A stretch of 64,000 nucleotides of DNA from an uncultured Planctomycetia bacterium (lineage in GTDB: Bacteria > Omnitrophota > Gorgyraeia > 2-02-FULL-51-18). The notes beneath the pieces were generated by a model. That model ran no database searches. It worked only from the letters and a program-made list of their open reading frames with translations, and was not told the origin of the DNA. The position numbers and the translations under genes are program-made. Numbering within the stretch: position 1 is the first letter of the stretch; every line of letters starts with the position of its first letter. This document shows positions 1-64,000 of this stretch, in pieces. The stretch covers positions 26,622-90,621 of the forward strand of contig CAYSKO010000008.1 of assembly GCA_964431835.1 (NCBI GenBank), given 5' to 3'.

Positions 1-7
1 ACGCCAA

Positions 8-3000
8 ATGATCTCTTATCACGTGGAGAGGGGAATTCAGCCGCTCGCCGTCGTCGAGCCGCTCGCCGTGGACAACTACCTACGCGGGTTCGGCTATCGC
101 CTCGCCGACCTCGCGGCGACCCAAAAGATCGGCCTGTCGGGTGGCCGCATCGTTGTAGCTCCGGACGCCGCCGTGCCGCTCACCGAAGATGGGGACGTCG
201 AATACGACACCGCGGACATTCCTCCGCTCACCCCGCGCAACTTGAGCGCGTGGCTTCCGAAGAAGGACGCGTACGTGAAGGACGCAGCGCGGGCACAGGC
301 GATCATCGACGCCATCGCGCGCGCCGACGGAGGGGACGTCTCCCTCGTTGACTCCGGAGCGACCTGGGACACCTTCGAATTGAAATCGCAGCCCGATCTT
401 GTTTTCAAAATAACGAAACTTTCGCCCGGCTTGACCGATTCCCGTTTTTTCTTCGAGGCTCAAGCGGCTGAAATGGGACGTCTGGCCAAAGGAGAAAAAG
501 CACTCACCAAGCAAATTGGAGGATTCGACCTTCTCTCCATCCCGGGTTTCGCGCCGTTCGTTTACGCGGAAGGTTTTTCCAGCGAAGCCGACAGGCCGGT
601 GGGACTCCTTATCCAACAGAAAGGTTCTTACGCTGCGGACCGTGAACTCGACCGCGCACGTACCGCGGCCGAAAGCTCGGGCGTCCAGGGCGGCCCGCTG
701 CGGGCGTCCGACGTCAAATTGGTCGGCGGCCGCGCGGTGGTGGCCGACTTCGACCGCGTGATTTATTCCGGCGCACGTATGTCGGACGCGGCGCAGCGCG
801 TGGAGATTCGCACGTTCGCGGCCGGTTATCTGGAAGGCCGCCCGGACGCCGAGGTCATGCGGAAGCTCGTCGACGCGTACCTGGCTTTCGAGAATCCGCG
901 CAGGGACGCGATCTACAATATCAGCATTGCGTATTACGACGGGATCAATCGCATCCCGGCCGACGCGGAAACGAAAGCGCAGTTCGAGGCGCTCCTGGCG
1001 ATTCTCGAGACCGACGTGAAGCCGCGCGCCGAGGCGGTCAAATATAAGGAACGCCGAATCAACTTTATCGCCAATACGCTGGGGCCCCTTTTCACCGCCT
1101 TCGACGGGCGAGAAGCCACCGCTCCCGAGGCTGCTCCTCAGAAAGCTATTGAAACTCTCGATAAGGAGTTCCGTGCGGGCATCGCCGACTGGCTCACATC
1201 GAACGGCGCTCCGTTCGATGTCGACGTCGCCCGGTGGAACGCGGCCTCGGCGACGGCTGATCCTTCGCTCGCTCCCGAAATCCGCGAAGAGCTCGCCGAT
1301 CTCAAGCTTGCGAAAGACGTCCTGGCGGCCAAAACGGCGGAAGGCGATCCGCGGGAGACCTTCTCCGCTGCGCTTCGTTTCGCGCGGGTCGCTCAAGGCG
1401 CCTATCAGACACTCCTCGGAAAAGCGGGCCGGCGCGGACTTGTCGCGGACACCGCGCGTTACGGCGGCACCGGCGAACTCTTCGGGATTCTGCGGCTGGA
1501 TTTCGGCGGCGACGAAATCCGCCGTCTCGCCGTGCAGCATTCCGACGCGGCCGCTCCGGACGCGATGCGCGTCCTCATACTTTCGGAGATACTCGATACC
1601 CTCGAAACGCTCGACCCCCAAGCGATCGCCGACGACCTCGGTCTGACGGGGGGGCTGAACGTATCCGCATTCCTGAGTGACAAACGCGGCGCGGGAGACG
1701 CTTTATACCGGGCCTACACCGCCCTCGTGACTCTCGGGAAGGACGACGCCGGGCGACCGTTCACGTTCGGAGACATGTCTCCCGAAGCCAAAACCTTCGT
1801 CCGTCAGAGTTTCGGCCGCCATTTCCGCGCGGCGCTCGAGGAATCGGTTCTCGGCAAAAAAGGCGCCATCGGTCAGGAGGGTCTGGCAAGGATCGCGGTG
1901 ATCGACGTGCCGAGGCGTGCCCGTCTCGAAGCGGTCTCGGCCGGTGCGCGCATGGCGGACTCGATCGATTGGGTCGGCCCGTTCCCAGCGTCCGTAAAAC
2001 CCGAGAAACGCGACGCGGTCGCCGCGGCGCTCGTCGACATCGCCAACGGTGCCGACGTGACCGATTTCCGGTTCCTCGCGCACGCGCTGCGTGAGATCGG
2101 CCTCGATCTTCTTTCGGCCGACGCCGCCGCCATCGAGCCGGACGATATCTACGAAACCTTCCGAACCATCCTCGCACGCGCCGCCGCGGGCAAGCTGGGC
2201 GCCGGGACGATGTCGAACGCGCGCAACTACATCCATCATTTCGACGCGATCGCCCCCGCGCTCGCGCGCCTTGCGTATGAGCTTTGGACGGATACAGATC
2301 AGGGCGCCGTCGGGGGTCTTAAAGGCGGCTTGATCGGATCGATCCTCCGGGCGAAGCCCGACACGACGTTTTCGGACGTCGGAACCCTGCCCAAAATGAA
2401 CCAGCTCGATACGGGCAACTTGGATTCTCCGCTCCTGCCTTTCCGCGCGTTGAACGTGCTCGCCGCCGATTCGTCGGTGCAGACGATGTTCGCCGTTAAC
2501 GAAAGCTTCGAGCGGGCGCTTGTGGACGTGCTGACACGTCTCGCCGGTCTCGACGCGGAAAGGCTGACCGAAGCCACCTTTAGGGATCGCTTCGCCGAAG
2601 AAGCGGCCCGTCCGATCGCGGAGCTTGACGGACGCACGTTCAACACGATCTACGCGGAGACGCTCGTCGAACTGGACGAGCGGGCCCGCCGGATGCTCGA
2701 GCAACCCGTCAGTCTCGATTTCGCCTTTCCGTTCGAGGCCGACGCGCCGCTGGCCGCCAACATCGACCGGGTGATCAACGAGCGCTACGGGAATTTCGCG
2801 CAGACGAAGCTTCACAAGCGCTACATCATGAGCCAACTCGACGCACTCGGCGAGAGGGAAGTATCCGCACCGAAGACGGCCGAGCGTCCTTATGGACCCG
2901 CCGCGGACCTCGTGCTCGAATCGCTCGAGAAATACTGGAGGGAAATGGGCCGCCTGTATTCCCGAGAATTGCCGGGCTGGGGCGCGCTCCGCGAGATCCC

Positions 3001-6000
3001 GCTCCGGGACGCACTGCCCTTCATCATCCTTTCCGGGGAACTGCGGCCGAAGTCGTCCGACGGGATCGTCTCGCATGAGCTCGTCCGGATGTTCGGTCTG
3101 GAGCGGGAATCCGCCACGTTCGTCCGCTACGCGCGCGCGCGGGCGGCCGCGGGCGCCGAGCCGCCCGCGGATTTTCTATCCGGCCGCGCTCTCGCGGGCC
3201 TTGCGTCCGGAGCGCGCATGGCGATCACGTTCAAGGGAGTGGAAACCGGCGGCGTGCTCGATAAGGAAGGCCGGGCCATCTTCGAGAGCGTGCTCGCACG
3301 CGCGGTCTACCTGACCGGCTGGGACAATTTCGAGCTCTTCTCACGGACGCTCGACCGGATGTTCGACGCCGAGGGCCGGCCGCTCCTCAGTCTCGACGAG
3401 ATCAAGAACGCTTCCGACGACTTCCTCATCGAAAAACTGCGCGAGGGAATCGCCGGCCAAATCGACGATTATGGAGCCTACGCGCGTTCGAGCCAGCTTT
3501 TTCAGTTCGAAGGGGACTCGAATCGCTTCATTAATCCGTACGTCGGATCCGAAGCGCTCGCGATCCTGCGCGCTTTGACGTCCCTCGCGTCTTATTCGGA
3601 TTCGGCCGGCCGCTCGCCGAGAACGCCGGCGGAGATCGCGGCGGTGCTGGAAGCGCTGCGCATCGGCAGGGTCGAGGAAGGACTCAAGACGATCAAGGAC
3701 GACGCCTCGTACCGCGCCCGCGTGCGCGTCCTCGATCCGACCCTCGTCTACGCAGGGTTCATCAAAGCCGGCGGCTTCGGAGACGTCGTGAAAGTATACA
3801 AGAACGGGAAACCCCACGCGCTCAAGCTTCCTGGCGGAGCGTACATGACGGGACTGTACACCGAGGCCGATCGCCGGAACGCCGCGACGGGCATCCAAGA
3901 GACGGTCGCGTTCGCCGAGACCATCATGAAGGGGGGCGAGAAGACGGCGGAGCTTCGCAAGTTCCTGCCGGTTCTCGTCGAAGCGTTCGGAGCCGACTGG
4001 AAAGAGGGCGATACGAAGGACCCAGCGATCCTCATGGAATTCATCGACTTCGACGCGATTCCCGAAGCCGAAAAATGGATTTTTGGGGGCGCGACGCCAC
4101 AGGAGCGGCTCGATCGCCTCCGGCAGACGGCCGAAAAGTTCAGGGAGCTCCAGAGTCTGATGATCGCGAGCACGGGACAGTACATCTTCGACGACCGAAT
4201 CAGCAACTTCAACGTGGAAGTCGAAAAAGACCCCTCGGGACGTGAAGCGATCAAGCGGCTCATCCTGCTCGATTTCGGTCTCACGCGACCCTATGTCGCG
4301 CCCGAGCAGGCTACCGATGACAACCTCGCGACCACCCTCCCGATCAATCCTTTTTCCAAAACCAGCCTGATGGCGCGCGCCAGCCGCGTGCGGCGGGCCG
4401 TGCCAGAAGGGGTGTTGAGCGCAGACCAGGCGGCAGAAAAATTGAGCCAGACGGACCCTGTGCTTCTGGAATCGCTCGGCGATTTCGAGCTTTTCCCCCA
4501 GAACGAACGCGCGACGCTTGTCAAAAACGCCGATTGGACGCCGGTGATCGCGGCCGAGTGGCTCAGCCGGGAGATCGAGCTCCTGCAGTTTTTCCCGACC
4601 GAGCGCTTCGAGCACGACCTCGGGGAGATGATCTCCTCCAAGGCGGAGAATGCGATCAAATACCTTCTTACTCTGCGCCCCGCGAAGGACGGAAACGGAA
4701 AGAACAAGCGGGCTTCGGTCACGCTGCGAGAACTGGATCTGCGGATCGATGCCGTGGACGGCAAACAGGTGATCTACGCTAAGGGGCTCGAGATCGGAAG
4801 CTTGTCCGACACCGCTTACGTCCCGAACGTGGCGAACCTCGTCGCGGCGCTGGGGTCGCTCGACAACAAGCCTGCTGGAGCGCGGATGGCGGACGAGGAT
4901 TTTTCAGGAAAGGTGAAAAACGCTTTTACGTCCGCGCGACAGGCGCTCTCTTCGGAGGGGCATCTCGATGCGCAGGCGGCGGAAATTCTCGATTTCCTCG
5001 AGAGCCGGTACGCGGGCGAAGATTTCAAGGCCGCACGAGCGGCTCAGGCACGGCTGTCCGATTTGGTTTCTGCGGAGCAAGGGACGGGGCGCCGCGACGC
5101 TCTGAAAGCAGCACTCGGCTTGGTCGCGCCTATACTGGGACTCTTCGCTACGGACATCAGCGCCCGTATTGCTCGGCGCAAGAAGGAATATGCGGCCGCG
5201 CTCGACGTGAGCGCTCTACCGGCCGCGGATTTCTCGGCCTACAGTTTCACGGGAAAGACGGAAGAAAGCGCCTATCGGTTCTTCGTAGCGACCCCCGTAT
5301 CCGGAGGTCCCATCGACATTCTTAAGATCGGGGAGGTGCGCCGCGAGGCGATCTTTCTCGACCGGGTGCGCCGAGAGTTTCCCTCCGTGGCGCCGTTCAT
5401 CCCCGTATTCAAGGGCTATGGAGTGCTCACCGACGTCGACGCGATGCGGCTCGGGGATCCCACTATGAAAGGTCGCCCGTACATGATTACCAGCCGCGCG
5501 GAGGGAAAACGATTCGAGCTGACCTTATTCGAATTGAGCAAAGGAAGCATCGGGGAGGACGAGGCGCTCGGCGCTCATCTGGCCGCCGCGCGGGCGATCG
5601 CCCGGCTCCATGCCGCCGGAATTGCCCATCGAGACCTGAAGGACAGGGAAGTTTTTGTAAATCCGGTCACGGGCAGGGCGACGATCGTGGATTTCGGCAT
5701 CTCGGCGATCTTAGGGGACGCGACCCGCGGCGAAGAGGACCTGGTGAAGGGGGAGCTGCATCAGATAGGAACCAGCGTGAGCGGGCGAGGAAAAGGTTCG
5801 TTGAACCGGGACGTGCGCGCGCTCGTGAGCTTGCTGGAACAGATCGTCTTCGCCGCGAACCAGTCTGCCGGTCGAGACGGGCGCGAGTCGCTTATCCGGA
5901 GACTAGCTCTCGAAGAATTCGGTCTGCAGGCCAAAAAAGCGTTGGTGTTAGCGCAGGAAAACGACGCCGCGCCGGCATACGGCATCGGCGAATTACTGGC

Positions 6001-9000
6001 CGACCTGGAAAAACTTTATGCGTCGTTTAAGGCCGCGGAAATCGCGCGGGCCGCGCGAATGGCCGATCCGAACGGGACGCCGGTAACCCCCGATAGTCTG
6101 CGCGCGTCCGTCGGAGCGCTGCGGACAGCTCCGGACCCCGCGGCCTGGAAAACTGCCGCCGAGGATTTGGCCGCGCGCGTGACTGCCGCGACGCCCGAGG
6201 CGCTGGACTTGAAGTTGTACGAGCGCTCGCCCGCGGTCGACGAAGCGCTGTCCGCCCTGCTCGACGCCTACCGCGACGCGCGGTCAGGCCGCGAGCTCCG
6301 GAATACGATCCGCGCGGCGCTGTACTCCGCGCTCGGACGAAACCATACGCTTGCGCCGCTTTACATCGAAGCCCTCGATCGCCTTTACGTGGATAAGGAA
6401 GACGCCGACGACGAGCAGACAAAGGCCAGGCTCGAAGAGGTTTACGCGCGTCTCGGCGTGGTCGTAGAAGGTCACAGCGAGATCTACGCCAGGATACAAG
6501 AATTTGAGACGGTCTATAGCGCGACCGCCGTCGCCGTGACCGCGCTTAAGGGAGTCGAATGGGAGAAGGCCCGCGATCTCTACGGTCTTCCCGGCGAACC
6601 CGGAGACTATGAGCTCCTCGGGCTTAGGGCCCGTTATTATCTGGGCTTGGCCAATAACTCGCTCAATCGCAGAGCGATTCTCAATAAGCCGGGTGATTCC
6701 GAAAAAGCTCGGGTCATGACGCAGCTCGTCCAGGAGTTCCGGGCGAAGGTCCGCGACTCGGAAAAAGAACATGAAAGGGAGCTTCCTGAGGAGGGTGAGG
6801 CCCCCGTAGAGCTTACCCTGCGATTCATCGGCGATATCCAGGCGATCGCCGCGGTCTATTCGCGGCTCGTCGAGCTGTTGCTCCGGGCGGACGCCGAAAA
6901 GGCCGAAGAGCTGCCCCGACTGCAGAGTGGGCTCTATTCCGGCGACGCCGAAGCGGCGCGGCATCTTCTCTGGCTGTCCAAATTCGGCAGTGCGCCGGCG
7001 ATCGCCGCGCTTCGGTTTGCGGGGGCTCCGACGAAAACCGCTGAAGTGGAGTGGGCCCAGACGAACCGTGAGCTCGACGAGCGTCTCGATATCTCCGGTG
7101 CCCGTGTAGCCGATCCGAAGGAGCTTCTGGCGGTCGCGGCGGATAAATCGAAGCCGATCGATGAGCGAAAACACGCGCTGACAACCCTCGCCGAGGTCGG
7201 GCAAGCTGCCGCCGTCGTCGTCACCCAAATAGAAGCGATCCGGATCGATCCCACGGAAGACAACGCACTCAGAGGGCTTGCGTACCTGGCGATCCGTTCG
7301 TACGAAGTGGCCGTGGAAAAAACGGTGCCGGAAGTTCCCGGCCCGGCCGCGCCGGTGCGTCTCGACGATCCTGACCGGCGGAACGCGGCACTGGCTCGCT
7401 GGGAAGGAAAATCGATCAGCCGCGTGAATTTCCTCAATGATCCACGAAACACGGCCGTCGTTTACCGCATGGCCAACCGCGCGGGAAAAGAGCGGAACCT
7501 CCATTTGGGCTGGGCGTTCGAAGTGGACGACGGTGTGCACAAGCCAATCACCGAACCTGAATTGCGCAACCCCGCCGCGATCGAGGCCGTGAACGCGGTC
7601 TTCGTCGAAGCCTTCCGGGAGACCGTGCAAGCCTACGATTGGCAAGACGTGCGCTGGAGCCTCGTCGTCGAAGGCAGTAGCGGATTCGGACTCGAGGCGG
7701 GCGCTTCTCTGGGAATCCGGGCGAGCTCCGTCAACGAGGTGTTGCCCCTTCTCCAGGCGCTCCAGTCTGGCGACGAAGCGAGGATCCGCCGAAATGCGGC
7801 GTTCTTCACGGCGTCGCTCGCGCACGAGTTCGCGCACAACCACCGGGACGAAGCGGCGGGTTTCTCGATGGCCCGCGAACGTGAGGTCGTCTCCCAGATG
7901 GCACAATTTTTATTCAACCCCGCCGAGAACGCGATTTTCAACGAATCGGTCGCGGCGGATCTGGATAAACTCCGGGTTCCCGTCGCGGGGCGGTCTCCGA
8001 AAGAAGCCTTCAATTACGAGTACTACGAAGCGATGCGGATCGCACTTGTTCTCGTGGCGGATCTCGCGCTTTCGTCCCGGGGCGAGTTCCCTGAAATAGC
8101 GGCGGAGGCGGACCGGTTGAAAGAAGGGGACGAGCTCGACGCCCTAAAAGTGTTCGCCGCGTCTTTCGAAAAGCTTCCCCGCGACCGGGCGGCCGCCATT
8201 TTCCGATCTGCCATGGATGCCTTCCTTCCCCTCAATCAGAAAGCGCTACGGGAACGCTATCCTGAGTCGCGCGACCGGGTTTTCGCGTCATCGGGGGCGC
8301 GGCTGGCGGCAGCGGATTCCGCATCGTCCGCTCAGGCCGACGCGCCGGCGGATAGACCCGCCCCCGCATCGGCGATCGAAGCGCTCGCCGCCGGGGAAAC
8401 AGGCGCCGCGCGCGCGGGCGGCCGCGGGCGTGAAACCACGTTCGCCGCCGCCTCTCCGGCCGAGCGTTTCCTCGAGAAGGCGGGTATCACGCTTCCAGCG
8501 AACCCTCCGAACGCCGAGCGTGTCCGTGAAAGCGCCGCCGCCGAGTCTGGCTTCCTTTCGCGTATTCGATGGGCAAGCGGTATGCTCGTTCCTTACGCGT
8601 TCGCGGAACAGGCCGCGGTCGTACGTCAAAACGGAGCGAGGCTGGCCGTTTCCGCACCGGACGGCACGCCGATCGCCGACGTCGAAATGCAATCAGCGCG
8701 CCCGGCGGCGGTTCCCACTCTTGCCGCCCAACCCAAATCCATCCCCGACTACCTCAGGGAATTCGACGGCGCCACAACCCGCGTCGAAGAAGCCATGCTT
8801 CTCGCCTTCGGAGCCGAAGGCTTGGAGACCTTGACGGCCGAGCCCCGCTCGATCGCCATCGACATCGGCGTCCTTCCGGCGAAGCGTCCCGAGTACTTAG
8901 AGAACCTCTTCGTCCAGCTTCTTGCGATGCGCGCGCGTCCCGTGGCCGCCAACGTCTCGTTCCGCCTGACGGGCCCCGGCGTCCAGGAAGCGCTCGCTTC

Positions 9001-9457
9001 GTCCGACTTGGCACGCCAGCTCGTACGGAAGGGAATTATCGACCAGACGCCCGATCCCAAGCTTAAGACCGCCGAGATCGCAGGTATAAACCGCATCGAA
9101 TCCCTCTCAGGTGAGACCTACCTGCCTTTCCGGGCGGTCGAGATCACGGACAAGGAAGCGGGAGTACCGAAGTGGCAGGCGATGATCCTTCTTGCCGTCA
9201 TGGCCTCCGAGATCGGGAAGAAGACCGAAGACCCCGTTCTCCTCAGGCAGTTCTACGAGGCTTACCGCGACGTCTCGGGCCTTTCGGTCGAGAAGCTAGA
9301 GCCTGCGAAGCTCCTAGAAGCTTTAAAGGCGTTCCTCACGGGTACGGCATCCAAATCCTTGGCCGAGGACTACGCGATGCGCGCCGCCCCCATCGACATC
9401 AACCGTATCATCCAGCTCTTCAGCAACATCAAGCGCATTGTGGCGTCGGCCGCGTAA
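8..9457 (+). CDS. Giant multidomain protein A, 5'-truncated by the window edge (>=3149 aa). Contains a eukaryotic-like protein kinase domain, a second kinase-like catalytic core, an HExxH metallopeptidase-like motif and the shared C-terminal module.
   Basis: The + frame is open from the window edge to TAA at 9455-9457, with strong GC3 codon bias throughout. ePK glycine loop plus AxK, GFIKAGGFGDVVKVY...HALKL (nt ~3755-3826), followed by LLDFGLTRPYVAPEQ (4268-4310). HRDLK at 5627-5641 and DFG at 5690-5698. HEFAH at 7823-7837. Five G/A-A-R-M-A/S motifs. The last ~240 aa are identical to the C-terminus of protein B. Confidence 0.8.
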   Translation: MISYHVERGIQPLAVVEPLAVDNYLRGFGYRLADLAATQKIGLSGGRIVVAPDAAVPLTEDGDVEYDTADIPPLTPRNLSAWLPKKDAYVKDAARAQAIIDAIARADGGDVSLVDSGATWDTFELKSQPDLVFKITKLSPGLTDSRFFFEAQAAEMGRLAKGEKALTKQIGGFDLLSIPGFAPFVYAEGFSSEADRPVGLLIQQKGSYAADRELDRARTAAESSGVQGGPLRASDVKLVGGRAVVADFDRVIYSGARMSDAAQRVEIRTFAAGYLEGRPDAEVMRKLVDAYLAFENPRRDAIYNISIAYYDGINRIPADAETKAQFEALLAILETDVKPRAEAVKYKERRINFIANTLGPLFTAFDGREATAPEAAPQKAIETLDKEFRAGIADWLTSNGAPFDVDVARWNAASATADPSLAPEIREELADLKLAKDVLAAKTAEGDPRETFSAALRFARVAQGAYQTLLGKAGRRGLVADTARYGGTGELFGILRLDFGGDEIRRLAVQHSDAAAPDAMRVLILSEILDTLETLDPQAIADDLGLTGGLNVSAFLSDKRGAGDALYRAYTALVTLGKDDAGRPFTFGDMSPEAKTFVRQSFGRHFRAALEESVLGKKGAIGQEGLARIAVIDVPRRARLEAVSAGARMADSIDWVGPFPASVKPEKRDAVAAALVDIANGADVTDFRFLAHALREIGLDLLSADAAAIEPDDIYETFRTILARAAAGKLGAGTMSNARNYIHHFDAIAPALARLAYELWTDTDQGAVGGLKGGLIGSILRAKPDTTFSDVGTLPKMNQLDTGNLDSPLLPFRALNVLAADSSVQTMFAVNESFERALVDVLTRLAGLDAERLTEATFRDRFAEEAARPIAELDGRTFNTIYAETLVELDERARRMLEQPVSLDFAFPFEADAPLAANIDRVINERYGNFAQTKLHKRYIMSQLDALGEREVSAPKTAERPYGPAADLVLESLEKYWREMGRLYSRELPGWGALREIPLRDALPFIILSGELRPKSSDGIVSHELVRMFGLERESATFVRYARARAAAGAEPPADFLSGRALAGLASGARMAITFKGVETGGVLDKEGRAIFESVLARAVYLTGWDNFELFSRTLDRMFDAEGRPLLSLDEIKNASDDFLIEKLREGIAGQIDDYGAYARSSQLFQFEGDSNRFINPYVGSEALAILRALTSLASYSDSAGRSPRTPAEIAAVLEALRIGRVEEGLKTIKDDASYRARVRVLDPTLVYAGFIKAGGFGDVVKVYKNGKPHALKLPGGAYMTGLYTEADRRNAATGIQETVAFAETIMKGGEKTAELRKFLPVLVEAFGADWKEGDTKDPAILMEFIDFDAIPEAEKWIFGGATPQERLDRLRQTAEKFRELQSLMIASTGQYIFDDRISNFNVEVEKDPSGREAIKRLILLDFGLTRPYVAPEQATDDNLATTLPINPFSKTSLMARASRVRRAVPEGVLSADQAAEKLSQTDPVLLESLGDFELFPQNERATLVKNADWTPVIAAEWLSREIELLQFFPTERFEHDLGEMISSKAENAIKYLLTLRPAKDGNGKNKRASVTLRELDLRIDAVDGKQVIYAKGLEIGSLSDTAYVPNVANLVAALGSLDNKPAGARMADEDFSGKVKNAFTSARQALSSEGHLDAQAAEILDFLESRYAGEDFKAARAAQARLSDLVSAEQGTGRRDALKAALGLVAPILGLFATDISARIARRKKEYAAALDVSALPAADFSAYSFTGKTEESAYRFFVATPVSGGPIDILKIGEVRREAIFLDRVRREFPSVAPFIPVFKGYGVLTDVDAMRLGDPTMKGRPYMITSRAEGKRFELTLFELSKGSIGEDEALGAHLAAARAIARLHAAGIAHRDLKDREVFVNPVTGRATIVDFGISAILGDATRGEEDLVKGELHQIGTSVSGRGKGSLNRDVRALVSLLEQIVFAANQSAGRDGRESLIRRLALEEFGLQAKKALVLAQENDAAPAYGIGELLADLEKLYASFKAAEIARAARMADPNGTPVTPDSLRASVGALRTAPDPAAWKTAAEDLAARVTAATPEALDLKLYERSPAVDEALSALLDAYRDARSGRELRNTIRAALYSALGRNHTLAPLYIEALDRLYVDKEDADDEQTKARLEEVYARLGVVVEGHSEIYARIQEFETVYSATAVAVTALKGVEWEKARDLYGLPGEPGDYELLGLRARYYLGLANNSLNRRAILNKPGDSEKARVMTQLVQEFRAKVRDSEKEHERELPEEGEAPVELTLRFIGDIQAIAAVYSRLVELLLRADAEKAEELPRLQSGLYSGDAEAARHLLWLSKFGSAPAIAALRFAGAPTKTAEVEWAQTNRELDERLDISGARVADPKELLAVAADKSKPIDERKHALTTLAEVGQAAAVVVTQIEAIRIDPTEDNALRGLAYLAIRSYEVAVEKTVPEVPGPAAPVRLDDPDRRNAALARWEGKSISRVNFLNDPRNTAVVYRMANRAGKERNLHLGWAFEVDDGVHKPITEPELRNPAAIEAVNAVFVEAFRETVQAYDWQDVRWSLVVEGSSGFGLEAGASLGIRASSVNEVLPLLQALQSGDEARIRRNAAFFTASLAHEFAHNHRDEAAGFSMAREREVVSQMAQFLFNPAENAIFNESVAADLDKLRVPVAGRSPKEAFNYEYYEAMRIALVLVADLALSSRGEFPEIAAEADRLKEGDELDALKVFAASFEKLPRDRAAAIFRSAMDAFLPLNQKALRERYPESRDRVFASSGARLAAADSASSAQADAPADRPAPASAIEALAAGETGAARAGGRGRETTFAAASPAERFLEKAGITLPANPPNAERVRESAAAESGFLSRIRWASGMLVPYAFAEQAAVVRQNGARLAVSAPDGTPIADVEMQSARPAAVPTLAAQPKSIPDYLREFDGATTRVEEAMLLAFGAEGLETLTAEPRSIAIDIGVLPAKRPEYLENLFVQLLAMRARPVAANVSFRLTGPGVQEALASSDLARQLVRKGIIDQTPDPKLKTAEIAGINRIESLSGETYLPFRAVEITDKEAGVPKWQAMILLAVMASEIGKKTEDPVLLRQFYEAYRDVSGLSVEKLEPAKLLEALKAFLTGTASKSLAEDYAMRAAPIDINRIIQLFSNIKRIVASAA
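8734..9453 (+). repeat. Copy 1 of a 720-bp perfect direct repeat; encodes the shared C-terminal ~240-aa module of giant protein A.
   Basis: Base-by-base comparison with 28764-29483 (offset exactly 20030 nt) shows no mismatches. Identity begins at aaatccatccccgactacctc and ends one codon before the stop (GCG TAA here, GCT TGA in copy 2). Confidence 0.9.
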
Positions 9458-9507
9458 CCGATTTTCATAACCCTATCATTTTAAATGGGATACGGAACTC
9501 TTTTCCT

Positions 9508-9536
9508 TTGATCCACTCGCCCTCCTAGTGTATACT
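9508..9536 (+). promoter_or_regulatory. Sigma70-like promoter for giant gene B: TTGATC-N17-TATACT.
   Basis: TTGATC at 9508-9513, a 17-nt spacer, then TATACT at 9531-9536. It sits in a ~125-nt AT-rich island (9458-9582) within an otherwise ~65% GC region. A second TATAAT lies at 9543-9548. Confidence 0.5.
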
Positions 9537-9582
9537 TTTACTTATAATCGCTTAAAATAATGTTATCAGAGTTAATAAAATT

Positions 9583-21500: not shown

Positions 21501-24500
21501 CGCGTCCATCGACGAGGAACTGGGCAGCGCCTCGGTCAAACAGTCGTACGTCATGACGCTTAAGAACGGCGACCGCCGCGCGATCAAGTACGTTCGCCCG
21601 CTCGCGGAGTTCGAGATGGTCGAAAATCTGGCGATCATGCGCAACGCCATCCAGCGGCTCAGGTTCCGGATTCCCGCCCTGAAAGAGCGTGTATCCGACT
21701 CGCTGCTCGACGAGATCGAGAAGTCTGTCCAACGCGAGCTTGACATCCGTCAGGAAGTCTTGAGCCAGCGCGAGCTCGGCCGTTTCTCGAGAGGGGAGCG
21801 TCACGGCGGGTGGACGCTCAAAGTCCCCCGCGTCGACGGCCGTTTCGTCGGTTCGCGGTACTTCGCGGACGAATACGTGGTCGGCGAAGCTCCGAAAGCC
21901 GCGTTCATCGCCGCCGCCGGCGAAAAGACGGCCGCCGCGTTCGCCGGCCTTACGCTCAAGACGGTGGTCAAGCAGGCGCTCCTCTTTGGCAAATACCACG
22001 GCGACCTGAACCGCGGCAATCTCAAGTTTGACGTTCCGGGCACCACCGCGCACCTCATCGACTTCGGCAACACGGCGACGCTTTCCAGGGCGAATCAGGA
22101 CGCCTTCGTGCTGCTTATGGACGCTCTGGCGGCTTCCCACGCACCGGACGCGCTGGCCGCGCTGAGGCGTCTGGCGCCCGCGGGATTGTCTCCCGCGCTC
22201 GAGGCGAAAATCGGCGCTGTGGCGGTGCTGGCCGACGTTCCGGCGGGCGCGAAGATCCAACGCGTGAAAGCCGTGATTGAAGGAGAGGGCGGAAAACTCG
22301 AACCGCAGATCGACTATTTCCTTAAAGTTCTCGAGACGCTTTCTTACCTCACGGGAAACGTCTCCAAAGACCAGATCGCCGAAATCTTCGCGGCGGCGGT
22401 CGTTCGCCGCCAGCTTTCCGTCCGGAACCTGTTCACCCCGACGACCTGGAAGTTCATCTCGCGCCGCCTTTTCGGTTCGTCCGCTCCGGTTCCCGCTCCG
22501 GGCGCGCCCCTGGCTGCCGAGGGTACGGCGGAAATTCCGTCCGTGGCGGCGATTCCGGAGAGCCCGAAGGCACCGGCCTCGAGCGAGCGCGGCGATTCAC
22601 CGGTCGGGGCGCGCATGGCCGAAGCGAAATCCGCCGCCCTCACTCCCGAGGGAGAAGCGCTCAAGCTTCTTGCGCTGTACCGCATCGGCGAGGGGTCTGG
22701 CGACTCCAAGGACGCGAACCGGTTCGCTTTTTCACCCGGAGGATCCCGCCTCCTTCACCGGGATAGGGGCCGCGTCTCGGTGATCGATCCCGCGACCGGA
22801 AAAACGGTTTCGATCGAGCTTCCGGGCGGCTACGAGTGGGCTTCGTTCCGCGGCGAGAACGTGCTCTACGTGTCCTTTCAGGACAAAACCGAACGCGTGT
22901 ATGCGCTTCGGGGGAACGAGATCGTGCAGACCATCGAGGATGAAGACGAACCCGTTTTATCGGCGGGAGGCCTGTTGAGCGTCGGCGGGGGCCGGTCTCT
23001 CTCGTTCTCCGACGACGGAAGTCTCATCTTGGTGGTGTCGGACACCGGTTACTCCGTCCGTCTATCTTCTACGGGGGAGACGCTGGCGATTCCCGACGCG
23101 CGAAAACCCAAGAAGGTGGAGCTGTCGGGAAATTACGTCGTCGTGAGCTTCGACGGCGGCCGCCATGCGATTTACCTCGTCGCGGAAAACAAGTTGTCGG
23201 TCGCTCTCACCGACGATGTCCTCGGAGTCCCTTCCATTGAAAGAGGCTACGCGTACGCCGTTCCTGCCGACGGAAGGGCCCGTGTCTGGGAGTTGGTGAC
23301 CGGCCGCCGTGCACTCGATTTGGAAGGAAGAATCAATCAGGTTAAAATTCTCGACGGGCGGTGGGCGGTCACTGTCGGAGCCAACGACGATACGGCGAAG
23401 CCGGGCTCGCTCGAGATGCAGCTTTACGACCTTCGGACGGGCGAGAATTTCGGAAGGAAGATCGCGCCGGAGGCCCGCGATTTCGCAGTCGACGGGAACG
23501 GCAGGTACGTCGACGTCTTCCTCGAAAACGAAAGGCGCCTGTTCGACTCCGAGACGGGAGCGGATCTAAGCCCCGTCGTTCGCCCCGGATACGACGAACT
23601 CTCTATCCGTGGGAACCGCGCGCTCGTTAAATACGGGCCGGCCGCCCGGATGAACGCGTTCGACGGACGGTACGAGACTTTGTACCGCCTGATCGATCTC
23701 GAAACGGGCAAGGAAATAACGGTCGAAGGGCTCGAAGCGGCGCAGCGGGCAACTCTCGCGCCCGACGGCTCTGCGCTCATTTTTAGAAATGCCGCGTCGG
23801 ACTCGATTCTTGCCGACGTGTCGGGAAAGACGGTCGACCGTTTCGGCACGGCGGGCCGCAAGCTTTACTCGGCGGGTTTCCTGCCGTCGGGCGTCGTCGA
23901 AACGAAAGACCAGAACAACAGGTCCCATCTTTTCGATCTGAAGACGGGCAATTCGCTCGATTCTCTGACGGGGCCGCAGGCGACGCAGCCCGTCGTGTCG
24001 TCCGACGGAAAGCGCGTCGTGGTCATGGATTCCAGCCGGTATTTCCGCCTGGTGGACATCGAGACGATGCGCCGGAATCCCGTTCTCGCTCCGCACGCGG
24101 CCAGGTGGGGCCGGAGCGCCCACTTCGCGCTCGAAATCCTCGCACAGCTGAAACGCGAAGGCCGCTTGGACACCGCCGCCGATCTCGAACGCCTCTTGCC
24201 GCGCGTGACCGAAGCGATCGAGCGTTACGAGGCGGCGGTCACGGATTACAACCGCGACCGCGTCGTGGGTCTTTTCCTGGACGGCAACAGCGTGCTCAGT
24301 GCACCGGTCCTCGAACGCGTGACGGCGAGCGGCGGCGACTCACTCGAATTTTTCCTTTTCTGCATCGAGCTCATGGAATCCGATCGCCGCCTAGCTTTCC
24401 AGATCTTAGACGGCGTCTTCACGGCGGCCAAGAGCGAGGGGCTCGCTTTCGAGGAGAATTCCGCAGTCACCGCGAAGCTCCCCAACGACGAGCGCGAGCG

Positions 24501-27500
24501 GATCCGGCGTTTCGTGGCGCTTACACGCAATTTCAACCCCGAGCTTTACCGCTATTTCCTTGCGACGAGCGAAGCCAAGCTGAAAGAGCTTCTTTTGTTC
24601 TCCGAAAAGATCCTTTCCGACGAAGCGGGAATGCCCGAGATCGAGGCTTTTCTGGCTCGAGCGGCGGGCGAGAAGGACTCCAAAGGACGGCCGTTCGACG
24701 GCGAGCAGCTCCTCTATGCCGTGGTCCAGCGGGCGATCCCGCCTTCCGGCGCTTCGTTTGTCCGGCAGACCGAAGCGCTCGGACTCATGAAAAAATACCT
24801 CGAAGCGGCTCGCGAACGCGACCCACGCGGAGACGTTCCGACCTCGCTCAAAGCCCTCGGAAGGTTCGGCGGCGGCGAAGTGCGGCGCATGGTCTGGCGC
24901 CGCCGCGCGGACGCGGGCGACACCTGGAGCCCTGAAGTGGCGGCTCTGATCGACGCGCTCCGGTATCCCGACGCCGCGCGTCCGACGGACGAGCTTAAGG
25001 CCGTCGTCGCCTCCGACCGCGCGCGCCTTTCCGCCGCGCTCACGGATTTGCTCAAGGATTTCGATAACGACGCCAAGCGGGACGAGGCGCTCGCGGCGTT
25101 CCTTGCGCACGCTGCCCACAGCGACGCGCTGAAAGAGAAGGTCGACCGGATCCAGACAGGAGAACGTGCCGGGCTTCGCGCCCTCGACGAGCTCTTTTTC
25201 GACAAGGACAATCTTGCGATCCTCCTCAACGAAATCCTCGCTGATTTCAATCTCGAAGGGGAAGGAGCCGTCCGCGATGGCAAGCGGCTCGCCCGGTCGT
25301 TGGGCTCGATTTGGGCCCTCCCGCTGGGCGAAGGCGCCCGGCGTGCGCGGCTCGGGATCGCGCTCGCTCCCGTGCGAAACGACGAGGTCCGGTCGAAGAT
25401 TCTCTCTGCTCTGCCGGACGTCCCCGGACTGCGCGCGGAAGTCGAAAAACTGCTCGACTCTCGCGTGAAGCTGCCGGGCGGTCTGATCGACCGTCTCTTC
25501 GAGAAACCGCGGGCGGCGATCTCCCTGGAGTCCGAGCGCTACGTCGAGATCCCTTCGGACAAAGCGGTCCGTGTTCGTTTCCAGGTCGTGAAGGGGCCCT
25601 TGTACGGGATGTGGGGCTTGAACGCGGGCGTTTGCATCGCGGCCGACGTCGCTCTCTGGAAGAGGCCGGAATTCTTCCTCCTGGCGATGATCGACGAGGA
25701 AACCGGCAGCGCGGTCGGGTTCACTCATCTTTTTACCAAGGATTTCGAGGTGGATGGAAAGACGAGCCGCCACCTGACGGTTCCCGGCATCAATCCGAGC
25801 ACGGAAATCCTCTCCGAAGTCCGCGCCTCGGAGCTTTACCCCATGGTCGAGGGGGCGCTCCGAACCGTCGCCGCTGCGGAGGGATACGACCAGATCGATC
25901 TACCGACGGACAAGAACGTGCTTTCGAACCGCAGCGACATCGTCGATCAGGCGGTCCGCAGCGGTTACGACAAAGACGACCTGCCTGAGGAGGTGGGTTG
26001 GAACTCCGTGCCGCAGCCTTACCCCTTCAAGAACGTTTTTGTGATTCCCAAGGGCGCGCGCATGTCCGGAGAGGCCCTTTCGCCCGAAGCCCGTACGGCC
26101 GCTCTCGCTTCGCGGCTCGAGACCGCCTTCCGATCGCTCGGCGAGAGCGCTCCCACCGGCGTGCGTCCCGACACCTTCGCGTTCTTCCGCAGCGCGCGTC
26201 CGACCGCGTTCGACGCTTTCGCCCGCCGTGTGGTGGAGAGTGACGACGCCCTCCTGGACCTGCGTTCGCCCGCCGTCGTGAGGATGGTTTTCCCCGTGAA
26301 AGGACGCGACAGCGTCGTTGTCCGCGTCGGCCGCGAAGGCCTCGATTTCCAGCAAGGCTCCGTTTACAAGATGCTTCCGATCGAGACCGGCGGCGCGACG
26401 AGGATCCCGTTGTCCGGCGTCCGGGCGCGCGACCCCGACGGAACCGTAAAACCGCTCTTCGATTTCCTTGCGGACTTCGGGGTTCCCGCCGAGACCGTCG
26501 CGAAAGCCCGGCTCCAGAGCCTTTCGTTCGAACACGGTTACCACCTCGAAATCGCGGCGGACGGTTCCCTCTCTCTTCCGGACCGCACGACCGGAGACGT
26601 CCAGCGCGCGCAGCTGCGCTTCGACCGGGACGGCGATCTCGTCAGCCGCCATTTCGAGGTCCCCCAGACGCCATCGTCCGAGATCCGGAACGGCCGGATC
26701 GTGTCCCTGGCGGGACACACGCACGGCATCACCGGCGACGACTTCATCTCCGAATTCACGAGCATCGACGTGGGCGTCACGTCCGTGAACGTGGTCAAAT
26801 TGCTCGATGCGCGGAAGCCTGGAGATCCCGCGGCTCTCACGCTCGCCGAGTTCCTGATCACGGAGCGCGTCGTCGGTGAGTTCGAATTCCGCGCGCTGGT
26901 CGTCGAGGTGGAGCCCGATCCGTCCGACCCGAGCGTACCCGCGACCGTGCGCCGGTTCGCGCTTAAGCACGACGCGGCGACCGGCTGGGCGATCGAAACG
27001 ACCGACGACGGCGAGCCGCTCGATTTCAACACCACCGTCGCCGAGCTGCGGGAGGACGTCGAGACGGGCGCCCGCATGGCCGACGAGCGGAAGGCCGAGC
27101 TCGATTATTTCTTCGAGGAGAACTTCATCACCTCCGGCGCCGTCGCCGACGGGAGCATCTTCGACAAGACGCCGATGGAGGTCGTGCACCGCTCGTTCGC
27201 GGAGATCGAAAAGCTCCGCCCGCTCCGGGACGCGCATTACCTGTCGATCGGCGCGGGCGACCTGCGCGACGCGTTCACGGCCGCGTACGTCCACGGAATG
27301 CGCGTGACGGCGATCGAAAAGGACCCGCGCGTGGCCGCCGGAAGCCGCGAGATTCTCGGATTCCCCGACGCCGCGAAGTTTCATGAAGACCGTTTCGAGT
27401 TCAAGGAAGGGGACGCGCTCGCCGAGTCGTGGAGCGACAAGGACGTCGTCTCGTTCTTCTACACGGAGCCGCCGAGTCTCGCGGAAGCGGCCGCTTTCCG

Positions 27501-29487
27501 CGCCCGCCTCGCCGAAAAAGCGAAAGAACTGCCCCCCGGCGCCGTGTTCGCGCTTCTTTTCACCGGCAAATACTTCGACGTCGAGCTCGGCCTGGATTAC
27601 GTCGCGACAATTCCGTTCGTCGCGCCGCGCTACGGCCGCAGCGAATTGCGTCTCTACGCGGCGCCGGCCGCCGGCGCCCGGATCGCAGACGATCCGTTCG
27701 CTACCGAGTTACTCGCGCTTTCCGCGGGAGAGGGCTGGGAAGCCGGGGCCGCCCGCGCGGACCTCGCCGCCCGCGATTCCGGGCCGACAGCGTCCCTCGA
27801 CCCGGCCGGCGCGCGCCTGACGACGCCCCAGGAAGCGCTCGCCTTCGCGGCGGCGGCTCTTGCGGTTGCGGGCGATCCGAAAAAACTTCCTGCGGGGACC
27901 ACTTTCCACAACGCCATGGGACAGTCCGTCTCTCCGAGGACGGTTTCGCCCTTCGAATACATTTCGGGATTCGCGGGTACCGCCCGGACTCCGCGGAGCG
28001 GGGAGCCTTCCGACGTCTTCGTTCTCGGCGAATTCGGCTACCTGACCGTGGACACCGCCGCGCATCCGGGCGCGACCGTGACTTCCTATAACTACCGCAT
28101 GTGCATCGGCGTCGCTGTCCAGGCCGTCGACGCGAACGGCCGCGTTCACGTGGGCGTGTACCACCGCCTGCCGCGTCCGAAACTCGACGAAGCCGTCCTC
28201 GACGTCTTCCGGTTTTACTCGGACAAAGGCTTCCACGACGTGAAGATGACGGTGCTGTACGCGAACGATTGGCAGGATTACGGCGCGGTCCCCCAAAAGG
28301 ACGTCGCCAAGGCGCTCGGTAAAGAGCTCGCGGCCCGGAACGGTGGCGTGCCCGTCTCGCTGCGCCTGGAAACGCATTCGCATTGGGACGTCGCGGTGCT
28401 CGCGGCGACGGCCGAAGGCGCCGCCGTCGTGACTCCCGCCACCGGCGTGCGTTACGCGCCCTGGGGGACGTCGGCCGCGCGGCTGGCCACGGCCGAGGAG
28501 CCCGCGGAATCCCTGCTCGCGCCGGCGAACGCCTCTTATCCGCGCCTCGACGCGGACGAAACGCGCGTGCGGACGGCCGCTGGGGCACTGGCGGCTCTCG
28601 TGTCGCGCATCCCGTTCGGCCGGAACGCTTTCGCCATGGACGTTGACGGAGTCGCCGCGACGGCGCGGCGCGAAGGGGAGACGGTCGTTTTTTCCTCCGC
28701 CTCGGGAGCACGGCTGGCCGCCGTCCCGATCGAGCGCGAGTCCGCCAAAGCCGCCGCCGCGGTCAAATCCATCCCCGACTACCTCAGGGAATTCGACGGC
28801 GCCACAACCCGCGTCGAAGAAGCCATGCTTCTCGCCTTCGGAGCCGAAGGCTTGGAGACCTTGACGGCCGAGCCCCGCTCGATCGCCATCGACATCGGCG
28901 TCCTTCCGGCGAAGCGTCCCGAGTACTTAGAGAACCTCTTCGTCCAGCTTCTTGCGATGCGCGCGCGTCCCGTGGCCGCCAACGTCTCGTTCCGCCTGAC
29001 GGGCCCCGGCGTCCAGGAAGCGCTCGCTTCGTCCGACTTGGCACGCCAGCTCGTACGGAAGGGAATTATCGACCAGACGCCCGATCCCAAGCTTAAGACC
29101 GCCGAGATCGCAGGTATAAACCGCATCGAATCCCTCTCAGGTGAGACCTACCTGCCTTTCCGGGCGGTCGAGATCACGGACAAGGAAGCGGGAGTACCGA
29201 AGTGGCAGGCGATGATCCTTCTTGCCGTCATGGCCTCCGAGATCGGGAAGAAGACCGAAGACCCCGTTCTCCTCAGGCAGTTCTACGAGGCTTACCGCGA
29301 CGTCTCGGGCCTTTCGGTCGAGAAGCTAGAGCCTGCGAAGCTCCTAGAAGCTTTAAAGGCGTTCCTCACGGGTACGGCATCCAAATCCTTGGCCGAGGAC
29401 TACGCGATGCGCGCCGCCCCCATCGACATCAACCGTATCATCCAGCTCTTCAGCAACATCAAGCGCATTGTGGCGTCGGCCGCTTGA
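9583..29487 (+). CDS. Giant multidomain secreted protein B (6634 aa, ~720 kDa) with a signal peptide. Modules include TraB/TIKI-like, degenerate GGDEF-like, APH-like kinase, PI3/4K- or HipA-like kinase, JAMM/JAB, M48-like HExxH peptidase, UbiB/ABC1-like kinase, beta-propeller and SAM-MTase-like, plus the shared C-terminal module.
   Basis: ATG at 9583 to TGA at 29485-29487, one 19.9-kb frame with high GC3. N-terminus MTPSGKRILRPIALLLALIFAFEEAAKA/AP is Sec-signal-like. HGDL at 13681-13692 with DFG at 13777-13785. DAKMKHLLLVND...FVGIDSE at ~15310-15405. JAMM HNHPSG-x-PS-xx-D at 16180-16221. HEAGH at 17923-17937. UbiB motif VGVKFGQQVLG at ~21367-21430 with HGDLNRGN at 21997-22020 and DFG at 22060-22068. 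MTase motif I LSIGAGDL at ~27238-27270. Nine G-A-R-[MIL]-A/S motifs. Confidence 0.85.
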   Translation: MTPSGKRILRPIALLLALIFAFEEAAKAAPISAPPTLDAQAALCADPSSLIVPFESAVLKEIHRGTNGRFVIHIQDAHSNLSGQRNLAAALDSILSSHGVRLVLSEGGADDCSLTPFKKAASKEVWKKVAKTLLVQGQISGEEYLNLTTDRPMKIVGVEDIALYLKSVEHYASLADGREQLLSHLREVRASITRMKARLYPSDIMEYEAAKRAGGSQEADFKALVALASARGESLQDFPEIRRLAATVAREAEIDFELANLEQAALAERLSRAGRPESLRESLEDAAHAGTEKVSQHLRVRALIRSAEEAKVPKADYENLSRYAAYLSDFSEVDLDGVLDELAKAEDRVYYAALPSEDARLLRALDRYATLLETAYSIRMSTKDFAQFRASEADFATIRWQAFLNRRLADAGDFGGMIPQTDLLDRGRRSLEEFYASVTERDFAFVRNLEKTMADEGEKAAVLITGGYHTPHLKKLLREKGYSFAVLTPVVLAETSQQKYESRLLAPLRGRGARTVETVSGQGTAGGSLADLGGEFSRPGKNDGVRAMLLRALASSDESPLNFSQDDLETIRAIRATMQNTFRSVLEAAVVDSLRARNAGLSLEEARPRAKGVVEAIFRELDAPRPAPKAAPARALDSAPRTAEAPYTTAAARMSSEVRAAERAAEFWAENERQKAGAFDLVRGQDKAWVGYSDMMKLGLRDRHYGKLAADYFIIDAISIAQRSLASSGVFAYRLGSGDDVVSMAFPESFDGDRVETALADVQVALETEYRSMAFAVLPPGLPTAALDALSEDESVRTVDFRPYYSNGTADGRPHPQILFKLAEGETHRQGLDRLLAAATLAPGTGDVLEVRAPLLPAAAVRLQAPELRTAQPEKSIEASLKAGELRQSALREMGALVGTEETVAAPQRAKENPLYGDTVNAGVESALAEIRARMNADTDPALPVEREYATYERVALFRILGEARKDRSGTPKLKTVRGPPDNFFFVSSDGKGGWQILLVRESVVALEHDGTLENAFLKNRRESGREGDYERKFGFKQVNDVFGHFAGNQLLKLGSLNLQNSFSEASASSGGLMGLEDVFRATFEAMSRVNEVVAEKGFKIEYDASTALTSAEFPADVESPAILLVLEKLAAARRSVTVESRPEFPGVAIRVYGTENKSTWSQIEEELAEVAAYRAHRAGLELERAHAQIREPRASVAAKNSVPAGARLSIQEVFGEDAPDVLEFVAGTRDLDAVLELLMGEPRRAGDRITTGYAVTLRTQAGPVQRLFFVKKLKSDSSLMRRFQTDEHELAQEAEIATRASRIGHSPSTRFFRFRSGTPGLVTTAAGGESIYRMFVRSEPSDPVRLVLEAAAEALADLHFRAGITHGDLVHPGLEDDLRADHIFWRRDADRIAVEFIDFGLANDKATDGQKAEELRKVVHAVSEYIPRRPDRAALVRAFSEAYEARREGIRNETAGARMALPWSPKSGTGILRFDLERRLPADLPVVRVTDKGLERPAFAGTSAETLLENPALATLLRAEGYEYLTGPQLRSRSFLEGLAAQTAREDLRLYLNQRLVYGVPRAVYARRHSPAVNAAARRVTAQLFRSVVRVHPQSAQMLVPVVADLLSRVPENQLESFLEETPFADTHEKALPFGVVRLVPFLVEWSRTLSEVSAAARGDAIPVQPLLSAGLLMDAGKLGPETVAYALERVRAKWINLGRPVNTTALFALEYAIEAALDAREPRSAAETEFAALERNFRAIDRQLESEPKWLGFAGLLRTKTIGFEGSEYRLRDAEIVAARGRNPVLVLKYDNPQKGELPILLKWTQVRKAKYDRIATRTASLLGLFSYRAQPLRDHADFLRSEWEVVQYRPHELVAFTASDSNAPARQKFVLNQPSFRRMIAAADAPRSNPLRDLGAHFFLQHLLGVRDAKMKHLLLVNDARLGENNNRFVGIDSELLFHYNEALDHVNFTDDGRRPPLTPARLNDVPRVLQPNGDQREFMRRIGAEADGARYLGRVIEGFKNAHETARSKREEILRLVRENVEPGRYEAIRAEVERRLDAPAEIALEEVGLATEAFLPAFRESGARVAAAADSSEAARNAYASFRENEIARIVREARTFRARLFAAAMRLALRTGSSPLSRAMLWFVPVGTTALLDLGPDLAASIGALDRAGYGRFADEIGLYRLRGTGRWLAIRGGRDYFPVRGDFAYELFDVFIHNHPSGHALPSLGDVAAHYNTETEGTPFALIAAGNEWLSFDARALQTGGYFKADQYTVYDLNEKLGKALRTKLGREGLVDLSDPVSLAASREAMGGLGIAIRSVLPSELSDNVVGAAPEPFALLGSTDPRTRYQALSILDRALPQGLAADIFQAFHTDTDVRVQMYALGILSMRIRNDFQALRRAVQPFRNSPFERVKEQAAYIGGSETESPSGARMAGDDWAERFPENLRPVFSRMSPAGRIRVDREIEAYRLLSGRAWLEMVDEIDAWKRGDGILDFHVNAEAIKKFGVYLYLGRRHTQVSPGDKRDRGVALEFATLTQVDLSPASPPRPAPGTVFSPPDATSKTAFGYVDLREHRPVRAWAVGMSTTAVREMLRENGLDIPVRKWREGKTEPNPEALYHTVSETLWPYVAMTGALLSGMEAQRRQSLETVVIQEAFPGRLSEYLEPEEEAQALAVVQAIVAESYSPTPGRVSGARIATTAQAPKTPEQSRRLEAIARTTGATPDNEIVATVRKLAFDAAKNLGLPSEQYAFVLSDSDEINAFFYTADGERVIQFNWGLVQFLHENGILNQAVIEFILGHEAGHSLDIDHSKRDPAARHLQLASEYSADEHGLTANDRSGRTPLGGLLLMRALRRHGKDGGISITYPQTHRREYKILNDIRHRYWENLTTSPEPIDAEPSSFERSRRYQMDSKMYGRLTFERLEEAVELAETPHDVLRLTHLYEKLLSVETVLRTLADGTVGRGAIKNNRWQSFDDFDLNNMEKRGEGAFVERYLRDNGVSPEDYFNDKQKDAIRQWAAKNGMDFRDALFMALSDLANRSLGEFRYATSKNEGRLQPYSSIQPTSDVGPDGQSTFKEPLEFWRMKQARHRELQPLRAKFEARAKVAFGGSALGEADRDRLVTDFLLGGLRYLDQEPADFTPYSVTKIDPDDGYESQDYVYPKPADAVADLAWDDPLAALQDVFRNYRSYENNYVKTRSSKDPAYKAYASDEYSAVQAMKVHHDKLIEDLLGKIGPETSTERLLELYATFHEYYRLMPYSVGGYSKDKQTEQYGFDILKRLSERLATVEEFVSVVPRLAKLVPNKYDSSELAKTWFSKAQTVDELLGALDTLLSEPRLRGGTLKALAAFEENAVRIASAADWSKTKPALALVEGLTATLERHGLDPKKTERREEWPLAAAKAAASLIRLTQSNRSNEVFHGELVVRYYTRFYDGKSPYGRPGAAIRVDYPQTRFLYSENELLRHLEGVFYDKVKALRFFFGNGLPPTAGLLYDLKAENREEMFGLFLANEEAYLRNGMPQEEFDRLLCIFAWEWFGPGRGSSVERLRAFTARLRRSPVNAEFLRAFDGAGYNVQESKEGDPKFEAAAEIAEKIGHDAVGSYYAYFGGYEEYKDPTKDKRREHGLERRSYAPLWATDGRDPRKTDEIRAGNDLYEAWAFAHMGASIEERIAWLVRFHPEPTPYRNGLLLKLVGDPFTAGPAVFAPVLPHLAPDRITDILNRRVLQARKAAGELSFKTYAEVKAVIDAHFPEDSEIGRELFFGWLQNARITPVELNGLRETGALSRLAGDKKKKVAHEIIERMGDDMERQSVEEKREVYLWLAGLAPKPTLIEYYEFTSKTDLDDLPRLLAAGTEAERYAFLTTLLVGDSGVLSDPVQRADLMKTLFEAGTGEKAEASNTRFAVLEEVFEACPEHKQFDILHGALGHFQESSGTAAVSSEALTKRFLTSFGLVGVKFGQQVLGIEDLSDRVPPLDKRYLLNAILHDGGMELLDDVASIDEELGSASVKQSYVMTLKNGDRRAIKYVRPLAEFEMVENLAIMRNAIQRLRFRIPALKERVSDSLLDEIEKSVQRELDIRQEVLSQRELGRFSRGERHGGWTLKVPRVDGRFVGSRYFADEYVVGEAPKAAFIAAAGEKTAAAFAGLTLKTVVKQALLFGKYHGDLNRGNLKFDVPGTTAHLIDFGNTATLSRANQDAFVLLMDALAASHAPDALAALRRLAPAGLSPALEAKIGAVAVLADVPAGAKIQRVKAVIEGEGGKLEPQIDYFLKVLETLSYLTGNVSKDQIAEIFAAAVVRRQLSVRNLFTPTTWKFISRRLFGSSAPVPAPGAPLAAEGTAEIPSVAAIPESPKAPASSERGDSPVGARMAEAKSAALTPEGEALKLLALYRIGEGSGDSKDANRFAFSPGGSRLLHRDRGRVSVIDPATGKTVSIELPGGYEWASFRGENVLYVSFQDKTERVYALRGNEIVQTIEDEDEPVLSAGGLLSVGGGRSLSFSDDGSLILVVSDTGYSVRLSSTGETLAIPDARKPKKVELSGNYVVVSFDGGRHAIYLVAENKLSVALTDDVLGVPSIERGYAYAVPADGRARVWELVTGRRALDLEGRINQVKILDGRWAVTVGANDDTAKPGSLEMQLYDLRTGENFGRKIAPEARDFAVDGNGRYVDVFLENERRLFDSETGADLSPVVRPGYDELSIRGNRALVKYGPAARMNAFDGRYETLYRLIDLETGKEITVEGLEAAQRATLAPDGSALIFRNAASDSILADVSGKTVDRFGTAGRKLYSAGFLPSGVVETKDQNNRSHLFDLKTGNSLDSLTGPQATQPVVSSDGKRVVVMDSSRYFRLVDIETMRRNPVLAPHAARWGRSAHFALEILAQLKREGRLDTAADLERLLPRVTEAIERYEAAVTDYNRDRVVGLFLDGNSVLSAPVLERVTASGGDSLEFFLFCIELMESDRRLAFQILDGVFTAAKSEGLAFEENSAVTAKLPNDERERIRRFVALTRNFNPELYRYFLATSEAKLKELLLFSEKILSDEAGMPEIEAFLARAAGEKDSKGRPFDGEQLLYAVVQRAIPPSGASFVRQTEALGLMKKYLEAARERDPRGDVPTSLKALGRFGGGEVRRMVWRRRADAGDTWSPEVAALIDALRYPDAARPTDELKAVVASDRARLSAALTDLLKDFDNDAKRDEALAAFLAHAAHSDALKEKVDRIQTGERAGLRALDELFFDKDNLAILLNEILADFNLEGEGAVRDGKRLARSLGSIWALPLGEGARRARLGIALAPVRNDEVRSKILSALPDVPGLRAEVEKLLDSRVKLPGGLIDRLFEKPRAAISLESERYVEIPSDKAVRVRFQVVKGPLYGMWGLNAGVCIAADVALWKRPEFFLLAMIDEETGSAVGFTHLFTKDFEVDGKTSRHLTVPGINPSTEILSEVRASELYPMVEGALRTVAAAEGYDQIDLPTDKNVLSNRSDIVDQAVRSGYDKDDLPEEVGWNSVPQPYPFKNVFVIPKGARMSGEALSPEARTAALASRLETAFRSLGESAPTGVRPDTFAFFRSARPTAFDAFARRVVESDDALLDLRSPAVVRMVFPVKGRDSVVVRVGREGLDFQQGSVYKMLPIETGGATRIPLSGVRARDPDGTVKPLFDFLADFGVPAETVAKARLQSLSFEHGYHLEIAADGSLSLPDRTTGDVQRAQLRFDRDGDLVSRHFEVPQTPSSEIRNGRIVSLAGHTHGITGDDFISEFTSIDVGVTSVNVVKLLDARKPGDPAALTLAEFLITERVVGEFEFRALVVEVEPDPSDPSVPATVRRFALKHDAATGWAIETTDDGEPLDFNTTVAELREDVETGARMADERKAELDYFFEENFITSGAVADGSIFDKTPMEVVHRSFAEIEKLRPLRDAHYLSIGAGDLRDAFTAAYVHGMRVTAIEKDPRVAAGSREILGFPDAAKFHEDRFEFKEGDALAESWSDKDVVSFFYTEPPSLAEAAAFRARLAEKAKELPPGAVFALLFTGKYFDVELGLDYVATIPFVAPRYGRSELRLYAAPAAGARIADDPFATELLALSAGEGWEAGAARADLAARDSGPTASLDPAGARLTTPQEALAFAAAALAVAGDPKKLPAGTTFHNAMGQSVSPRTVSPFEYISGFAGTARTPRSGEPSDVFVLGEFGYLTVDTAAHPGATVTSYNYRMCIGVAVQAVDANGRVHVGVYHRLPRPKLDEAVLDVFRFYSDKGFHDVKMTVLYANDWQDYGAVPQKDVAKALGKELAARNGGVPVSLRLETHSHWDVAVLAATAEGAAVVTPATGVRYAPWGTSAARLATAEEPAESLLAPANASYPRLDADETRVRTAAGALAALVSRIPFGRNAFAMDVDGVAATARREGETVVFSSASGARLAAVPIERESAKAAAAVKSIPDYLREFDGATTRVEEAMLLAFGAEGLETLTAEPRSIAIDIGVLPAKRPEYLENLFVQLLAMRARPVAANVSFRLTGPGVQEALASSDLARQLVRKGIIDQTPDPKLKTAEIAGINRIESLSGETYLPFRAVEITDKEAGVPKWQAMILLAVMASEIGKKTEDPVLLRQFYEAYRDVSGLSVEKLEPAKLLEALKAFLTGTASKSLAEDYAMRAAPIDINRIIQLFSNIKRIVASAA
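28764..29483 (+). repeat. Copy 2 of the 720-bp perfect direct repeat (shared C-terminal module of giant protein B).
   Basis: Identical to 8734-9453 (compared line by line). Confidence 0.9.
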
Positions 29488-29515
29488 TCTGGCCCGGGGA
29501 GGGCACCGCCCTTCT

Positions 29516-29543
29516 CTTGTGAAATCCCGCCCGTTCGGTATAA
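29516..29543 (+). promoter_or_regulatory. Sigma70-like promoter for acnA: TTGTGA-N16-TATAAT.
   Basis: TTGTGA at 29516-29521 and TATAAT at 29538-29543. SD GAGGAAA precedes ATG 29577. Confidence 0.45.
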
Positions 29544-29576
29544 TAGGATTTCCATAACCCGAGGAAATCCGAGCCC

Positions 29577-31871
29577 ATGAAAGAATTCGAGAAACAGATC
29601 CACGAGCTTTATTCCAAACTCCCCGATAAAATCGATGTCCTCCGCCGCCGCTTCGGCCGCCCGATCACCCTCGCCGAGAAGATTCTCGCCGCTCATGTGA
29701 CACGCGTGGAAAGCCAGGAGTTCGTCCGTGGGTCGAGCTACCTTTCGCTGCATCCCGACCGCGTCGCGATGCAGGATGCGACCGCGCAGATGGCGCTTTT
29801 GCAGTTCATGCTCGCCGAGCGCGATTCCACCGCCGTGCCGTCGACGATCCACTGCGACCATTTGATCCAGGCGCGCTTCGGCGCCGCGCAGGACACGAAG
29901 ACCGCCGTCGACACCAATAAAGAGGTTTACGATTTTCTCCGGAGCGCCTCCAAGCGTTACGGCATCGGCTTCTGGGAGCCGGGCTCGGGCATCATCCACC
30001 AGGTGGTGCTCGAGAATTACGCTTTCCCGGGCGGTCTCATGATCGGCACGGATTCGCACACGCCGAACGCCGGCGGCCTCGGCATGCTCGCGATCGGAGT
30101 CGGCGGCGCCGACGCGGCGGACGTCATGAGCGGCCTCGCGTGGGAAGTGAAGTGCCCGAAGCTCATCGGGGTGAAGCTCACCGGCAAGATGTCGGGCTGG
30201 ACGGCCGCCAAGGACGTCATTCTCAAACTCTGTGGTCTCCTCACCGTGAAGGGTGGCACCGACAAGATCGTCGAGTATTTCGGCCCCGGCGCGCGCACGA
30301 TCAGCTGCACCGGCAAAGCCACCATCACGAACATGGGCGCCGAACTCGGCGCGACGACGTCCGTTTTCCCGTACGACGCGAAGATGGGGGAGTATTTGAA
30401 ATCGACCGGCCGCGCCGAGATTGCGCGCATGGCCGACGCGAACCTCGCGCACCTTTGCGCCGACCCCGAGGTCGAGGCCGATCCTTCGAAGTACTTCGAC
30501 CAGGTGATCGAGATCGATCTTTCGACGCTCGAGCCCCACGTCGTCGGCCCGCACACGCCCGACCTCGCGCGTCCTATTTCGCGGATGGCCGAAGAGGTGC
30601 GCGAGAAGGGCTATCCGGTTGGGATCACGGCCGCACTCATCGGAAGCTGCACCAATTCCTCGTACGAGGACATCGGCCGCGCGGCGGACCTCGCTTCGCA
30701 GGCGCGCCGCGCCGGTATCAAATCCCACACGCGCTTTTACATTTCTCCCGGCTCGGACCAGGTCCAGAATACCGTCCGTCGCGACGGCCAACTCGGTCTC
30801 CTCGAGGATATCGGCGGCGTGGTGCTTTCGAATTCGTGCGGTCCGTGCATCGGCCAGTGGAAGCGCGACGACATCGAGAAGGGGACGAAGAACTCGATCG
30901 TCACCTCGTTCAACCGCAACTTCCCGGCGCGTAACGACGGCAACGACTGCACGTTCGCGTTCATCGCCTCCCCCGAGATCGTGACCGCGTTCGCCCTCGC
31001 GGGCCGGCTGGATTTTAACCCCTTGGTCGACACGATACGCACCGCGGACGGCAAGGACGTGCTTCTCGTCGCGCCATCGGCGCCCGAGCTTCCAGAGAAG
31101 GGATACGTCTCCGGCGAGGCCGGTTACATCGCTCCTGGGCTTTTGGAACAGCGCCGCGCAATGCAGGTGGCGATCGATCTCAAGAGCGAACGCCTCCAGA
31201 AGCTCGAGTCGTTCAAGGTGTGGGACGGAAAGGACATCGAGCGCGTGCCCGTTCTCATAAAAGTGAAGGGCAAGTGCACGACCGACCACATTTCGCCGGC
31301 CGGCCCGTGGCTCAAGTTCCGCGGCCATCTCGACCGTATCTCGGACAACATGTTCCTCGGCGCGGTGAACGCGTTCACGGGGACGGCGGGGCAGGTGAAA
31401 AACTGGATGGAAGGCGGCAAGATCGGCTCTCCCGCCGAGATCGCGCGCGATCATAAAAAGCAGGCGATCGGCTGGATCGTCGTCGGCGACGAGAACTACG
31501 GCGAGGGCTCGAGCCGCGAGCACGCGGCGATGTCCCCGCGCTTCCTCGGCTGCGAGGCGATCGTGGCGAAATCCTTCGCGCGTATCCACGAGACGAACTT
31601 GAAGAAGCAGGGCCTCCTCGCGCTGACGTTCAAGGACCCGAAGGATTACGACCGTGTCCGCGAAGATGACCGCGTGAGCGTGAAGGGCCTTTCGAAGTTC
31701 GCGGCCGCACTGGATCTGACCCTGGCGCTCTGGCATTCCGACGGCACGTCCGAAGAGTTCCTCGTTTCGCACTCGTATACGCCCGAGCAGGTCGAGTGGT
31801 TCAAGGCCGGCAGCGCGTTGAACCGAATCCGCGGCCAGGAAACCAAATTCGCCGTTCCTCCCGCCCTCTAA
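29577..31871 (+). CDS. acnA: Aconitate hydratase (aconitase).
   Basis: 764-aa ORF with aconitase-family motifs HCDHLIQA, GTDSHTPNAGGLG, SCTNSSYEDI, SCGPCIGQW and VGDENYGEGSSREHAA. Confidence 0.9.
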   Translation: MKEFEKQIHELYSKLPDKIDVLRRRFGRPITLAEKILAAHVTRVESQEFVRGSSYLSLHPDRVAMQDATAQMALLQFMLAERDSTAVPSTIHCDHLIQARFGAAQDTKTAVDTNKEVYDFLRSASKRYGIGFWEPGSGIIHQVVLENYAFPGGLMIGTDSHTPNAGGLGMLAIGVGGADAADVMSGLAWEVKCPKLIGVKLTGKMSGWTAAKDVILKLCGLLTVKGGTDKIVEYFGPGARTISCTGKATITNMGAELGATTSVFPYDAKMGEYLKSTGRAEIARMADANLAHLCADPEVEADPSKYFDQVIEIDLSTLEPHVVGPHTPDLARPISRMAEEVREKGYPVGITAALIGSCTNSSYEDIGRAADLASQARRAGIKSHTRFYISPGSDQVQNTVRRDGQLGLLEDIGGVVLSNSCGPCIGQWKRDDIEKGTKNSIVTSFNRNFPARNDGNDCTFAFIASPEIVTAFALAGRLDFNPLVDTIRTADGKDVLLVAPSAPELPEKGYVSGEAGYIAPGLLEQRRAMQVAIDLKSERLQKLESFKVWDGKDIERVPVLIKVKGKCTTDHISPAGPWLKFRGHLDRISDNMFLGAVNAFTGTAGQVKNWMEGGKIGSPAEIARDHKKQAIGWIVVGDENYGEGSSREHAAMSPRFLGCEAIVAKSFARIHETNLKKQGLLALTFKDPKDYDRVREDDRVSVKGLSKFAAALDLTLALWHSDGTSEEFLVSHSYTPEQVEWFKAGSALNRIRGQETKFAVPPAL

Positions 31872-31893
31872 GCCCTATATAAGGAAGAGCGCC

Positions 31894-32124
31894 GTGGAAG
31901 AACGTCGCATCGTCGATTTAAAGCCCGAGCCCGCGGAAGAAGGGGAGATTCTTTACGACCGTCCGAAGGCGCCTTCGCCGTGGCGCGGATTCGCGGTCAA
32001 GATCGTGGGCATCGCGGCGGGGGTCGCACTTTTTCTCGTGCTTCTGACGCTTTTCGTCTACGTGGTCGTTCCGGTCGTGGCCGTCCTCGTCCTTTTTGCG
32101 ATCCTCCGCCGCTTTTTCCGCTGA
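31894..32124 (+). CDS. Small hypothetical membrane protein (76 aa, one long hydrophobic helix).
   Basis: GTG start preceded by AAGGAAG. C-terminal half IVGIAAGVALFLVLLTLFVYVVVPVVAVLVLFAIL is a transmembrane segment. No homology recognised. Confidence 0.3.
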   Translation: MEERRIVDLKPEPAEEGEILYDRPKAPSPWRGFAVKIVGIAAGVALFLVLLTLFVYVVVPVVAVLVLFAILRRFFR

Positions 32125-32222
32125 ACGGAGAGCGAGTCGCTAAAATACCCCTTTTCTCCTCCTGGGCTTCATGTTATAAATTTACGTAAGGAAGTCGTTT
32201 TTTTAAAAAAATGCGAGGGATC

Positions 32223-33245
32223 ATGCCGATAGAGACTCAGCCAAAGAAGAATGCGCGCGCCGCCGTGACCGTGAACCATCACGCGGTGAAAGAGTTCATG
32301 ACGCATAACTACCGGCATTTCAACTCCGCCGTCGTTATCGACGCGTCCCAGGCGTACGTGGATCATCTCAAGGCCGGCAACAAGATGATGGTCACGCTGG
32401 CCGGCGCGATGAGCACGGCCGAGCTCGGCATCTCGCTTGCTCAGATGATCCGCGAGGACAAGGTGCACGCGATCACGTCCACCGGCGCGAACCTCGAAGA
32501 AGACATCTTCAATCTCGTCGCGCACGACCACTACAAGCGCGTCCCGCACTACCGCAACCTCACCGCCGCCGAGGAAGTCGAGCTCCGGAACGGCGGCTGG
32601 AACCGCGTCACCGACACCTGTATCCCCGAAGAAGAGGCTATGCGCCGCATCGAGCGCCAGGTCCTCAAGTTCTGGCAGAAAGCGGATAAGGAAAACCAGC
32701 GCTATTTCCCGTACGAATACATGTACCAGCTCCTGCGCAGCGGCACGATCAACGAGTCGTTCCAGATCGATCCCAAGGATTCGTGGGTCATGGCCGCCTG
32801 CGAGAAGAATATCCCGATCTGGACGCCGGGCTGGGAAGATTCGACTCTCGGAAACATCTTCGTCGCCAACGTCCAGAAGAAGGAAGTCTCGAAATTCTCC
32901 GTCGTGAAGCACGGCGTCGAGCTCATGGACGACCTCATCCACTGGTACAAGAAAAACACATCGTCCAAGTCGGTTGGTTTCTTCCAGATCGGCGGCGGCA
33001 TCGCCGGCGATTTCCCGATCTGCGTCGTGCCGCTCATCGAGCAGGACCTGAAGGAAAAGGTCCGTCTCTGGGGTTACTTCTGCCAGATCTCCGATTCGAC
33101 GACCTCCTACGGGTCGTACAGCGGCGCGGTCCCGAACGAGAAGATCACTTGGGGCAAGCTCGACGGCGACACGCCGCGTTTCGTGATCGAGTCCGACGCC
33201 TCGATCGTGGCGCCGCTCGTCTTCTCTTACGTCCTCGCTTCGTAA
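32223..33245 (+). CDS. Deoxyhypusine synthase-like protein (DHS family).
   Basis: ~341 aa. Motifs HNYRHFNS, LAGAMSTAELG and ITSTGANLEEDI resemble the DHS/homospermidine-synthase fold. ATG 32223 has a GAGGGA SD 4 nt upstream; the alternative ATG 32211 lacks a well-spaced SD. Confidence 0.5.
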   Translation: MPIETQPKKNARAAVTVNHHAVKEFMTHNYRHFNSAVVIDASQAYVDHLKAGNKMMVTLAGAMSTAELGISLAQMIREDKVHAITSTGANLEEDIFNLVAHDHYKRVPHYRNLTAAEEVELRNGGWNRVTDTCIPEEEAMRRIERQVLKFWQKADKENQRYFPYEYMYQLLRSGTINESFQIDPKDSWVMAACEKNIPIWTPGWEDSTLGNIFVANVQKKEVSKFSVVKHGVELMDDLIHWYKKNTSSKSVGFFQIGGGIAGDFPICVVPLIEQDLKEKVRLWGYFCQISDSTTSYGSYSGAVPNEKITWGKLDGDTPRFVIESDASIVAPLVFSYVLAS

Positions 33246-33273
33246 AACCGGCCGCGGCCGGAGGGACTAGCCA

Positions 33274-34065
33274 TTGACTCCCGCCGCCGCGGTCGCCGCC
33301 GTTCCGCCGCCCTCCGAGCGCGCTTCGCGTAAGCGCCGCACGTCTCCCGATTTCCACGTCGAAACGCGTTTCGGGCTGATCTACGAAGACGACCACTACC
33401 TCGTTCTCGACAAGCCCGCTCCCTTGGCCGTCTATCCCGTGGGCTGCTACGCGGATTTAAATCTCCATTCGCTCGTGAAACGCGATTGGCGTTGGAAGGA
33501 CACCGACGTGCGTTTCGCGCACCGCTTGGACGCCGAGACGAGCGGCGTGATCCTCGCGGCCAAATCCCATGAGGCGGCGCGTTTCGCCGGGATCGAGTTC
33601 CTGAAGGGCCGCGTGAAGAAGATGTACCGCGCCGTGGTCTTCGGCGTTCCCATCGCGTCCGCCGGATTGATCGACGTTCCTCTCGGCTACGACCGCAGCT
33701 CCGGTTTTCAGGCGATTCGGGTCGCCGATCGAGCGGGGGAGCGCGCGGTGACTCGGTGGCGCCTCGTCTCATCGGACGGCGCCTATTCGGAGCTCGACGT
33801 CGAGCCCGTGACGGGCCGCACGCATCAGATCCGTGTGCACCTTTCCTTGATCGGCCACCCGATCGTCGGAGACAAGATCTACGTCGACCCGTCTCTTTTC
33901 CCGCGCTACGTGGAAAGCGGCATCGACGCGTACATCCTCTCCCGCATCAAGCTTCCGCGGCTGGCGCTGCACGCCAAGAGACTCGCGCTGTCGCATCCGG
34001 CGATGCGCGAGGAGGTCGTTTTCGAATCCCAGCCACCCGACTTTCTTTCGGAGATCCCGCGATGA
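33274..34065 (+). CDS. RluA-family pseudouridine synthase.
   Basis: Catalytic motif HRLDAETSGVILAAK and GRTHQIRVHL. TTG start (uncertain). Stop TGA at 34063-34065 overlaps the next gene's ATG. Confidence 0.8.
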   Translation: MTPAAAVAAVPPPSERASRKRRTSPDFHVETRFGLIYEDDHYLVLDKPAPLAVYPVGCYADLNLHSLVKRDWRWKDTDVRFAHRLDAETSGVILAAKSHEAARFAGIEFLKGRVKKMYRAVVFGVPIASAGLIDVPLGYDRSSGFQAIRVADRAGERAVTRWRLVSSDGAYSELDVEPVTGRTHQIRVHLSLIGHPIVGDKIYVDPSLFPRYVESGIDAYILSRIKLPRLALHAKRLALSHPAMREEVVFESQPPDFLSEIPR

Positions 34066-35084
34066 GACCGAGTCCGCAAGATTACGCCCGCTACCTGAAA
34101 GACCTCGCCTCCCTGATCAAGGAAGAAGCGCCGGAGCTGCCCGAGGACCAAGTCGCGCAGGAGATGCTCGTCAATATCGCGCGCGTGCGGGAGGAGCATT
34201 TCGACATGGGCGACATGCGGCTCCTAAACACGGCGTTTAAAGAGCTCCGCTACGCGCTCAAAGTGTTCAAACCCTACCGCGCGGTCCCGAAAGCGGCCGT
34301 GTTTGGCTCGGCGCGCACGCCGCAGGATCATCCGAACTTCAAGTTCGCGGCCGAGTACGGAAAGAAGCTCTCGAAGAAGGGGTGGATGATCATCACCGGC
34401 GGCGCGAGCGGCATCATGGAGGCCGCGATGGTCGGTGCTGGCGCCGAATCGAGCTTCGGCCTCAACATCCTGCTTCCGTTCGAACAGAGCGCGAACGCCG
34501 TCATCATGGGGAACCAGAAACTCGTCTTCTTCAAGTACTTCTTCACGCGCAAGCTTATGTTCTTGAAGGAATCGCACGCGACGGTCCTTTTCCCCGGCGG
34601 TTTCGGTACGTTCGACGAAGGATTCGAATCGTTCACGCTCGTCCAGACCGGAAAGGCGCGGCCTCGGCCGCTTCACCTCCTCGACGTTCCGGGAAGCGAG
34701 TTCTGGAGCTCGACCCTCGATCTTTTCCGGAAGAACCTGGGAGGGGACAAACTCGTGTCGCCCGCCGACTTTTCGCTGATCGAACATTTCCAGGACACCG
34801 ACCGCGCGATCGAGAGCCTGCTGCGCTTCTACGGCAACTACGATTCGTCCCGATTCCTTCGCGACCGCTACCTGATCCGTCTCCGGAGGCCCGTGACCGC
34901 GTCGCTCCTCGAGAAGCTCACTTCCGAATTCGGGGATATCTTGAGCCAAGGGGGCTTCGAACGGCTCCAGGACGCTTCAGAAGACGACGTGAAGGACCCC
35001 GCGCTCGAGCGGATTGTCTTTTATTTCGACAAGACGGGTTACGCCCGCCTCCGTCAGCTGATCGACCGCTTAAACGAGGTCTGA
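34062..35084 (+). CDS. LOG-family (TIGR00730) Rossmann-fold nucleotide-binding protein with N- and C-terminal extensions.
   Basis: GGASGIMEA and PGGFGTFDEGFE (LOG PGGxGTxxE motif). ATG 34062 overlaps the RluA stop (ATGA). The listed 442-aa ORF from 33756 is rejected as an artefactual upstream extension. Confidence 0.7.
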   Translation: MRPSPQDYARYLKDLASLIKEEAPELPEDQVAQEMLVNIARVREEHFDMGDMRLLNTAFKELRYALKVFKPYRAVPKAAVFGSARTPQDHPNFKFAAEYGKKLSKKGWMIITGGASGIMEAAMVGAGAESSFGLNILLPFEQSANAVIMGNQKLVFFKYFFTRKLMFLKESHATVLFPGGFGTFDEGFESFTLVQTGKARPRPLHLLDVPGSEFWSSTLDLFRKNLGGDKLVSPADFSLIEHFQDTDRAIESLLRFYGNYDSSRFLRDRYLIRLRRPVTASLLEKLTSEFGDILSQGGFERLQDASEDDVKDPALERIVFYFDKTGYARLRQLIDRLNEV

Positions 35085-35095
35085 CCCTCTCCGTC

Positions 35096-35124
35096 TTGAC
35101 GAAAAGGGCGGGTCCGGGTATCCT
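35096..35124 (+). promoter_or_regulatory. Candidate promoter: TTGACG-N17-TATCCT.
   Basis: Read directly from the intergenic region upstream of the OmpA/LysM gene. The -10 element is weak. Confidence 0.25.
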
Positions 35125-35195
35125 AAAAGGCTATAGGTCGCTCCGCCGGCCCTTACCGCAACTAAAAAAGATTCCCAAAAACGAAGGTGGTCTGA

Positions 35196-36316
35196 TGATG
35201 CGCACGCTGAAACACTCTCTTTTGGTCCTACCTCTCTTTCTCCTGACGTCAGCGGCCGCGTACGCGGATTCCGCCGAGACAGCGTCCGAAACGGCCTACG
35301 GCAACGAGGACCCTTCGGCGCTCGGCCAATTCCCGCGCGCGGAAGTTTCTGCGATGCCGGCGAACGCCTCTCTGCAGGCCGCCCAAGCCGCTCAGCTGGA
35401 CGCCCAGACTCCGCAATCCGACCCCGTGCAGCCCGCTCCGGCCCGTGCCGGGAAAGTGGCCTCCGCGGATGGTTCTGCTCAGCAGTTCCCGAAGGCGCGC
35501 ACGCAGGAAGAGGAAGACTTCGCCAAGAAATTCGCCTGGTGGCCGACCGACGCAAAGCCCGCGCCCGTCAAAGATCCGAACCGCAGCGGTTATTGGTGGT
35601 GGCCCGACGTTCCGGGCGAGGCACGTCCGTGGGGCAACCAAGGTTGGGTCTACGTCCGTAAGATCATCTTCGATTACAAGAGCTCCGACGGGGAGATGAA
35701 GCCTTCGCTCGTCATCAAGAAGGTTCTCCGCAACGTGAAGATCTTCTACGACTACAACAAGTCGGAGCTTCGCGAAGACGCGCGCCAGGTCCTCGACAAG
35801 GCGCTCTATACGCTCGAGAAGAACCAGAACACCGACATCCTCATCACGGGCAACGCCGACCAGCGCGGATCGAACGAATACAATCTCAAGCTCGGCGAAC
35901 GACGCGCAGACACGGTGAAGCAGTATCTGCTCGAGCAGGGCCTGCCCGAGGCGCGCATCCGCATTCTTTCCCGCGGAAAGCTCGACGCCATGGCGCCGAC
36001 GAACGATCTCGAGGGCATGCAGCTCGACCGCAACGCGCAGTTCATGATCGCAGAAGTCGAGGAAGTCATGATCCCGGCCTCGAAGGCGCATCTCTTCCAG
36101 GACAAGATCGTCGAAGAGAAGCAGGAGCTCCAGAGCGAGGTCCAGGTCGACGTGAAAGAATACACGATCCAGACCGGCGACTCGCTGTGGGCCATCGCCA
36201 AGCGCGAATACGGCGACGGCATGCAGTGGAAGCGCATCTACGAATTCAATAAAGACGTCATTTCCAACCCGGATCGCCCCAAAAAGGGCACGAAGATCCG
36301 CATCCCGATCGAGTAA
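35196..36316 (+). CDS. OmpA-family peptidoglycan-associated protein with a C-terminal LysM domain.
   Basis: Signal peptide MMRTLKHSLLVLPLFLLTSAAAYA. OmpA-like core ITGNADQRGSNEYNLKLGERRADTVKQYL. LysM YTIQTGDSLWAIAKREYGDGMQWKRIYEFN. SD GAAGGTGG. Confidence 0.8.
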
Positions 36317-36344
36317 AAAGGTCCTAAAAGGAGAATAACGCGAA

Positions 36345-37046
36345 ATGGAACATAAGATCGTCACTTCGGGTTCGCGGGCGGTTTCGTCCGAATCCGACTT
36401 CATCTCGAAGGTCTACCTTTGGATGTCGTTGGGCCTGGCGGTCTCCGCCATCGCTTCGGCTTGGCTGCTCACTCAGCCGGCGTTGCTTAAGGCGATCTTC
36501 ACGAACGGCATCCTGCTCATCGGCATCGTGCTGGTCGAGCTCGGTCTCGTGTTCTGGTTGTCGGCGCGGGCGATGCATATGAGCCCGACCGCAGCGACCG
36601 GCGCGTTCCTCGGTTATTCGTTCCTAAACGGCATCACGCTCACCTCGATCTTCCTCGTGTACACGGGCGCGTCGATTCTGACGACGTTCGCGGTCGCGAC
36701 GGGGACGTTCTTCTTCTTCAGCGTTTACGGCCGGACCACCCAGAGGGACCTGACGAACGTCGGCGGCATCGCGATGATGGGCCTCATCGGCATCGTGATC
36801 GCGAGCCTCGTGAACCTGTTCCTCAAGTCGAGCGGGCTCATGTGGGCGACGACGTTCATCGGCATCGCGGTGTTCATGGCTCTCATCGCCTACGACACGC
36901 AGAAACTGAAGGAAATGTACGCTGCGGGGGCGCAAGACGCCGCTTCCGAGAAGAAGCTCGCGATCCTGGGCGCGCTCCGGTTGTACCTCGACTTCATCAA
37001 CCTTTTCCTTATGCTCCTCCGTATTTTCGGGAAGGGCAGAGATTAA
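36345..37046 (+). CDS. Bax-inhibitor-1/YccA family membrane protein.
   Basis: 233 aa with ~7 predicted TM helices and a BI-1-like profile. SD AAAGGAG 7 nt upstream of the ATG. Confidence 0.65.
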   Translation: MEHKIVTSGSRAVSSESDFISKVYLWMSLGLAVSAIASAWLLTQPALLKAIFTNGILLIGIVLVELGLVFWLSARAMHMSPTAATGAFLGYSFLNGITLTSIFLVYTGASILTTFAVATGTFFFFSVYGRTTQRDLTNVGGIAMMGLIGIVIASLVNLFLKSSGLMWATTFIGIAVFMALIAYDTQKLKEMYAAGAQDAASEKKLAILGALRLYLDFINLFLMLLRIFGKGRD

Positions 37047-37070
37047 TTCGATTCGGACAACCGCTTAAGA

Positions 37071-37105
37071 GGGGAGCTGGGCGCTCAAGCGACCGGCTCC
37101 CCTTT
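37071..37105 (+). terminator. Candidate rho-independent terminator after the BI-1 gene.
   Basis: GGGGAGC (37071-37077) pairs with GCTCCCC (37096-37102) around an 18-nt loop, followed by TTTCGGTT. The large loop lowers confidence. Confidence 0.35.
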
Positions 37106-37126
37106 CGGTTATCCGGCGGACAAAGA

Positions 37127-38857
37127 ATGTCACTGACTTTAAAAAAGGTCGAACGCCCGCGCGAGCTCAAGTGGTACCAAGCGAGCTCGCTCTTGTACGG
37201 GGATTGGGGCACCTCGAAGGCGTACGTGCTGGGCCTCGCGTTTGCGATCTCGGGCCACGCCTCGATGTTCTTCCTGTTCGCGATGAGCGCCCTCACGGTG
37301 CTCATCGGTTACTGCTACACCATCCTCTGTAAGGCGTATCCGGACGGAGGAGGCGTTTACTCCGCCCTGCGCACGCGCTCACGCACGCTCGCCGTGGTGG
37401 GCGCGCTTCTTCTGGTGGCCGACTATGTCATCACCGCGTCTCTCTCGAGCCTAGCCGCCTTCCACTATCTCGGCTGGCCTCATCCCGAACTCTTCGCCAT
37501 CGTCGCGCTCTGCCTGATCGGGCTCGTAAACGTGGTCGGCCCCACGAAGAGCGGCAATGCCGCGGCGATCATCGCGGTGCCGGTGCTCATCATCCTTTCG
37601 ATCCTGTGCGCGGCGGTGCTCCCCAGCCTGCGCGACATGCAGGTCGCTTTGCCGCAGGGAGGCTTCTTCGAGAATTGGACCAAATTCACGGGAATCGTGC
37701 TCGCGCTCTCCGGCGTCGAGGCAATCGCCAACGTGACCGGCATCATGGTCGAACCGGTCAAGAAGACGGCCAAGAAAGCCATCGTCCCCGTGATGATCGA
37801 GGTCACGGTCGTCTCGCTTATCCTCGGCGCCGCGATGAACGCGATACCCGGCCTCGAGGGGCGCACCGAGGACATGATCCGAGCGATCGGCGAGTATTAC
37901 GTGGGAGACTGGTTCGGAAGCCTAATCGGCGCGGTCTTGAGCCTTCTTCTCATCTCGGCCGCGAACACCGCTATCATGGGCCTCATCAGCGTCCTCTTCC
38001 TCATGTCGAAGGATAAGGAGTTGCCGCCCGTTTTCAGCTCGCTGAATCGCTACGGAATGCCCTGGTTCAGCCTTTGGCTCGGCGTCGCGGTCCCGGCGTT
38101 CGTCCTCCTTCTCGAGCACGACCTTGAACGGCTGGCCGCGCTTTATGCGATCGGCGTCGTCGGCGCGATCGCGATCAACTTGGGCGCGTGCGCCACGAAC
38201 AAAGACGTCTCGGTGAAGCGCGCGGAGCGCTGGGTGCTTGGCTTTGCCGCCGTCATCATGGTGCTCGTCGAGCTCACGATCATCTACGAGAAGCACCACG
38301 CGGTGATATTTGCGACTTCCGTTCTCGTGATCGGCATGTCGGCCCGCGCGGCCGCCAAGTGGTTTGAGGCGCGGCGCGTGGTGGTCCCGGCGGTGCTGGG
38401 CGTGAACGTACTGACTCTCGAGGAGGCACGCGACCTCATGCCGCTTTACAAAGGTTCGACGCTCGTGGCGATCAAGGGCGTGAGCCCGTCGCTCATCGAG
38501 GAAGCCGTTCTCCACGCCAAGGGCAAGGAGGAAGAGGTGGTTTACACGCTCTTCGTCGAGGAGAAGCCCCCGGGATGGGCGTACCCGACCGAAGTCGAGC
38601 CGTCGGACGAAGCGGTGCGTGTCCTCAACGAAGCCAACGAAGCGTTCCAGAAGCGAGGCATCACCGCTGTGCCTCTCTGGAATCTGGGGGAGGACCCGGG
38701 TGGGCTCATCGTCAAGACCGCCCGCGAACTCAATCTCGACACCGTCATGATCGGCGCCACCAAGCGAGGCGCCCTCGAGCGCCTGATGCGCGGCGAAGTG
38801 CTGAAGAGAATTTCGGAACAACTTCCGAGCGACAAACACCTGGTGATCTGCAACTAA
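37127..38857 (+). CDS. APC-superfamily transporter (amino-acid permease or Kup-like K+ transporter) fused to a C-terminal universal stress protein (UspA) domain.
   Basis: 577 aa. N-terminus [15 protein letters not shown] resembles the Kup motif VYGDIGTSPLY. About 12 TM segments. C-terminal ~150 aa is Usp-like ([20 protein letters not shown]). The listed ORF from 36842 is rejected as an extension. Confidence 0.6.
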
Positions 38858-38867
38858 GGAGTCCCGA

Positions 38868-39494
38868 ATGCCTTTCCTCGTTCTCGTACGTCACGGCGAA
38901 TCGCAGTGGAATCTGGAAAACCGCTTTACGGGATGGGTCGACGTGCCGCTGTCGCCGAAGGGCGAAGGCGAGGCGACCGCGGCGGGAGAACGCCTCAAAA
39001 AGACCGGAATCAAATTCGACCAGGCGTATACCTCGAACCTTCAGCGCGCGCAGAACACGCTGAAGAGCATCCTGGCTGTCCTCGGGCAAGAAAGCCTCCC
39101 CGTCGTGAGGGACCAGGCCCTCAACGAGCGCCATTACGGCGACCTGCAGGGCCTCGACAAAGCAGAAACCGCGAAGAAGTACGGCGACGACCAAGTGAAG
39201 ATCTGGCGACGCTCCTACGACGTGCCGCCACCGAACGGGGAGAGCCTGAAGGACACGGCCGCCCGCACGCTGCCTTATTTCGAATCCGCGATCGTCGCCG
39301 ATCTGAAGGCGGGGAAGAACGTCATCGTCGCCGCCCATGGAAACAGCCTGCGCTCGATCGTCATGCACCTGGATAAGCTCACGAAAGAGCAGGTGCTCGA
39401 ACTCAACCTTGGAACCGCCGTTCCGCTCGTGTACGAACTGGATTCGAACCTCCGGATCGTCTCAAAAAAGGAGCTGGCGGCCGCGAAGGCCTGA
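38868..39494 (+). CDS. gpmA: 2,3-bisphosphoglycerate-dependent phosphoglycerate mutase.
   Basis: N-terminal [18 protein letters not shown] catalytic-His motif; 208 aa. Confidence 0.9.
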
Positions 39495-39579
39495 ACTTAA
39501 AGCTGTTAATAATTGACGAAGATATTCATCTTCTGATAAAGTCGTTCCAAACGGGGACGACCCAGAAACGGAGGCAAGC

Positions 39580-40257
39580 GTGGACTGGCATACGACGATC
39601 GTGGATCCGGTAGAGGGAGTTTGGGCGAGGTCGCTGGCTTTCCTGCCGACGCTCATCATCGTCATTCTGATCCTCATCATCGGCTGGATGTTCGCCGCAT
39701 TCGCTCAGAAGGTGATCACGCGTTTCCTCAAGCTCGCGCGGCTCGACACCGTCAGCGAGAAGATCGGCATCTCCAATATCCTCACGAAGGGCGACATCAA
39801 CTACACGCTCTCCGAGATCATCGGCGTGCTCGTGTACTGGCTCCTCATGCTGATCGTGTTCCTCGCCGCAGTCAACGCGCTTCACCTGGACGTCGCGGCG
39901 CAGCTCCTCAACCAAGTCATTCTCTACATCCCGAGGGTGATCGCCGCCGTCTTCATCCTCGTTCTTGGCATTTTCTTTGCGAGCGTCGTAGCGAACACGG
40001 TGCGCACCGCCGCCGCCAACGCGGGCCTCTCGCAGGCGCGGAGCCTCGCGCAGTTCGCGCAGGTCGTGATCGTGATCTTCTCGATCATCGAGGCACTCAA
40101 GCAGCTTCACATCGACACGACGCTCTTCGACATGCTCGTGAAGGCTGTCCTCTTCGCGGTCGCGCTCGGTGTGGGCCTGGCGATCGGGCTTGGCTGCAAG
40201 GACATCGCCCAGCGGCACGTCCAGCAGCTGATCGACGGCTTCAAGCCCCGCAAGTGA
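39580..40257 (+). CDS. Conserved-TM-helix repeat membrane protein (MscS-associated TM_helix-like).
   Basis: GTG start with a GGAGG SD. Repeated TM helices of the form LxxxIPxLIxAxxILIIGW. Confidence 0.4.
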   Translation: MDWHTTIVDPVEGVWARSLAFLPTLIIVILILIIGWMFAAFAQKVITRFLKLARLDTVSEKIGISNILTKGDINYTLSEIIGVLVYWLLMLIVFLAAVNALHLDVAAQLLNQVILYIPRVIAAVFILVLGIFFASVVANTVRTAAANAGLSQARSLAQFAQVVIVIFSIIEALKQLHIDTTLFDMLVKAVLFAVALGVGLAIGLGCKDIAQRHVQQLIDGFKPRK

Positions 40258-40263
40258 GATGAA

Positions 40264-40821
40264 TTGAAGAAAAGCGCCGCCGTCTCCGCGCTTCTCGTCG
40301 CGCTGGCGCTCGCCGGCTGCTCTTCGTACGGTCCCGAAGAGCTCGACCGGCTTACGAAGGAGGACCCCGAGTTCAAGCAGATGATCGCCGCGCGCGACCG
40401 CATGAACACGCAGATCCGCCTCATCAAGGACGACCTCCTGAAACGTAAGCAGGCCGCGAACGCTGAAATCGCCCGGCGGCGTGCCGAATACGACACGTTC
40501 GCCCGCGCCGAGTCGATCAAGATCGAGAAGTACCGTGCGGTCATCGACGCGCACCGGAACGAGCTGAAGCGCGAGGTCGAAACGTCGGCCGCGCGGCTCG
40601 AGGCCAAGGAAGCGGAGCTTGACCGCCTGAAGAAGTCCCGTGAGGAAGTCGAGAAGGTCCTCTCGCAGTCCGGTGAAATCGCCCTTTCGAAGCCTGAGCG
40701 CGAAAAATGGGAGGAACGCCGTCTCCTTATCTCCGAGAAGATCCGTCCTCTCGAGGACGAGATTGCCGAAACGAAGGCGGCTATCCGCCTCAACAAGCGC
40801 AAGATAAGTTTTCTCCGCTAA
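40264..40821 (+). CDS. Hypothetical coiled-coil lipoprotein.
   Basis: TTG start. Lipobox LALAGC followed by Lys/Glu/Arg-rich heptad-like sequence. Confidence 0.45.
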   Translation: MKKSAAVSALLVALALAGCSSYGPEELDRLTKEDPEFKQMIAARDRMNTQIRLIKDDLLKRKQAANAEIARRRAEYDTFARAESIKIEKYRAVIDAHRNELKREVETSAARLEAKEAELDRLKKSREEVEKVLSQSGEIALSKPEREKWEERRLLISEKIRPLEDEIAETKAAIRLNKRKISFLR

Positions 40822-40832
40822 AAAAGAGCCCC

Positions 40833-42287
40833 TTGCCCGCACGGTCACCGTCCGCCGTTTTTTTTCGAAACCTCGATCCCCGCACGGACCCGTTCCGCGC
40901 TTTTCGCGCGCTGAAGGGGAAGGGGCCGGGGGCGCTTCTCGAGAGCGCCCGCGCTTCGCAGCGTTCGGGCCGCTGGTCGTTCGCGGCGGGCCGTCCGACG
41001 CGCATCCTGCGCGCGAAGGGCCGGCGCGTGGAGCTTCGCGGCCCCGGCGGTAGGCGCGTCTGGACGGGCGATCCGTTCGACGCACTCGCGCGCGAACTCG
41101 GCGGGCCGTGCGAAATTCCTCCTGGGGCCCCGCCTTTCTTCGGCGGTGCGATCGGAGTCGTGGGCTACGAAGCGAAGAATCTCCTTGAGCCGCACCTCCC
41201 TCAGACGGCGGCGGACGACCTGGGCCTACCCGACCTCTGCTTTCTTTTTTTTGACGAGGGGGTCGCCTTCGACGCAGCGGCCGGGCGCGCGACCGCCTTC
41301 CGTGTCGAGCGCGGCGGATCGGCCCGGACGGCCGGGAAACGGCTGGACGCCATCCAGCGCGTCCTCCGCGCGCCGCTCGCGGAGCCCGTTCTACCGCGCA
41401 CTCCCTCGACGGCAAGCGTGCGCCGCTCGACGCCGCGTGAGGCGTTTCTCGACTCCGTGAAGCGCGCCAAGCGCCATATCCGCGCCGGCGACGTGTTCCA
41501 GGTGAATCTTTCTCAGCGCCTCGACTTTCCGCTCGCCGGCGACGGACTTTCGACTTACGCGCGGCTCCGGAAACTCAATCCCTCGTCTTTTTTTGGTTTC
41601 TTCGACGCGGGCGATTTCCGGCTCGTCTCGGGTTCTCCTGAGCGGCTCGCGCGGCTCGACGGTGGCACTCTCGAGACGCGTCCGATCGCCGGCACGCGCC
41701 CGCGCGGCGAGACCGCCGCCGCGGACTCGGCTCTCACGAGGGAGCTTCTGCTCAGCCCCAAAGAACGCGCCGAGCACGTGATGCTGGTTGATCTCGAGCG
41801 GAACGATTTGGGACGCGTCTGCGAGTACGGTTCGGTCGCGGTGGACGAGCTCATGACACTCGAAGAGTACTCGCACGTGAAACACATCGTTTCGAACGTG
41901 AGCGGAACGCTCCGCCGCGGCTACGGTCCCGTCGATGCTTTGAAAGCGGTGTTCCCGGGCGGGACGATCACGGGCGCACCGAAAGTGCGCTGCATGGAAA
42001 TCATCGACGCGCTCGAGCCGGTCGCGCGCGGAGCTTACACCGGATCGCTCGGATACGTCTCGTACTCAGGTTCCATGGATTTCAATATCATCATCCGCAG
42101 CCTCGTGCTGAAAGCCGGAAGGGCGTACCTTCAGGCCGGCGCGGGGATCGTCGCGGATTCCGTCCCCGAAAGGGAGCATGACGAAACACTTTATAAGGCA
42201 GAGGCCGTTCTCAGTGCCGTCTTCGGCGCCGTCGGGGCACGCGGAATTCTCCGCCGCCTCGGAGCTCGACGCCGCGCATCTCGATAG
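40833..42287 (+). CDS. pabB: Chorismate-binding enzyme, aminodeoxychorismate synthase component I-like (PabB/TrpE family).
   Basis: LVDLERNDLGRV, GAYTGSLGYVSYSGSMDFNIIIRS and PKVRCMEII. Start is uncertain (TTG 40833 or later). Assigned to pabB rather than trpE because a class IV aminotransferase follows. Confidence 0.7.
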   Translation: MPARSPSAVFFRNLDPRTDPFRAFRALKGKGPGALLESARASQRSGRWSFAAGRPTRILRAKGRRVELRGPGGRRVWTGDPFDALARELGGPCEIPPGAPPFFGGAIGVVGYEAKNLLEPHLPQTAADDLGLPDLCFLFFDEGVAFDAAAGRATAFRVERGGSARTAGKRLDAIQRVLRAPLAEPVLPRTPSTASVRRSTPREAFLDSVKRAKRHIRAGDVFQVNLSQRLDFPLAGDGLSTYARLRKLNPSSFFGFFDAGDFRLVSGSPERLARLDGGTLETRPIAGTRPRGETAAADSALTRELLLSPKERAEHVMLVDLERNDLGRVCEYGSVAVDELMTLEEYSHVKHIVSNVSGTLRRGYGPVDALKAVFPGGTITGAPKVRCMEIIDALEPVARGAYTGSLGYVSYSGSMDFNIIIRSLVLKAGRAYLQAGAGIVADSVPEREHDETLYKAEAVLSAVFGAVGARGILRRLGARRRASR

Positions 42288-43032
42288 CGTCGCCTGCTTC
42301 GAGACGATGCGCGCCTACGGCGGACGCGTGTTCCATTTGGACGCGCACTTGGAGCGCCTCGAGGAGTCGTGTCGGGGTTTGGCGCGCCGTCTTCCCGCCG
42401 GCCGCCATGAGTTGTCCGCGTGGACGCGCGCGGTTCTCGCAGAGAGCGGGGAGGCCGACGCGGTGATCCGGTTGTCGGTCCATTGGGAGTGCAGTGGGCT
42501 CTACGTTTGGATGCTGCGCCCGTTCGTCGGGCATCCGGCCGCGTGGTACGAGACGGGCGTCGCCGTCCGGACGGGGACGCCGCGCCGTCCCTCGCCCCGC
42601 GCGCAGGAGGCGCAGGTGAAGGCGTCCCAGTTTGTGGCGGGCGTCCTCGCGCACCTGGATAAAAGCGGCCCCGAGCCCCACGAGATCCTATTCTTGAACG
42701 ACGCCGGAACACTCGCCGAAGGAACGGTTTCCAACGTTTTTGTCGTAAAGAAAAAAAGGCTTTTGACACCCCCTGCGGCATCGGGTATTTTAAGGGGGGT
42801 CACGCGCGGAACGGTGATCGAAATCGCGCGCGAGGAAGGATTTCCGCTCGTCGAAATCCCTCTCACGCGACACGATGTCTACTCCGCCGACGAGTGTTTC
42901 ATGACCAACACCTCGTCGGAAATTCTGCCGGTCGTGTCCGCCGACGCCCGGCGGATCGGCGACGGCAGGCCCGGTCCCGTCACGAGCGCGCTCGCACGCG
43001 CCTTCAAGCGAAAGGTTTCCGAATCCGTATGA
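42178..43032 (+). CDS. pabC: Class IV aminotransferase / aminodeoxychorismate lyase-like.
   Basis: Class IV motifs CFETMRAYGGRVF and ECFMTNTSSEILPV. Start is uncertain (ATG 42178 overlaps pabB by 110 nt; GTG 42214 is an alternative). Stop overlaps the purH ATG. Confidence 0.65.
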   Translation: MTKHFIRQRPFSVPSSAPSGHAEFSAASELDAAHLDSVACFETMRAYGGRVFHLDAHLERLEESCRGLARRLPAGRHELSAWTRAVLAESGEADAVIRLSVHWECSGLYVWMLRPFVGHPAAWYETGVAVRTGTPRRPSPRAQEAQVKASQFVAGVLAHLDKSGPEPHEILFLNDAGTLAEGTVSNVFVVKKKRLLTPPAASGILRGVTRGTVIEIAREEGFPLVEIPLTRHDVYSADECFMTNTSSEILPVVSADARRIGDGRPGPVTSALARAFKRKVSESV

Positions 43033-44576
43033 AGATCCAGCGCGCCCTCCTGAGTGTATTCGACAAGACCGGCATCGTTCCGTTCGCCCGAGCCCTCGAA
43101 GCGATGGGCGTCGAGATCGTTTCCACCGGCGGCACTGCCGATCTTCTGAAAATAGAAGGGATCGCGGTCGTCGACGTCTCGGCCGTCACGCGCTTCCCGG
43201 AAATGCTCGATGGCCGGGTGAAGACCCTCCACCCGAACCTTCACGCAGGCATCCTGGCCGTACGGGACGACAGAAAACACATGGCAACCCTCGCCGAGCA
43301 CGGCATCCGTCCGATAGACCTCCTGGTCGTGAACCTCTACCCGTTCGCGGAAACCCTCAAGAAAACCTCCGATCCCGAGAAGATCATTGAAATGATCGAC
43401 GTCGGCGGCCCTTCCATGCTGCGCGGCGCGGCAAAGAACCATCGTTTCGTCGCGGCGGTCTCCGACCCGGCCGATTATGCTCCCGTTCTCGAGGAGCTTT
43501 ACAACCGCGGATCTCTCGGCGAAACCACACGCCGCCGCCTCGCCGCCAAGGTGTTCGCGGCCACGGCGGAATACGACGCTTTGATCGCGGGTTGGTTCGC
43601 AGGCGGCATGTCCGCGGGCCATTCGAAGAACGGAGCGCTTCCGCACAAACTCGAACTCACCTTCGAAAAAGCGGCGGACCTGCGCTACGGCGAGAATCCG
43701 CACCAGAAGGGCGCGCTGTACCGCGAGCCTGGCGCCTCGGGCGTGGGCGACGCACAGAAGCTGAATGGAAAGGAGCTTTCATTCAACAACATCCTCGACC
43801 TCGACGCCGCCCTCGAGATGGTCGAGGCGTTCGACCGGCCGGCGTGCTCGATCGTGAAACACACGAGCCCGTGCGGTTTCGCCCTCGGCAAGGACGCGTC
43901 CGCGGCGTTCAAGGCCGCCTGGGCATGCGACCCGCTTTCGGCGTTCGGTTCGATCGTGGGATTCAACGGCGAGGTCGACGGCCGCACGGCGCGGGCGATG
44001 CTGGCGGCGGGTTTTATTGAGTGCGTGATCGCTAAGTCCTTTACGAAGGAGGCGCTCGAGCTTCTGCGCGCCAAGAAAAATCTCCGTCTTCTCGCCGCGA
44101 AGATCGGACGCCCGAACGTGGCTCCCGACTTCAAGCGCGTGAAAGGGGGGCTTCTCGTGCAGGACCGGGACCTCACGGACCCGTCCGCCGCAGACCTCAA
44201 GTTCCCGACGAAAAAAAAGCCCAAGCATTCACAGATTCCCGACCTTCTTTTCGCATTCAAGATCTGTCGGTATGTGAAATCCAACGCGATTGTGGTCGCC
44301 AAAGGCGGTATCACGCTCGGCATGGGGATGGGGCAGCCGTCGCGCGTCGATTCCTGCCTCACCGCGTTCCGCAAGGCGGGGAAGCGCGCCAAGGGCGCGG
44401 TGCTCGCCTCGGATGGCTTCTTCCCGAAGCCCGATTCGATCGCGCTCGCCAAGCGCGCGGGCATTACCGCGATCGTCCAGCCCGGTGGCTCCATTCAGGA
44501 CGAGGAAGTGATCCGCGCGTGCGATAAAGCCGGCATCGCGATGGCCTTCACGGGCGTGCGGCATTTCAAGCACTGA
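43029..44576 (+). CDS. purH: Bifunctional AICAR formyltransferase / IMP cyclohydrolase.
   Basis: 516 aa. MGS-like N-terminus MKIQRALLSVFDKTGIVPFARALEAMGVEIVSTGGTADLL and an AICARFT domain. ATG overlaps the pabC stop (ATGA). Confidence 0.9.
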   Translation: MKIQRALLSVFDKTGIVPFARALEAMGVEIVSTGGTADLLKIEGIAVVDVSAVTRFPEMLDGRVKTLHPNLHAGILAVRDDRKHMATLAEHGIRPIDLLVVNLYPFAETLKKTSDPEKIIEMIDVGGPSMLRGAAKNHRFVAAVSDPADYAPVLEELYNRGSLGETTRRRLAAKVFAATAEYDALIAGWFAGGMSAGHSKNGALPHKLELTFEKAADLRYGENPHQKGALYREPGASGVGDAQKLNGKELSFNNILDLDAALEMVEAFDRPACSIVKHTSPCGFALGKDASAAFKAAWACDPLSAFGSIVGFNGEVDGRTARAMLAAGFIECVIAKSFTKEALELLRAKKNLRLLAAKIGRPNVAPDFKRVKGGLLVQDRDLTDPSAADLKFPTKKKPKHSQIPDLLFAFKICRYVKSNAIVVAKGGITLGMGMGQPSRVDSCLTAFRKAGKRAKGAVLASDGFFPKPDSIALAKRAGITAIVQPGGSIQDEEVIRACDKAGIAMAFTGVRHFKH

Positions 44577-44577
44577 T

Positions 44578-45900
44578 TTGGAGAAACACTGCCGGATTCT
44601 CGGCGTCCGTCCTGGCGCCTCGACGAATGAGATCCGAAAGGCCTACCACGAACTCATCAAAGTCTGGCACCCCGACCGCTTCCCGAACGACCCGTCGCTC
44701 CAGCAAAAAGCGCTCGAAAAAACCAAAGAGATCACAGAGGCTTACCGCGCGTTGAGCGGGCCTGAGGGGTCCGCGCCGTCGGCGGATCGCGTTGCGCCCA
44801 ACCGCGCAGCCTGGCACCCGGCCCGTGCGGCGGCCGCCGCCGCGCGCGTTCTGCGTCCGCGCCGGGACGCCTCGGGCGTCCGCGCGTTCGTCGTCTTCAC
44901 GCTCACGGGCGGTGTGCTCCTGGGCGCTGCGTACGCCCTCCTTGTTTTCAGCGAAAATTCCCGTAAGGTCATGGTGAACGGCGTTTCCTTCAACGAATGG
45001 GAATGGGGCCTCAATTTCCGTGTCGGTTCGACGAAGGACGAGGTGATGGCGGTCCAGGGAGCCCCTGACCGGATCGAAGGTGACACGTGGTTCTACGGCA
45101 ATGACTCGGTTCGCTTCGCTTCCGACGCCCGCGTCGTGAATTTTTCCAACGCCGGAGGCGCTTTAAGGATCAGGGAAACGACGCCCCCGCCCCAGGCCCC
45201 GGTCCCGGCCTTCTTCACCCTCGGTTCGACTAAAGAGGAAGTTCTCGCGACGCAGGGCAAACCCACCCGGGAAGCCGGAGACGAATGGCGATGGGGGGAA
45301 GACGCCGTTTTTTTCTCGAAGGGCCGCGCCGCGCACTACGACAACTCCTCGGGTCGCCTGCGTGTGAAGGTGTTTCCTTCGACAAGCGTGAACGTGGCCA
45401 AGGATTCGGCATTCGGGCTCGGTGCAACGAAAGACGACGTGCTCGCGATACAGGGAACTCCGTCCCGCATGGCGGGAGACCGCTGGCATTACGGTCTCGA
45501 CACCGTTCTTTTTTCGCGCGGCCGCCTGTTCGGTTTCTCGAACGCCGCGCGCGGACTCAGAATCCGCTTCGTGCCTTTGAAGCCCGTTTCGGCGCCTCCG
45601 GGAGCACGTTTCACCGTCGGATCTACCGCCGACGACGTGATCGCGGTTCAGGGCACGCCGACGCGGGTGGACGGAGACCTCTGGTATTGGGACAAGGACT
45701 CCGCCACGTTCGCGGCCGGGCGCGTCGTTTCCTTCACGAACCGCACCGGTTTCTTGAAGGGCATGATTCTTGTGTCCAAGCCTCCCTCGAAACCCGCTCC
45801 CGCAAAGCCCACACCCGCTTCACCCGCTCCGTCGACGGGCGCGCGTAAACCGAGTGGATGGGAAGACACGCGTTTCGAAGATAAAGAAACGAAGCTTTGA
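44578..45900 (+). CDS. Membrane-anchored J-domain protein (DjlA-like) with four periplasmic BamE/SmpA-OmlA-like repeats.
   Basis: J-domain with HPD (ILGVRPGASTNEIRKAYHELIKVWHPDRF). TM helix AFVVFTLTGGVLLGAAYALLVF. Four ~58-aa tandem repeats of the form GSTKDEV.AVQG.P.R..GD.W.YG.D...F. TTG start (uncertain). Confidence 0.7.
   Translation: MEKHCRILGVRPGASTNEIRKAYHELIKVWHPDRFPNDPSLQQKALEKTKEITEAYRALSGPEGSAPSADRVAPNRAAWHPARAAAAAARVLRPRRDASGVRAFVVFTLTGGVLLGAAYALLVFSENSRKVMVNGVSFNEWEWGLNFRVGSTKDEVMAVQGAPDRIEGDTWFYGNDSVRFASDARVVNFSNAGGALRIRETTPPPQAPVPAFFTLGSTKEEVLATQGKPTREAGDEWRWGEDAVFFSKGRAAHYDNSSGRLRVKVFPSTSVNVAKDSAFGLGATKDDVLAIQGTPSRMAGDRWHYGLDTVLFSRGRLFGFSNAARGLRIRFVPLKPVSAPPGARFTVGSTADDVIAVQGTPTRVDGDLWYWDKDSATFAAGRVVSFTNRTGFLKGMILVSKPPSKPAPAKPTPASPAPSTGARKPSGWEDTRFEDKETKL
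45019..45745 (+). repeat. Four tandem ~174-bp coding repeats (BamE-like modules) inside the J-domain gene.
   Basis: The protein-level repeats GSTKDEVMAVQGAPDRIEGDTWFYG, GSTKEEVLATQGKPTREAGDEWRWG, GATKDDVLAIQGTPSRMAGDRWHYG and GSTADDVIAVQGTPTRVDGDLWYWD are divergent at the DNA level. Confidence 0.6.
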
Positions 45901-45974
45901 TATAATAAGAACAGAAAACTCGAAGCGTCTGCGGCGGCCTGAGGGATTCCCCGCCTTCTCCCCTGGCGTAAGTT

Positions 45975-46010
45975 AGCGTTTTTTAATCCAATTCTAAGCG
46001 TTTTTTAATC
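45975..46010 (+). repeat. Two copies of the 14-mer AGCGTTTTTTAATC as a direct repeat 22 bp apart (candidate regulator-binding sites).
   Basis: Copies at 45975-45988 and 45997-46010 in the 160-nt intergenic region upstream of the Gly/Pro-rich secreted protein gene. Confidence 0.5.
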
Positions 46011-46060
46011 TGGCTTTTGTTAGGCTGTTCTCGGCGCAGGGTGCGCGCCGAGGAGGGTTT

Positions 46061-46870
46061 ATGAAAAAAATTCTGGGAGCTTTTTTCCTTTTACTCGCGG
46101 CGACGGCGCCGGCGATGGCTGAGGACGTATCCGGCGGCGGTGATTTCATCGGCGACGACGGAAATTCGGGCCGCGGCAACGGCGGTTTCGGCGATGACGA
46201 CGATCGCGGCGGAGGCCGCGGGCGTGACGACGACGGTTTCGGGAACGGCCCCGACGGAAATCCCGGCCTCGGCGGTGATCCCGTGAATCCGGGCCCCGGT
46301 CCGACCGATCCGTTCGGCGGCGGAGGCGGTGGTGGATTCGAACCTCAATTGCCTCCCGTATTCGAGCCTCCGACTCCTACGCCGTCTCCGATAACGCCCA
46401 GTCCCACACCGGGGCCGGTAGATCCGGGACCTTCGTTTCCGGCACCGACTCCGATGCCCAATCCCGTTTTCGAGTCGCCGGTCATGAACCCCGCTCCGAT
46501 CAATAGCGGCGTGATGCCATCCACAGTGAACCAGGCGAGGCGGGACCCGACCGTGAGCGTTTACTCCCAGTCGAGCTCCTCGGCTTGGGTGGAAGGCGAT
46601 CCGTACAGCGTCGCCGGCGCCGGGGCCGTGCCCGAGAGCTCTCCCCAGGCGATGCTCCGCTCCGCACCCGATTCGAGCTTCGTTTGGGTGGTCAGCGGAG
46701 AGGTGGTCTCGAAAAATGGCACGAGCGTGACGATCCGCGACCGCCGCCGGAAGCAGACGACCATCTTCGCCGAGCCGGGCGTCGTGGGCTCGCTGCGTAA
46801 AGGAAGTATGATTCAGGCGACGATGGTCCCCGGCAGCAACCGGGCGAAGTCGCTCCAAAAGCTCTCGTAA
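46061..46870 (+). CDS. Secreted low-complexity Gly/Asp/Pro-rich protein.
   Basis: Signal peptide MKKILGAFFLLLAATAPAMA. Long GGxGDD / PxPxP low-complexity tracts. No enzymatic motif. Confidence 0.45.
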   Translation: MKKILGAFFLLLAATAPAMAEDVSGGGDFIGDDGNSGRGNGGFGDDDDRGGGRGRDDDGFGNGPDGNPGLGGDPVNPGPGPTDPFGGGGGGGFEPQLPPVFEPPTPTPSPITPSPTPGPVDPGPSFPAPTPMPNPVFESPVMNPAPINSGVMPSTVNQARRDPTVSVYSQSSSSAWVEGDPYSVAGAGAVPESSPQAMLRSAPDSSFVWVVSGEVVSKNGTSVTIRDRRRKQTTIFAEPGVVGSLRKGSMIQATMVPGSNRAKSLQKLS

Positions 46871-46894
46871 CCAAAAAAAGAACGTTTCGCGCTA

Positions 46895-46922
46895 AAGGGC
46901 CGCTCCTCGGGGGGCGGCCCTT
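46895..46922 (+). terminator. Rho-independent terminator candidate.
   Basis: Perfect 9-bp stem AAGGGCCGC (46895-46903) pairing with GCGGCCCTT (46914-46922) around a 10-nt loop. A weak T tract follows. Confidence 0.45.
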
Positions 46923-46926
46923 CCAT

Positions 46927-46955
46927 TTGTCACGGGTCGTGGAATCCGATACAAT
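46927..46955 (+). promoter_or_regulatory. Sigma70-like promoter for the TPR gene: TTGTCA-N17-TACAAT.
   Basis: TTGTCA at 46927-46932 and TACAAT at 46950-46955. ATG at 46962. Confidence 0.45.
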
Positions 46956-46961
46956 CGAGCC

Positions 46962-47708
46962 ATGAGACGCCTTCCGTTCCTTCTTTCGACTCTTCTTTTC
47001 TGCGCGCCGGTCTCGGCCGCGCCCCAAGCTCCCGCTCGAACGCTCTTCGAGGAGGGCGCGGCCCATCTCGAGGCGGGCCGCTACGCTGAGGCCGAAAAAT
47101 CCTTCACGGACTGCCTCAAACTTCTCGAGCCCAAGTCCGTGGCGCTCGCGGATGCTTCCTTCAATCTCGGGCTCGCGCAAGCCAATCAGGGCCGCTATGA
47201 GGAAGCCTCCGCCACCTTCCGAAAAACGATCGAAACCGATCCGGGCCGCGCGGACGCGCGTCTTTTTTTGGGCACCTGTCTCAGGGTCACGGGCGACTGG
47301 TCCGGCGCCGTCGCCCAGCTCGTCGAGACTCTTCGTCTGGATCCCGACAACGCCCGCGCGCACGACGAGCTCTGGCAGGCCTACGCGGAGTTTGGTGCCA
47401 AATACGGCTATGACGAAGAATTGGTCTTCCGGCAGTACTACCATATCGAGCGGCTGCTCAAGGCCGATTCGGGTTATGAAAAGCGCCACCCGGGAATTTT
47501 TCGGGAACTCAAAATCCTCACGCGGATCGATTTTCTGCTTGATCAGGACGGCTCGCGGCGCGTGCGGCGCGGGCAGAACGAGGAAGAACCGACGGTCGTC
47601 GAAGAGGTCGAGAAGGGGGTTCCCTCCGCCCAGATTCCGGCGCTTCCCGACGACGGCATCCCGGCCGAAGAAAAGCTGATGGCCCTCGTGAACGCGAAAC
47701 GTCGCTAG
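46962..47708 (+). CDS. Secreted TPR-repeat protein.
   Basis: Signal peptide MRRLPFLLSTLLFCAPVSAAP. Tetratricopeptide-like repeats (AEKSFTDCLKL..., YEEASATFRKTIETDPGRADARLFLG...). Confidence 0.55.
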   Translation: MRRLPFLLSTLLFCAPVSAAPQAPARTLFEEGAAHLEAGRYAEAEKSFTDCLKLLEPKSVALADASFNLGLAQANQGRYEEASATFRKTIETDPGRADARLFLGTCLRVTGDWSGAVAQLVETLRLDPDNARAHDELWQAYAEFGAKYGYDEELVFRQYYHIERLLKADSGYEKRHPGIFRELKILTRIDFLLDQDGSRRVRRGQNEEEPTVVEEVEKGVPSAQIPALPDDGIPAEEKLMALVNAKRR

Positions 47709-47721
47709 GAGCGCCTTTTAA

Positions 47722-49053
47722 GTGAATTACGAAGAATCGATCGAGTACGTCCAGTCGTTCGTCGATCACGAGCGCGCCGCGGATTGGGTATACCCCGAGG
47801 CGTTCAAGCTCGACCGCATGCACCGCCTCTGTAAGGACCTCGGTAATCCCCAGAACGCGTTCGAGTCCGCGATCGTCGCGGGTTCGAAAGGCAAAGGTTC
47901 CGTGGCTACGATTCTCGCGTCTATCCTGCGGATGGAAAATTACAAGGTCGGTCTTTACACCTCGCCGCACCTCATCGACCTGCGCGAACGAATTCGCGTA
48001 AACGGTTTGTGTGTGAGTGAGGTGCGGTTCGCCGAGTACGTGTCGATGTTTCGAAAGCTACTCGATACGTCCGCGTGGCGCAAGGACCCGCCGACGTACT
48101 TCGAGGTACTGACCGCGATGGCGTTTCACCATTTTCGTGAGATGAAGGTACATGTCGCCGTGCTGGAAGTCGGGCTGGGCGGCCTCTACGATTCCACGAA
48201 TGTGGCCCCGGCTAAAGTGGCGGGTTTGGCGCCCATCAGCCTCGAGCATACCGACAGGCTCGGAAAGACCGTAGCCAAGATCGCCGTCCAGAAGGCGGGA
48301 ATCATCAAAGGGCGTGAAATCGTCGTGTCGGCGCCTCAAGCCCCCGACGCCGAAGCCGTGATCGAACGCGCCGCGCGCGACCGCGAAGCCGAGCTTTTAC
48401 GCGTGGGCCGCGAGGTGAAAGTCTTCCCGCGGGACTATTCGGACGAATCCCAGAAATTCGACGTGCGCACGCCCTATGGAAACCATTTCGATCTCGAGAT
48501 ACGCCTTCTCGGCCGTCATCAGATCGACAACGCGGCGGTGGCCGTCGCGATGGCCGAAGCTCTCACGAAGAAAACCCGTCTCACAGTGACGGCCGAGGCG
48601 ATCCGGCGCGGAACGCTCGACGCGCACTGGCCCGGCCGCCTCGAGCGCGTCGCACGCGATCCGGACATTGTCTTCGACGGCGCGCAGAACCCCGACAGCG
48701 CAGAAAAACTCGTGGCCGCGCTCAAAAGGCATTTCCACTGGCGGCGGCTCCTGGTCGTGATGGGCGTCTCCTCCGACAAAGATGCGGCCGGCATTCTCGC
48801 GCAGCTTCTTCCGGAGACGGCCTGCCTTTGGGCCACGCGCTCGACCAATCCCCGCGCGCTCGCGCCCGGGGAGATCGCGCGTGAGGCCGAGGGTTTCACG
48901 GGTGAGGTTTTCGTCGAACCCGATTTCCGTGTCGCATTCCGCGCCGCGCGCGCTTCGGCACGGCCCAACGACATGGTGCTTGTCACCGGGTCCCTTTTCC
49001 TGGTGGGGGACGTGAAGGCCGCGTTTTCCAAGGAGCTCGAAGAAAGATGGTGA
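47722..49053 (+). CDS. folC: Bifunctional folylpolyglutamate synthase / dihydrofolate synthase.
   Basis: Mur-ligase-family P-loop GSKGKGS with FolC-like overall sequence. GTG start. Overlaps mnmE by 7 nt. Confidence 0.8.
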   Translation: MNYEESIEYVQSFVDHERAADWVYPEAFKLDRMHRLCKDLGNPQNAFESAIVAGSKGKGSVATILASILRMENYKVGLYTSPHLIDLRERIRVNGLCVSEVRFAEYVSMFRKLLDTSAWRKDPPTYFEVLTAMAFHHFREMKVHVAVLEVGLGGLYDSTNVAPAKVAGLAPISLEHTDRLGKTVAKIAVQKAGIIKGREIVVSAPQAPDAEAVIERAARDREAELLRVGREVKVFPRDYSDESQKFDVRTPYGNHFDLEIRLLGRHQIDNAAVAVAMAEALTKKTRLTVTAEAIRRGTLDAHWPGRLERVARDPDIVFDGAQNPDSAEKLVAALKRHFHWRRLLVVMGVSSDKDAAGILAQLLPETACLWATRSTNPRALAPGEIAREAEGFTGEVFVEPDFRVAFRAARASARPNDMVLVTGSLFLVGDVKAAFSKELEERW

Positions 49054-50447
49054 TCCGGGGGTTCGACGACGACACGATCGCCGCGATCGCGACGGCGCCC
49101 GGAGAAGGCGGCATCGGAATCGTCCGCTTGTCGGGCCGCAGTGCTCTCGAGATCGGCGACCGCATCTTCCGCGCGAAAACCGGTACGCCCGTGTCCCGTC
49201 AGAAGAGCTTCGCTGCGCGCTATGGTCACGTCGTCCGGGAGAGCGACTGTTCGTCGCGGGCCGTCGACGAGGCAATTGCGCTCGTCATGCGTGCCCCTAA
49301 AAGCTACACCTGCGAAGACGTCCTCGAGATCCATGCGCACGGCGGCTCGGCGGTGCTGCGCGAGGTGCTCGATCTCGCGCTCCGCGCGGGTGCACGTTTG
49401 GCCGAACCCGGAGAATTCACCAAGCGCGCTTTCCTGAACGGTCGTCTCGATCTGCTCCAGGCGGAGGCCGTGATCGACCTCATCCGTTCAAAGACCGCGC
49501 TCGCTCGGCGCTGGGCGTCGTCCCAGCTCGAAGGCGCTCTTTCTTCGCGTGTGCGCGAAATACGAGACGCGCTCGTCTCGGCGCTCGCTCGTCTCGAGGC
49601 TTCGATTGATTTTCCCGAAGACGCTCCCGAGGCGGACGCGCCGCCCGAGGTCGTGCGGGAGCTCGAATCGGCCGCGGCGATCCTGGCCGAGCTCACCGCC
49701 GGCGCCGAGTGGGGCAAGCTCCTGCGCCGCGGACTTTCGGCCGCCATCGTCGGCCGCCCGAACGTGGGCAAGTCGAGCCTCCTCAACGCGCTGGCAGGCG
49801 AGGACCGCGCGATCGTGACTCCGCACGCCGGTACGACGCGCGATGTGGTAGAGGCCGAGATTCAAGTAGGTGGTTTTCCGCTGCGCCTCTCCGACACCGC
49901 AGGCCTGCGCGAAACCGATCATCCCGTCGAACGCGAGGGGATCGCGCGCTCGAAGCGCGCGGCTTCCGGCGCCGAAATCCTCCTTTGCGTGTTTGACGCG
50001 AGCCGTCCGCTCGAACCCGAAGACCGCGCATTCTTCGATTCCTACGCGGACCGCGAACGGATCGCGGTCCTCAATAAAGCCGATCTCGGCATGAAGATCG
50101 ATTCCGCCGCTCTCACCGGGCCCGGCGTGCGCGCGGTGGTGGCCTGTTCGACGTTGCACCCGGATGGCATCAAGGTGTTAGAGGAGGAAATTTATAGATT
50201 CGTAGTGGGCGGCGAAGCCGAGATTCCCGAAGACGCCGTCGTCAGTTCGGTACGCCAAAAGGAGCACTTGGACCGCACGGCCGCAAGCGTCCGCGAGGCG
50301 CTCGCCTCCTGCCGGGCAGGGCTCTCCCCAGAGCTGACGGCGGTCGATGTGCGTGTAGGACTCGACCACTTGGGGCTTTTGGTGGGCGAAGTGGTGACCG
50401 ATGACGTCCTAGACGCCCTTTTCGGACGTTTCTGTATCGGAAAGTGA
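49047..50447 (+). CDS. mnmE: tRNA modification GTPase MnmE (TrmE).
   Basis: G1 motif IVGRPNVGKSSLLNAL, DTAG and C-terminal CIGK. N-terminal domain DTIAAIATAPGEGGIGIVRLSG. Confidence 0.9.
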   Translation: MVIRGFDDDTIAAIATAPGEGGIGIVRLSGRSALEIGDRIFRAKTGTPVSRQKSFAARYGHVVRESDCSSRAVDEAIALVMRAPKSYTCEDVLEIHAHGGSAVLREVLDLALRAGARLAEPGEFTKRAFLNGRLDLLQAEAVIDLIRSKTALARRWASSQLEGALSSRVREIRDALVSALARLEASIDFPEDAPEADAPPEVVRELESAAAILAELTAGAEWGKLLRRGLSAAIVGRPNVGKSSLLNALAGEDRAIVTPHAGTTRDVVEAEIQVGGFPLRLSDTAGLRETDHPVEREGIARSKRAASGAEILLCVFDASRPLEPEDRAFFDSYADRERIAVLNKADLGMKIDSAALTGPGVRAVVACSTLHPDGIKVLEEEIYRFVVGGEAEIPEDAVVSSVRQKEHLDRTAASVREALASCRAGLSPELTAVDVRVGLDHLGLLVGEVVTDDVLDALFGRFCIGK

Positions 50448-50464
50448 CCGTTCCAAAGCTTTTC

Positions 50465-50494
50465 TTGCCTATTTTCGGCAGGGGACTATATAAT
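50465..50494 (+). promoter_or_regulatory. Sigma70-like promoter: TTGCCT-N18-TATAAT.
   Basis: TTGCCT at 50465-50470 and TATAAT at 50489-50494, upstream of the DUF212 gene. Confidence 0.4.
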
Positions 50495-50523
50495 GAAGCC
50501 GCTTAAAAGAACGATAGGATTTT

Positions 50524-50994
50524 ATGGGATTGATTAGCCCTGACTCTTTTTTCGTCCAGCTCGGCCGGAACAAAATACTGGTTACGACTTTCTTGGCCTG
50601 GGCTATCGCCCAATGCCTGAAGGTCTTGATCGGTTATTTCCGTGAAAAACGGTTTAATTTCAAATGGCTCATCCGTTCAGGTGGCATGCCGAGCTCGCAT
50701 TCGGCGCTTTCGATGAGCCTGACGACGTCGATGGGTCTTTATTACGGGTTCGATTCGGGTCTTTTCGCAATGTCGCTGGGATTCGCGGCGATCACGATGT
50801 TCGATGCGCAAGGGGTACGCCGCCACAGCGGCCGCCAGGCCGCCGCGCTCAACCGGATTTTGGACGACCTGTACGCGCACAAAGGTATCCAGCAGGAGCC
50901 CCTCAAGGAGCTCCTGGGTCACGCGCCGGTGGAGGTTTACGCCGGCGGACTTTTGGGGATCGTGGTCGCGATTTTGTTCTACAGCCGAGGATAA
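50524..50994 (+). CDS. Divergent PAP2 / DUF212 family membrane protein (acid phosphatase/vanadium haloperoxidase-related).
   Basis: 156 aa with TM helices and a GGMPSSHSAL signature. Confidence 0.65.
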   Translation: MGLISPDSFFVQLGRNKILVTTFLAWAIAQCLKVLIGYFREKRFNFKWLIRSGGMPSSHSALSMSLTTSMGLYYGFDSGLFAMSLGFAAITMFDAQGVRRHSGRQAAALNRILDDLYAHKGIQQEPLKELLGHAPVEVYAGGLLGIVVAILFYSRG

Positions 50995-50998
50995 GCCC

Positions 50999-52036
50999 TT
51001 GATCACCGCCCTGGATTTCGAAAAACCGATTTTCGAGCTCGAAAAGAAGATCGCCGAGCTTCGTAGCCTTTCGAACGACGGTAATCTGAACCTCCTCACC
51101 GAGGTGAAGAAGCTCGAGGGTCGCCTCGAACACCTTAAGAAAGAAACCTATTCCGGCCTCACCCCCTGGCAGCGCGTCCAGCTGGCGCGCCATCCCAAGC
51201 GTCCCTACACCCTCGATTACATCGGAATGATCTTCAGCGAGTTCGTCGAGTTCCACGGCGACCGCACGTTCGCCGACGATAAAGCGCTGATCGGCGGTTT
51301 CGCCAAGCTGGATGGCCAGACGTTCCTCGTGATCGGCCACCAAAAAGGCCGCGACGCGAAGGAAAACATTATGCGAAACTTCGGAAGCGCCCATCCGGAG
51401 GGCTATCGCAAGGCCCTGCGTCTCATGCGGATGGCGGAGAAGTTCGACGTGCCGATCGCGGTCTTCGTCGACACCCCGGGAGCTTATCCGGGCGTCGGAG
51501 CCGAAGAGCGCGGCCAGGCCTACACCATCGCATTCAACATCCGCGAGATGGCGCGCGTGCGCGTGCCGATCGTCGTCTTCGTCATCGGGGAGGGTGGCTC
51601 GGGCGGAGCGCTCGGTATCGGCGTTGGCGACCGTGTGCTCGTCATGGAAAACGCCTACTATTCCGTCATTTCGCCGGAGGGCTGCGCGGCCATTCTCTGG
51701 AAGGACCGCACGAAGGCTCCTGAGGCCGCCGCCGCACTTCGTCTCACCGCGAAGGATCTCCTTGAGATGAAGCTCATCGACGAGGTGGTGAAGGAGCCGC
51801 TCGGCGGGGCGCACCGGGACCCGGCTGTGGCGGCGGAAGCGATCAAGACCGCGATTAAGAAGTACTGGAAAGAGCTCGAGAACGTGGACCGGGAACAGCT
51901 CGTCGAGAATCGTTACGCGAAGTTCCGTTCGATCGGCGTCTTCGAGAGCCGCTCGTCGGTCGAGGCGGCCGAAAGGATCGCCGCAACGAATGGCAAAAAA
52001 AGCCGTCAGAAAAAAAGAGTTCCGGCTACCAAGTGA
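50999..52036 (+). CDS. accA: Acetyl-CoA carboxylase carboxyltransferase alpha subunit.
   Basis: LDFEKPIFELEKKIAELR matches the AccA N-terminus. VDTPGAYPGVGAEERGQ is the carboxyltransferase motif. TTG start at 50999 with a GAGGATAA SD. The listed ORF from 50804 is rejected as an extension. Carries an unusual Lys-rich C-terminal tail. Confidence 0.85.
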   Translation: MITALDFEKPIFELEKKIAELRSLSNDGNLNLLTEVKKLEGRLEHLKKETYSGLTPWQRVQLARHPKRPYTLDYIGMIFSEFVEFHGDRTFADDKALIGGFAKLDGQTFLVIGHQKGRDAKENIMRNFGSAHPEGYRKALRLMRMAEKFDVPIAVFVDTPGAYPGVGAEERGQAYTIAFNIREMARVRVPIVVFVIGEGGSGGALGIGVGDRVLVMENAYYSVISPEGCAAILWKDRTKAPEAAAALRLTAKDLLEMKLIDEVVKEPLGGAHRDPAVAAEAIKTAIKKYWKELENVDREQLVENRYAKFRSIGVFESRSSVEAAERIAATNGKKSRQKKRVPATK

Positions 52037-52439
52037 CCTCGCGGAGGTCCAGAAGGCGAGCGCCAAGGTGCTCGCCTTTCTGCGGCCTCTTTCGCTGAGC
52101 GAAGCCGCGTCGTTCGACATCCGTCTGTGTCTTGAGGAGGCGCTGATCAACGCCATGAAATATGGCCACGGTCTGCGTCCGGAACTCGAAGTGCGTCTTG
52201 CCGCCGAATACGACGACGAGTCCATCCGGCTGACGATCGAGGATCACGGGCCGGGTTTCGACGTCGACAAAGTGGCCGACTGCACGCAGAAGAGCAATCT
52301 TTTGAGAGGCAGCGGGCGCGGTGTGTATCTCATCCGTCAGCTGATGGACGAAGTCGAATACAACGCCAAGGGAAACCGCCTGACGATGACTAAGCGTCTC
52401 GTCGGGCCCGAAACGAAGCGATTAAGGAAAAGGGAGTAG
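51990..52439 (+). CDS. Anti-sigma regulatory factor-type Ser/Thr kinase (RsbW/SpoIIAB-like HATPase_c).
   Basis: 149 aa. EFRLPSDLAEVQKASAKVLAF...EALINAMKYGH and a GxG ATP-lid (GSGRGVYL). Overlaps accA by 47 nt. Confidence 0.7.
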   Translation: MAKKAVRKKEFRLPSDLAEVQKASAKVLAFLRPLSLSEAASFDIRLCLEEALINAMKYGHGLRPELEVRLAAEYDDESIRLTIEDHGPGFDVDKVADCTQKSNLLRGSGRGVYLIRQLMDEVEYNAKGNRLTMTKRLVGPETKRLRKRE

Positions 52440-52446
52440 TCATCCA

Positions 52447-52773
52447 ATGACCGTGAAATCATTCGAAAAGGACGGAGTGGCCGTCTTTCAGGTGAACGGC
52501 GAGATCAATATCAGCACGTCGCCGGATCTGAAGAAGCATTTCGAAAAACTGGCCGCCAAGAAAGTCGTCGTCGACCTCACCGAGGTCGGTTACGTCGACA
52601 GCTCGGGTCTGGCTACGTTGGTTGAGATGCTGAAGAAGACGAAGTCGCAGGGAGGCAGCCTCGGGCTCGCCGGAATGTCCGAGAAAGTCCGCAGCCTTTT
52701 CGAGATCACGAAACTCGACAAGCTTTTCCCGATCTTCGCCAGCCAGGAGGAAGCGGTCACGCGTGTCAAGTAA
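52447..52773 (+). CDS. STAS-domain anti-sigma-factor antagonist (SpoIIAA/RsbV-like; possibly a MlaB analogue).
   Basis: 108 aa. Conserved phosphorylatable Ser in VDSSGLATLVEML. Confidence 0.75.
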   Translation: MTVKSFEKDGVAVFQVNGEINISTSPDLKKHFEKLAAKKVVVDLTEVGYVDSSGLATLVEMLKKTKSQGGSLGLAGMSEKVRSLFEITKLDKLFPIFASQEEAVTRVK

Positions 52774-52790
52774 GGCGCTCCGGAGTCCAT

Positions 52791-53582
52791 TTGTTGTTCG
52801 TTGAGTCGGTCGGCCGGGCGACACACGCACTCGCCGGGCAGATCAGTCAGACGAGCTCTCTCCTGGCTCAGACGCTTTATTGGCTCGTCGTCGGTCCGTT
52901 CCGAAAGAAACCCGTCTCCCGCAAGAGCGTCTTCGCCCAAACCGTCTTCTCCGGCTGGGATTCCCTGGCCATCGTCTTCTTCACCGATTTCTTCATCGGC
53001 ATGGTGCTTGCCATGCAGTCCGCGTACCAGCTCGAACAGCTCGGCGCCACGCTTTACGTGGCCGCTCTCGTGGGCGTCTCGATGGCCCGCGAGATCGGGC
53101 CCGTCCTGACCGCGCTCGTCGTTGCGGGCCGAGTCGGAGCGGCCATCACCGCCGAACTCGCAACCATGAAGGTCACCGAGCAGGTCGAAGCGCTCCAGAC
53201 CCTTTCGCTCAATCCCGTCCGGTATCTCGTCGCGCCCCGGTTCATGGCGCTTCTTCTTATGGTGCCGTGTCTTACGCTTCTCGGCGACTTGATAGGGATG
53301 TTCGGCGGCTTCGTGATCGGAACCACGAGTCTCGGACTTCCGCCCGGCCTCTACATCGACACCACGTTCGAGTTCTTGACGGCCAAGGACGTTCTTACCG
53401 GCCTTCTGAAAAGCGCCGTATTCGCGATGCTGATCGCGCTTATCGCCTGCCAGCAAGGCTTGGCCGCCGAGGGCGGCGCCGAGGGTGTAGGCCGCGCGAC
53501 CACGCGCAGCGTCGTCACGAGTTTCATCATGATCATCGTTGCCGACGCGCTCCTTACCGCTTTCTTCTACATGGCCGGCTGA
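52791..53582 (+). CDS. mlaE: ABC-transporter permease MlaE (phospholipid transport).
   Basis: 263 aa. MlaE-like EQLGATLYVAALVGVSMAREIGPVLTALVVAGRVG...ELATMKVTEQVEAL. TTG start with a GGAG SD. Confidence 0.8.
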   Translation: MLFVESVGRATHALAGQISQTSSLLAQTLYWLVVGPFRKKPVSRKSVFAQTVFSGWDSLAIVFFTDFFIGMVLAMQSAYQLEQLGATLYVAALVGVSMAREIGPVLTALVVAGRVGAAITAELATMKVTEQVEALQTLSLNPVRYLVAPRFMALLLMVPCLTLLGDLIGMFGGFVIGTTSLGLPPGLYIDTTFEFLTAKDVLTGLLKSAVFAMLIALIACQQGLAAEGGAEGVGRATTRSVVTSFIMIIVADALLTAFFYMAG

Positions 53583-54385
53583 TGACGGCTCCGCGCGAAC
53601 CCGTCATCTCTGTGAAAAGCCTGGTCAAGACCTTCGGGGGGCGCCGTGTGCTCGACGGCGTCACGCTCGATATCCACCGCGGAGAGACCTTCGTGATCAT
53701 GGGCGGTTCCGGCTGCGGCAAGAGCACGTTCCTGCGCCATCTGATCGGTGCGATCCGGCCGGACTCCGGCGAAGTCTGGATGTTCGGGCAGGACATCGCG
53801 AAGGCGAGCGAGGACTCGATGGACGAAATCAGGAAGAAATTTGGCATGCTCTTTCAGTCGGGCGCGCTCTTCGACTCGATGACGGTGGGGGAGAACGTGG
53901 CGCTGCCGCTTCGCGAGCACACGAAGCTCGACGACAGCGTGATCCAGATCATGGTCAAGATGAAGCTCGAGCTCGTGGGTCTTCGCGGCTTCGAGCACCT
54001 CATGCCCTCGCAGCTCTCGGGGGGCATGAAAAAGCGCGTGGGCCTCGCCCGCGCGATCGCGCTCGACCCCGCGATCATTTTCTACGACGAACCGACCGCC
54101 GGACTCGATCCGATCATGACCGGCGTCGTCGACAAGCTCACGATCGACCTCACTAAGCGGCTCGGCCTTACCTCCGTGGTCGTCACGCATGACATGAATA
54201 GCGTGTTCCGGATCGCGGACCGCATCGTGATGTTCCACCAGGGTCGCATCCGGCAGATAGGCACTCCGGACGAGATCCGGAAGTCGAAGGACCCGATCGT
54301 GCAGCAGTTCATCACCGGAGAAGCCGAGGGGCCGATCGCCCACCAGGGCGAGGACTACCTCGACCATCTGACCAAAGGTTTCTAA
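53582..54385 (+). CDS. mlaF: ABC-transporter ATPase MlaF.
   Basis: Walker A GGSGCGKST. ABC signature LSGGMKKRVGLARA. Walker B IIFYDEPTAGLD. ATG overlaps the mlaE stop. The listed 501-aa ORF from 52880 is rejected. Confidence 0.85.
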   Translation: MTAPREPVISVKSLVKTFGGRRVLDGVTLDIHRGETFVIMGGSGCGKSTFLRHLIGAIRPDSGEVWMFGQDIAKASEDSMDEIRKKFGMLFQSGALFDSMTVGENVALPLREHTKLDDSVIQIMVKMKLELVGLRGFEHLMPSQLSGGMKKRVGLARAIALDPAIIFYDEPTAGLDPIMTGVVDKLTIDLTKRLGLTSVVVTHDMNSVFRIADRIVMFHQGRIRQIGTPDEIRKSKDPIVQQFITGEAEGPIAHQGEDYLDHLTKGF

Positions 54386-54397
54386 CAAGGAGGCGGG

Positions 54398-55156
54398 ATG
54401 AAAGCGGGCGCATTCTCGAACGAAGCGAAGACCGGCACGATCGTGCTGGTATCGATCGCCCTTCTGATCGGGCTCATGATCAAGATCGGAAATTTCTCGG
54501 TGTTCCAAAAGGGATACACCGTGAAGTCCCGTTTCCATTTCACCGGCGGTGTGAAACGCCATTCGCCAGTCCGTCTCTCCGGCGTGGATGTCGGGGAAGT
54601 GAAGGATATCCGCATGATCTACGGCGAGGAGACGCTCGTCGAGGTGGATCTCTGGCTCCGCGACGAAACGAAACTACGGATGGATTCGCAGGCGTACGTC
54701 ACAACGCTCGGCATGATGGGCGAGAAGTACATCGAGATCAAAGCGGGCACGCCGGCCGCCGAATGGGCCAAGGACGGGGACACGATCCCCGGCAAGGACC
54801 CGGTCCGGCTCGAGGAGCTCGTCGAAGTCGGCACCAAGGTCGCAGGCGACGTGAGCGACATGGCCAAGAACATCGGTTCCCTCGCCAAGCACGCCGACGA
54901 GGCGGTCGTCGGCAACCGGCCGAAGATCGACCGGACCTTCTCGAACCTCGAAGACACTTCCGAGAACTTCCGCGATTTCAGTGAGGATATCAAGTGGCAC
55001 CCCTGGAAGATCCTCGTGAAGGGCAGGGAGAAATCGCGTAGCGACGTCGAGGCCGAGAGGACCAAGCGCGCTGCGGCCCGCGTCGAGGCAAAAAAGCAGT
55101 CCCAGAACTTCGCGCCCAAGGCGGGAACGCCTTCCGGCACAAAGGAAACCTCATGA
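54398..55156 (+). CDS. mlaD: MCE-domain protein MlaD.
   Basis: N-terminal TM helix followed by an MCE domain. AGGAGG SD. Confidence 0.75.
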   Translation: MKAGAFSNEAKTGTIVLVSIALLIGLMIKIGNFSVFQKGYTVKSRFHFTGGVKRHSPVRLSGVDVGEVKDIRMIYGEETLVEVDLWLRDETKLRMDSQAYVTTLGMMGEKYIEIKAGTPAAEWAKDGDTIPGKDPVRLEELVEVGTKVAGDVSDMAKNIGSLAKHADEAVVGNRPKIDRTFSNLEDTSENFRDFSEDIKWHPWKILVKGREKSRSDVEAERTKRAAARVEAKKQSQNFAPKAGTPSGTKETS

Positions 55157-55977
55157 CAAAGCGTCTCGTTCTCTTGCTCGCCGTCTGCCTCGCCATGACC
55201 GCGCCCGTCTCTGCCGCCGAAGGCCGTGCGCGGGCTTCCGGGGTCTCGGGAGATGTTACGGTTTTCTCCGGATCCTCTCCTTCACGGCGACTCGCCTCTG
55301 GTGATGCCGTGGTCGCGGGCGACGAGATCCGCGCCGCCGCCAACTCGAAGTGCAGCCTCGTCCTCGAAGGGAAACCCTCGAGCGCAGTGAAAATAGAACC
55401 TTCGTCGACGGTCCGCGTCTCGTCGCTCGACCCGGTTCGCCTAGACGTCCGGGGCGGGAAGCTTTTCGCGCTCGTCAACGGCCTTGCGAAAGGATCCACG
55501 TTCGAAGTCAGCACGCCCACCGCTATCGCGTCCGTCCGCGGCACCGCACTCGGCGCCGAGACGGGGGCTGCGGGAGACCGTTTCTACGCGTTCGAGAATT
55601 CGATCGAAGTCACACCTCAAGGCGGCGTACCGGCCGTTCTCGAAGAGGGTTTCGGCGCCTCGGTAGGTGGTGGTGCCCTTGAGACGTTCCAGCTTGGCGA
55701 CGCCGACCGGGAGTATTTCCGCGAGTCCGCAAGGGAAGCCGAAGAAGCCATGAAGGAAGTGCCGAAGGCGGCCGGCGAGGAAGCCGCGCGCAGCCTCCTC
55801 GTCTTCGAAGACGACCCGATGCCATCCGATCTCTCGACCGGCGCCGACGCGATGCCGAACGCCAAAGAGGAGACGCGGGAAGTCGGGGCCGCTGAAGCTT
55901 TCAAGAAAAACGATAGCGGTGGTACGGGAACCGGCGGCCAAGGCGGTACCAGCCCGGGCGGCGGCGGCGACATCTGA
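55153..55977 (+). CDS. Secreted FecR-domain protein.
   Basis: Signal peptide MTKRLVLLLAVCLAMTAPVSA. FecR-like VSTPTAIASVRGTALG. ATG overlaps the mlaD stop (ATGA). Confidence 0.55.
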   Translation: MTKRLVLLLAVCLAMTAPVSAAEGRARASGVSGDVTVFSGSSPSRRLASGDAVVAGDEIRAAANSKCSLVLEGKPSSAVKIEPSSTVRVSSLDPVRLDVRGGKLFALVNGLAKGSTFEVSTPTAIASVRGTALGAETGAAGDRFYAFENSIEVTPQGGVPAVLEEGFGASVGGGALETFQLGDADREYFRESAREAEEAMKEVPKAAGEEAARSLLVFEDDPMPSDLSTGADAMPNAKEETREVGAAEAFKKNDSGGTGTGGQGGTSPGGGGDI

Positions 55978-55982
55978 AGCGC

Positions 55983-56933
55983 TTGAAGAGATTGGGAGCG
56001 CTTCTAACGCTCTTCGTATTTCTCTTTACGGGCATCGCTCTTCCCGCCGCGTCGGCGGGCGATTCTTCCGTGGACGTACGGGCGGGGATCGGGATCGGCC
56101 GGGACGATAACGCCCGGCTCGACTCCGGCCGAAAAGGTGACGCGTTCCTCCAGGAATCCGCGTCGGTGGGCTGGCGCAAGCGGACGGGGGACAATTCCCG
56201 TCTGCGCGTTTTTTACGACGTCTTCAACGTGAATTATTTCGAAGTGACCGATCAAAGCTTCCTGTGGCAGGGCGCCGGCGCCGGCTACGACGTCGCCCTG
56301 ACGCCCGAAACCGCCGTCCAATTCGACTACACGCTCGAATGGCTCTATTTTCCCGACAACGAATCGGTAGGTTCGCACGTGAACGAGGGCCGCATCGGGC
56401 TTCTCCGGCGTTTTTACTCGGGAGCCTATGTGAAAGCCGGAATCGGCCTTTCCGAACGACAGTTCGCGGACAATAAGCGCCGGGACGGCGCCGGTCTCCT
56501 TTCCGGGGACGACGAGCGGACGGACCGCCGCGTCGGAGGGGACGCCGAGATCGGATTTCTCCCCATCAAGACGCTGCTCGTCCGCCTCGGCGGTTCGATC
56601 TACAACAACGACTCGGACGATGCTTTCCACGACTTTTACGACTACCGCTCTGTCTCCTCCTACGCCACGGCGACATTACGCATCACTGCTAAGCTCTTCG
56701 CTTTTTTCAAGGCGGGAATCGAAAATCAGGCTTTTCACTCGCGTCCGCTTCTCGACGCTCCCGGCTCCGAGGAAGATTCGGACCTTTATACGGGAACCCT
56801 CGCCATCTTTTACCGGCTCCGGGAAAACATCACTCTCTCCCTGACCCAAAACTACCGCGAGAAAGTTTCGAACGAACCCTCCCGCGAACACTCCGGCTCC
56901 ATCTCAACCCTTGGCCTTCTTTACTCGTTTTAA
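55983..56933 (+). CDS. Putative outer-membrane beta-barrel protein.
   Basis: Signal peptide, alternating-hydrophobic strands and a C-terminal LLYSF (terminal Phe). TTG start. Confidence 0.45.
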   Translation: MKRLGALLTLFVFLFTGIALPAASAGDSSVDVRAGIGIGRDDNARLDSGRKGDAFLQESASVGWRKRTGDNSRLRVFYDVFNVNYFEVTDQSFLWQGAGAGYDVALTPETAVQFDYTLEWLYFPDNESVGSHVNEGRIGLLRRFYSGAYVKAGIGLSERQFADNKRRDGAGLLSGDDERTDRRVGGDAEIGFLPIKTLLVRLGGSIYNNDSDDAFHDFYDYRSVSSYATATLRITAKLFAFFKAGIENQAFHSRPLLDAPGSEEDSDLYTGTLAIFYRLRENITLSLTQNYREKVSNEPSREHSGSISTLGLLYSF

Positions 56934-58836
56934 GAGGTACTCGCCGCTCGTTTGGGCCGCGACGGCGGTCCTGGCGGGGTCTCTGTCCTGGTTCCGCGTC
57001 TTCGAACTCTACGAGCTCCAAACCTACGACTGGCGCTGCGTGGTCCGGGGAGCCCGGCCCGTCTCTCCCGACATCGTCCTCATCGACATCTGGGACGACA
57101 CGTTGAAAGCGCTTGGTGCCTGGCCCTTCGACCGCGGGTACCATGCGGAGCTCATCGACGCGCTCGCCGCGCACGGAGTGAAAGGCGTCGCGATGGATAT
57201 GGTCATCGTCGAGGAACGTGAAGGGGACGACGCGGTCGCCGCGGCCGCCGCACGCGCGAAGAACGTGTATTTCGTCGAGGCGTTCTACAGCGTCCTGCCG
57301 CACGCGGGCAAATTCCGTTCGGACCGCCTGATCGCGCCCCTCATCCCCGAATACGCGAAGGCCGCCCGCGCCGTCGCCCACGTGAATTCCACAGCCGATA
57401 TGGACGGCAAGCGGCGCCGCACGTTTCCCATTATCGAGCACGAAGGACGAAACCACTACCAGCTGAGTCTCCGCGTGGCGATGGACGTTTTCGGAGTGAA
57501 TCCCGAATCGATGCACTTGAATCCCGGAAAAGAAATCGATTTCGGCGGAAAGATACGGATCCCGCTCGACGAACAAGGCCATTTCATCGTCAATTACGCG
57601 GGTCCCTGGGAAGACACGTTCAAGCACTACTCGTATTTTGAGGTTTTGGCGGCCCGTCTCCAGGAAACGTCGGGACAGAAACCGATAATCGATCTCGAGG
57701 AATTACGCGGAAAGATATGCTTCGTCGGGCTCACGTCGCTCGGCTCGCACGACACCAACCCCGTGCCGATCCAGGCGGTCTATCCGATGGTCGGTATGCA
57801 CGCAAACGTGCTGAATTCGCTTCTGACCGGGGATTTCATTCGGCGACTCGACCGGTCCGCCAACCTCGCGGTCCTGGCGCTCTTTTGTCTCTGGGTGATC
57901 TTCCTCTCGGTGAAGCTTAAGCCCTGGAAGGCGCTGGGGGCGGTGCTTGCGACCTTGATCGCCTACGTGGGCCTGGTGACCGCCGTCTTCTCGCTCTGGG
58001 GCCTCTGGGTCGACCTTTTCTACCCCTGCATGCTCTTCGCGGCGCTCTACGCGGGGTCGACGCTCCGGCGCGTGATGCACGAGACGCGCCGCCGCGAACT
58101 CATCGAGGGCGAGCTCAAGATCGCGAGCCAGATCCAGCAGAGCTTTCTTCCCGCAAGCCTTCCTAAGGAGAACGGCGTCGAAATCGCGGTTTTCATGAAA
58201 CCCGCGAAAGCCGTCGGTGGGGATCTCTACTCGTTCGTGACGCTCAAGGACGGCAAGCTCGGTATCATGGTCGGCGACGTCTCAGGAAAGGGGACGCCGG
58301 CCGCCCTCTTTATGGCGAAAACCGTCTCGGAGTTCAAATTCTCAGCGCGAGACGAGGAGGATCCCGCGGCGGCGCTCGCTCGGCTCAACGACTCGATCGC
58401 GGGGGAATCGACCGGCGGTTTGTTCGTCACGCTGACGTATGCTATATTTGACATGCATTCGAAGAAGGTCCGTCTGGCCAACGCGGGCCACCTGCCGGTC
58501 GTCCTCGTGACACCGGAAGGCGAGTCCGCTCTCGTGACCGCGGATGATGGCATGCCGATCGGAGTGTTTGCGGGCGCGGAATTTACGATGAAGGAAATTC
58601 CGATGCGGCCCGGCGAATGTTTCGCGTTTTACTCCGACGGAGTCAGCGAAGCTCGCAACCGCCGTAAAGATGAATATGGAGTCGAGGCCCTGCAAAAAAC
58701 CATGGTCGAACACCGCGCCGAGTCCGCCCCCGCGATCCTCGAAAAAGCGGTCGTAGACCTGACGCGTTTCATGGCCAAAGCCGAACAGCACGACGACATC
58801 ACTTTGATCGTGGTAAAAGTCGGCGAGGTGACTTGA
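56911..58836 (+). CDS. CHASE2 sensor fused to a PP2C/SpoIIE-type Ser/Thr phosphatase (RsbU-like).
   Basis: CHASE2-like IDIWDDTLKALGAWPFDRGYHAELIDAL. TM helices. PP2C/SpoIIE motif GDVSGKGTPAALFMAKT. Start is uncertain (TTG 56911). Confidence 0.75.
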   Translation: MAFFTRFKRYSPLVWAATAVLAGSLSWFRVFELYELQTYDWRCVVRGARPVSPDIVLIDIWDDTLKALGAWPFDRGYHAELIDALAAHGVKGVAMDMVIVEEREGDDAVAAAAARAKNVYFVEAFYSVLPHAGKFRSDRLIAPLIPEYAKAARAVAHVNSTADMDGKRRRTFPIIEHEGRNHYQLSLRVAMDVFGVNPESMHLNPGKEIDFGGKIRIPLDEQGHFIVNYAGPWEDTFKHYSYFEVLAARLQETSGQKPIIDLEELRGKICFVGLTSLGSHDTNPVPIQAVYPMVGMHANVLNSLLTGDFIRRLDRSANLAVLALFCLWVIFLSVKLKPWKALGAVLATLIAYVGLVTAVFSLWGLWVDLFYPCMLFAALYAGSTLRRVMHETRRRELIEGELKIASQIQQSFLPASLPKENGVEIAVFMKPAKAVGGDLYSFVTLKDGKLGIMVGDVSGKGTPAALFMAKTVSEFKFSARDEEDPAAALARLNDSIAGESTGGLFVTLTYAIFDMHSKKVRLANAGHLPVVLVTPEGESALVTADDGMPIGVFAGAEFTMKEIPMRPGECFAFYSDGVSEARNRRKDEYGVEALQKTMVEHRAESAPAILEKAVVDLTRFMAKAEQHDDITLIVVKVGEVT

Positions 58837-60587
58837 AACACAAAAGCAAGATCCTCCTCATGATCGACGACGCCGCTTTCCGCGACGGCGTCGAAAAAGC
58901 TTTCAAGAAGCTCCCTGCGAACGCCCTTTTCGTCACCGGCGGAAACGTCATGCAAAAGGTGTTCGACGAAGTGCCCCACGTGATCGTCATCGACGAGGAT
59001 TTCGGTAGCGGGGAAGGGCACAGCCTCGCGCTCAACGTGAAAGAGGACGCGGTCCTTAAATACATTCCCGTCGTCCTCATCGTGCGCAGCGAAGTCCCGG
59101 CCGCCGGCGACGAGCCCATCGAGCTCTGCTTCCGTAAAGACCAGGACCCCGCGCATTTGGCGTTCTGCGTCGGCGAAATTTTGAAGAAGAACATACACGA
59201 ACTCGACTTGAACCCTCTCACGCACCTGCCCGGCACGCGTTCGAGCGTTCTCCGTCTCGAAAAAGCGGTCACTTCGAAGGAGCGTTTTTCGATCTGCTGC
59301 ATCGATCTATCGGACCTTGCAGCGTTCAACAGCGCCTACGGCGACGCACGCGGCGACGAGATCATCGTGAAGATCGGCCACATCCTGCAGGAAGTGCTGA
59401 AAAAAGAAGGCGGGGCGGACGATTTCGTCGGCCATCTCGGCGGAGACGACTTCGTGGTCGTGACGAATCCGGGGATGGCGATTCAGATCTCGGAAGAGGT
59501 CATCCGCCAGTTCGACTCGACGGTGCCCCAGTTTTACGACGCCAACGACCGCAAGCAGGGATATATTCTACAGAGAAATCACGAGGGAACTCTGACGCAG
59601 TACCCCATCATGAGCGTCTCGGTCGCGCTCGTCCAGCACGGCGGATCCAGCGGCACCGTCCAGATGAGCGAGATCAGCCGCATTGCGTCCGAGCTCAAGC
59701 GCTATATGAAAACACTCCCGGGCAGCTGCTACATCAACTACAGCTACGCCGGCGCGCATCCCGAGGTCACCGGGTCCTATCTCGAAGTCCGCTTCCCGAC
59801 GAAGATGGAAAGCGTGCGCGTGCCGAGCCTGGCCGTGCGCTCCGACAAATATGAGGCTTTCCTGAACGTCGTCGTGAGAGGGAAGAAGCTTTCCAGCGTT
59901 TTCCAGCCGATCGTGGACATGAAGGTCCGCCGGATCGTGGGGTACGAAGCTCTGACGCGCTGTCCGGAGGGCGATTTCGCCTCTGATCCGGCGTCGCTTT
60001 TCAGCATGGCGCGCGAATCCGGCCGGACGAAGGAACTCGACAAGATTTGTGTCGACTGCGCGCTCCGGACGGCGCAGGGGCTTCCGGCGGACCGAAAGAT
60101 TTTTCTCAACCTGAACCACGAGACGCTGATCGATCCCAAAAGCATGAAAACGCTCTTCTCCGAAAAGGGAACGATCGGCTTCAAGAACATCGTCATCGAG
60201 GTGACGGAGCAGAGCATTCTGCGTTCGTTCCAAAAGGTGAAGGACGCGCTCCTCGAGCTCAAGGAACAGGGCGTTTCGGTCGCAATCGACGACGTGGGCG
60301 GAGGCGCGGTCTCCCTCCGCGACGTGGCGGTACTCAAACCCGATTTCATCAAGTTCGACCGTTCGCTCATCCGGCAGATCGACTCCAACGTCACCAAGCA
60401 GCAGATCGTTCTTTCGATGCTTCTTTTCGCCAACGGCATCAACGCGATGACCACGGCCGAGGGGATCGAAACGAAGGAGGAGTATGACGCCGTCATGATG
60501 TGCGGCGTACCTCTGGGGCAGGGGTATTTCATCTCCCGTCCCGGGAAAGCCTTCCCCGAGATCCAAATGCCTTCGGAAGTTAGTTAA
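58833..60587 (+). CDS. REC-like domain, degenerate GGDEF (GGDDF) and EAL domain protein (c-di-GMP turnover).
   Basis: KILLMIDD REC-like N-terminus. HLGGDDFVVV in place of GGDEF. EAL domain FQPIVDMKVRRIVGYEALTRCP ... DDVGGG. Confidence 0.8.
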   Translation: MKHKSKILLMIDDAAFRDGVEKAFKKLPANALFVTGGNVMQKVFDEVPHVIVIDEDFGSGEGHSLALNVKEDAVLKYIPVVLIVRSEVPAAGDEPIELCFRKDQDPAHLAFCVGEILKKNIHELDLNPLTHLPGTRSSVLRLEKAVTSKERFSICCIDLSDLAAFNSAYGDARGDEIIVKIGHILQEVLKKEGGADDFVGHLGGDDFVVVTNPGMAIQISEEVIRQFDSTVPQFYDANDRKQGYILQRNHEGTLTQYPIMSVSVALVQHGGSSGTVQMSEISRIASELKRYMKTLPGSCYINYSYAGAHPEVTGSYLEVRFPTKMESVRVPSLAVRSDKYEAFLNVVVRGKKLSSVFQPIVDMKVRRIVGYEALTRCPEGDFASDPASLFSMARESGRTKELDKICVDCALRTAQGLPADRKIFLNLNHETLIDPKSMKTLFSEKGTIGFKNIVIEVTEQSILRSFQKVKDALLELKEQGVSVAIDDVGGGAVSLRDVAVLKPDFIKFDRSLIRQIDSNVTKQQIVLSMLLFANGINAMTTAEGIETKEEYDAVMMCGVPLGQGYFISRPGKAFPEIQMPSEVS

Positions 60588-60597
60588 GAAAACCCAA

Positions 60598-60640
60598 AAT
60601 TCAGACTGAATTTGAATTCGACCGGTTCATAGGGTATAAT
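60598..60640 (+). promoter_or_regulatory. Promoter TTGAAT-N17-TATAAT with an overlapping perfect palindrome AATTCAGACTGAATT (candidate operator).
   Basis: Palindrome at 60598-60612 (7-bp arms). -35 TTGAAT at 60612-60617. -10 TATAAT at 60635-60640. GTG at 60664 preceded by GGAGAAA. Confidence 0.5.
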
Positions 60641-60663
60641 ATGTCAAAACAAGGAGAAATCCG

Positions 60664-60951
60664 GTGCCTATCACCGCTAAGCGCAAGTCCGGTCGCATAA
60701 CGAACTACATGGAAGAGCTCACGCAAGACGTCCTCAAGAGCCTGCTTCCGGAGTACAAGGCCGCCCGCTTCAGCGAAGAGGCGATCCAGGATATCAAAGC
60801 GCTCGCGTTGAACCGCCTCTGGCCGATGTATACGACCTCCACTTCGGGTAAGGATTTCCTGAAGAAGGCCGTCGAAGAGGACAGTGTCGAAAAAGACGTC
60901 GTCCGGGAACTCCGCGCCGCTATCGATATCGTCAAGTCGAACCCGCGCTAA
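60664..60951 (+). CDS. ComFB-like protein (late competence development protein family).
   Basis: 95 aa. NYMEELTQDVL ... ALNRLWPMY follows the ComFB-family pattern; the cysteines seen in some family members are absent. Confidence 0.4.
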   Translation: MPITAKRKSGRITNYMEELTQDVLKSLLPEYKAARFSEEAIQDIKALALNRLWPMYTTSTSGKDFLKKAVEEDSVEKDVVRELRAAIDIVKSNPR

Positions 60952-60967
60952 AGCTTCGTTTTTTCAA

Positions 60968-61002
60968 AGCCCCGCTCCCACCCGGAGCGGGGCTTTTCTT
61001 TT
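60968..61002 (+). terminator. Strong rho-independent terminator.
   Basis: 11-bp stem AGCCCCGCTCC (60968-60978) pairing with GGAGCGGGGCT (60984-60994) around a 5-nt loop, followed by TTTTCTTTT. Confidence 0.75.
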
Positions 61003-61046
61003 GCCTCTCCGGCGCATGTGTTATGATGACCGCAGGGACCTCTCGC

Positions 61047-64000
61047 ATGCCTTCACTCGAACTCCTCGTCTCACCGCCGGGAACCGGCAAAACGGCTCGC
61101 TGCATCGAACTTTTCAAGCAGCGGATCCTGAATACCCGCGCCGGAATCGGCAGCCGCTCCTACTTCGTCCTTCCCAGCCGCGAACACGCCGACCGCATTC
61201 AAAATCTGATCCTCCGCCGCGACGTGCCGGGGCTATTCAACGCCCATATCCTGACGATTCAGGACCTCGCGGACCGTTTCCTCGAAGGCGGAGGCCGCCC
61301 GGCCGATTCGGTACGCCGAGCGGCGGCGGCGGGCGCTCTCGACGCGCGCGACGCCTCCGGCGAGTCCGTCTACGGTTATTTCCGGGACTCGCTCGAACTC
61401 GGAGGGTTCCGCGAGCTCGCTCTCGAGGTGGTCCGTGAATTCAAGGCGGGCCTCCTTTCGACCGCCGATTTCGAGCGGCGCGCCCAGCCGCTTCTCAAGG
61501 ACCCGGTTTTCCGTTCAAAGTTCCGTGATTTTTCGATCCTTCTCAAGCGCTACGACGCCGCGCTGGAAGCGCTCGGAGTCGTCGAGGCCGACGACGAGAT
61601 CGCGCGGCTTGAGATGCTCGACGGGCGGCCGGGACGCCCCGATCTCGTTATTTTCGACGGTTTCTATCATTTCACGCGCGCCCAAGCCAAACTTCTTGTC
61701 CTCCTCTCCCGATGGGCCGATCATACAGTCGTCACACTCACGCTCGATCCCGCGCATTCCGCCGGCGAGGCGCTCTTCGGGTACCCGGAACGCACGCGCC
61801 GATTCTTGCGCGCCGCTGGTTTTCGCGAAAGCGCGCCTTCCGATGAAAATCACCGCGCCGCACACCCGGCGCTCAAGCACCTGGCAGCTCATCTTTTCGC
61901 GGCCTCCCCGCCGAAATTCGAAGGGGAGTCGCCCGCCGCGGTGTTTTCGGCGCCGTCGCGCCGCGCGGAGTACGAAATGATCGCGCGCGAGATCCGGAAG
62001 CTGTACCGCGAGGGTCCGTACCATTTCAGTGACGTCTGCCTTATCCTCCGGGGCGTCAGCGGACAGCGCGCGCTGATCGAGTCCACTTTCGCCGAATTCG
62101 CCGTTCCGGTGGCCATCCACGAGCGCAACCGCCTCGTGGAAAGTGGTCTCGCGGGCGCGCTCCACAGGCTCCTGCGGCTAGCCGTGGACGATTGGCGTCG
62201 CGACGACGTGCTTTATCTCGCCAAATCAAGTTACTTCCGCGATCGGCTCGCGCTCGCGGACGCTCTCGAGATCGAGCGCGCCGCTCTTCGCGAAGGCCTG
62301 CGCGAGGGCCGCGCCGCTTGGGAGACTCTCGCGGCCAACGCCGCTCTTTCGGCTCCGGCACGCGCGTTCCTTTCGTTCCTCCTCGAGACGGAGGCGCGCC
62401 TACTTTCCGCGCCGCGCGTCCACGCGTTCGCGGCGGTCGTGCGTGCTTATCTCGAGCCGCTCGCTGCGGCGTCCGGCGACGCCATCGACGCCGCGGCCGC
62501 GCGCGCGATCGCCTCCATGCTTGCGGCGGCGCGCCGGCGGTACGGGTCGGATGCGCCCTTCGACGCCTCCCGTTACGCGCGCGAGCTTCTCGGCGACGTC
62601 GAGGACGGTCTCTTCTCCACGAAAGCCCGGGGAAGGAACCGCGTGCAGGTGTACGACGTCGTCATGGCTCTGCCGAAGGAGTACAAGGTCGTTTTCGTCT
62701 GCGATCTTCTCGAGAAAACGTTCCCGCAGCCCGTCACCGAGGATCCTCTGTTCAAGGACGCGGAACGCAGCGTCCTGAACGGCGATGATCCCGCTCTTGA
62801 GGAGCGCCGTTTCCGTCTCACGGGCGAGCGGTATTTTTTCTACATGGCGGTGACGCGCGCCCGCGAACGGCTTTACCTCACGCATTCGACGCACGACGCG
62901 GACGGCAAACCGTCGCTGCGGTCTTTCTTCGTCGACGAAGCACTCGCGTGTTTCGGCGAGCACGCGGTCGAGCGGCGTTCGCGCGATCTCTCCCGCTTCC
63001 TGCCGCGGCCCGACGAATGGGAATCGGAGACCGACGTCGCTCGCGGCGTGGCCGCCTTGCGCGGCGCCCCGGCGGGGGACGCGTTCGCCCGCGAAGTGCT
63101 CGCGGCATGGGATCCGCCGGAGATGCTCGCGCGCGGTCTTTCGCGTACCGCGCTCCAGGCGGGCTTCCGGGATCCGCGCGTGCTCAAAGCGGTCGCGTCG
63201 CTCGAGCGGCCGTTCAGCGCCTCGACGCTCGAGGCGTTCCTCACGTGTCCGTTCCGTCATTACGCGGAGCACTTGCTCGGCCTTAATCGCTCGATCGAGG
63301 GCCACGAAGAAGCCGAGATGGGCACGCTCCTTCACGAGGTGTTGTACGAGTACTTCGTCGCGGTTCCTGAGGCCGACCGCATATCCGGCGCCTATTTCAA
63401 GGACGCCGCGAAAATGGAAGCGGATCTCGAGGCGATATTCGACCGAAAGTTCGAGGAGGGTCCGTTCCGTGGCCAGCCCGCTTATCGCCGCGCCGCATGG
63501 CGGGAATCGATGCGCGCGATGCTCAAACGTTACGTCCGTCTTGAAGGAGAGCTCGCGGGTTCCGGCGTGCCGTCGCATTTCGAATGGGAGTTCGGAAAGA
63601 ACAAGAAGGAGGGCCTGCGGATACCGGCCGCAGAAGGGGATATTCTCCTCAAAGGCACGGTAGACCGCGTCGACGTCGATCCGGCCACCGGCCGGGCGGT
63701 CGTCATCGACTACAAGAAGTCGTCGCGCAACCTGCGCGAGAAATTGAAGAAAGGTCATGAGATCCAACTGCCGATTTATCTTTTGGCGGTGCGGAGCCTG
63801 TTGGGGCTCGAGCCGGCCGGATTCGAGCACCGAGTGCTCAAGACCGGACGGCGCGAGGACGCCGGGCTTTCGGACGAGGACATGGAAAACCTGCTCGCGG
63901 AAACCGAAGACAGGGTCCGCCAGGCCGTGCGCCGGATCCGCGCCGGGGAAATCACCGTTGAATCGCGCGACTGCAAGTTTTGCGAGTTCGACGCCGTGTG
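61047..64000 (+). CDS. AddB/RexB-like helicase-nuclease subunit (PD-(D/E)XK nuclease with an Fe-S cluster); 3'-truncated by the window edge.
   Basis: Own translation of frame 0 from ATG 61047 is open to the window end. N-terminus LELLVSPPGTGKTARCIELF (Walker-A-like). ERYFFYMAVTRARERLYLT. Nuclease motifs LTCPFRHY, DRVDVDP...VIDYKKSS, QLPIYLLA. Terminal CKFCEF cysteines. Confidence 0.7.
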   Translation, partial: MPSLELLVSPPGTGKTARCIELFKQRILNTRAGIGSRSYFVLPSREHADRIQNLILRRDVPGLFNAHILTIQDLADRFLEGGGRPADSVRRAAAAGALDARDASGESVYGYFRDSLELGGFRELALEVVREFKAGLLSTADFERRAQPLLKDPVFRSKFRDFSILLKRYDAALEALGVVEADDEIARLEMLDGRPGRPDLVIFDGFYHFTRAQAKLLVLLSRWADHTVVTLTLDPAHSAGEALFGYPERTRRFLRAAGFRESAPSDENHRAAHPALKHLAAHLFAASPPKFEGESPAAVFSAPSRRAEYEMIAREIRKLYREGPYHFSDVCLILRGVSGQRALIESTFAEFAVPVAIHERNRLVESGLAGALHRLLRLAVDDWRRDDVLYLAKSSYFRDRLALADALEIERAALREGLREGRAAWETLAANAALSAPARAFLSFLLETEARLLSAPRVHAFAAVVRAYLEPLAAASGDAIDAAAARAIASMLAAARRRYGSDAPFDASRYARELLGDVEDGLFSTKARGRNRVQVYDVVMALPKEYKVVFVCDLLEKTFPQPVTEDPLFKDAERSVLNGDDPALEERRFRLTGERYFFYMAVTRARERLYLTHSTHDADGKPSLRSFFVDEALACFGEHAVERRSRDLSRFLPRPDEWESETDVARGVAALRGAPAGDAFAREVLAAWDPPEMLARGLSRTALQAGFRDPRVLKAVASLERPFSASTLEAFLTCPFRHYAEHLLGLNRSIEGHEEAEMGTLLHEVLYEYFVAVPEADRISGAYFKDAAKMEADLEAIFDRKFEEGPFRGQPAYRRAAWRESMRAMLKRYVRLEGELAGSGVPSHFEWEFGKNKKEGLRIPAAEGDILLKGTVDRVDVDPATGRAVVIDYKKSSRNLREKLKKGHEIQLPIYLLAVRSLLGLEPAGFEHRVLKTGRREDAGLSDEDMENLLAETEDRVRQAVRRIRAGEITVESRDCKFCEFDAV

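Follow-up and report, generated by a model that had tools for sequence, protein, structure and literature searches.

A kinase-STAS-PP2C module linked to mlaEFD in Omnitrophota, a candidate phosphorylation switch for the Mla lipid transporter

The Mla-linked gene block and its products

The window analysed here is a stretch of 64,000 nucleotides from an Omnitrophota genome. On its plus strand lie, in this order, genes for an RsbW-like kinase, a STAS protein with a DSSG motif, MlaE, MlaF, MlaD, a FecR-like protein, an outer-membrane-protein-like product and a CHASE2-PP2C phosphatase. Neighbouring genes overlap or are spaced by −47 to +17 nt, and this tight packing is consistent with one operon. 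A first-pass annotation had described a partner-switching module around mlaEFD, and Pfam bore out its domain calls for the kinase, the STAS protein, MlaE, MlaF, MlaD and the CHASE2-PP2C phosphatase, all at the positions it had given. Its gene list was incomplete between mlaD and the phosphatase, where the FecR and outer-membrane-protein-like genes had gone unnamed, and we correct the start of mlaF to 53582, where its ATG overlaps the TGA of mlaE by one base. A sigma-70-like promoter match upstream of DUF212, accA, the kinase gene and those that follow (50465–50494, plus strand) is weak and consensus-only, agreeing at 10 of 12 positions. The region has just two sizeable gaps between genes, and the match falls in one of them; sigma-70-like matches in total are no more numerous than in shuffled sequences.

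The kinase gene (51990–52439) encodes an RsbW/SpoIIAB-like serine kinase of 149 aa (Pfam HATPase_c_2, E 7e-30), and its first 47 nt overlap the 3' end of accA. In NCBIfam and the PDB it matches SpoIIAB and RsbW only weakly; the N-box (E..NA..YG), G1 (D.G.GF) and G2 (GRG) are conserved in 80 orthologues. The membrane sensor phosphatase (56911–58836, 641 aa) is built of an N-terminal transmembrane segment, a periplasmic CHASE2 domain (PF05226, E 1e-45) at residues 22–330 flanked by hydrophobic segments, three transmembrane helices and a cytoplasmic PP2C domain of the SpoIIE type (E 1e-50) at residues 447–637, in which the catalytic motifs GDVSGKG, SDGVSEA and HDDIT can be read. The ATP-binding boxes of the kinase and the metal-binding motifs of the PP2C are intact, and both enzymes are encoded with the STAS protein, as in a partner-switching module.

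Upstream of the phosphatase, 55153–55977 encodes a FecR-domain protein of 274 aa with a signal peptide (PF04773, E 2e-6). A FecR gene is found in about a third of the lineages, invariably adjoining the phosphatase gene, and in three of them (L034, L048 and L052) it is placed after it; the FecR-domain protein is likely a periplasmic partner of the CHASE2 sensor. The outer-membrane-protein-like gene (55983–56933, 316 aa) has a signal peptide and a C-terminus of ...LLYSF, both read from the sequence. The window copy has no Pfam match, its orthologues give faint OMP_b-brl matches, and this gene and the FecR gene co-occur. Downstream of the block, 58833–60587 on the plus strand encodes a GGDEF-EAL protein (EAL, E 1e-48; GGDEF, E 1e-11), a gene that lies 3' of PP2C only in the closest clade and could represent a second output.

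The three transporter genes together make up the core of an Mla/MCE system, with MlaE, an LSGGM-type ATPase and an MCE subunit in one operon. MlaE (52791–53582, 263 aa) matches PF02405 at E 9e-80 and scores 252 bits against TIGR00056, for which the cut-off is 212. MlaF (53582–54385, 267 aa) matches ABC_tran at E 6e-33, has MlaF PRK11831 as its top NCBIfam match (E 1.5e-77) and carries the LSGGM signature. Its best PDB matches are the MlaF proteins of A. baumannii, P. aeruginosa and E. coli, and the alignment reaches into a C-terminal extension of about 22 residues that ends in ...EDYLDHLTKGF. MlaD (54398–55156, 252 aa) matches the MCE domain PF02470 at E 3e-16, with 60 bits against a cut-off of 25, and TIGR04430 at E 3e-24, which is under the cut-off of that family. 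Neither mlaC nor mlaA is among the genes at 29.5–64 kb of the window, which fits the MlaEFD-only core regarded as ancestral (PMC10665443). The same study counted the STAS gene at this position as the cluster's MlaB in two Omnitrophica cases (PMC10665443, Supplementary Data 1). A second mlaEFD cluster, with no STAS gene, is present in Ca. Omnitrophus magneticus.

The MlaF extension keeps a D-D-Y-L-E-x-L motif in 68 orthologues, also in other phyla, and the full extension with Y-x3-L is found in all the MlaF proteins checked but one (L140, which is without the motif). Its conservation is no proof of a STAS partner, because in many bacteria MlaFED is functional without MlaB; the MlaF of Veillonella, which has no MlaB, has a shortened extension.

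The STAS protein (52447–52773, 108 aa) is a single-domain protein (PF01740, E 1e-23) whose putative phospho-acceptor is Ser52, in D51-S52-S53-G54. The first-pass annotation had proposed it as an MlaB analogue and had suggested comparing it with MlaB and RsbV profiles. In that comparison it passed the anti-sigma-factor antagonist family TIGR00377, at 80.6 bits against a cut-off of 53.45, and fell below the cut-off of 90 for the MlaB family NF033618 (mlaB_1), at 45.6 bits. Other Mla-linked STAS proteins score 25–39 bits on NF033618, a range overlapping that of the generic controls RsbV, SpoIIAA and TM1442 (24–29), and E. coli MlaB scores 127. An AF2 model (pLDDT 92.6) has a fifth strand at residues 96–97 and a fourth helix, alpha4, at residues 100–107, and in Foldseek it reaches a TM-score of 0.84–0.91 to TM1442, SpoIIAA and RsbV and of 0.61–0.67 to MlaB. 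MlaB, with four strands and three helices, has a minimal STAS fold that lacks the fifth strand and the C-terminal helix (PMC7367683). Given the NF033618 score and a beta5 and alpha4 that MlaB does not have, we rejected membership of the MlaB family; by its sequence and predicted fold the protein is a canonical SpoIIAA/RsbV-type STAS protein, an MlaB analogue and not an orthologue. It does share with MlaB a place in the mla operon, next to mlaE, and the residue at the N-terminus of helix alpha2: VD-S52-SGL aligns with VD-T52-GGL of E. coli MlaB and is invariant in 82 orthologues. Across these 82 sequences DSSGLATL and LFEITKLD are at least 95% conserved, and DSSG is kept in all Mla-linked STAS proteins. 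Identity is 50–85% for the STAS protein and 35–70% for its kinase; a hub that contacts several partners would be expected to be the better conserved of the two.

Linkage in Omnitrophota and its rearrangement in other phyla

Over 79 species-level Omnitrophota loci, counting only the evaluable ones for each pair of genes, the kinase lies directly 5' of the STAS gene in 77/77, mlaE directly follows STAS in 71/72 and PP2C lies 3' of mlaD in 45/46. The surroundings are less constant: the upstream gene is other than accA in nine loci, with at least six unrelated upstream contexts, and the genes 3' of PP2C vary. The co-occurrence analysis proposed in the first-pass annotation shows a kinase-STAS-mlaEFD-PP2C linkage that outlives the loss of flanking synteny. 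In one locus (L032) mlaEFD is missing, yet kinase, STAS and PP2C are all still conserved. Covariation of evolutionary rates between STAS and MlaF (partial r 0.38) is uninformative, because the pair accA-STAS gives much the same value (0.35).

In other lineages the same four functions are linked in other orders. In Calditrichota (Calditrichaeota) the order is GAF-PP2C, kinase, STAS, mlaE, mlaF, mlaD, ABC_trans_aux; in L094 it is STAS, mlaEFD, GAF-PP2C, kinase; in L168 it is kinase, STAS, mlaEFD, REC-PP2C. In L097 and L101 STAS and mlaEFD are followed by a GAF-PP2C-kinase fusion, in L087 the block is divergent from two 7TM-PP2C genes, and the Verrucomicrobiae locus L098 has STAS-mlaEFD alone, without an adjacent kinase. 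In every one of these architectures STAS is immediately 5' of mlaE, and this adjacency was seen in 27 metagenome loci. Among the seven fully evaluable metagenome loci with STAS beside mlaE, six have the kinase, six have PP2C and none has neither, compared with one kinase of this type and one PP2C match among 34 STAS loci without mla. Because the linkage is kept across 79 species-level genomes and occurs in rearranged versions in other phyla, we take it to be more than chance.

A candidate phosphorylation-controlled Mla subunit

The first-pass annotation had suggested that the STAS protein doubles as an MlaB analogue whose availability is set by partner switching. This interpretation is supported, and each of its predictions that we tested favoured it. 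We put a probability of about 0.6 on the reading that unphosphorylated STAS binds MlaF as MlaB does, with the kinase and the sensor phosphatase setting how much STAS is available. The STAS protein would then serve the lipid ABC transporter MlaFED as an accessory subunit under the control of phosphorylation, functionally analogous to proteobacterial MlaB and drawn from the SpoIIAA/RsbV branch of the STAS family. When unphosphorylated, it would dock on the helical subdomain of MlaF through its helical face, where Ser52 starts helix alpha2, and would also contact the C-terminal extension of the neighbouring MlaF, so that the transporter is stabilised or activated, much as by MlaB in E. coli. The RsbW-like kinase would take the same face and phosphorylate Ser52, upon which STAS would leave MlaF and the transporter would be turned down. 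The membrane PP2C would strip the phosphate once the periplasmic CHASE2 domain receives an envelope signal, a sensing step in which the FecR-like periplasmic protein and the outer-membrane protein probably help. STAS would thus alternate between kinase and MlaF, and the output would be transporter activity rather than transcription. Other lineages may run the same switch with GAF, REC or 7TM domains as inputs. The envelope signal through CHASE2 that had been proposed applies to this lineage only, because the others have cytoplasmic GAF or REC inputs. Overall, the arrangement probably lets the cell switch its Mla transporter on and off by phosphorylation. The literature that we searched contained no paper connecting Mla with kinase/phosphatase regulators of this kind, and phosphoregulation of MlaB has been named as an open question (PMC7367683).

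A more conventional explanation is a partner switch for transcription, in which the kinase is the anti-sigma factor of a sigma encoded elsewhere, STAS is its antagonist and nothing more, and the module is co-transcribed with mlaEFD through a shared envelope-stress response, never touching the transporter. STAS is indeed a canonical anti-sigma-factor antagonist by HMM and fold, the kinase resembles SpoIIAB/RsbW, and kinase, STAS and PP2C remain without mlaEFD in L032; comparable trios in Gemmatimonadota lack mla and have no sigma gene beside them. In Chlamydia, another bacterium of the PVC group, an Rsb module whose phosphatase is a membrane sensor reportedly acts on the primary sigma, encoded elsewhere, and we count this as a precedent for a distant sigma target. 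In canonical sigB and sigF operons, however, the sigma gene lies beside the kinase, an arrangement that we found neither in the window nor in about 170 related loci, where the only sigma-70-family gene is one ECF sigma 7 kb upstream in L061. The first-pass annotation had seen no sigma-B-type target in the window, and this held: no sigma factor was found by Pfam on every plausible gene at 29.5–64 kb, by Pfam on the first giant ORF and on residues 1–4000 of the second, or by tblastn of the whole window with RpoD, SigF and RpoE queries. Moreover, it is STAS and not the kinase that stays beside mlaE through all rearrangements, STAS-mlaEFD occurs without a nearby kinase, the kinase evolves faster than STAS, and the kinase-phosphatase fusion of L097 and L101 recalls SypE, from a system whose output is the STAS protein. 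We therefore consider a purely transcriptional role unlikely.

The switch could also act on several targets of which Mla is one, or on others altogether, such as the GGDEF-EAL/ComFB c-di-GMP pair of this clade or membrane channels elsewhere; it could also be the kinase, rather than STAS, that docks on MlaF or MlaE. GGDEF-EAL and ComFB follow PP2C throughout the closest clade, and the Pseudomonas STAS protein HsbA, which binds a diguanylate cyclase, offers a precedent for such a target. This pairing does not last, however: GGDEF-EAL is gone from the neighbourhood in more distant Omnitrophota and absent in the other phyla, whereas mlaEFD stays. In L090 a kinase-STAS-PP2C trio without mla precedes an Ion_trans_2 channel gene, but a channel replaces mla in this one locus only. 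Extra STAS paralogues lie close by in some genomes and would suit a hub of this sort, to which we nevertheless give little credence. That the genes are neighbours merely through the conservative gene order of the phylum is an idea that the upstream folC, mnmE, DUF212 and accA might encourage, being unrelated and likewise order-conserved in most Omnitrophota loci. Yet the block survives at least six different replacements of its upstream genes and recurs in other phyla with different gene orders and sensor domains, which brings an explanation by frozen synteny close to refutation.

Comparison with known systems

The closest parallel to the proposed MlaF-binding STAS subunit is MlaFEDB of E. coli and A. 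baumannii, which shares with the present locus a single-domain STAS protein encoded in the mla operon, a Ser/Thr at the start of alpha2 (Ser52 corresponding to Thr52), and an MlaF with LSGGM and a C-terminal extension bearing Y-x3-L(L). In E. coli, Thr52 of MlaB is at the centre of the MlaF interface and the phosphomimetic T52E weakens binding, and the MlaF extension packs onto MlaB with Tyr261, Leu265 and Leu266 (PMC7367683); MlaF depends on MlaB to remain in the complex (PMC7367683, PMC5016091). The systems differ in that the STAS gene here precedes mlaE whereas mlaB comes last, in the SpoIIAA/RsbV-branch STAS protein with its predicted extra beta5 and alpha4, in the dedicated kinase and phosphatase, none being known for MlaB, and in a locus without mlaC or mlaA.

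The periplasmic side of the module resembles Burkholderia operons in which a FecR-domain protein is encoded beside a CHASE2 membrane sensor (PMC5192318). The Burkholderia sensors have a histidine kinase as output domain, paired with a response regulator, in place of the PP2C phosphatase found here, where an outer-membrane-protein-like gene also joins the pair.

With SpoIIE-SpoIIAA-SpoIIAB and RsbU-RsbV-RsbW of Bacillus the module has in common the same three protein families, the DSSG phospho-serine, the fold of the STAS protein (TM-score 0.84–0.91) and a PP2C that reactivates the STAS protein and bears a sensor or input domain at its N-terminus. Unlike those modules, it has no adjacent sigma gene, its order is kinase, STAS, then transporter, and STAS is better conserved than the kinase; as its output we propose STAS acting on an ABC ATPase, not a kinase acting on a sigma factor. 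Kinase and PP2C in one polypeptide, as in the L097 and L101 fusions, are also known from SypE of Vibrio fischeri, where the domain order is kinase-REC-PP2C instead of GAF-PP2C-kinase. SypE-SypA, Bordetella BtrU/V/W and Pseudomonas HsbR-HsbA are likewise partner-switch-like, and in them the unphosphorylated STAS protein is the output and has a non-sigma target (PMC8256260, PMC10120452). Whereas that target is unknown or a regulator, the gene context here names the MlaF ATPase as a candidate. Regulation of a membrane transporter by protein-protein contact with a STAS domain is familiar from the SLC26/SulP anion transporters. There the domain and a secondary transporter form one polypeptide, and no dedicated kinase/phosphatase pair takes part, whereas here it would be a free STAS subunit of a primary ABC transporter.

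Organisation of the module

Every plausible gene in the 64-kb window is on the plus strand, and the module is preceded by folC (47722-49053), mnmE (49047-50447), a DUF212 gene (50524-50994) and accA (50999-52036, with a TTG start). The first-pass annotation had described an RsbW-like kinase, a STAS protein and a CHASE2-PP2C phosphatase arranged around mlaEFD, and domain matches, tight spacing and intact catalytic motifs confirm this arrangement. The HATPase_c_2 serine kinase (51990-52439; Pfam E 7e-30), whose N, G1 and G2 boxes are intact, is followed by the STAS protein (52447-52773; PF01740, E 1e-23), mlaE (52791-53582; E 9e-80), mlaF (53582-54385) and mlaD (54398-55156). The membrane phosphatase, which joins CHASE2 to a SpoIIE-type PP2C domain (56911-58836; E 1e-45 and 1e-50), retains the catalytic motifs GDVSGKG, SDGVSEA and HDDIT, as read from the sequence. 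Intergenic spacing inside the module runs from -47 to +17 nt. To the earlier description we add a corrected mlaF start, at an ATG overlapping the mlaE stop, and two genes between mlaD and the phosphatase, which encode a FecR-domain protein with a signal peptide (55153-55977) and an outer-membrane-protein-like product of 316 aa (55983-56933).

Directly 3' of the phosphatase lie genes for a GGDEF-EAL protein (58833-60587) and ComFB (60664-60951). This pair (58833-60951) is kept in the closest Omnitrophota clade only, where it may serve as an additional output of that clade or simply be a neighbour. Past ComFB, an addB-like gene continues beyond the right window end. The strongest terminator-like hairpin of the region (60966-60996; 13 pairs, 9 of them G-C) stands just 3' of ComFB, inside the long open frame ahead of the addB-like gene, so the addB start is probably downstream of the hairpin. 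Overall, our promoter and terminator scan gave no more matches than shuffled sequence, and two of its matches are suggestive by position alone. In 54 related loci, DUF212 and accA are separated by a LysM-YkuD (L,D-transpeptidase-like) gene, which is absent from the window (50994-50999). Far upstream are two giant plus-strand open reading frames with gene-like codon-position G+C, at 8-9457 (truncated at the window edge, with 3149 aa or more) and 9583-29487 (6634 aa; first 4000 aa scanned); the scan gave weak Pfam islands only, a Pkinase fragment at 30 bits and a Peptidase_M48 match at 35.6 bits in the scanned part of the second frame.

An antagonist-type STAS protein in the mla operon

Family profile and predicted structure place the STAS protein with the canonical anti-sigma-factor antagonists and not with MlaB. 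It scores 80.6 bits against the antagonist model TIGR00377 (cut-off 53.45), and among PDB sequences it matches TM1442, a Haliangium antagonist, RsbV and SpoIIAA best (E 8e-15 to 6e-8), with MlaB appearing at E 2e-5 over a partial stretch. The MlaB fold is 'minimalist', without a fifth strand and without a C-terminal helix (PMC7367683); both elements are present in the AlphaFold2 model of our protein (pLDDT 92.6). Foldseek TM scores of this model are 0.84-0.91 to TM1442, SpoIIAA and RsbV and 0.61-0.67 to MlaB.

The MlaB model NF033618 is less informative. The protein scores 45.6 bits (cut-off 90), which looked elevated beside control scores of 24 for RsbV, 26 for SpoIIAA, 29 for TM1442 and 21 for an Omnitrophota paralogue. 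In other lineages the Mla-linked STAS proteins reach only 25-39 bits, and a STAS protein not linked to Mla (locus L090) scores 39.7, so the score does not discriminate, and we dropped it for that purpose.

Ser52, in VD-S-SGL, aligns with Thr52 of MlaB (VD-T-GGL) and with the phospho-serine of SpoIIAA; the segments DSSGLATL and LFEITKLD show at least 95% conservation among 82 orthologues. Operon position and a Ser/Thr at alpha2 agree with MlaB, whereas the family score and the minimal fold do not. The protein belongs to the anti-sigma-antagonist family and is at most MlaB-like in its working, so we class it as an analogue, as the first-pass annotation had proposed it might be.

Some Omnitrophota loci carry a second, paralogous STAS gene (L067:14533-15045 and L080:15502-15867, both on the minus strand; L087:3481-3825; L093:7001-7342), which adjoins an HD-domain gene in L087 and L093 and lies near the mla module in L067, L080 and L087. 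Its product may be an extra substrate for the same kinase and phosphatase.

Linkage within and beyond Omnitrophota

Co-occurrence analysis shows that the linkage of kinase, STAS, mlaEFD and PP2C genes recurs across Omnitrophota and, rearranged, in other lineages. The STAS alignment, run against one genome per species, recovered 80 loci at STAS identities of 50-85%, each of them in an Omnitrophota-type MAG, and we mapped these with the window's proteins. The closest relatives bear the name Candidatus Omnitrophota, apart from a few listed as Eisenbacteria or 'uncultured Planctomycetia'; an Omnitrophota (PVC group) genome is the most likely source of the window. The kinase gene directly precedes STAS in 77/77 evaluable loci, mlaE directly follows it in 71/72, and a PP2C gene lies downstream of mlaD in 45/46. 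L010 is without PP2C, while L061 and L066 have none inside the available flank; L013, an apparent PP2C exception, proved to be an artefact of the overlap filter. Two further entries, L050 and L051, are one single-cell-genome contig read both ways, with PP2C present twice on opposite strands; it is probably an amplification chimera and was counted once.

Because folC-mnmE-DUF212-accA is also kept upstream in most Omnitrophota loci, gene order alone is weak evidence. Nine loci have other upstream genes (lpxD in L034, L039 and L048, and five further contexts), and the genes 3' of the phosphatase vary freely, including GGDEF-EAL, HD-GYP, phosphoglycerate mutase and TonB receptor genes among others (names read by eye, with no family scan). 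These varying flanks on both sides delimit the conserved unit as exactly kinase through PP2C. On a Kappaea-like Omnitrophota contig, the same six genes stand amid wholly unrelated neighbours. In one Omnitrophota species (L032:5395-8050), kinase, STAS and PP2C genes occur with mlaEFD cleanly absent (a 63-nt gap), and these three genes still look conserved. Its STAS protein gave no clear signal of relaxed selection: it deviates at 2 conserved columns, compared with a mean of 0.6, and other loci reach 3-5. We also compared evolutionary rates for accA, kinase, STAS, mlaE, mlaF, mlaD and PP2C across 38 genomes. STAS-mlaF had the second-highest partial r (0.38), but the pairs accA-STAS (0.35) and accA-mlaF (0.31) came close, and we dropped this as evidence for a STAS-mlaF link because it mirrors a division into slow and fast rate classes.

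Beyond Omnitrophota, we combined a representative search and locus context look-ups with a metagenome scan based on an alignment of STAS proteins from outside the phylum. In the Calditrichaeota assembly GCA_020634975.1 (L179), in another assembly of Calditrichaeota type (L180) and in the metagenome loci L110, L140, L144 and L172, the order is GAF-PP2C, kinase, STAS, mlaE, mlaF, mlaD, ABC_trans_aux. A MlaF match from 'Caldithrix sp.' at 73% identity suggests that Caldithrix abyssi, a cultured species, has this operon as well. STAS-mlaEFD is followed by GAF-PP2C and then kinase in L094, and by a single GAF-PP2C-kinase fusion protein in L097 and L101. L168 has kinase, STAS, mlaEFD, one further gene and REC-PP2C; in L087, kinase-STAS-mlaEFD is divergent from STAS2-HD and two 7TM-PP2C genes; and STAS-mlaEFD stands alone in a Verrucomicrobiae genome (L098), L104 and L138. 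Across these loci, whose G+C content spans 39-69%, the gene immediately upstream of mlaE is always STAS, and every STAS protein keeps DSSG. Such shuffled order and swapped sensors around a fixed STAS-mlaE junction are expected if STAS is an Mla-specific element and both enzymes are STAS regulators. The GAF, PP2C and kinase domains share one polypeptide at L097:8784-10457, L101:4512-6224 and L145:993-2663; the L145 fusion precedes STAS, with no mlaE in the next 777 nt. The Calditrichaeota operon of L179 ends in ABC_trans_aux (PF03886; 7867-8472), after a long MlaD with a faint 'helical needle' match, which gives it a chimeric, Mla-Pqi-like look.

In the metagenome scan, STAS adjoins mlaE in 27/80 loci. 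Seven of these were fully evaluable: six have the kinase, six have PP2C and none lacks both. Among evaluable loci without mla, a kinase of this type and a PP2C match were each found in 1/34, with the caveat that distant RsbW-like kinases can escape tblastn. We rejected the idea that the retrieved STAS relatives generally adjoin a kinase; in many soil loci STAS is an orphan between apparent HAD-hydrolase and glycosyltransferase genes (by eye, with no family scan).

Roughly a third of lineages have the FecR-like and OMP-like pair (window 55153-56933), which without exception adjoins the CHASE2 phosphatase, before or after it; TPR-OMP and FecR genes follow PP2C in L034, L048 and L052. In L090 a large FecR protein is encoded upstream of the phosphatase. 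FecR and CHASE2 operons have been described in Burkholderia (PMC5192318). Since the pair travels with the phosphatase rather than with mla, we read it as part of the input, which suggests a three-part sensor across outer membrane, periplasm and inner membrane.

Proposed partner switching on a lipid transporter

Taken together, these data are best accommodated by a scheme to which we assign a probability of roughly 0.6. Unphosphorylated STAS would dock on MlaF and support the transporter; the kinase would compete for the same STAS face and phosphorylate Ser52, releasing STAS; and the CHASE2 phosphatase would reverse this on a periplasmic or outer-membrane cue. The chief points against the scheme are the non-MlaB family assignment and the mla-less trios of L032 and L090. 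In the latter locus (668-9083), the large FecR gene is followed by three unknown genes, then by CHASE2-PP2C, kinase and STAS, and finally by an Ion_trans_2 channel gene instead of mlaEFD.

The kinase, STAS and PP2C set fits a partner-switching module in all but the sigma target, and the antagonist fold would suit a conventional switch whose target, a sigma factor, is encoded elsewhere. Among PDB sequences the kinase is closest to 9qih 'SenB' (E 2.7e-9, over the C-terminal half only), with SpoIIAB and RsbW ranking lower; our literature search on SenB found nothing useful. The first-pass annotation saw no sigma-B-type target in the window, and we likewise found no sigma factor gene there, by Pfam on the window genes or by tblastn with RpoD, SigF and RpoE. 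The same tblastn queries against the related loci gave a sole match, an ECF sigma gene 7 kb upstream in L061. With STAS fixed beside mlaE across lineages, we consider a distant sigma target unlikely. Less probable still is a hub with other or additional targets, for example the GGDEF-EAL/ComFB pair or channels; the L090 channel gene is in keeping with it, while the GGDEF-EAL/ComFB pair is confined to one clade. The conserved folC-accA flank might point to synteny without function, and we considered a frozen phylum-wide synteny, but rejected it; given the Kappaea-like contig and the rearranged operons, a functionless association is very improbable.

Docking of STAS on MlaF would have a precedent in E. 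coli, where MlaB binds the MlaF helical subdomain via helices alpha1-3, with Thr52 at the centre of the interface; T52E weakens binding, and MlaF is lost from the complex when MlaB is absent (PMC7367683). Tyr261, Leu265 and Leu266 of the neighbouring MlaF's C-terminal extension fill the MlaB-MlaF groove (PMC7367683). Among the non-Omnitrophota loci, an extension with Y-x3-L is kept in all checked but L140 (for example DDYLKNLL, DQYLNTIV and MDYLQML). Veillonella, which is MlaB-less, has a shortened MlaF extension (PMC10665443), so the extension alone is no proof of a STAS partner.

The authors of the MlaFB structure called MlaB phosphoregulation 'particularly intriguing', singling out Thr52, but described it as unproven and without a known mechanism, no MlaB kinase or phosphatase having been found (PMC7367683). 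The linkage described here, widespread and cross-phylum, bears directly on that stated question: operons with a putative STAS subunit, both enzymes and a recognisable input domain are natural systems for studying Mla regulation, and bring the question within reach of direct tests on a few recombinant proteins. The interchangeable CHASE2, GAF, REC and 7TM inputs suggest that different signals are tied to envelope lipid homeostasis in different bacteria. It is tempting to speculate further, with somewhat less than even confidence, that kinase, STAS and sensor PP2C form a portable, widespread cassette that gates membrane transporters directly and post-translationally rather than acting on transcription. 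Such a cassette would gate MlaFED in Omnitrophota, Calditrichota and further lineages via a STAS subunit evolved independently of proteobacterial MlaB, and in at least one lineage an ion channel gene stands behind it. If so, phospho-regulated STAS proteins would be a general class of transporter regulators, and across much of the bacterial tree signals would rapidly control outer-membrane lipid trafficking.

Our literature search, which had most subscription journals outside its reach, found no paper linking Mla to partner switching, RsbW or SpoIIE; a review of STAS-only proteins (PMC8256260) makes no mention of Mla, and the two literatures do not cross-cite on this point. The Veillonella Mla study regards MlaEFD as the ancestral core, with MlaA, MlaB and MlaC sparse outside Proteobacteria (PMC10665443). 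In the three parts of its Supplementary Data 1 covered here, 'MlaB in cluster' is given for 2/5 Omnitrophica genomes, with accessions consecutive with mlaE, F and D (e.g. KJJ84113-84116), and for one Phycisphaerales and one Verrucomicrobia genome. A STAS gene in the mlaE-adjacent position had thus already been counted as MlaB, and those entries do not mention kinase or phosphatase. Component kinds are known; what appears to be new is their combination, a sensor-PP2C/kinase pair dedicated to a putative STAS subunit of an ABC lipid transporter, with which an ABC transporter would join the short list of non-sigma outputs of partner switching.
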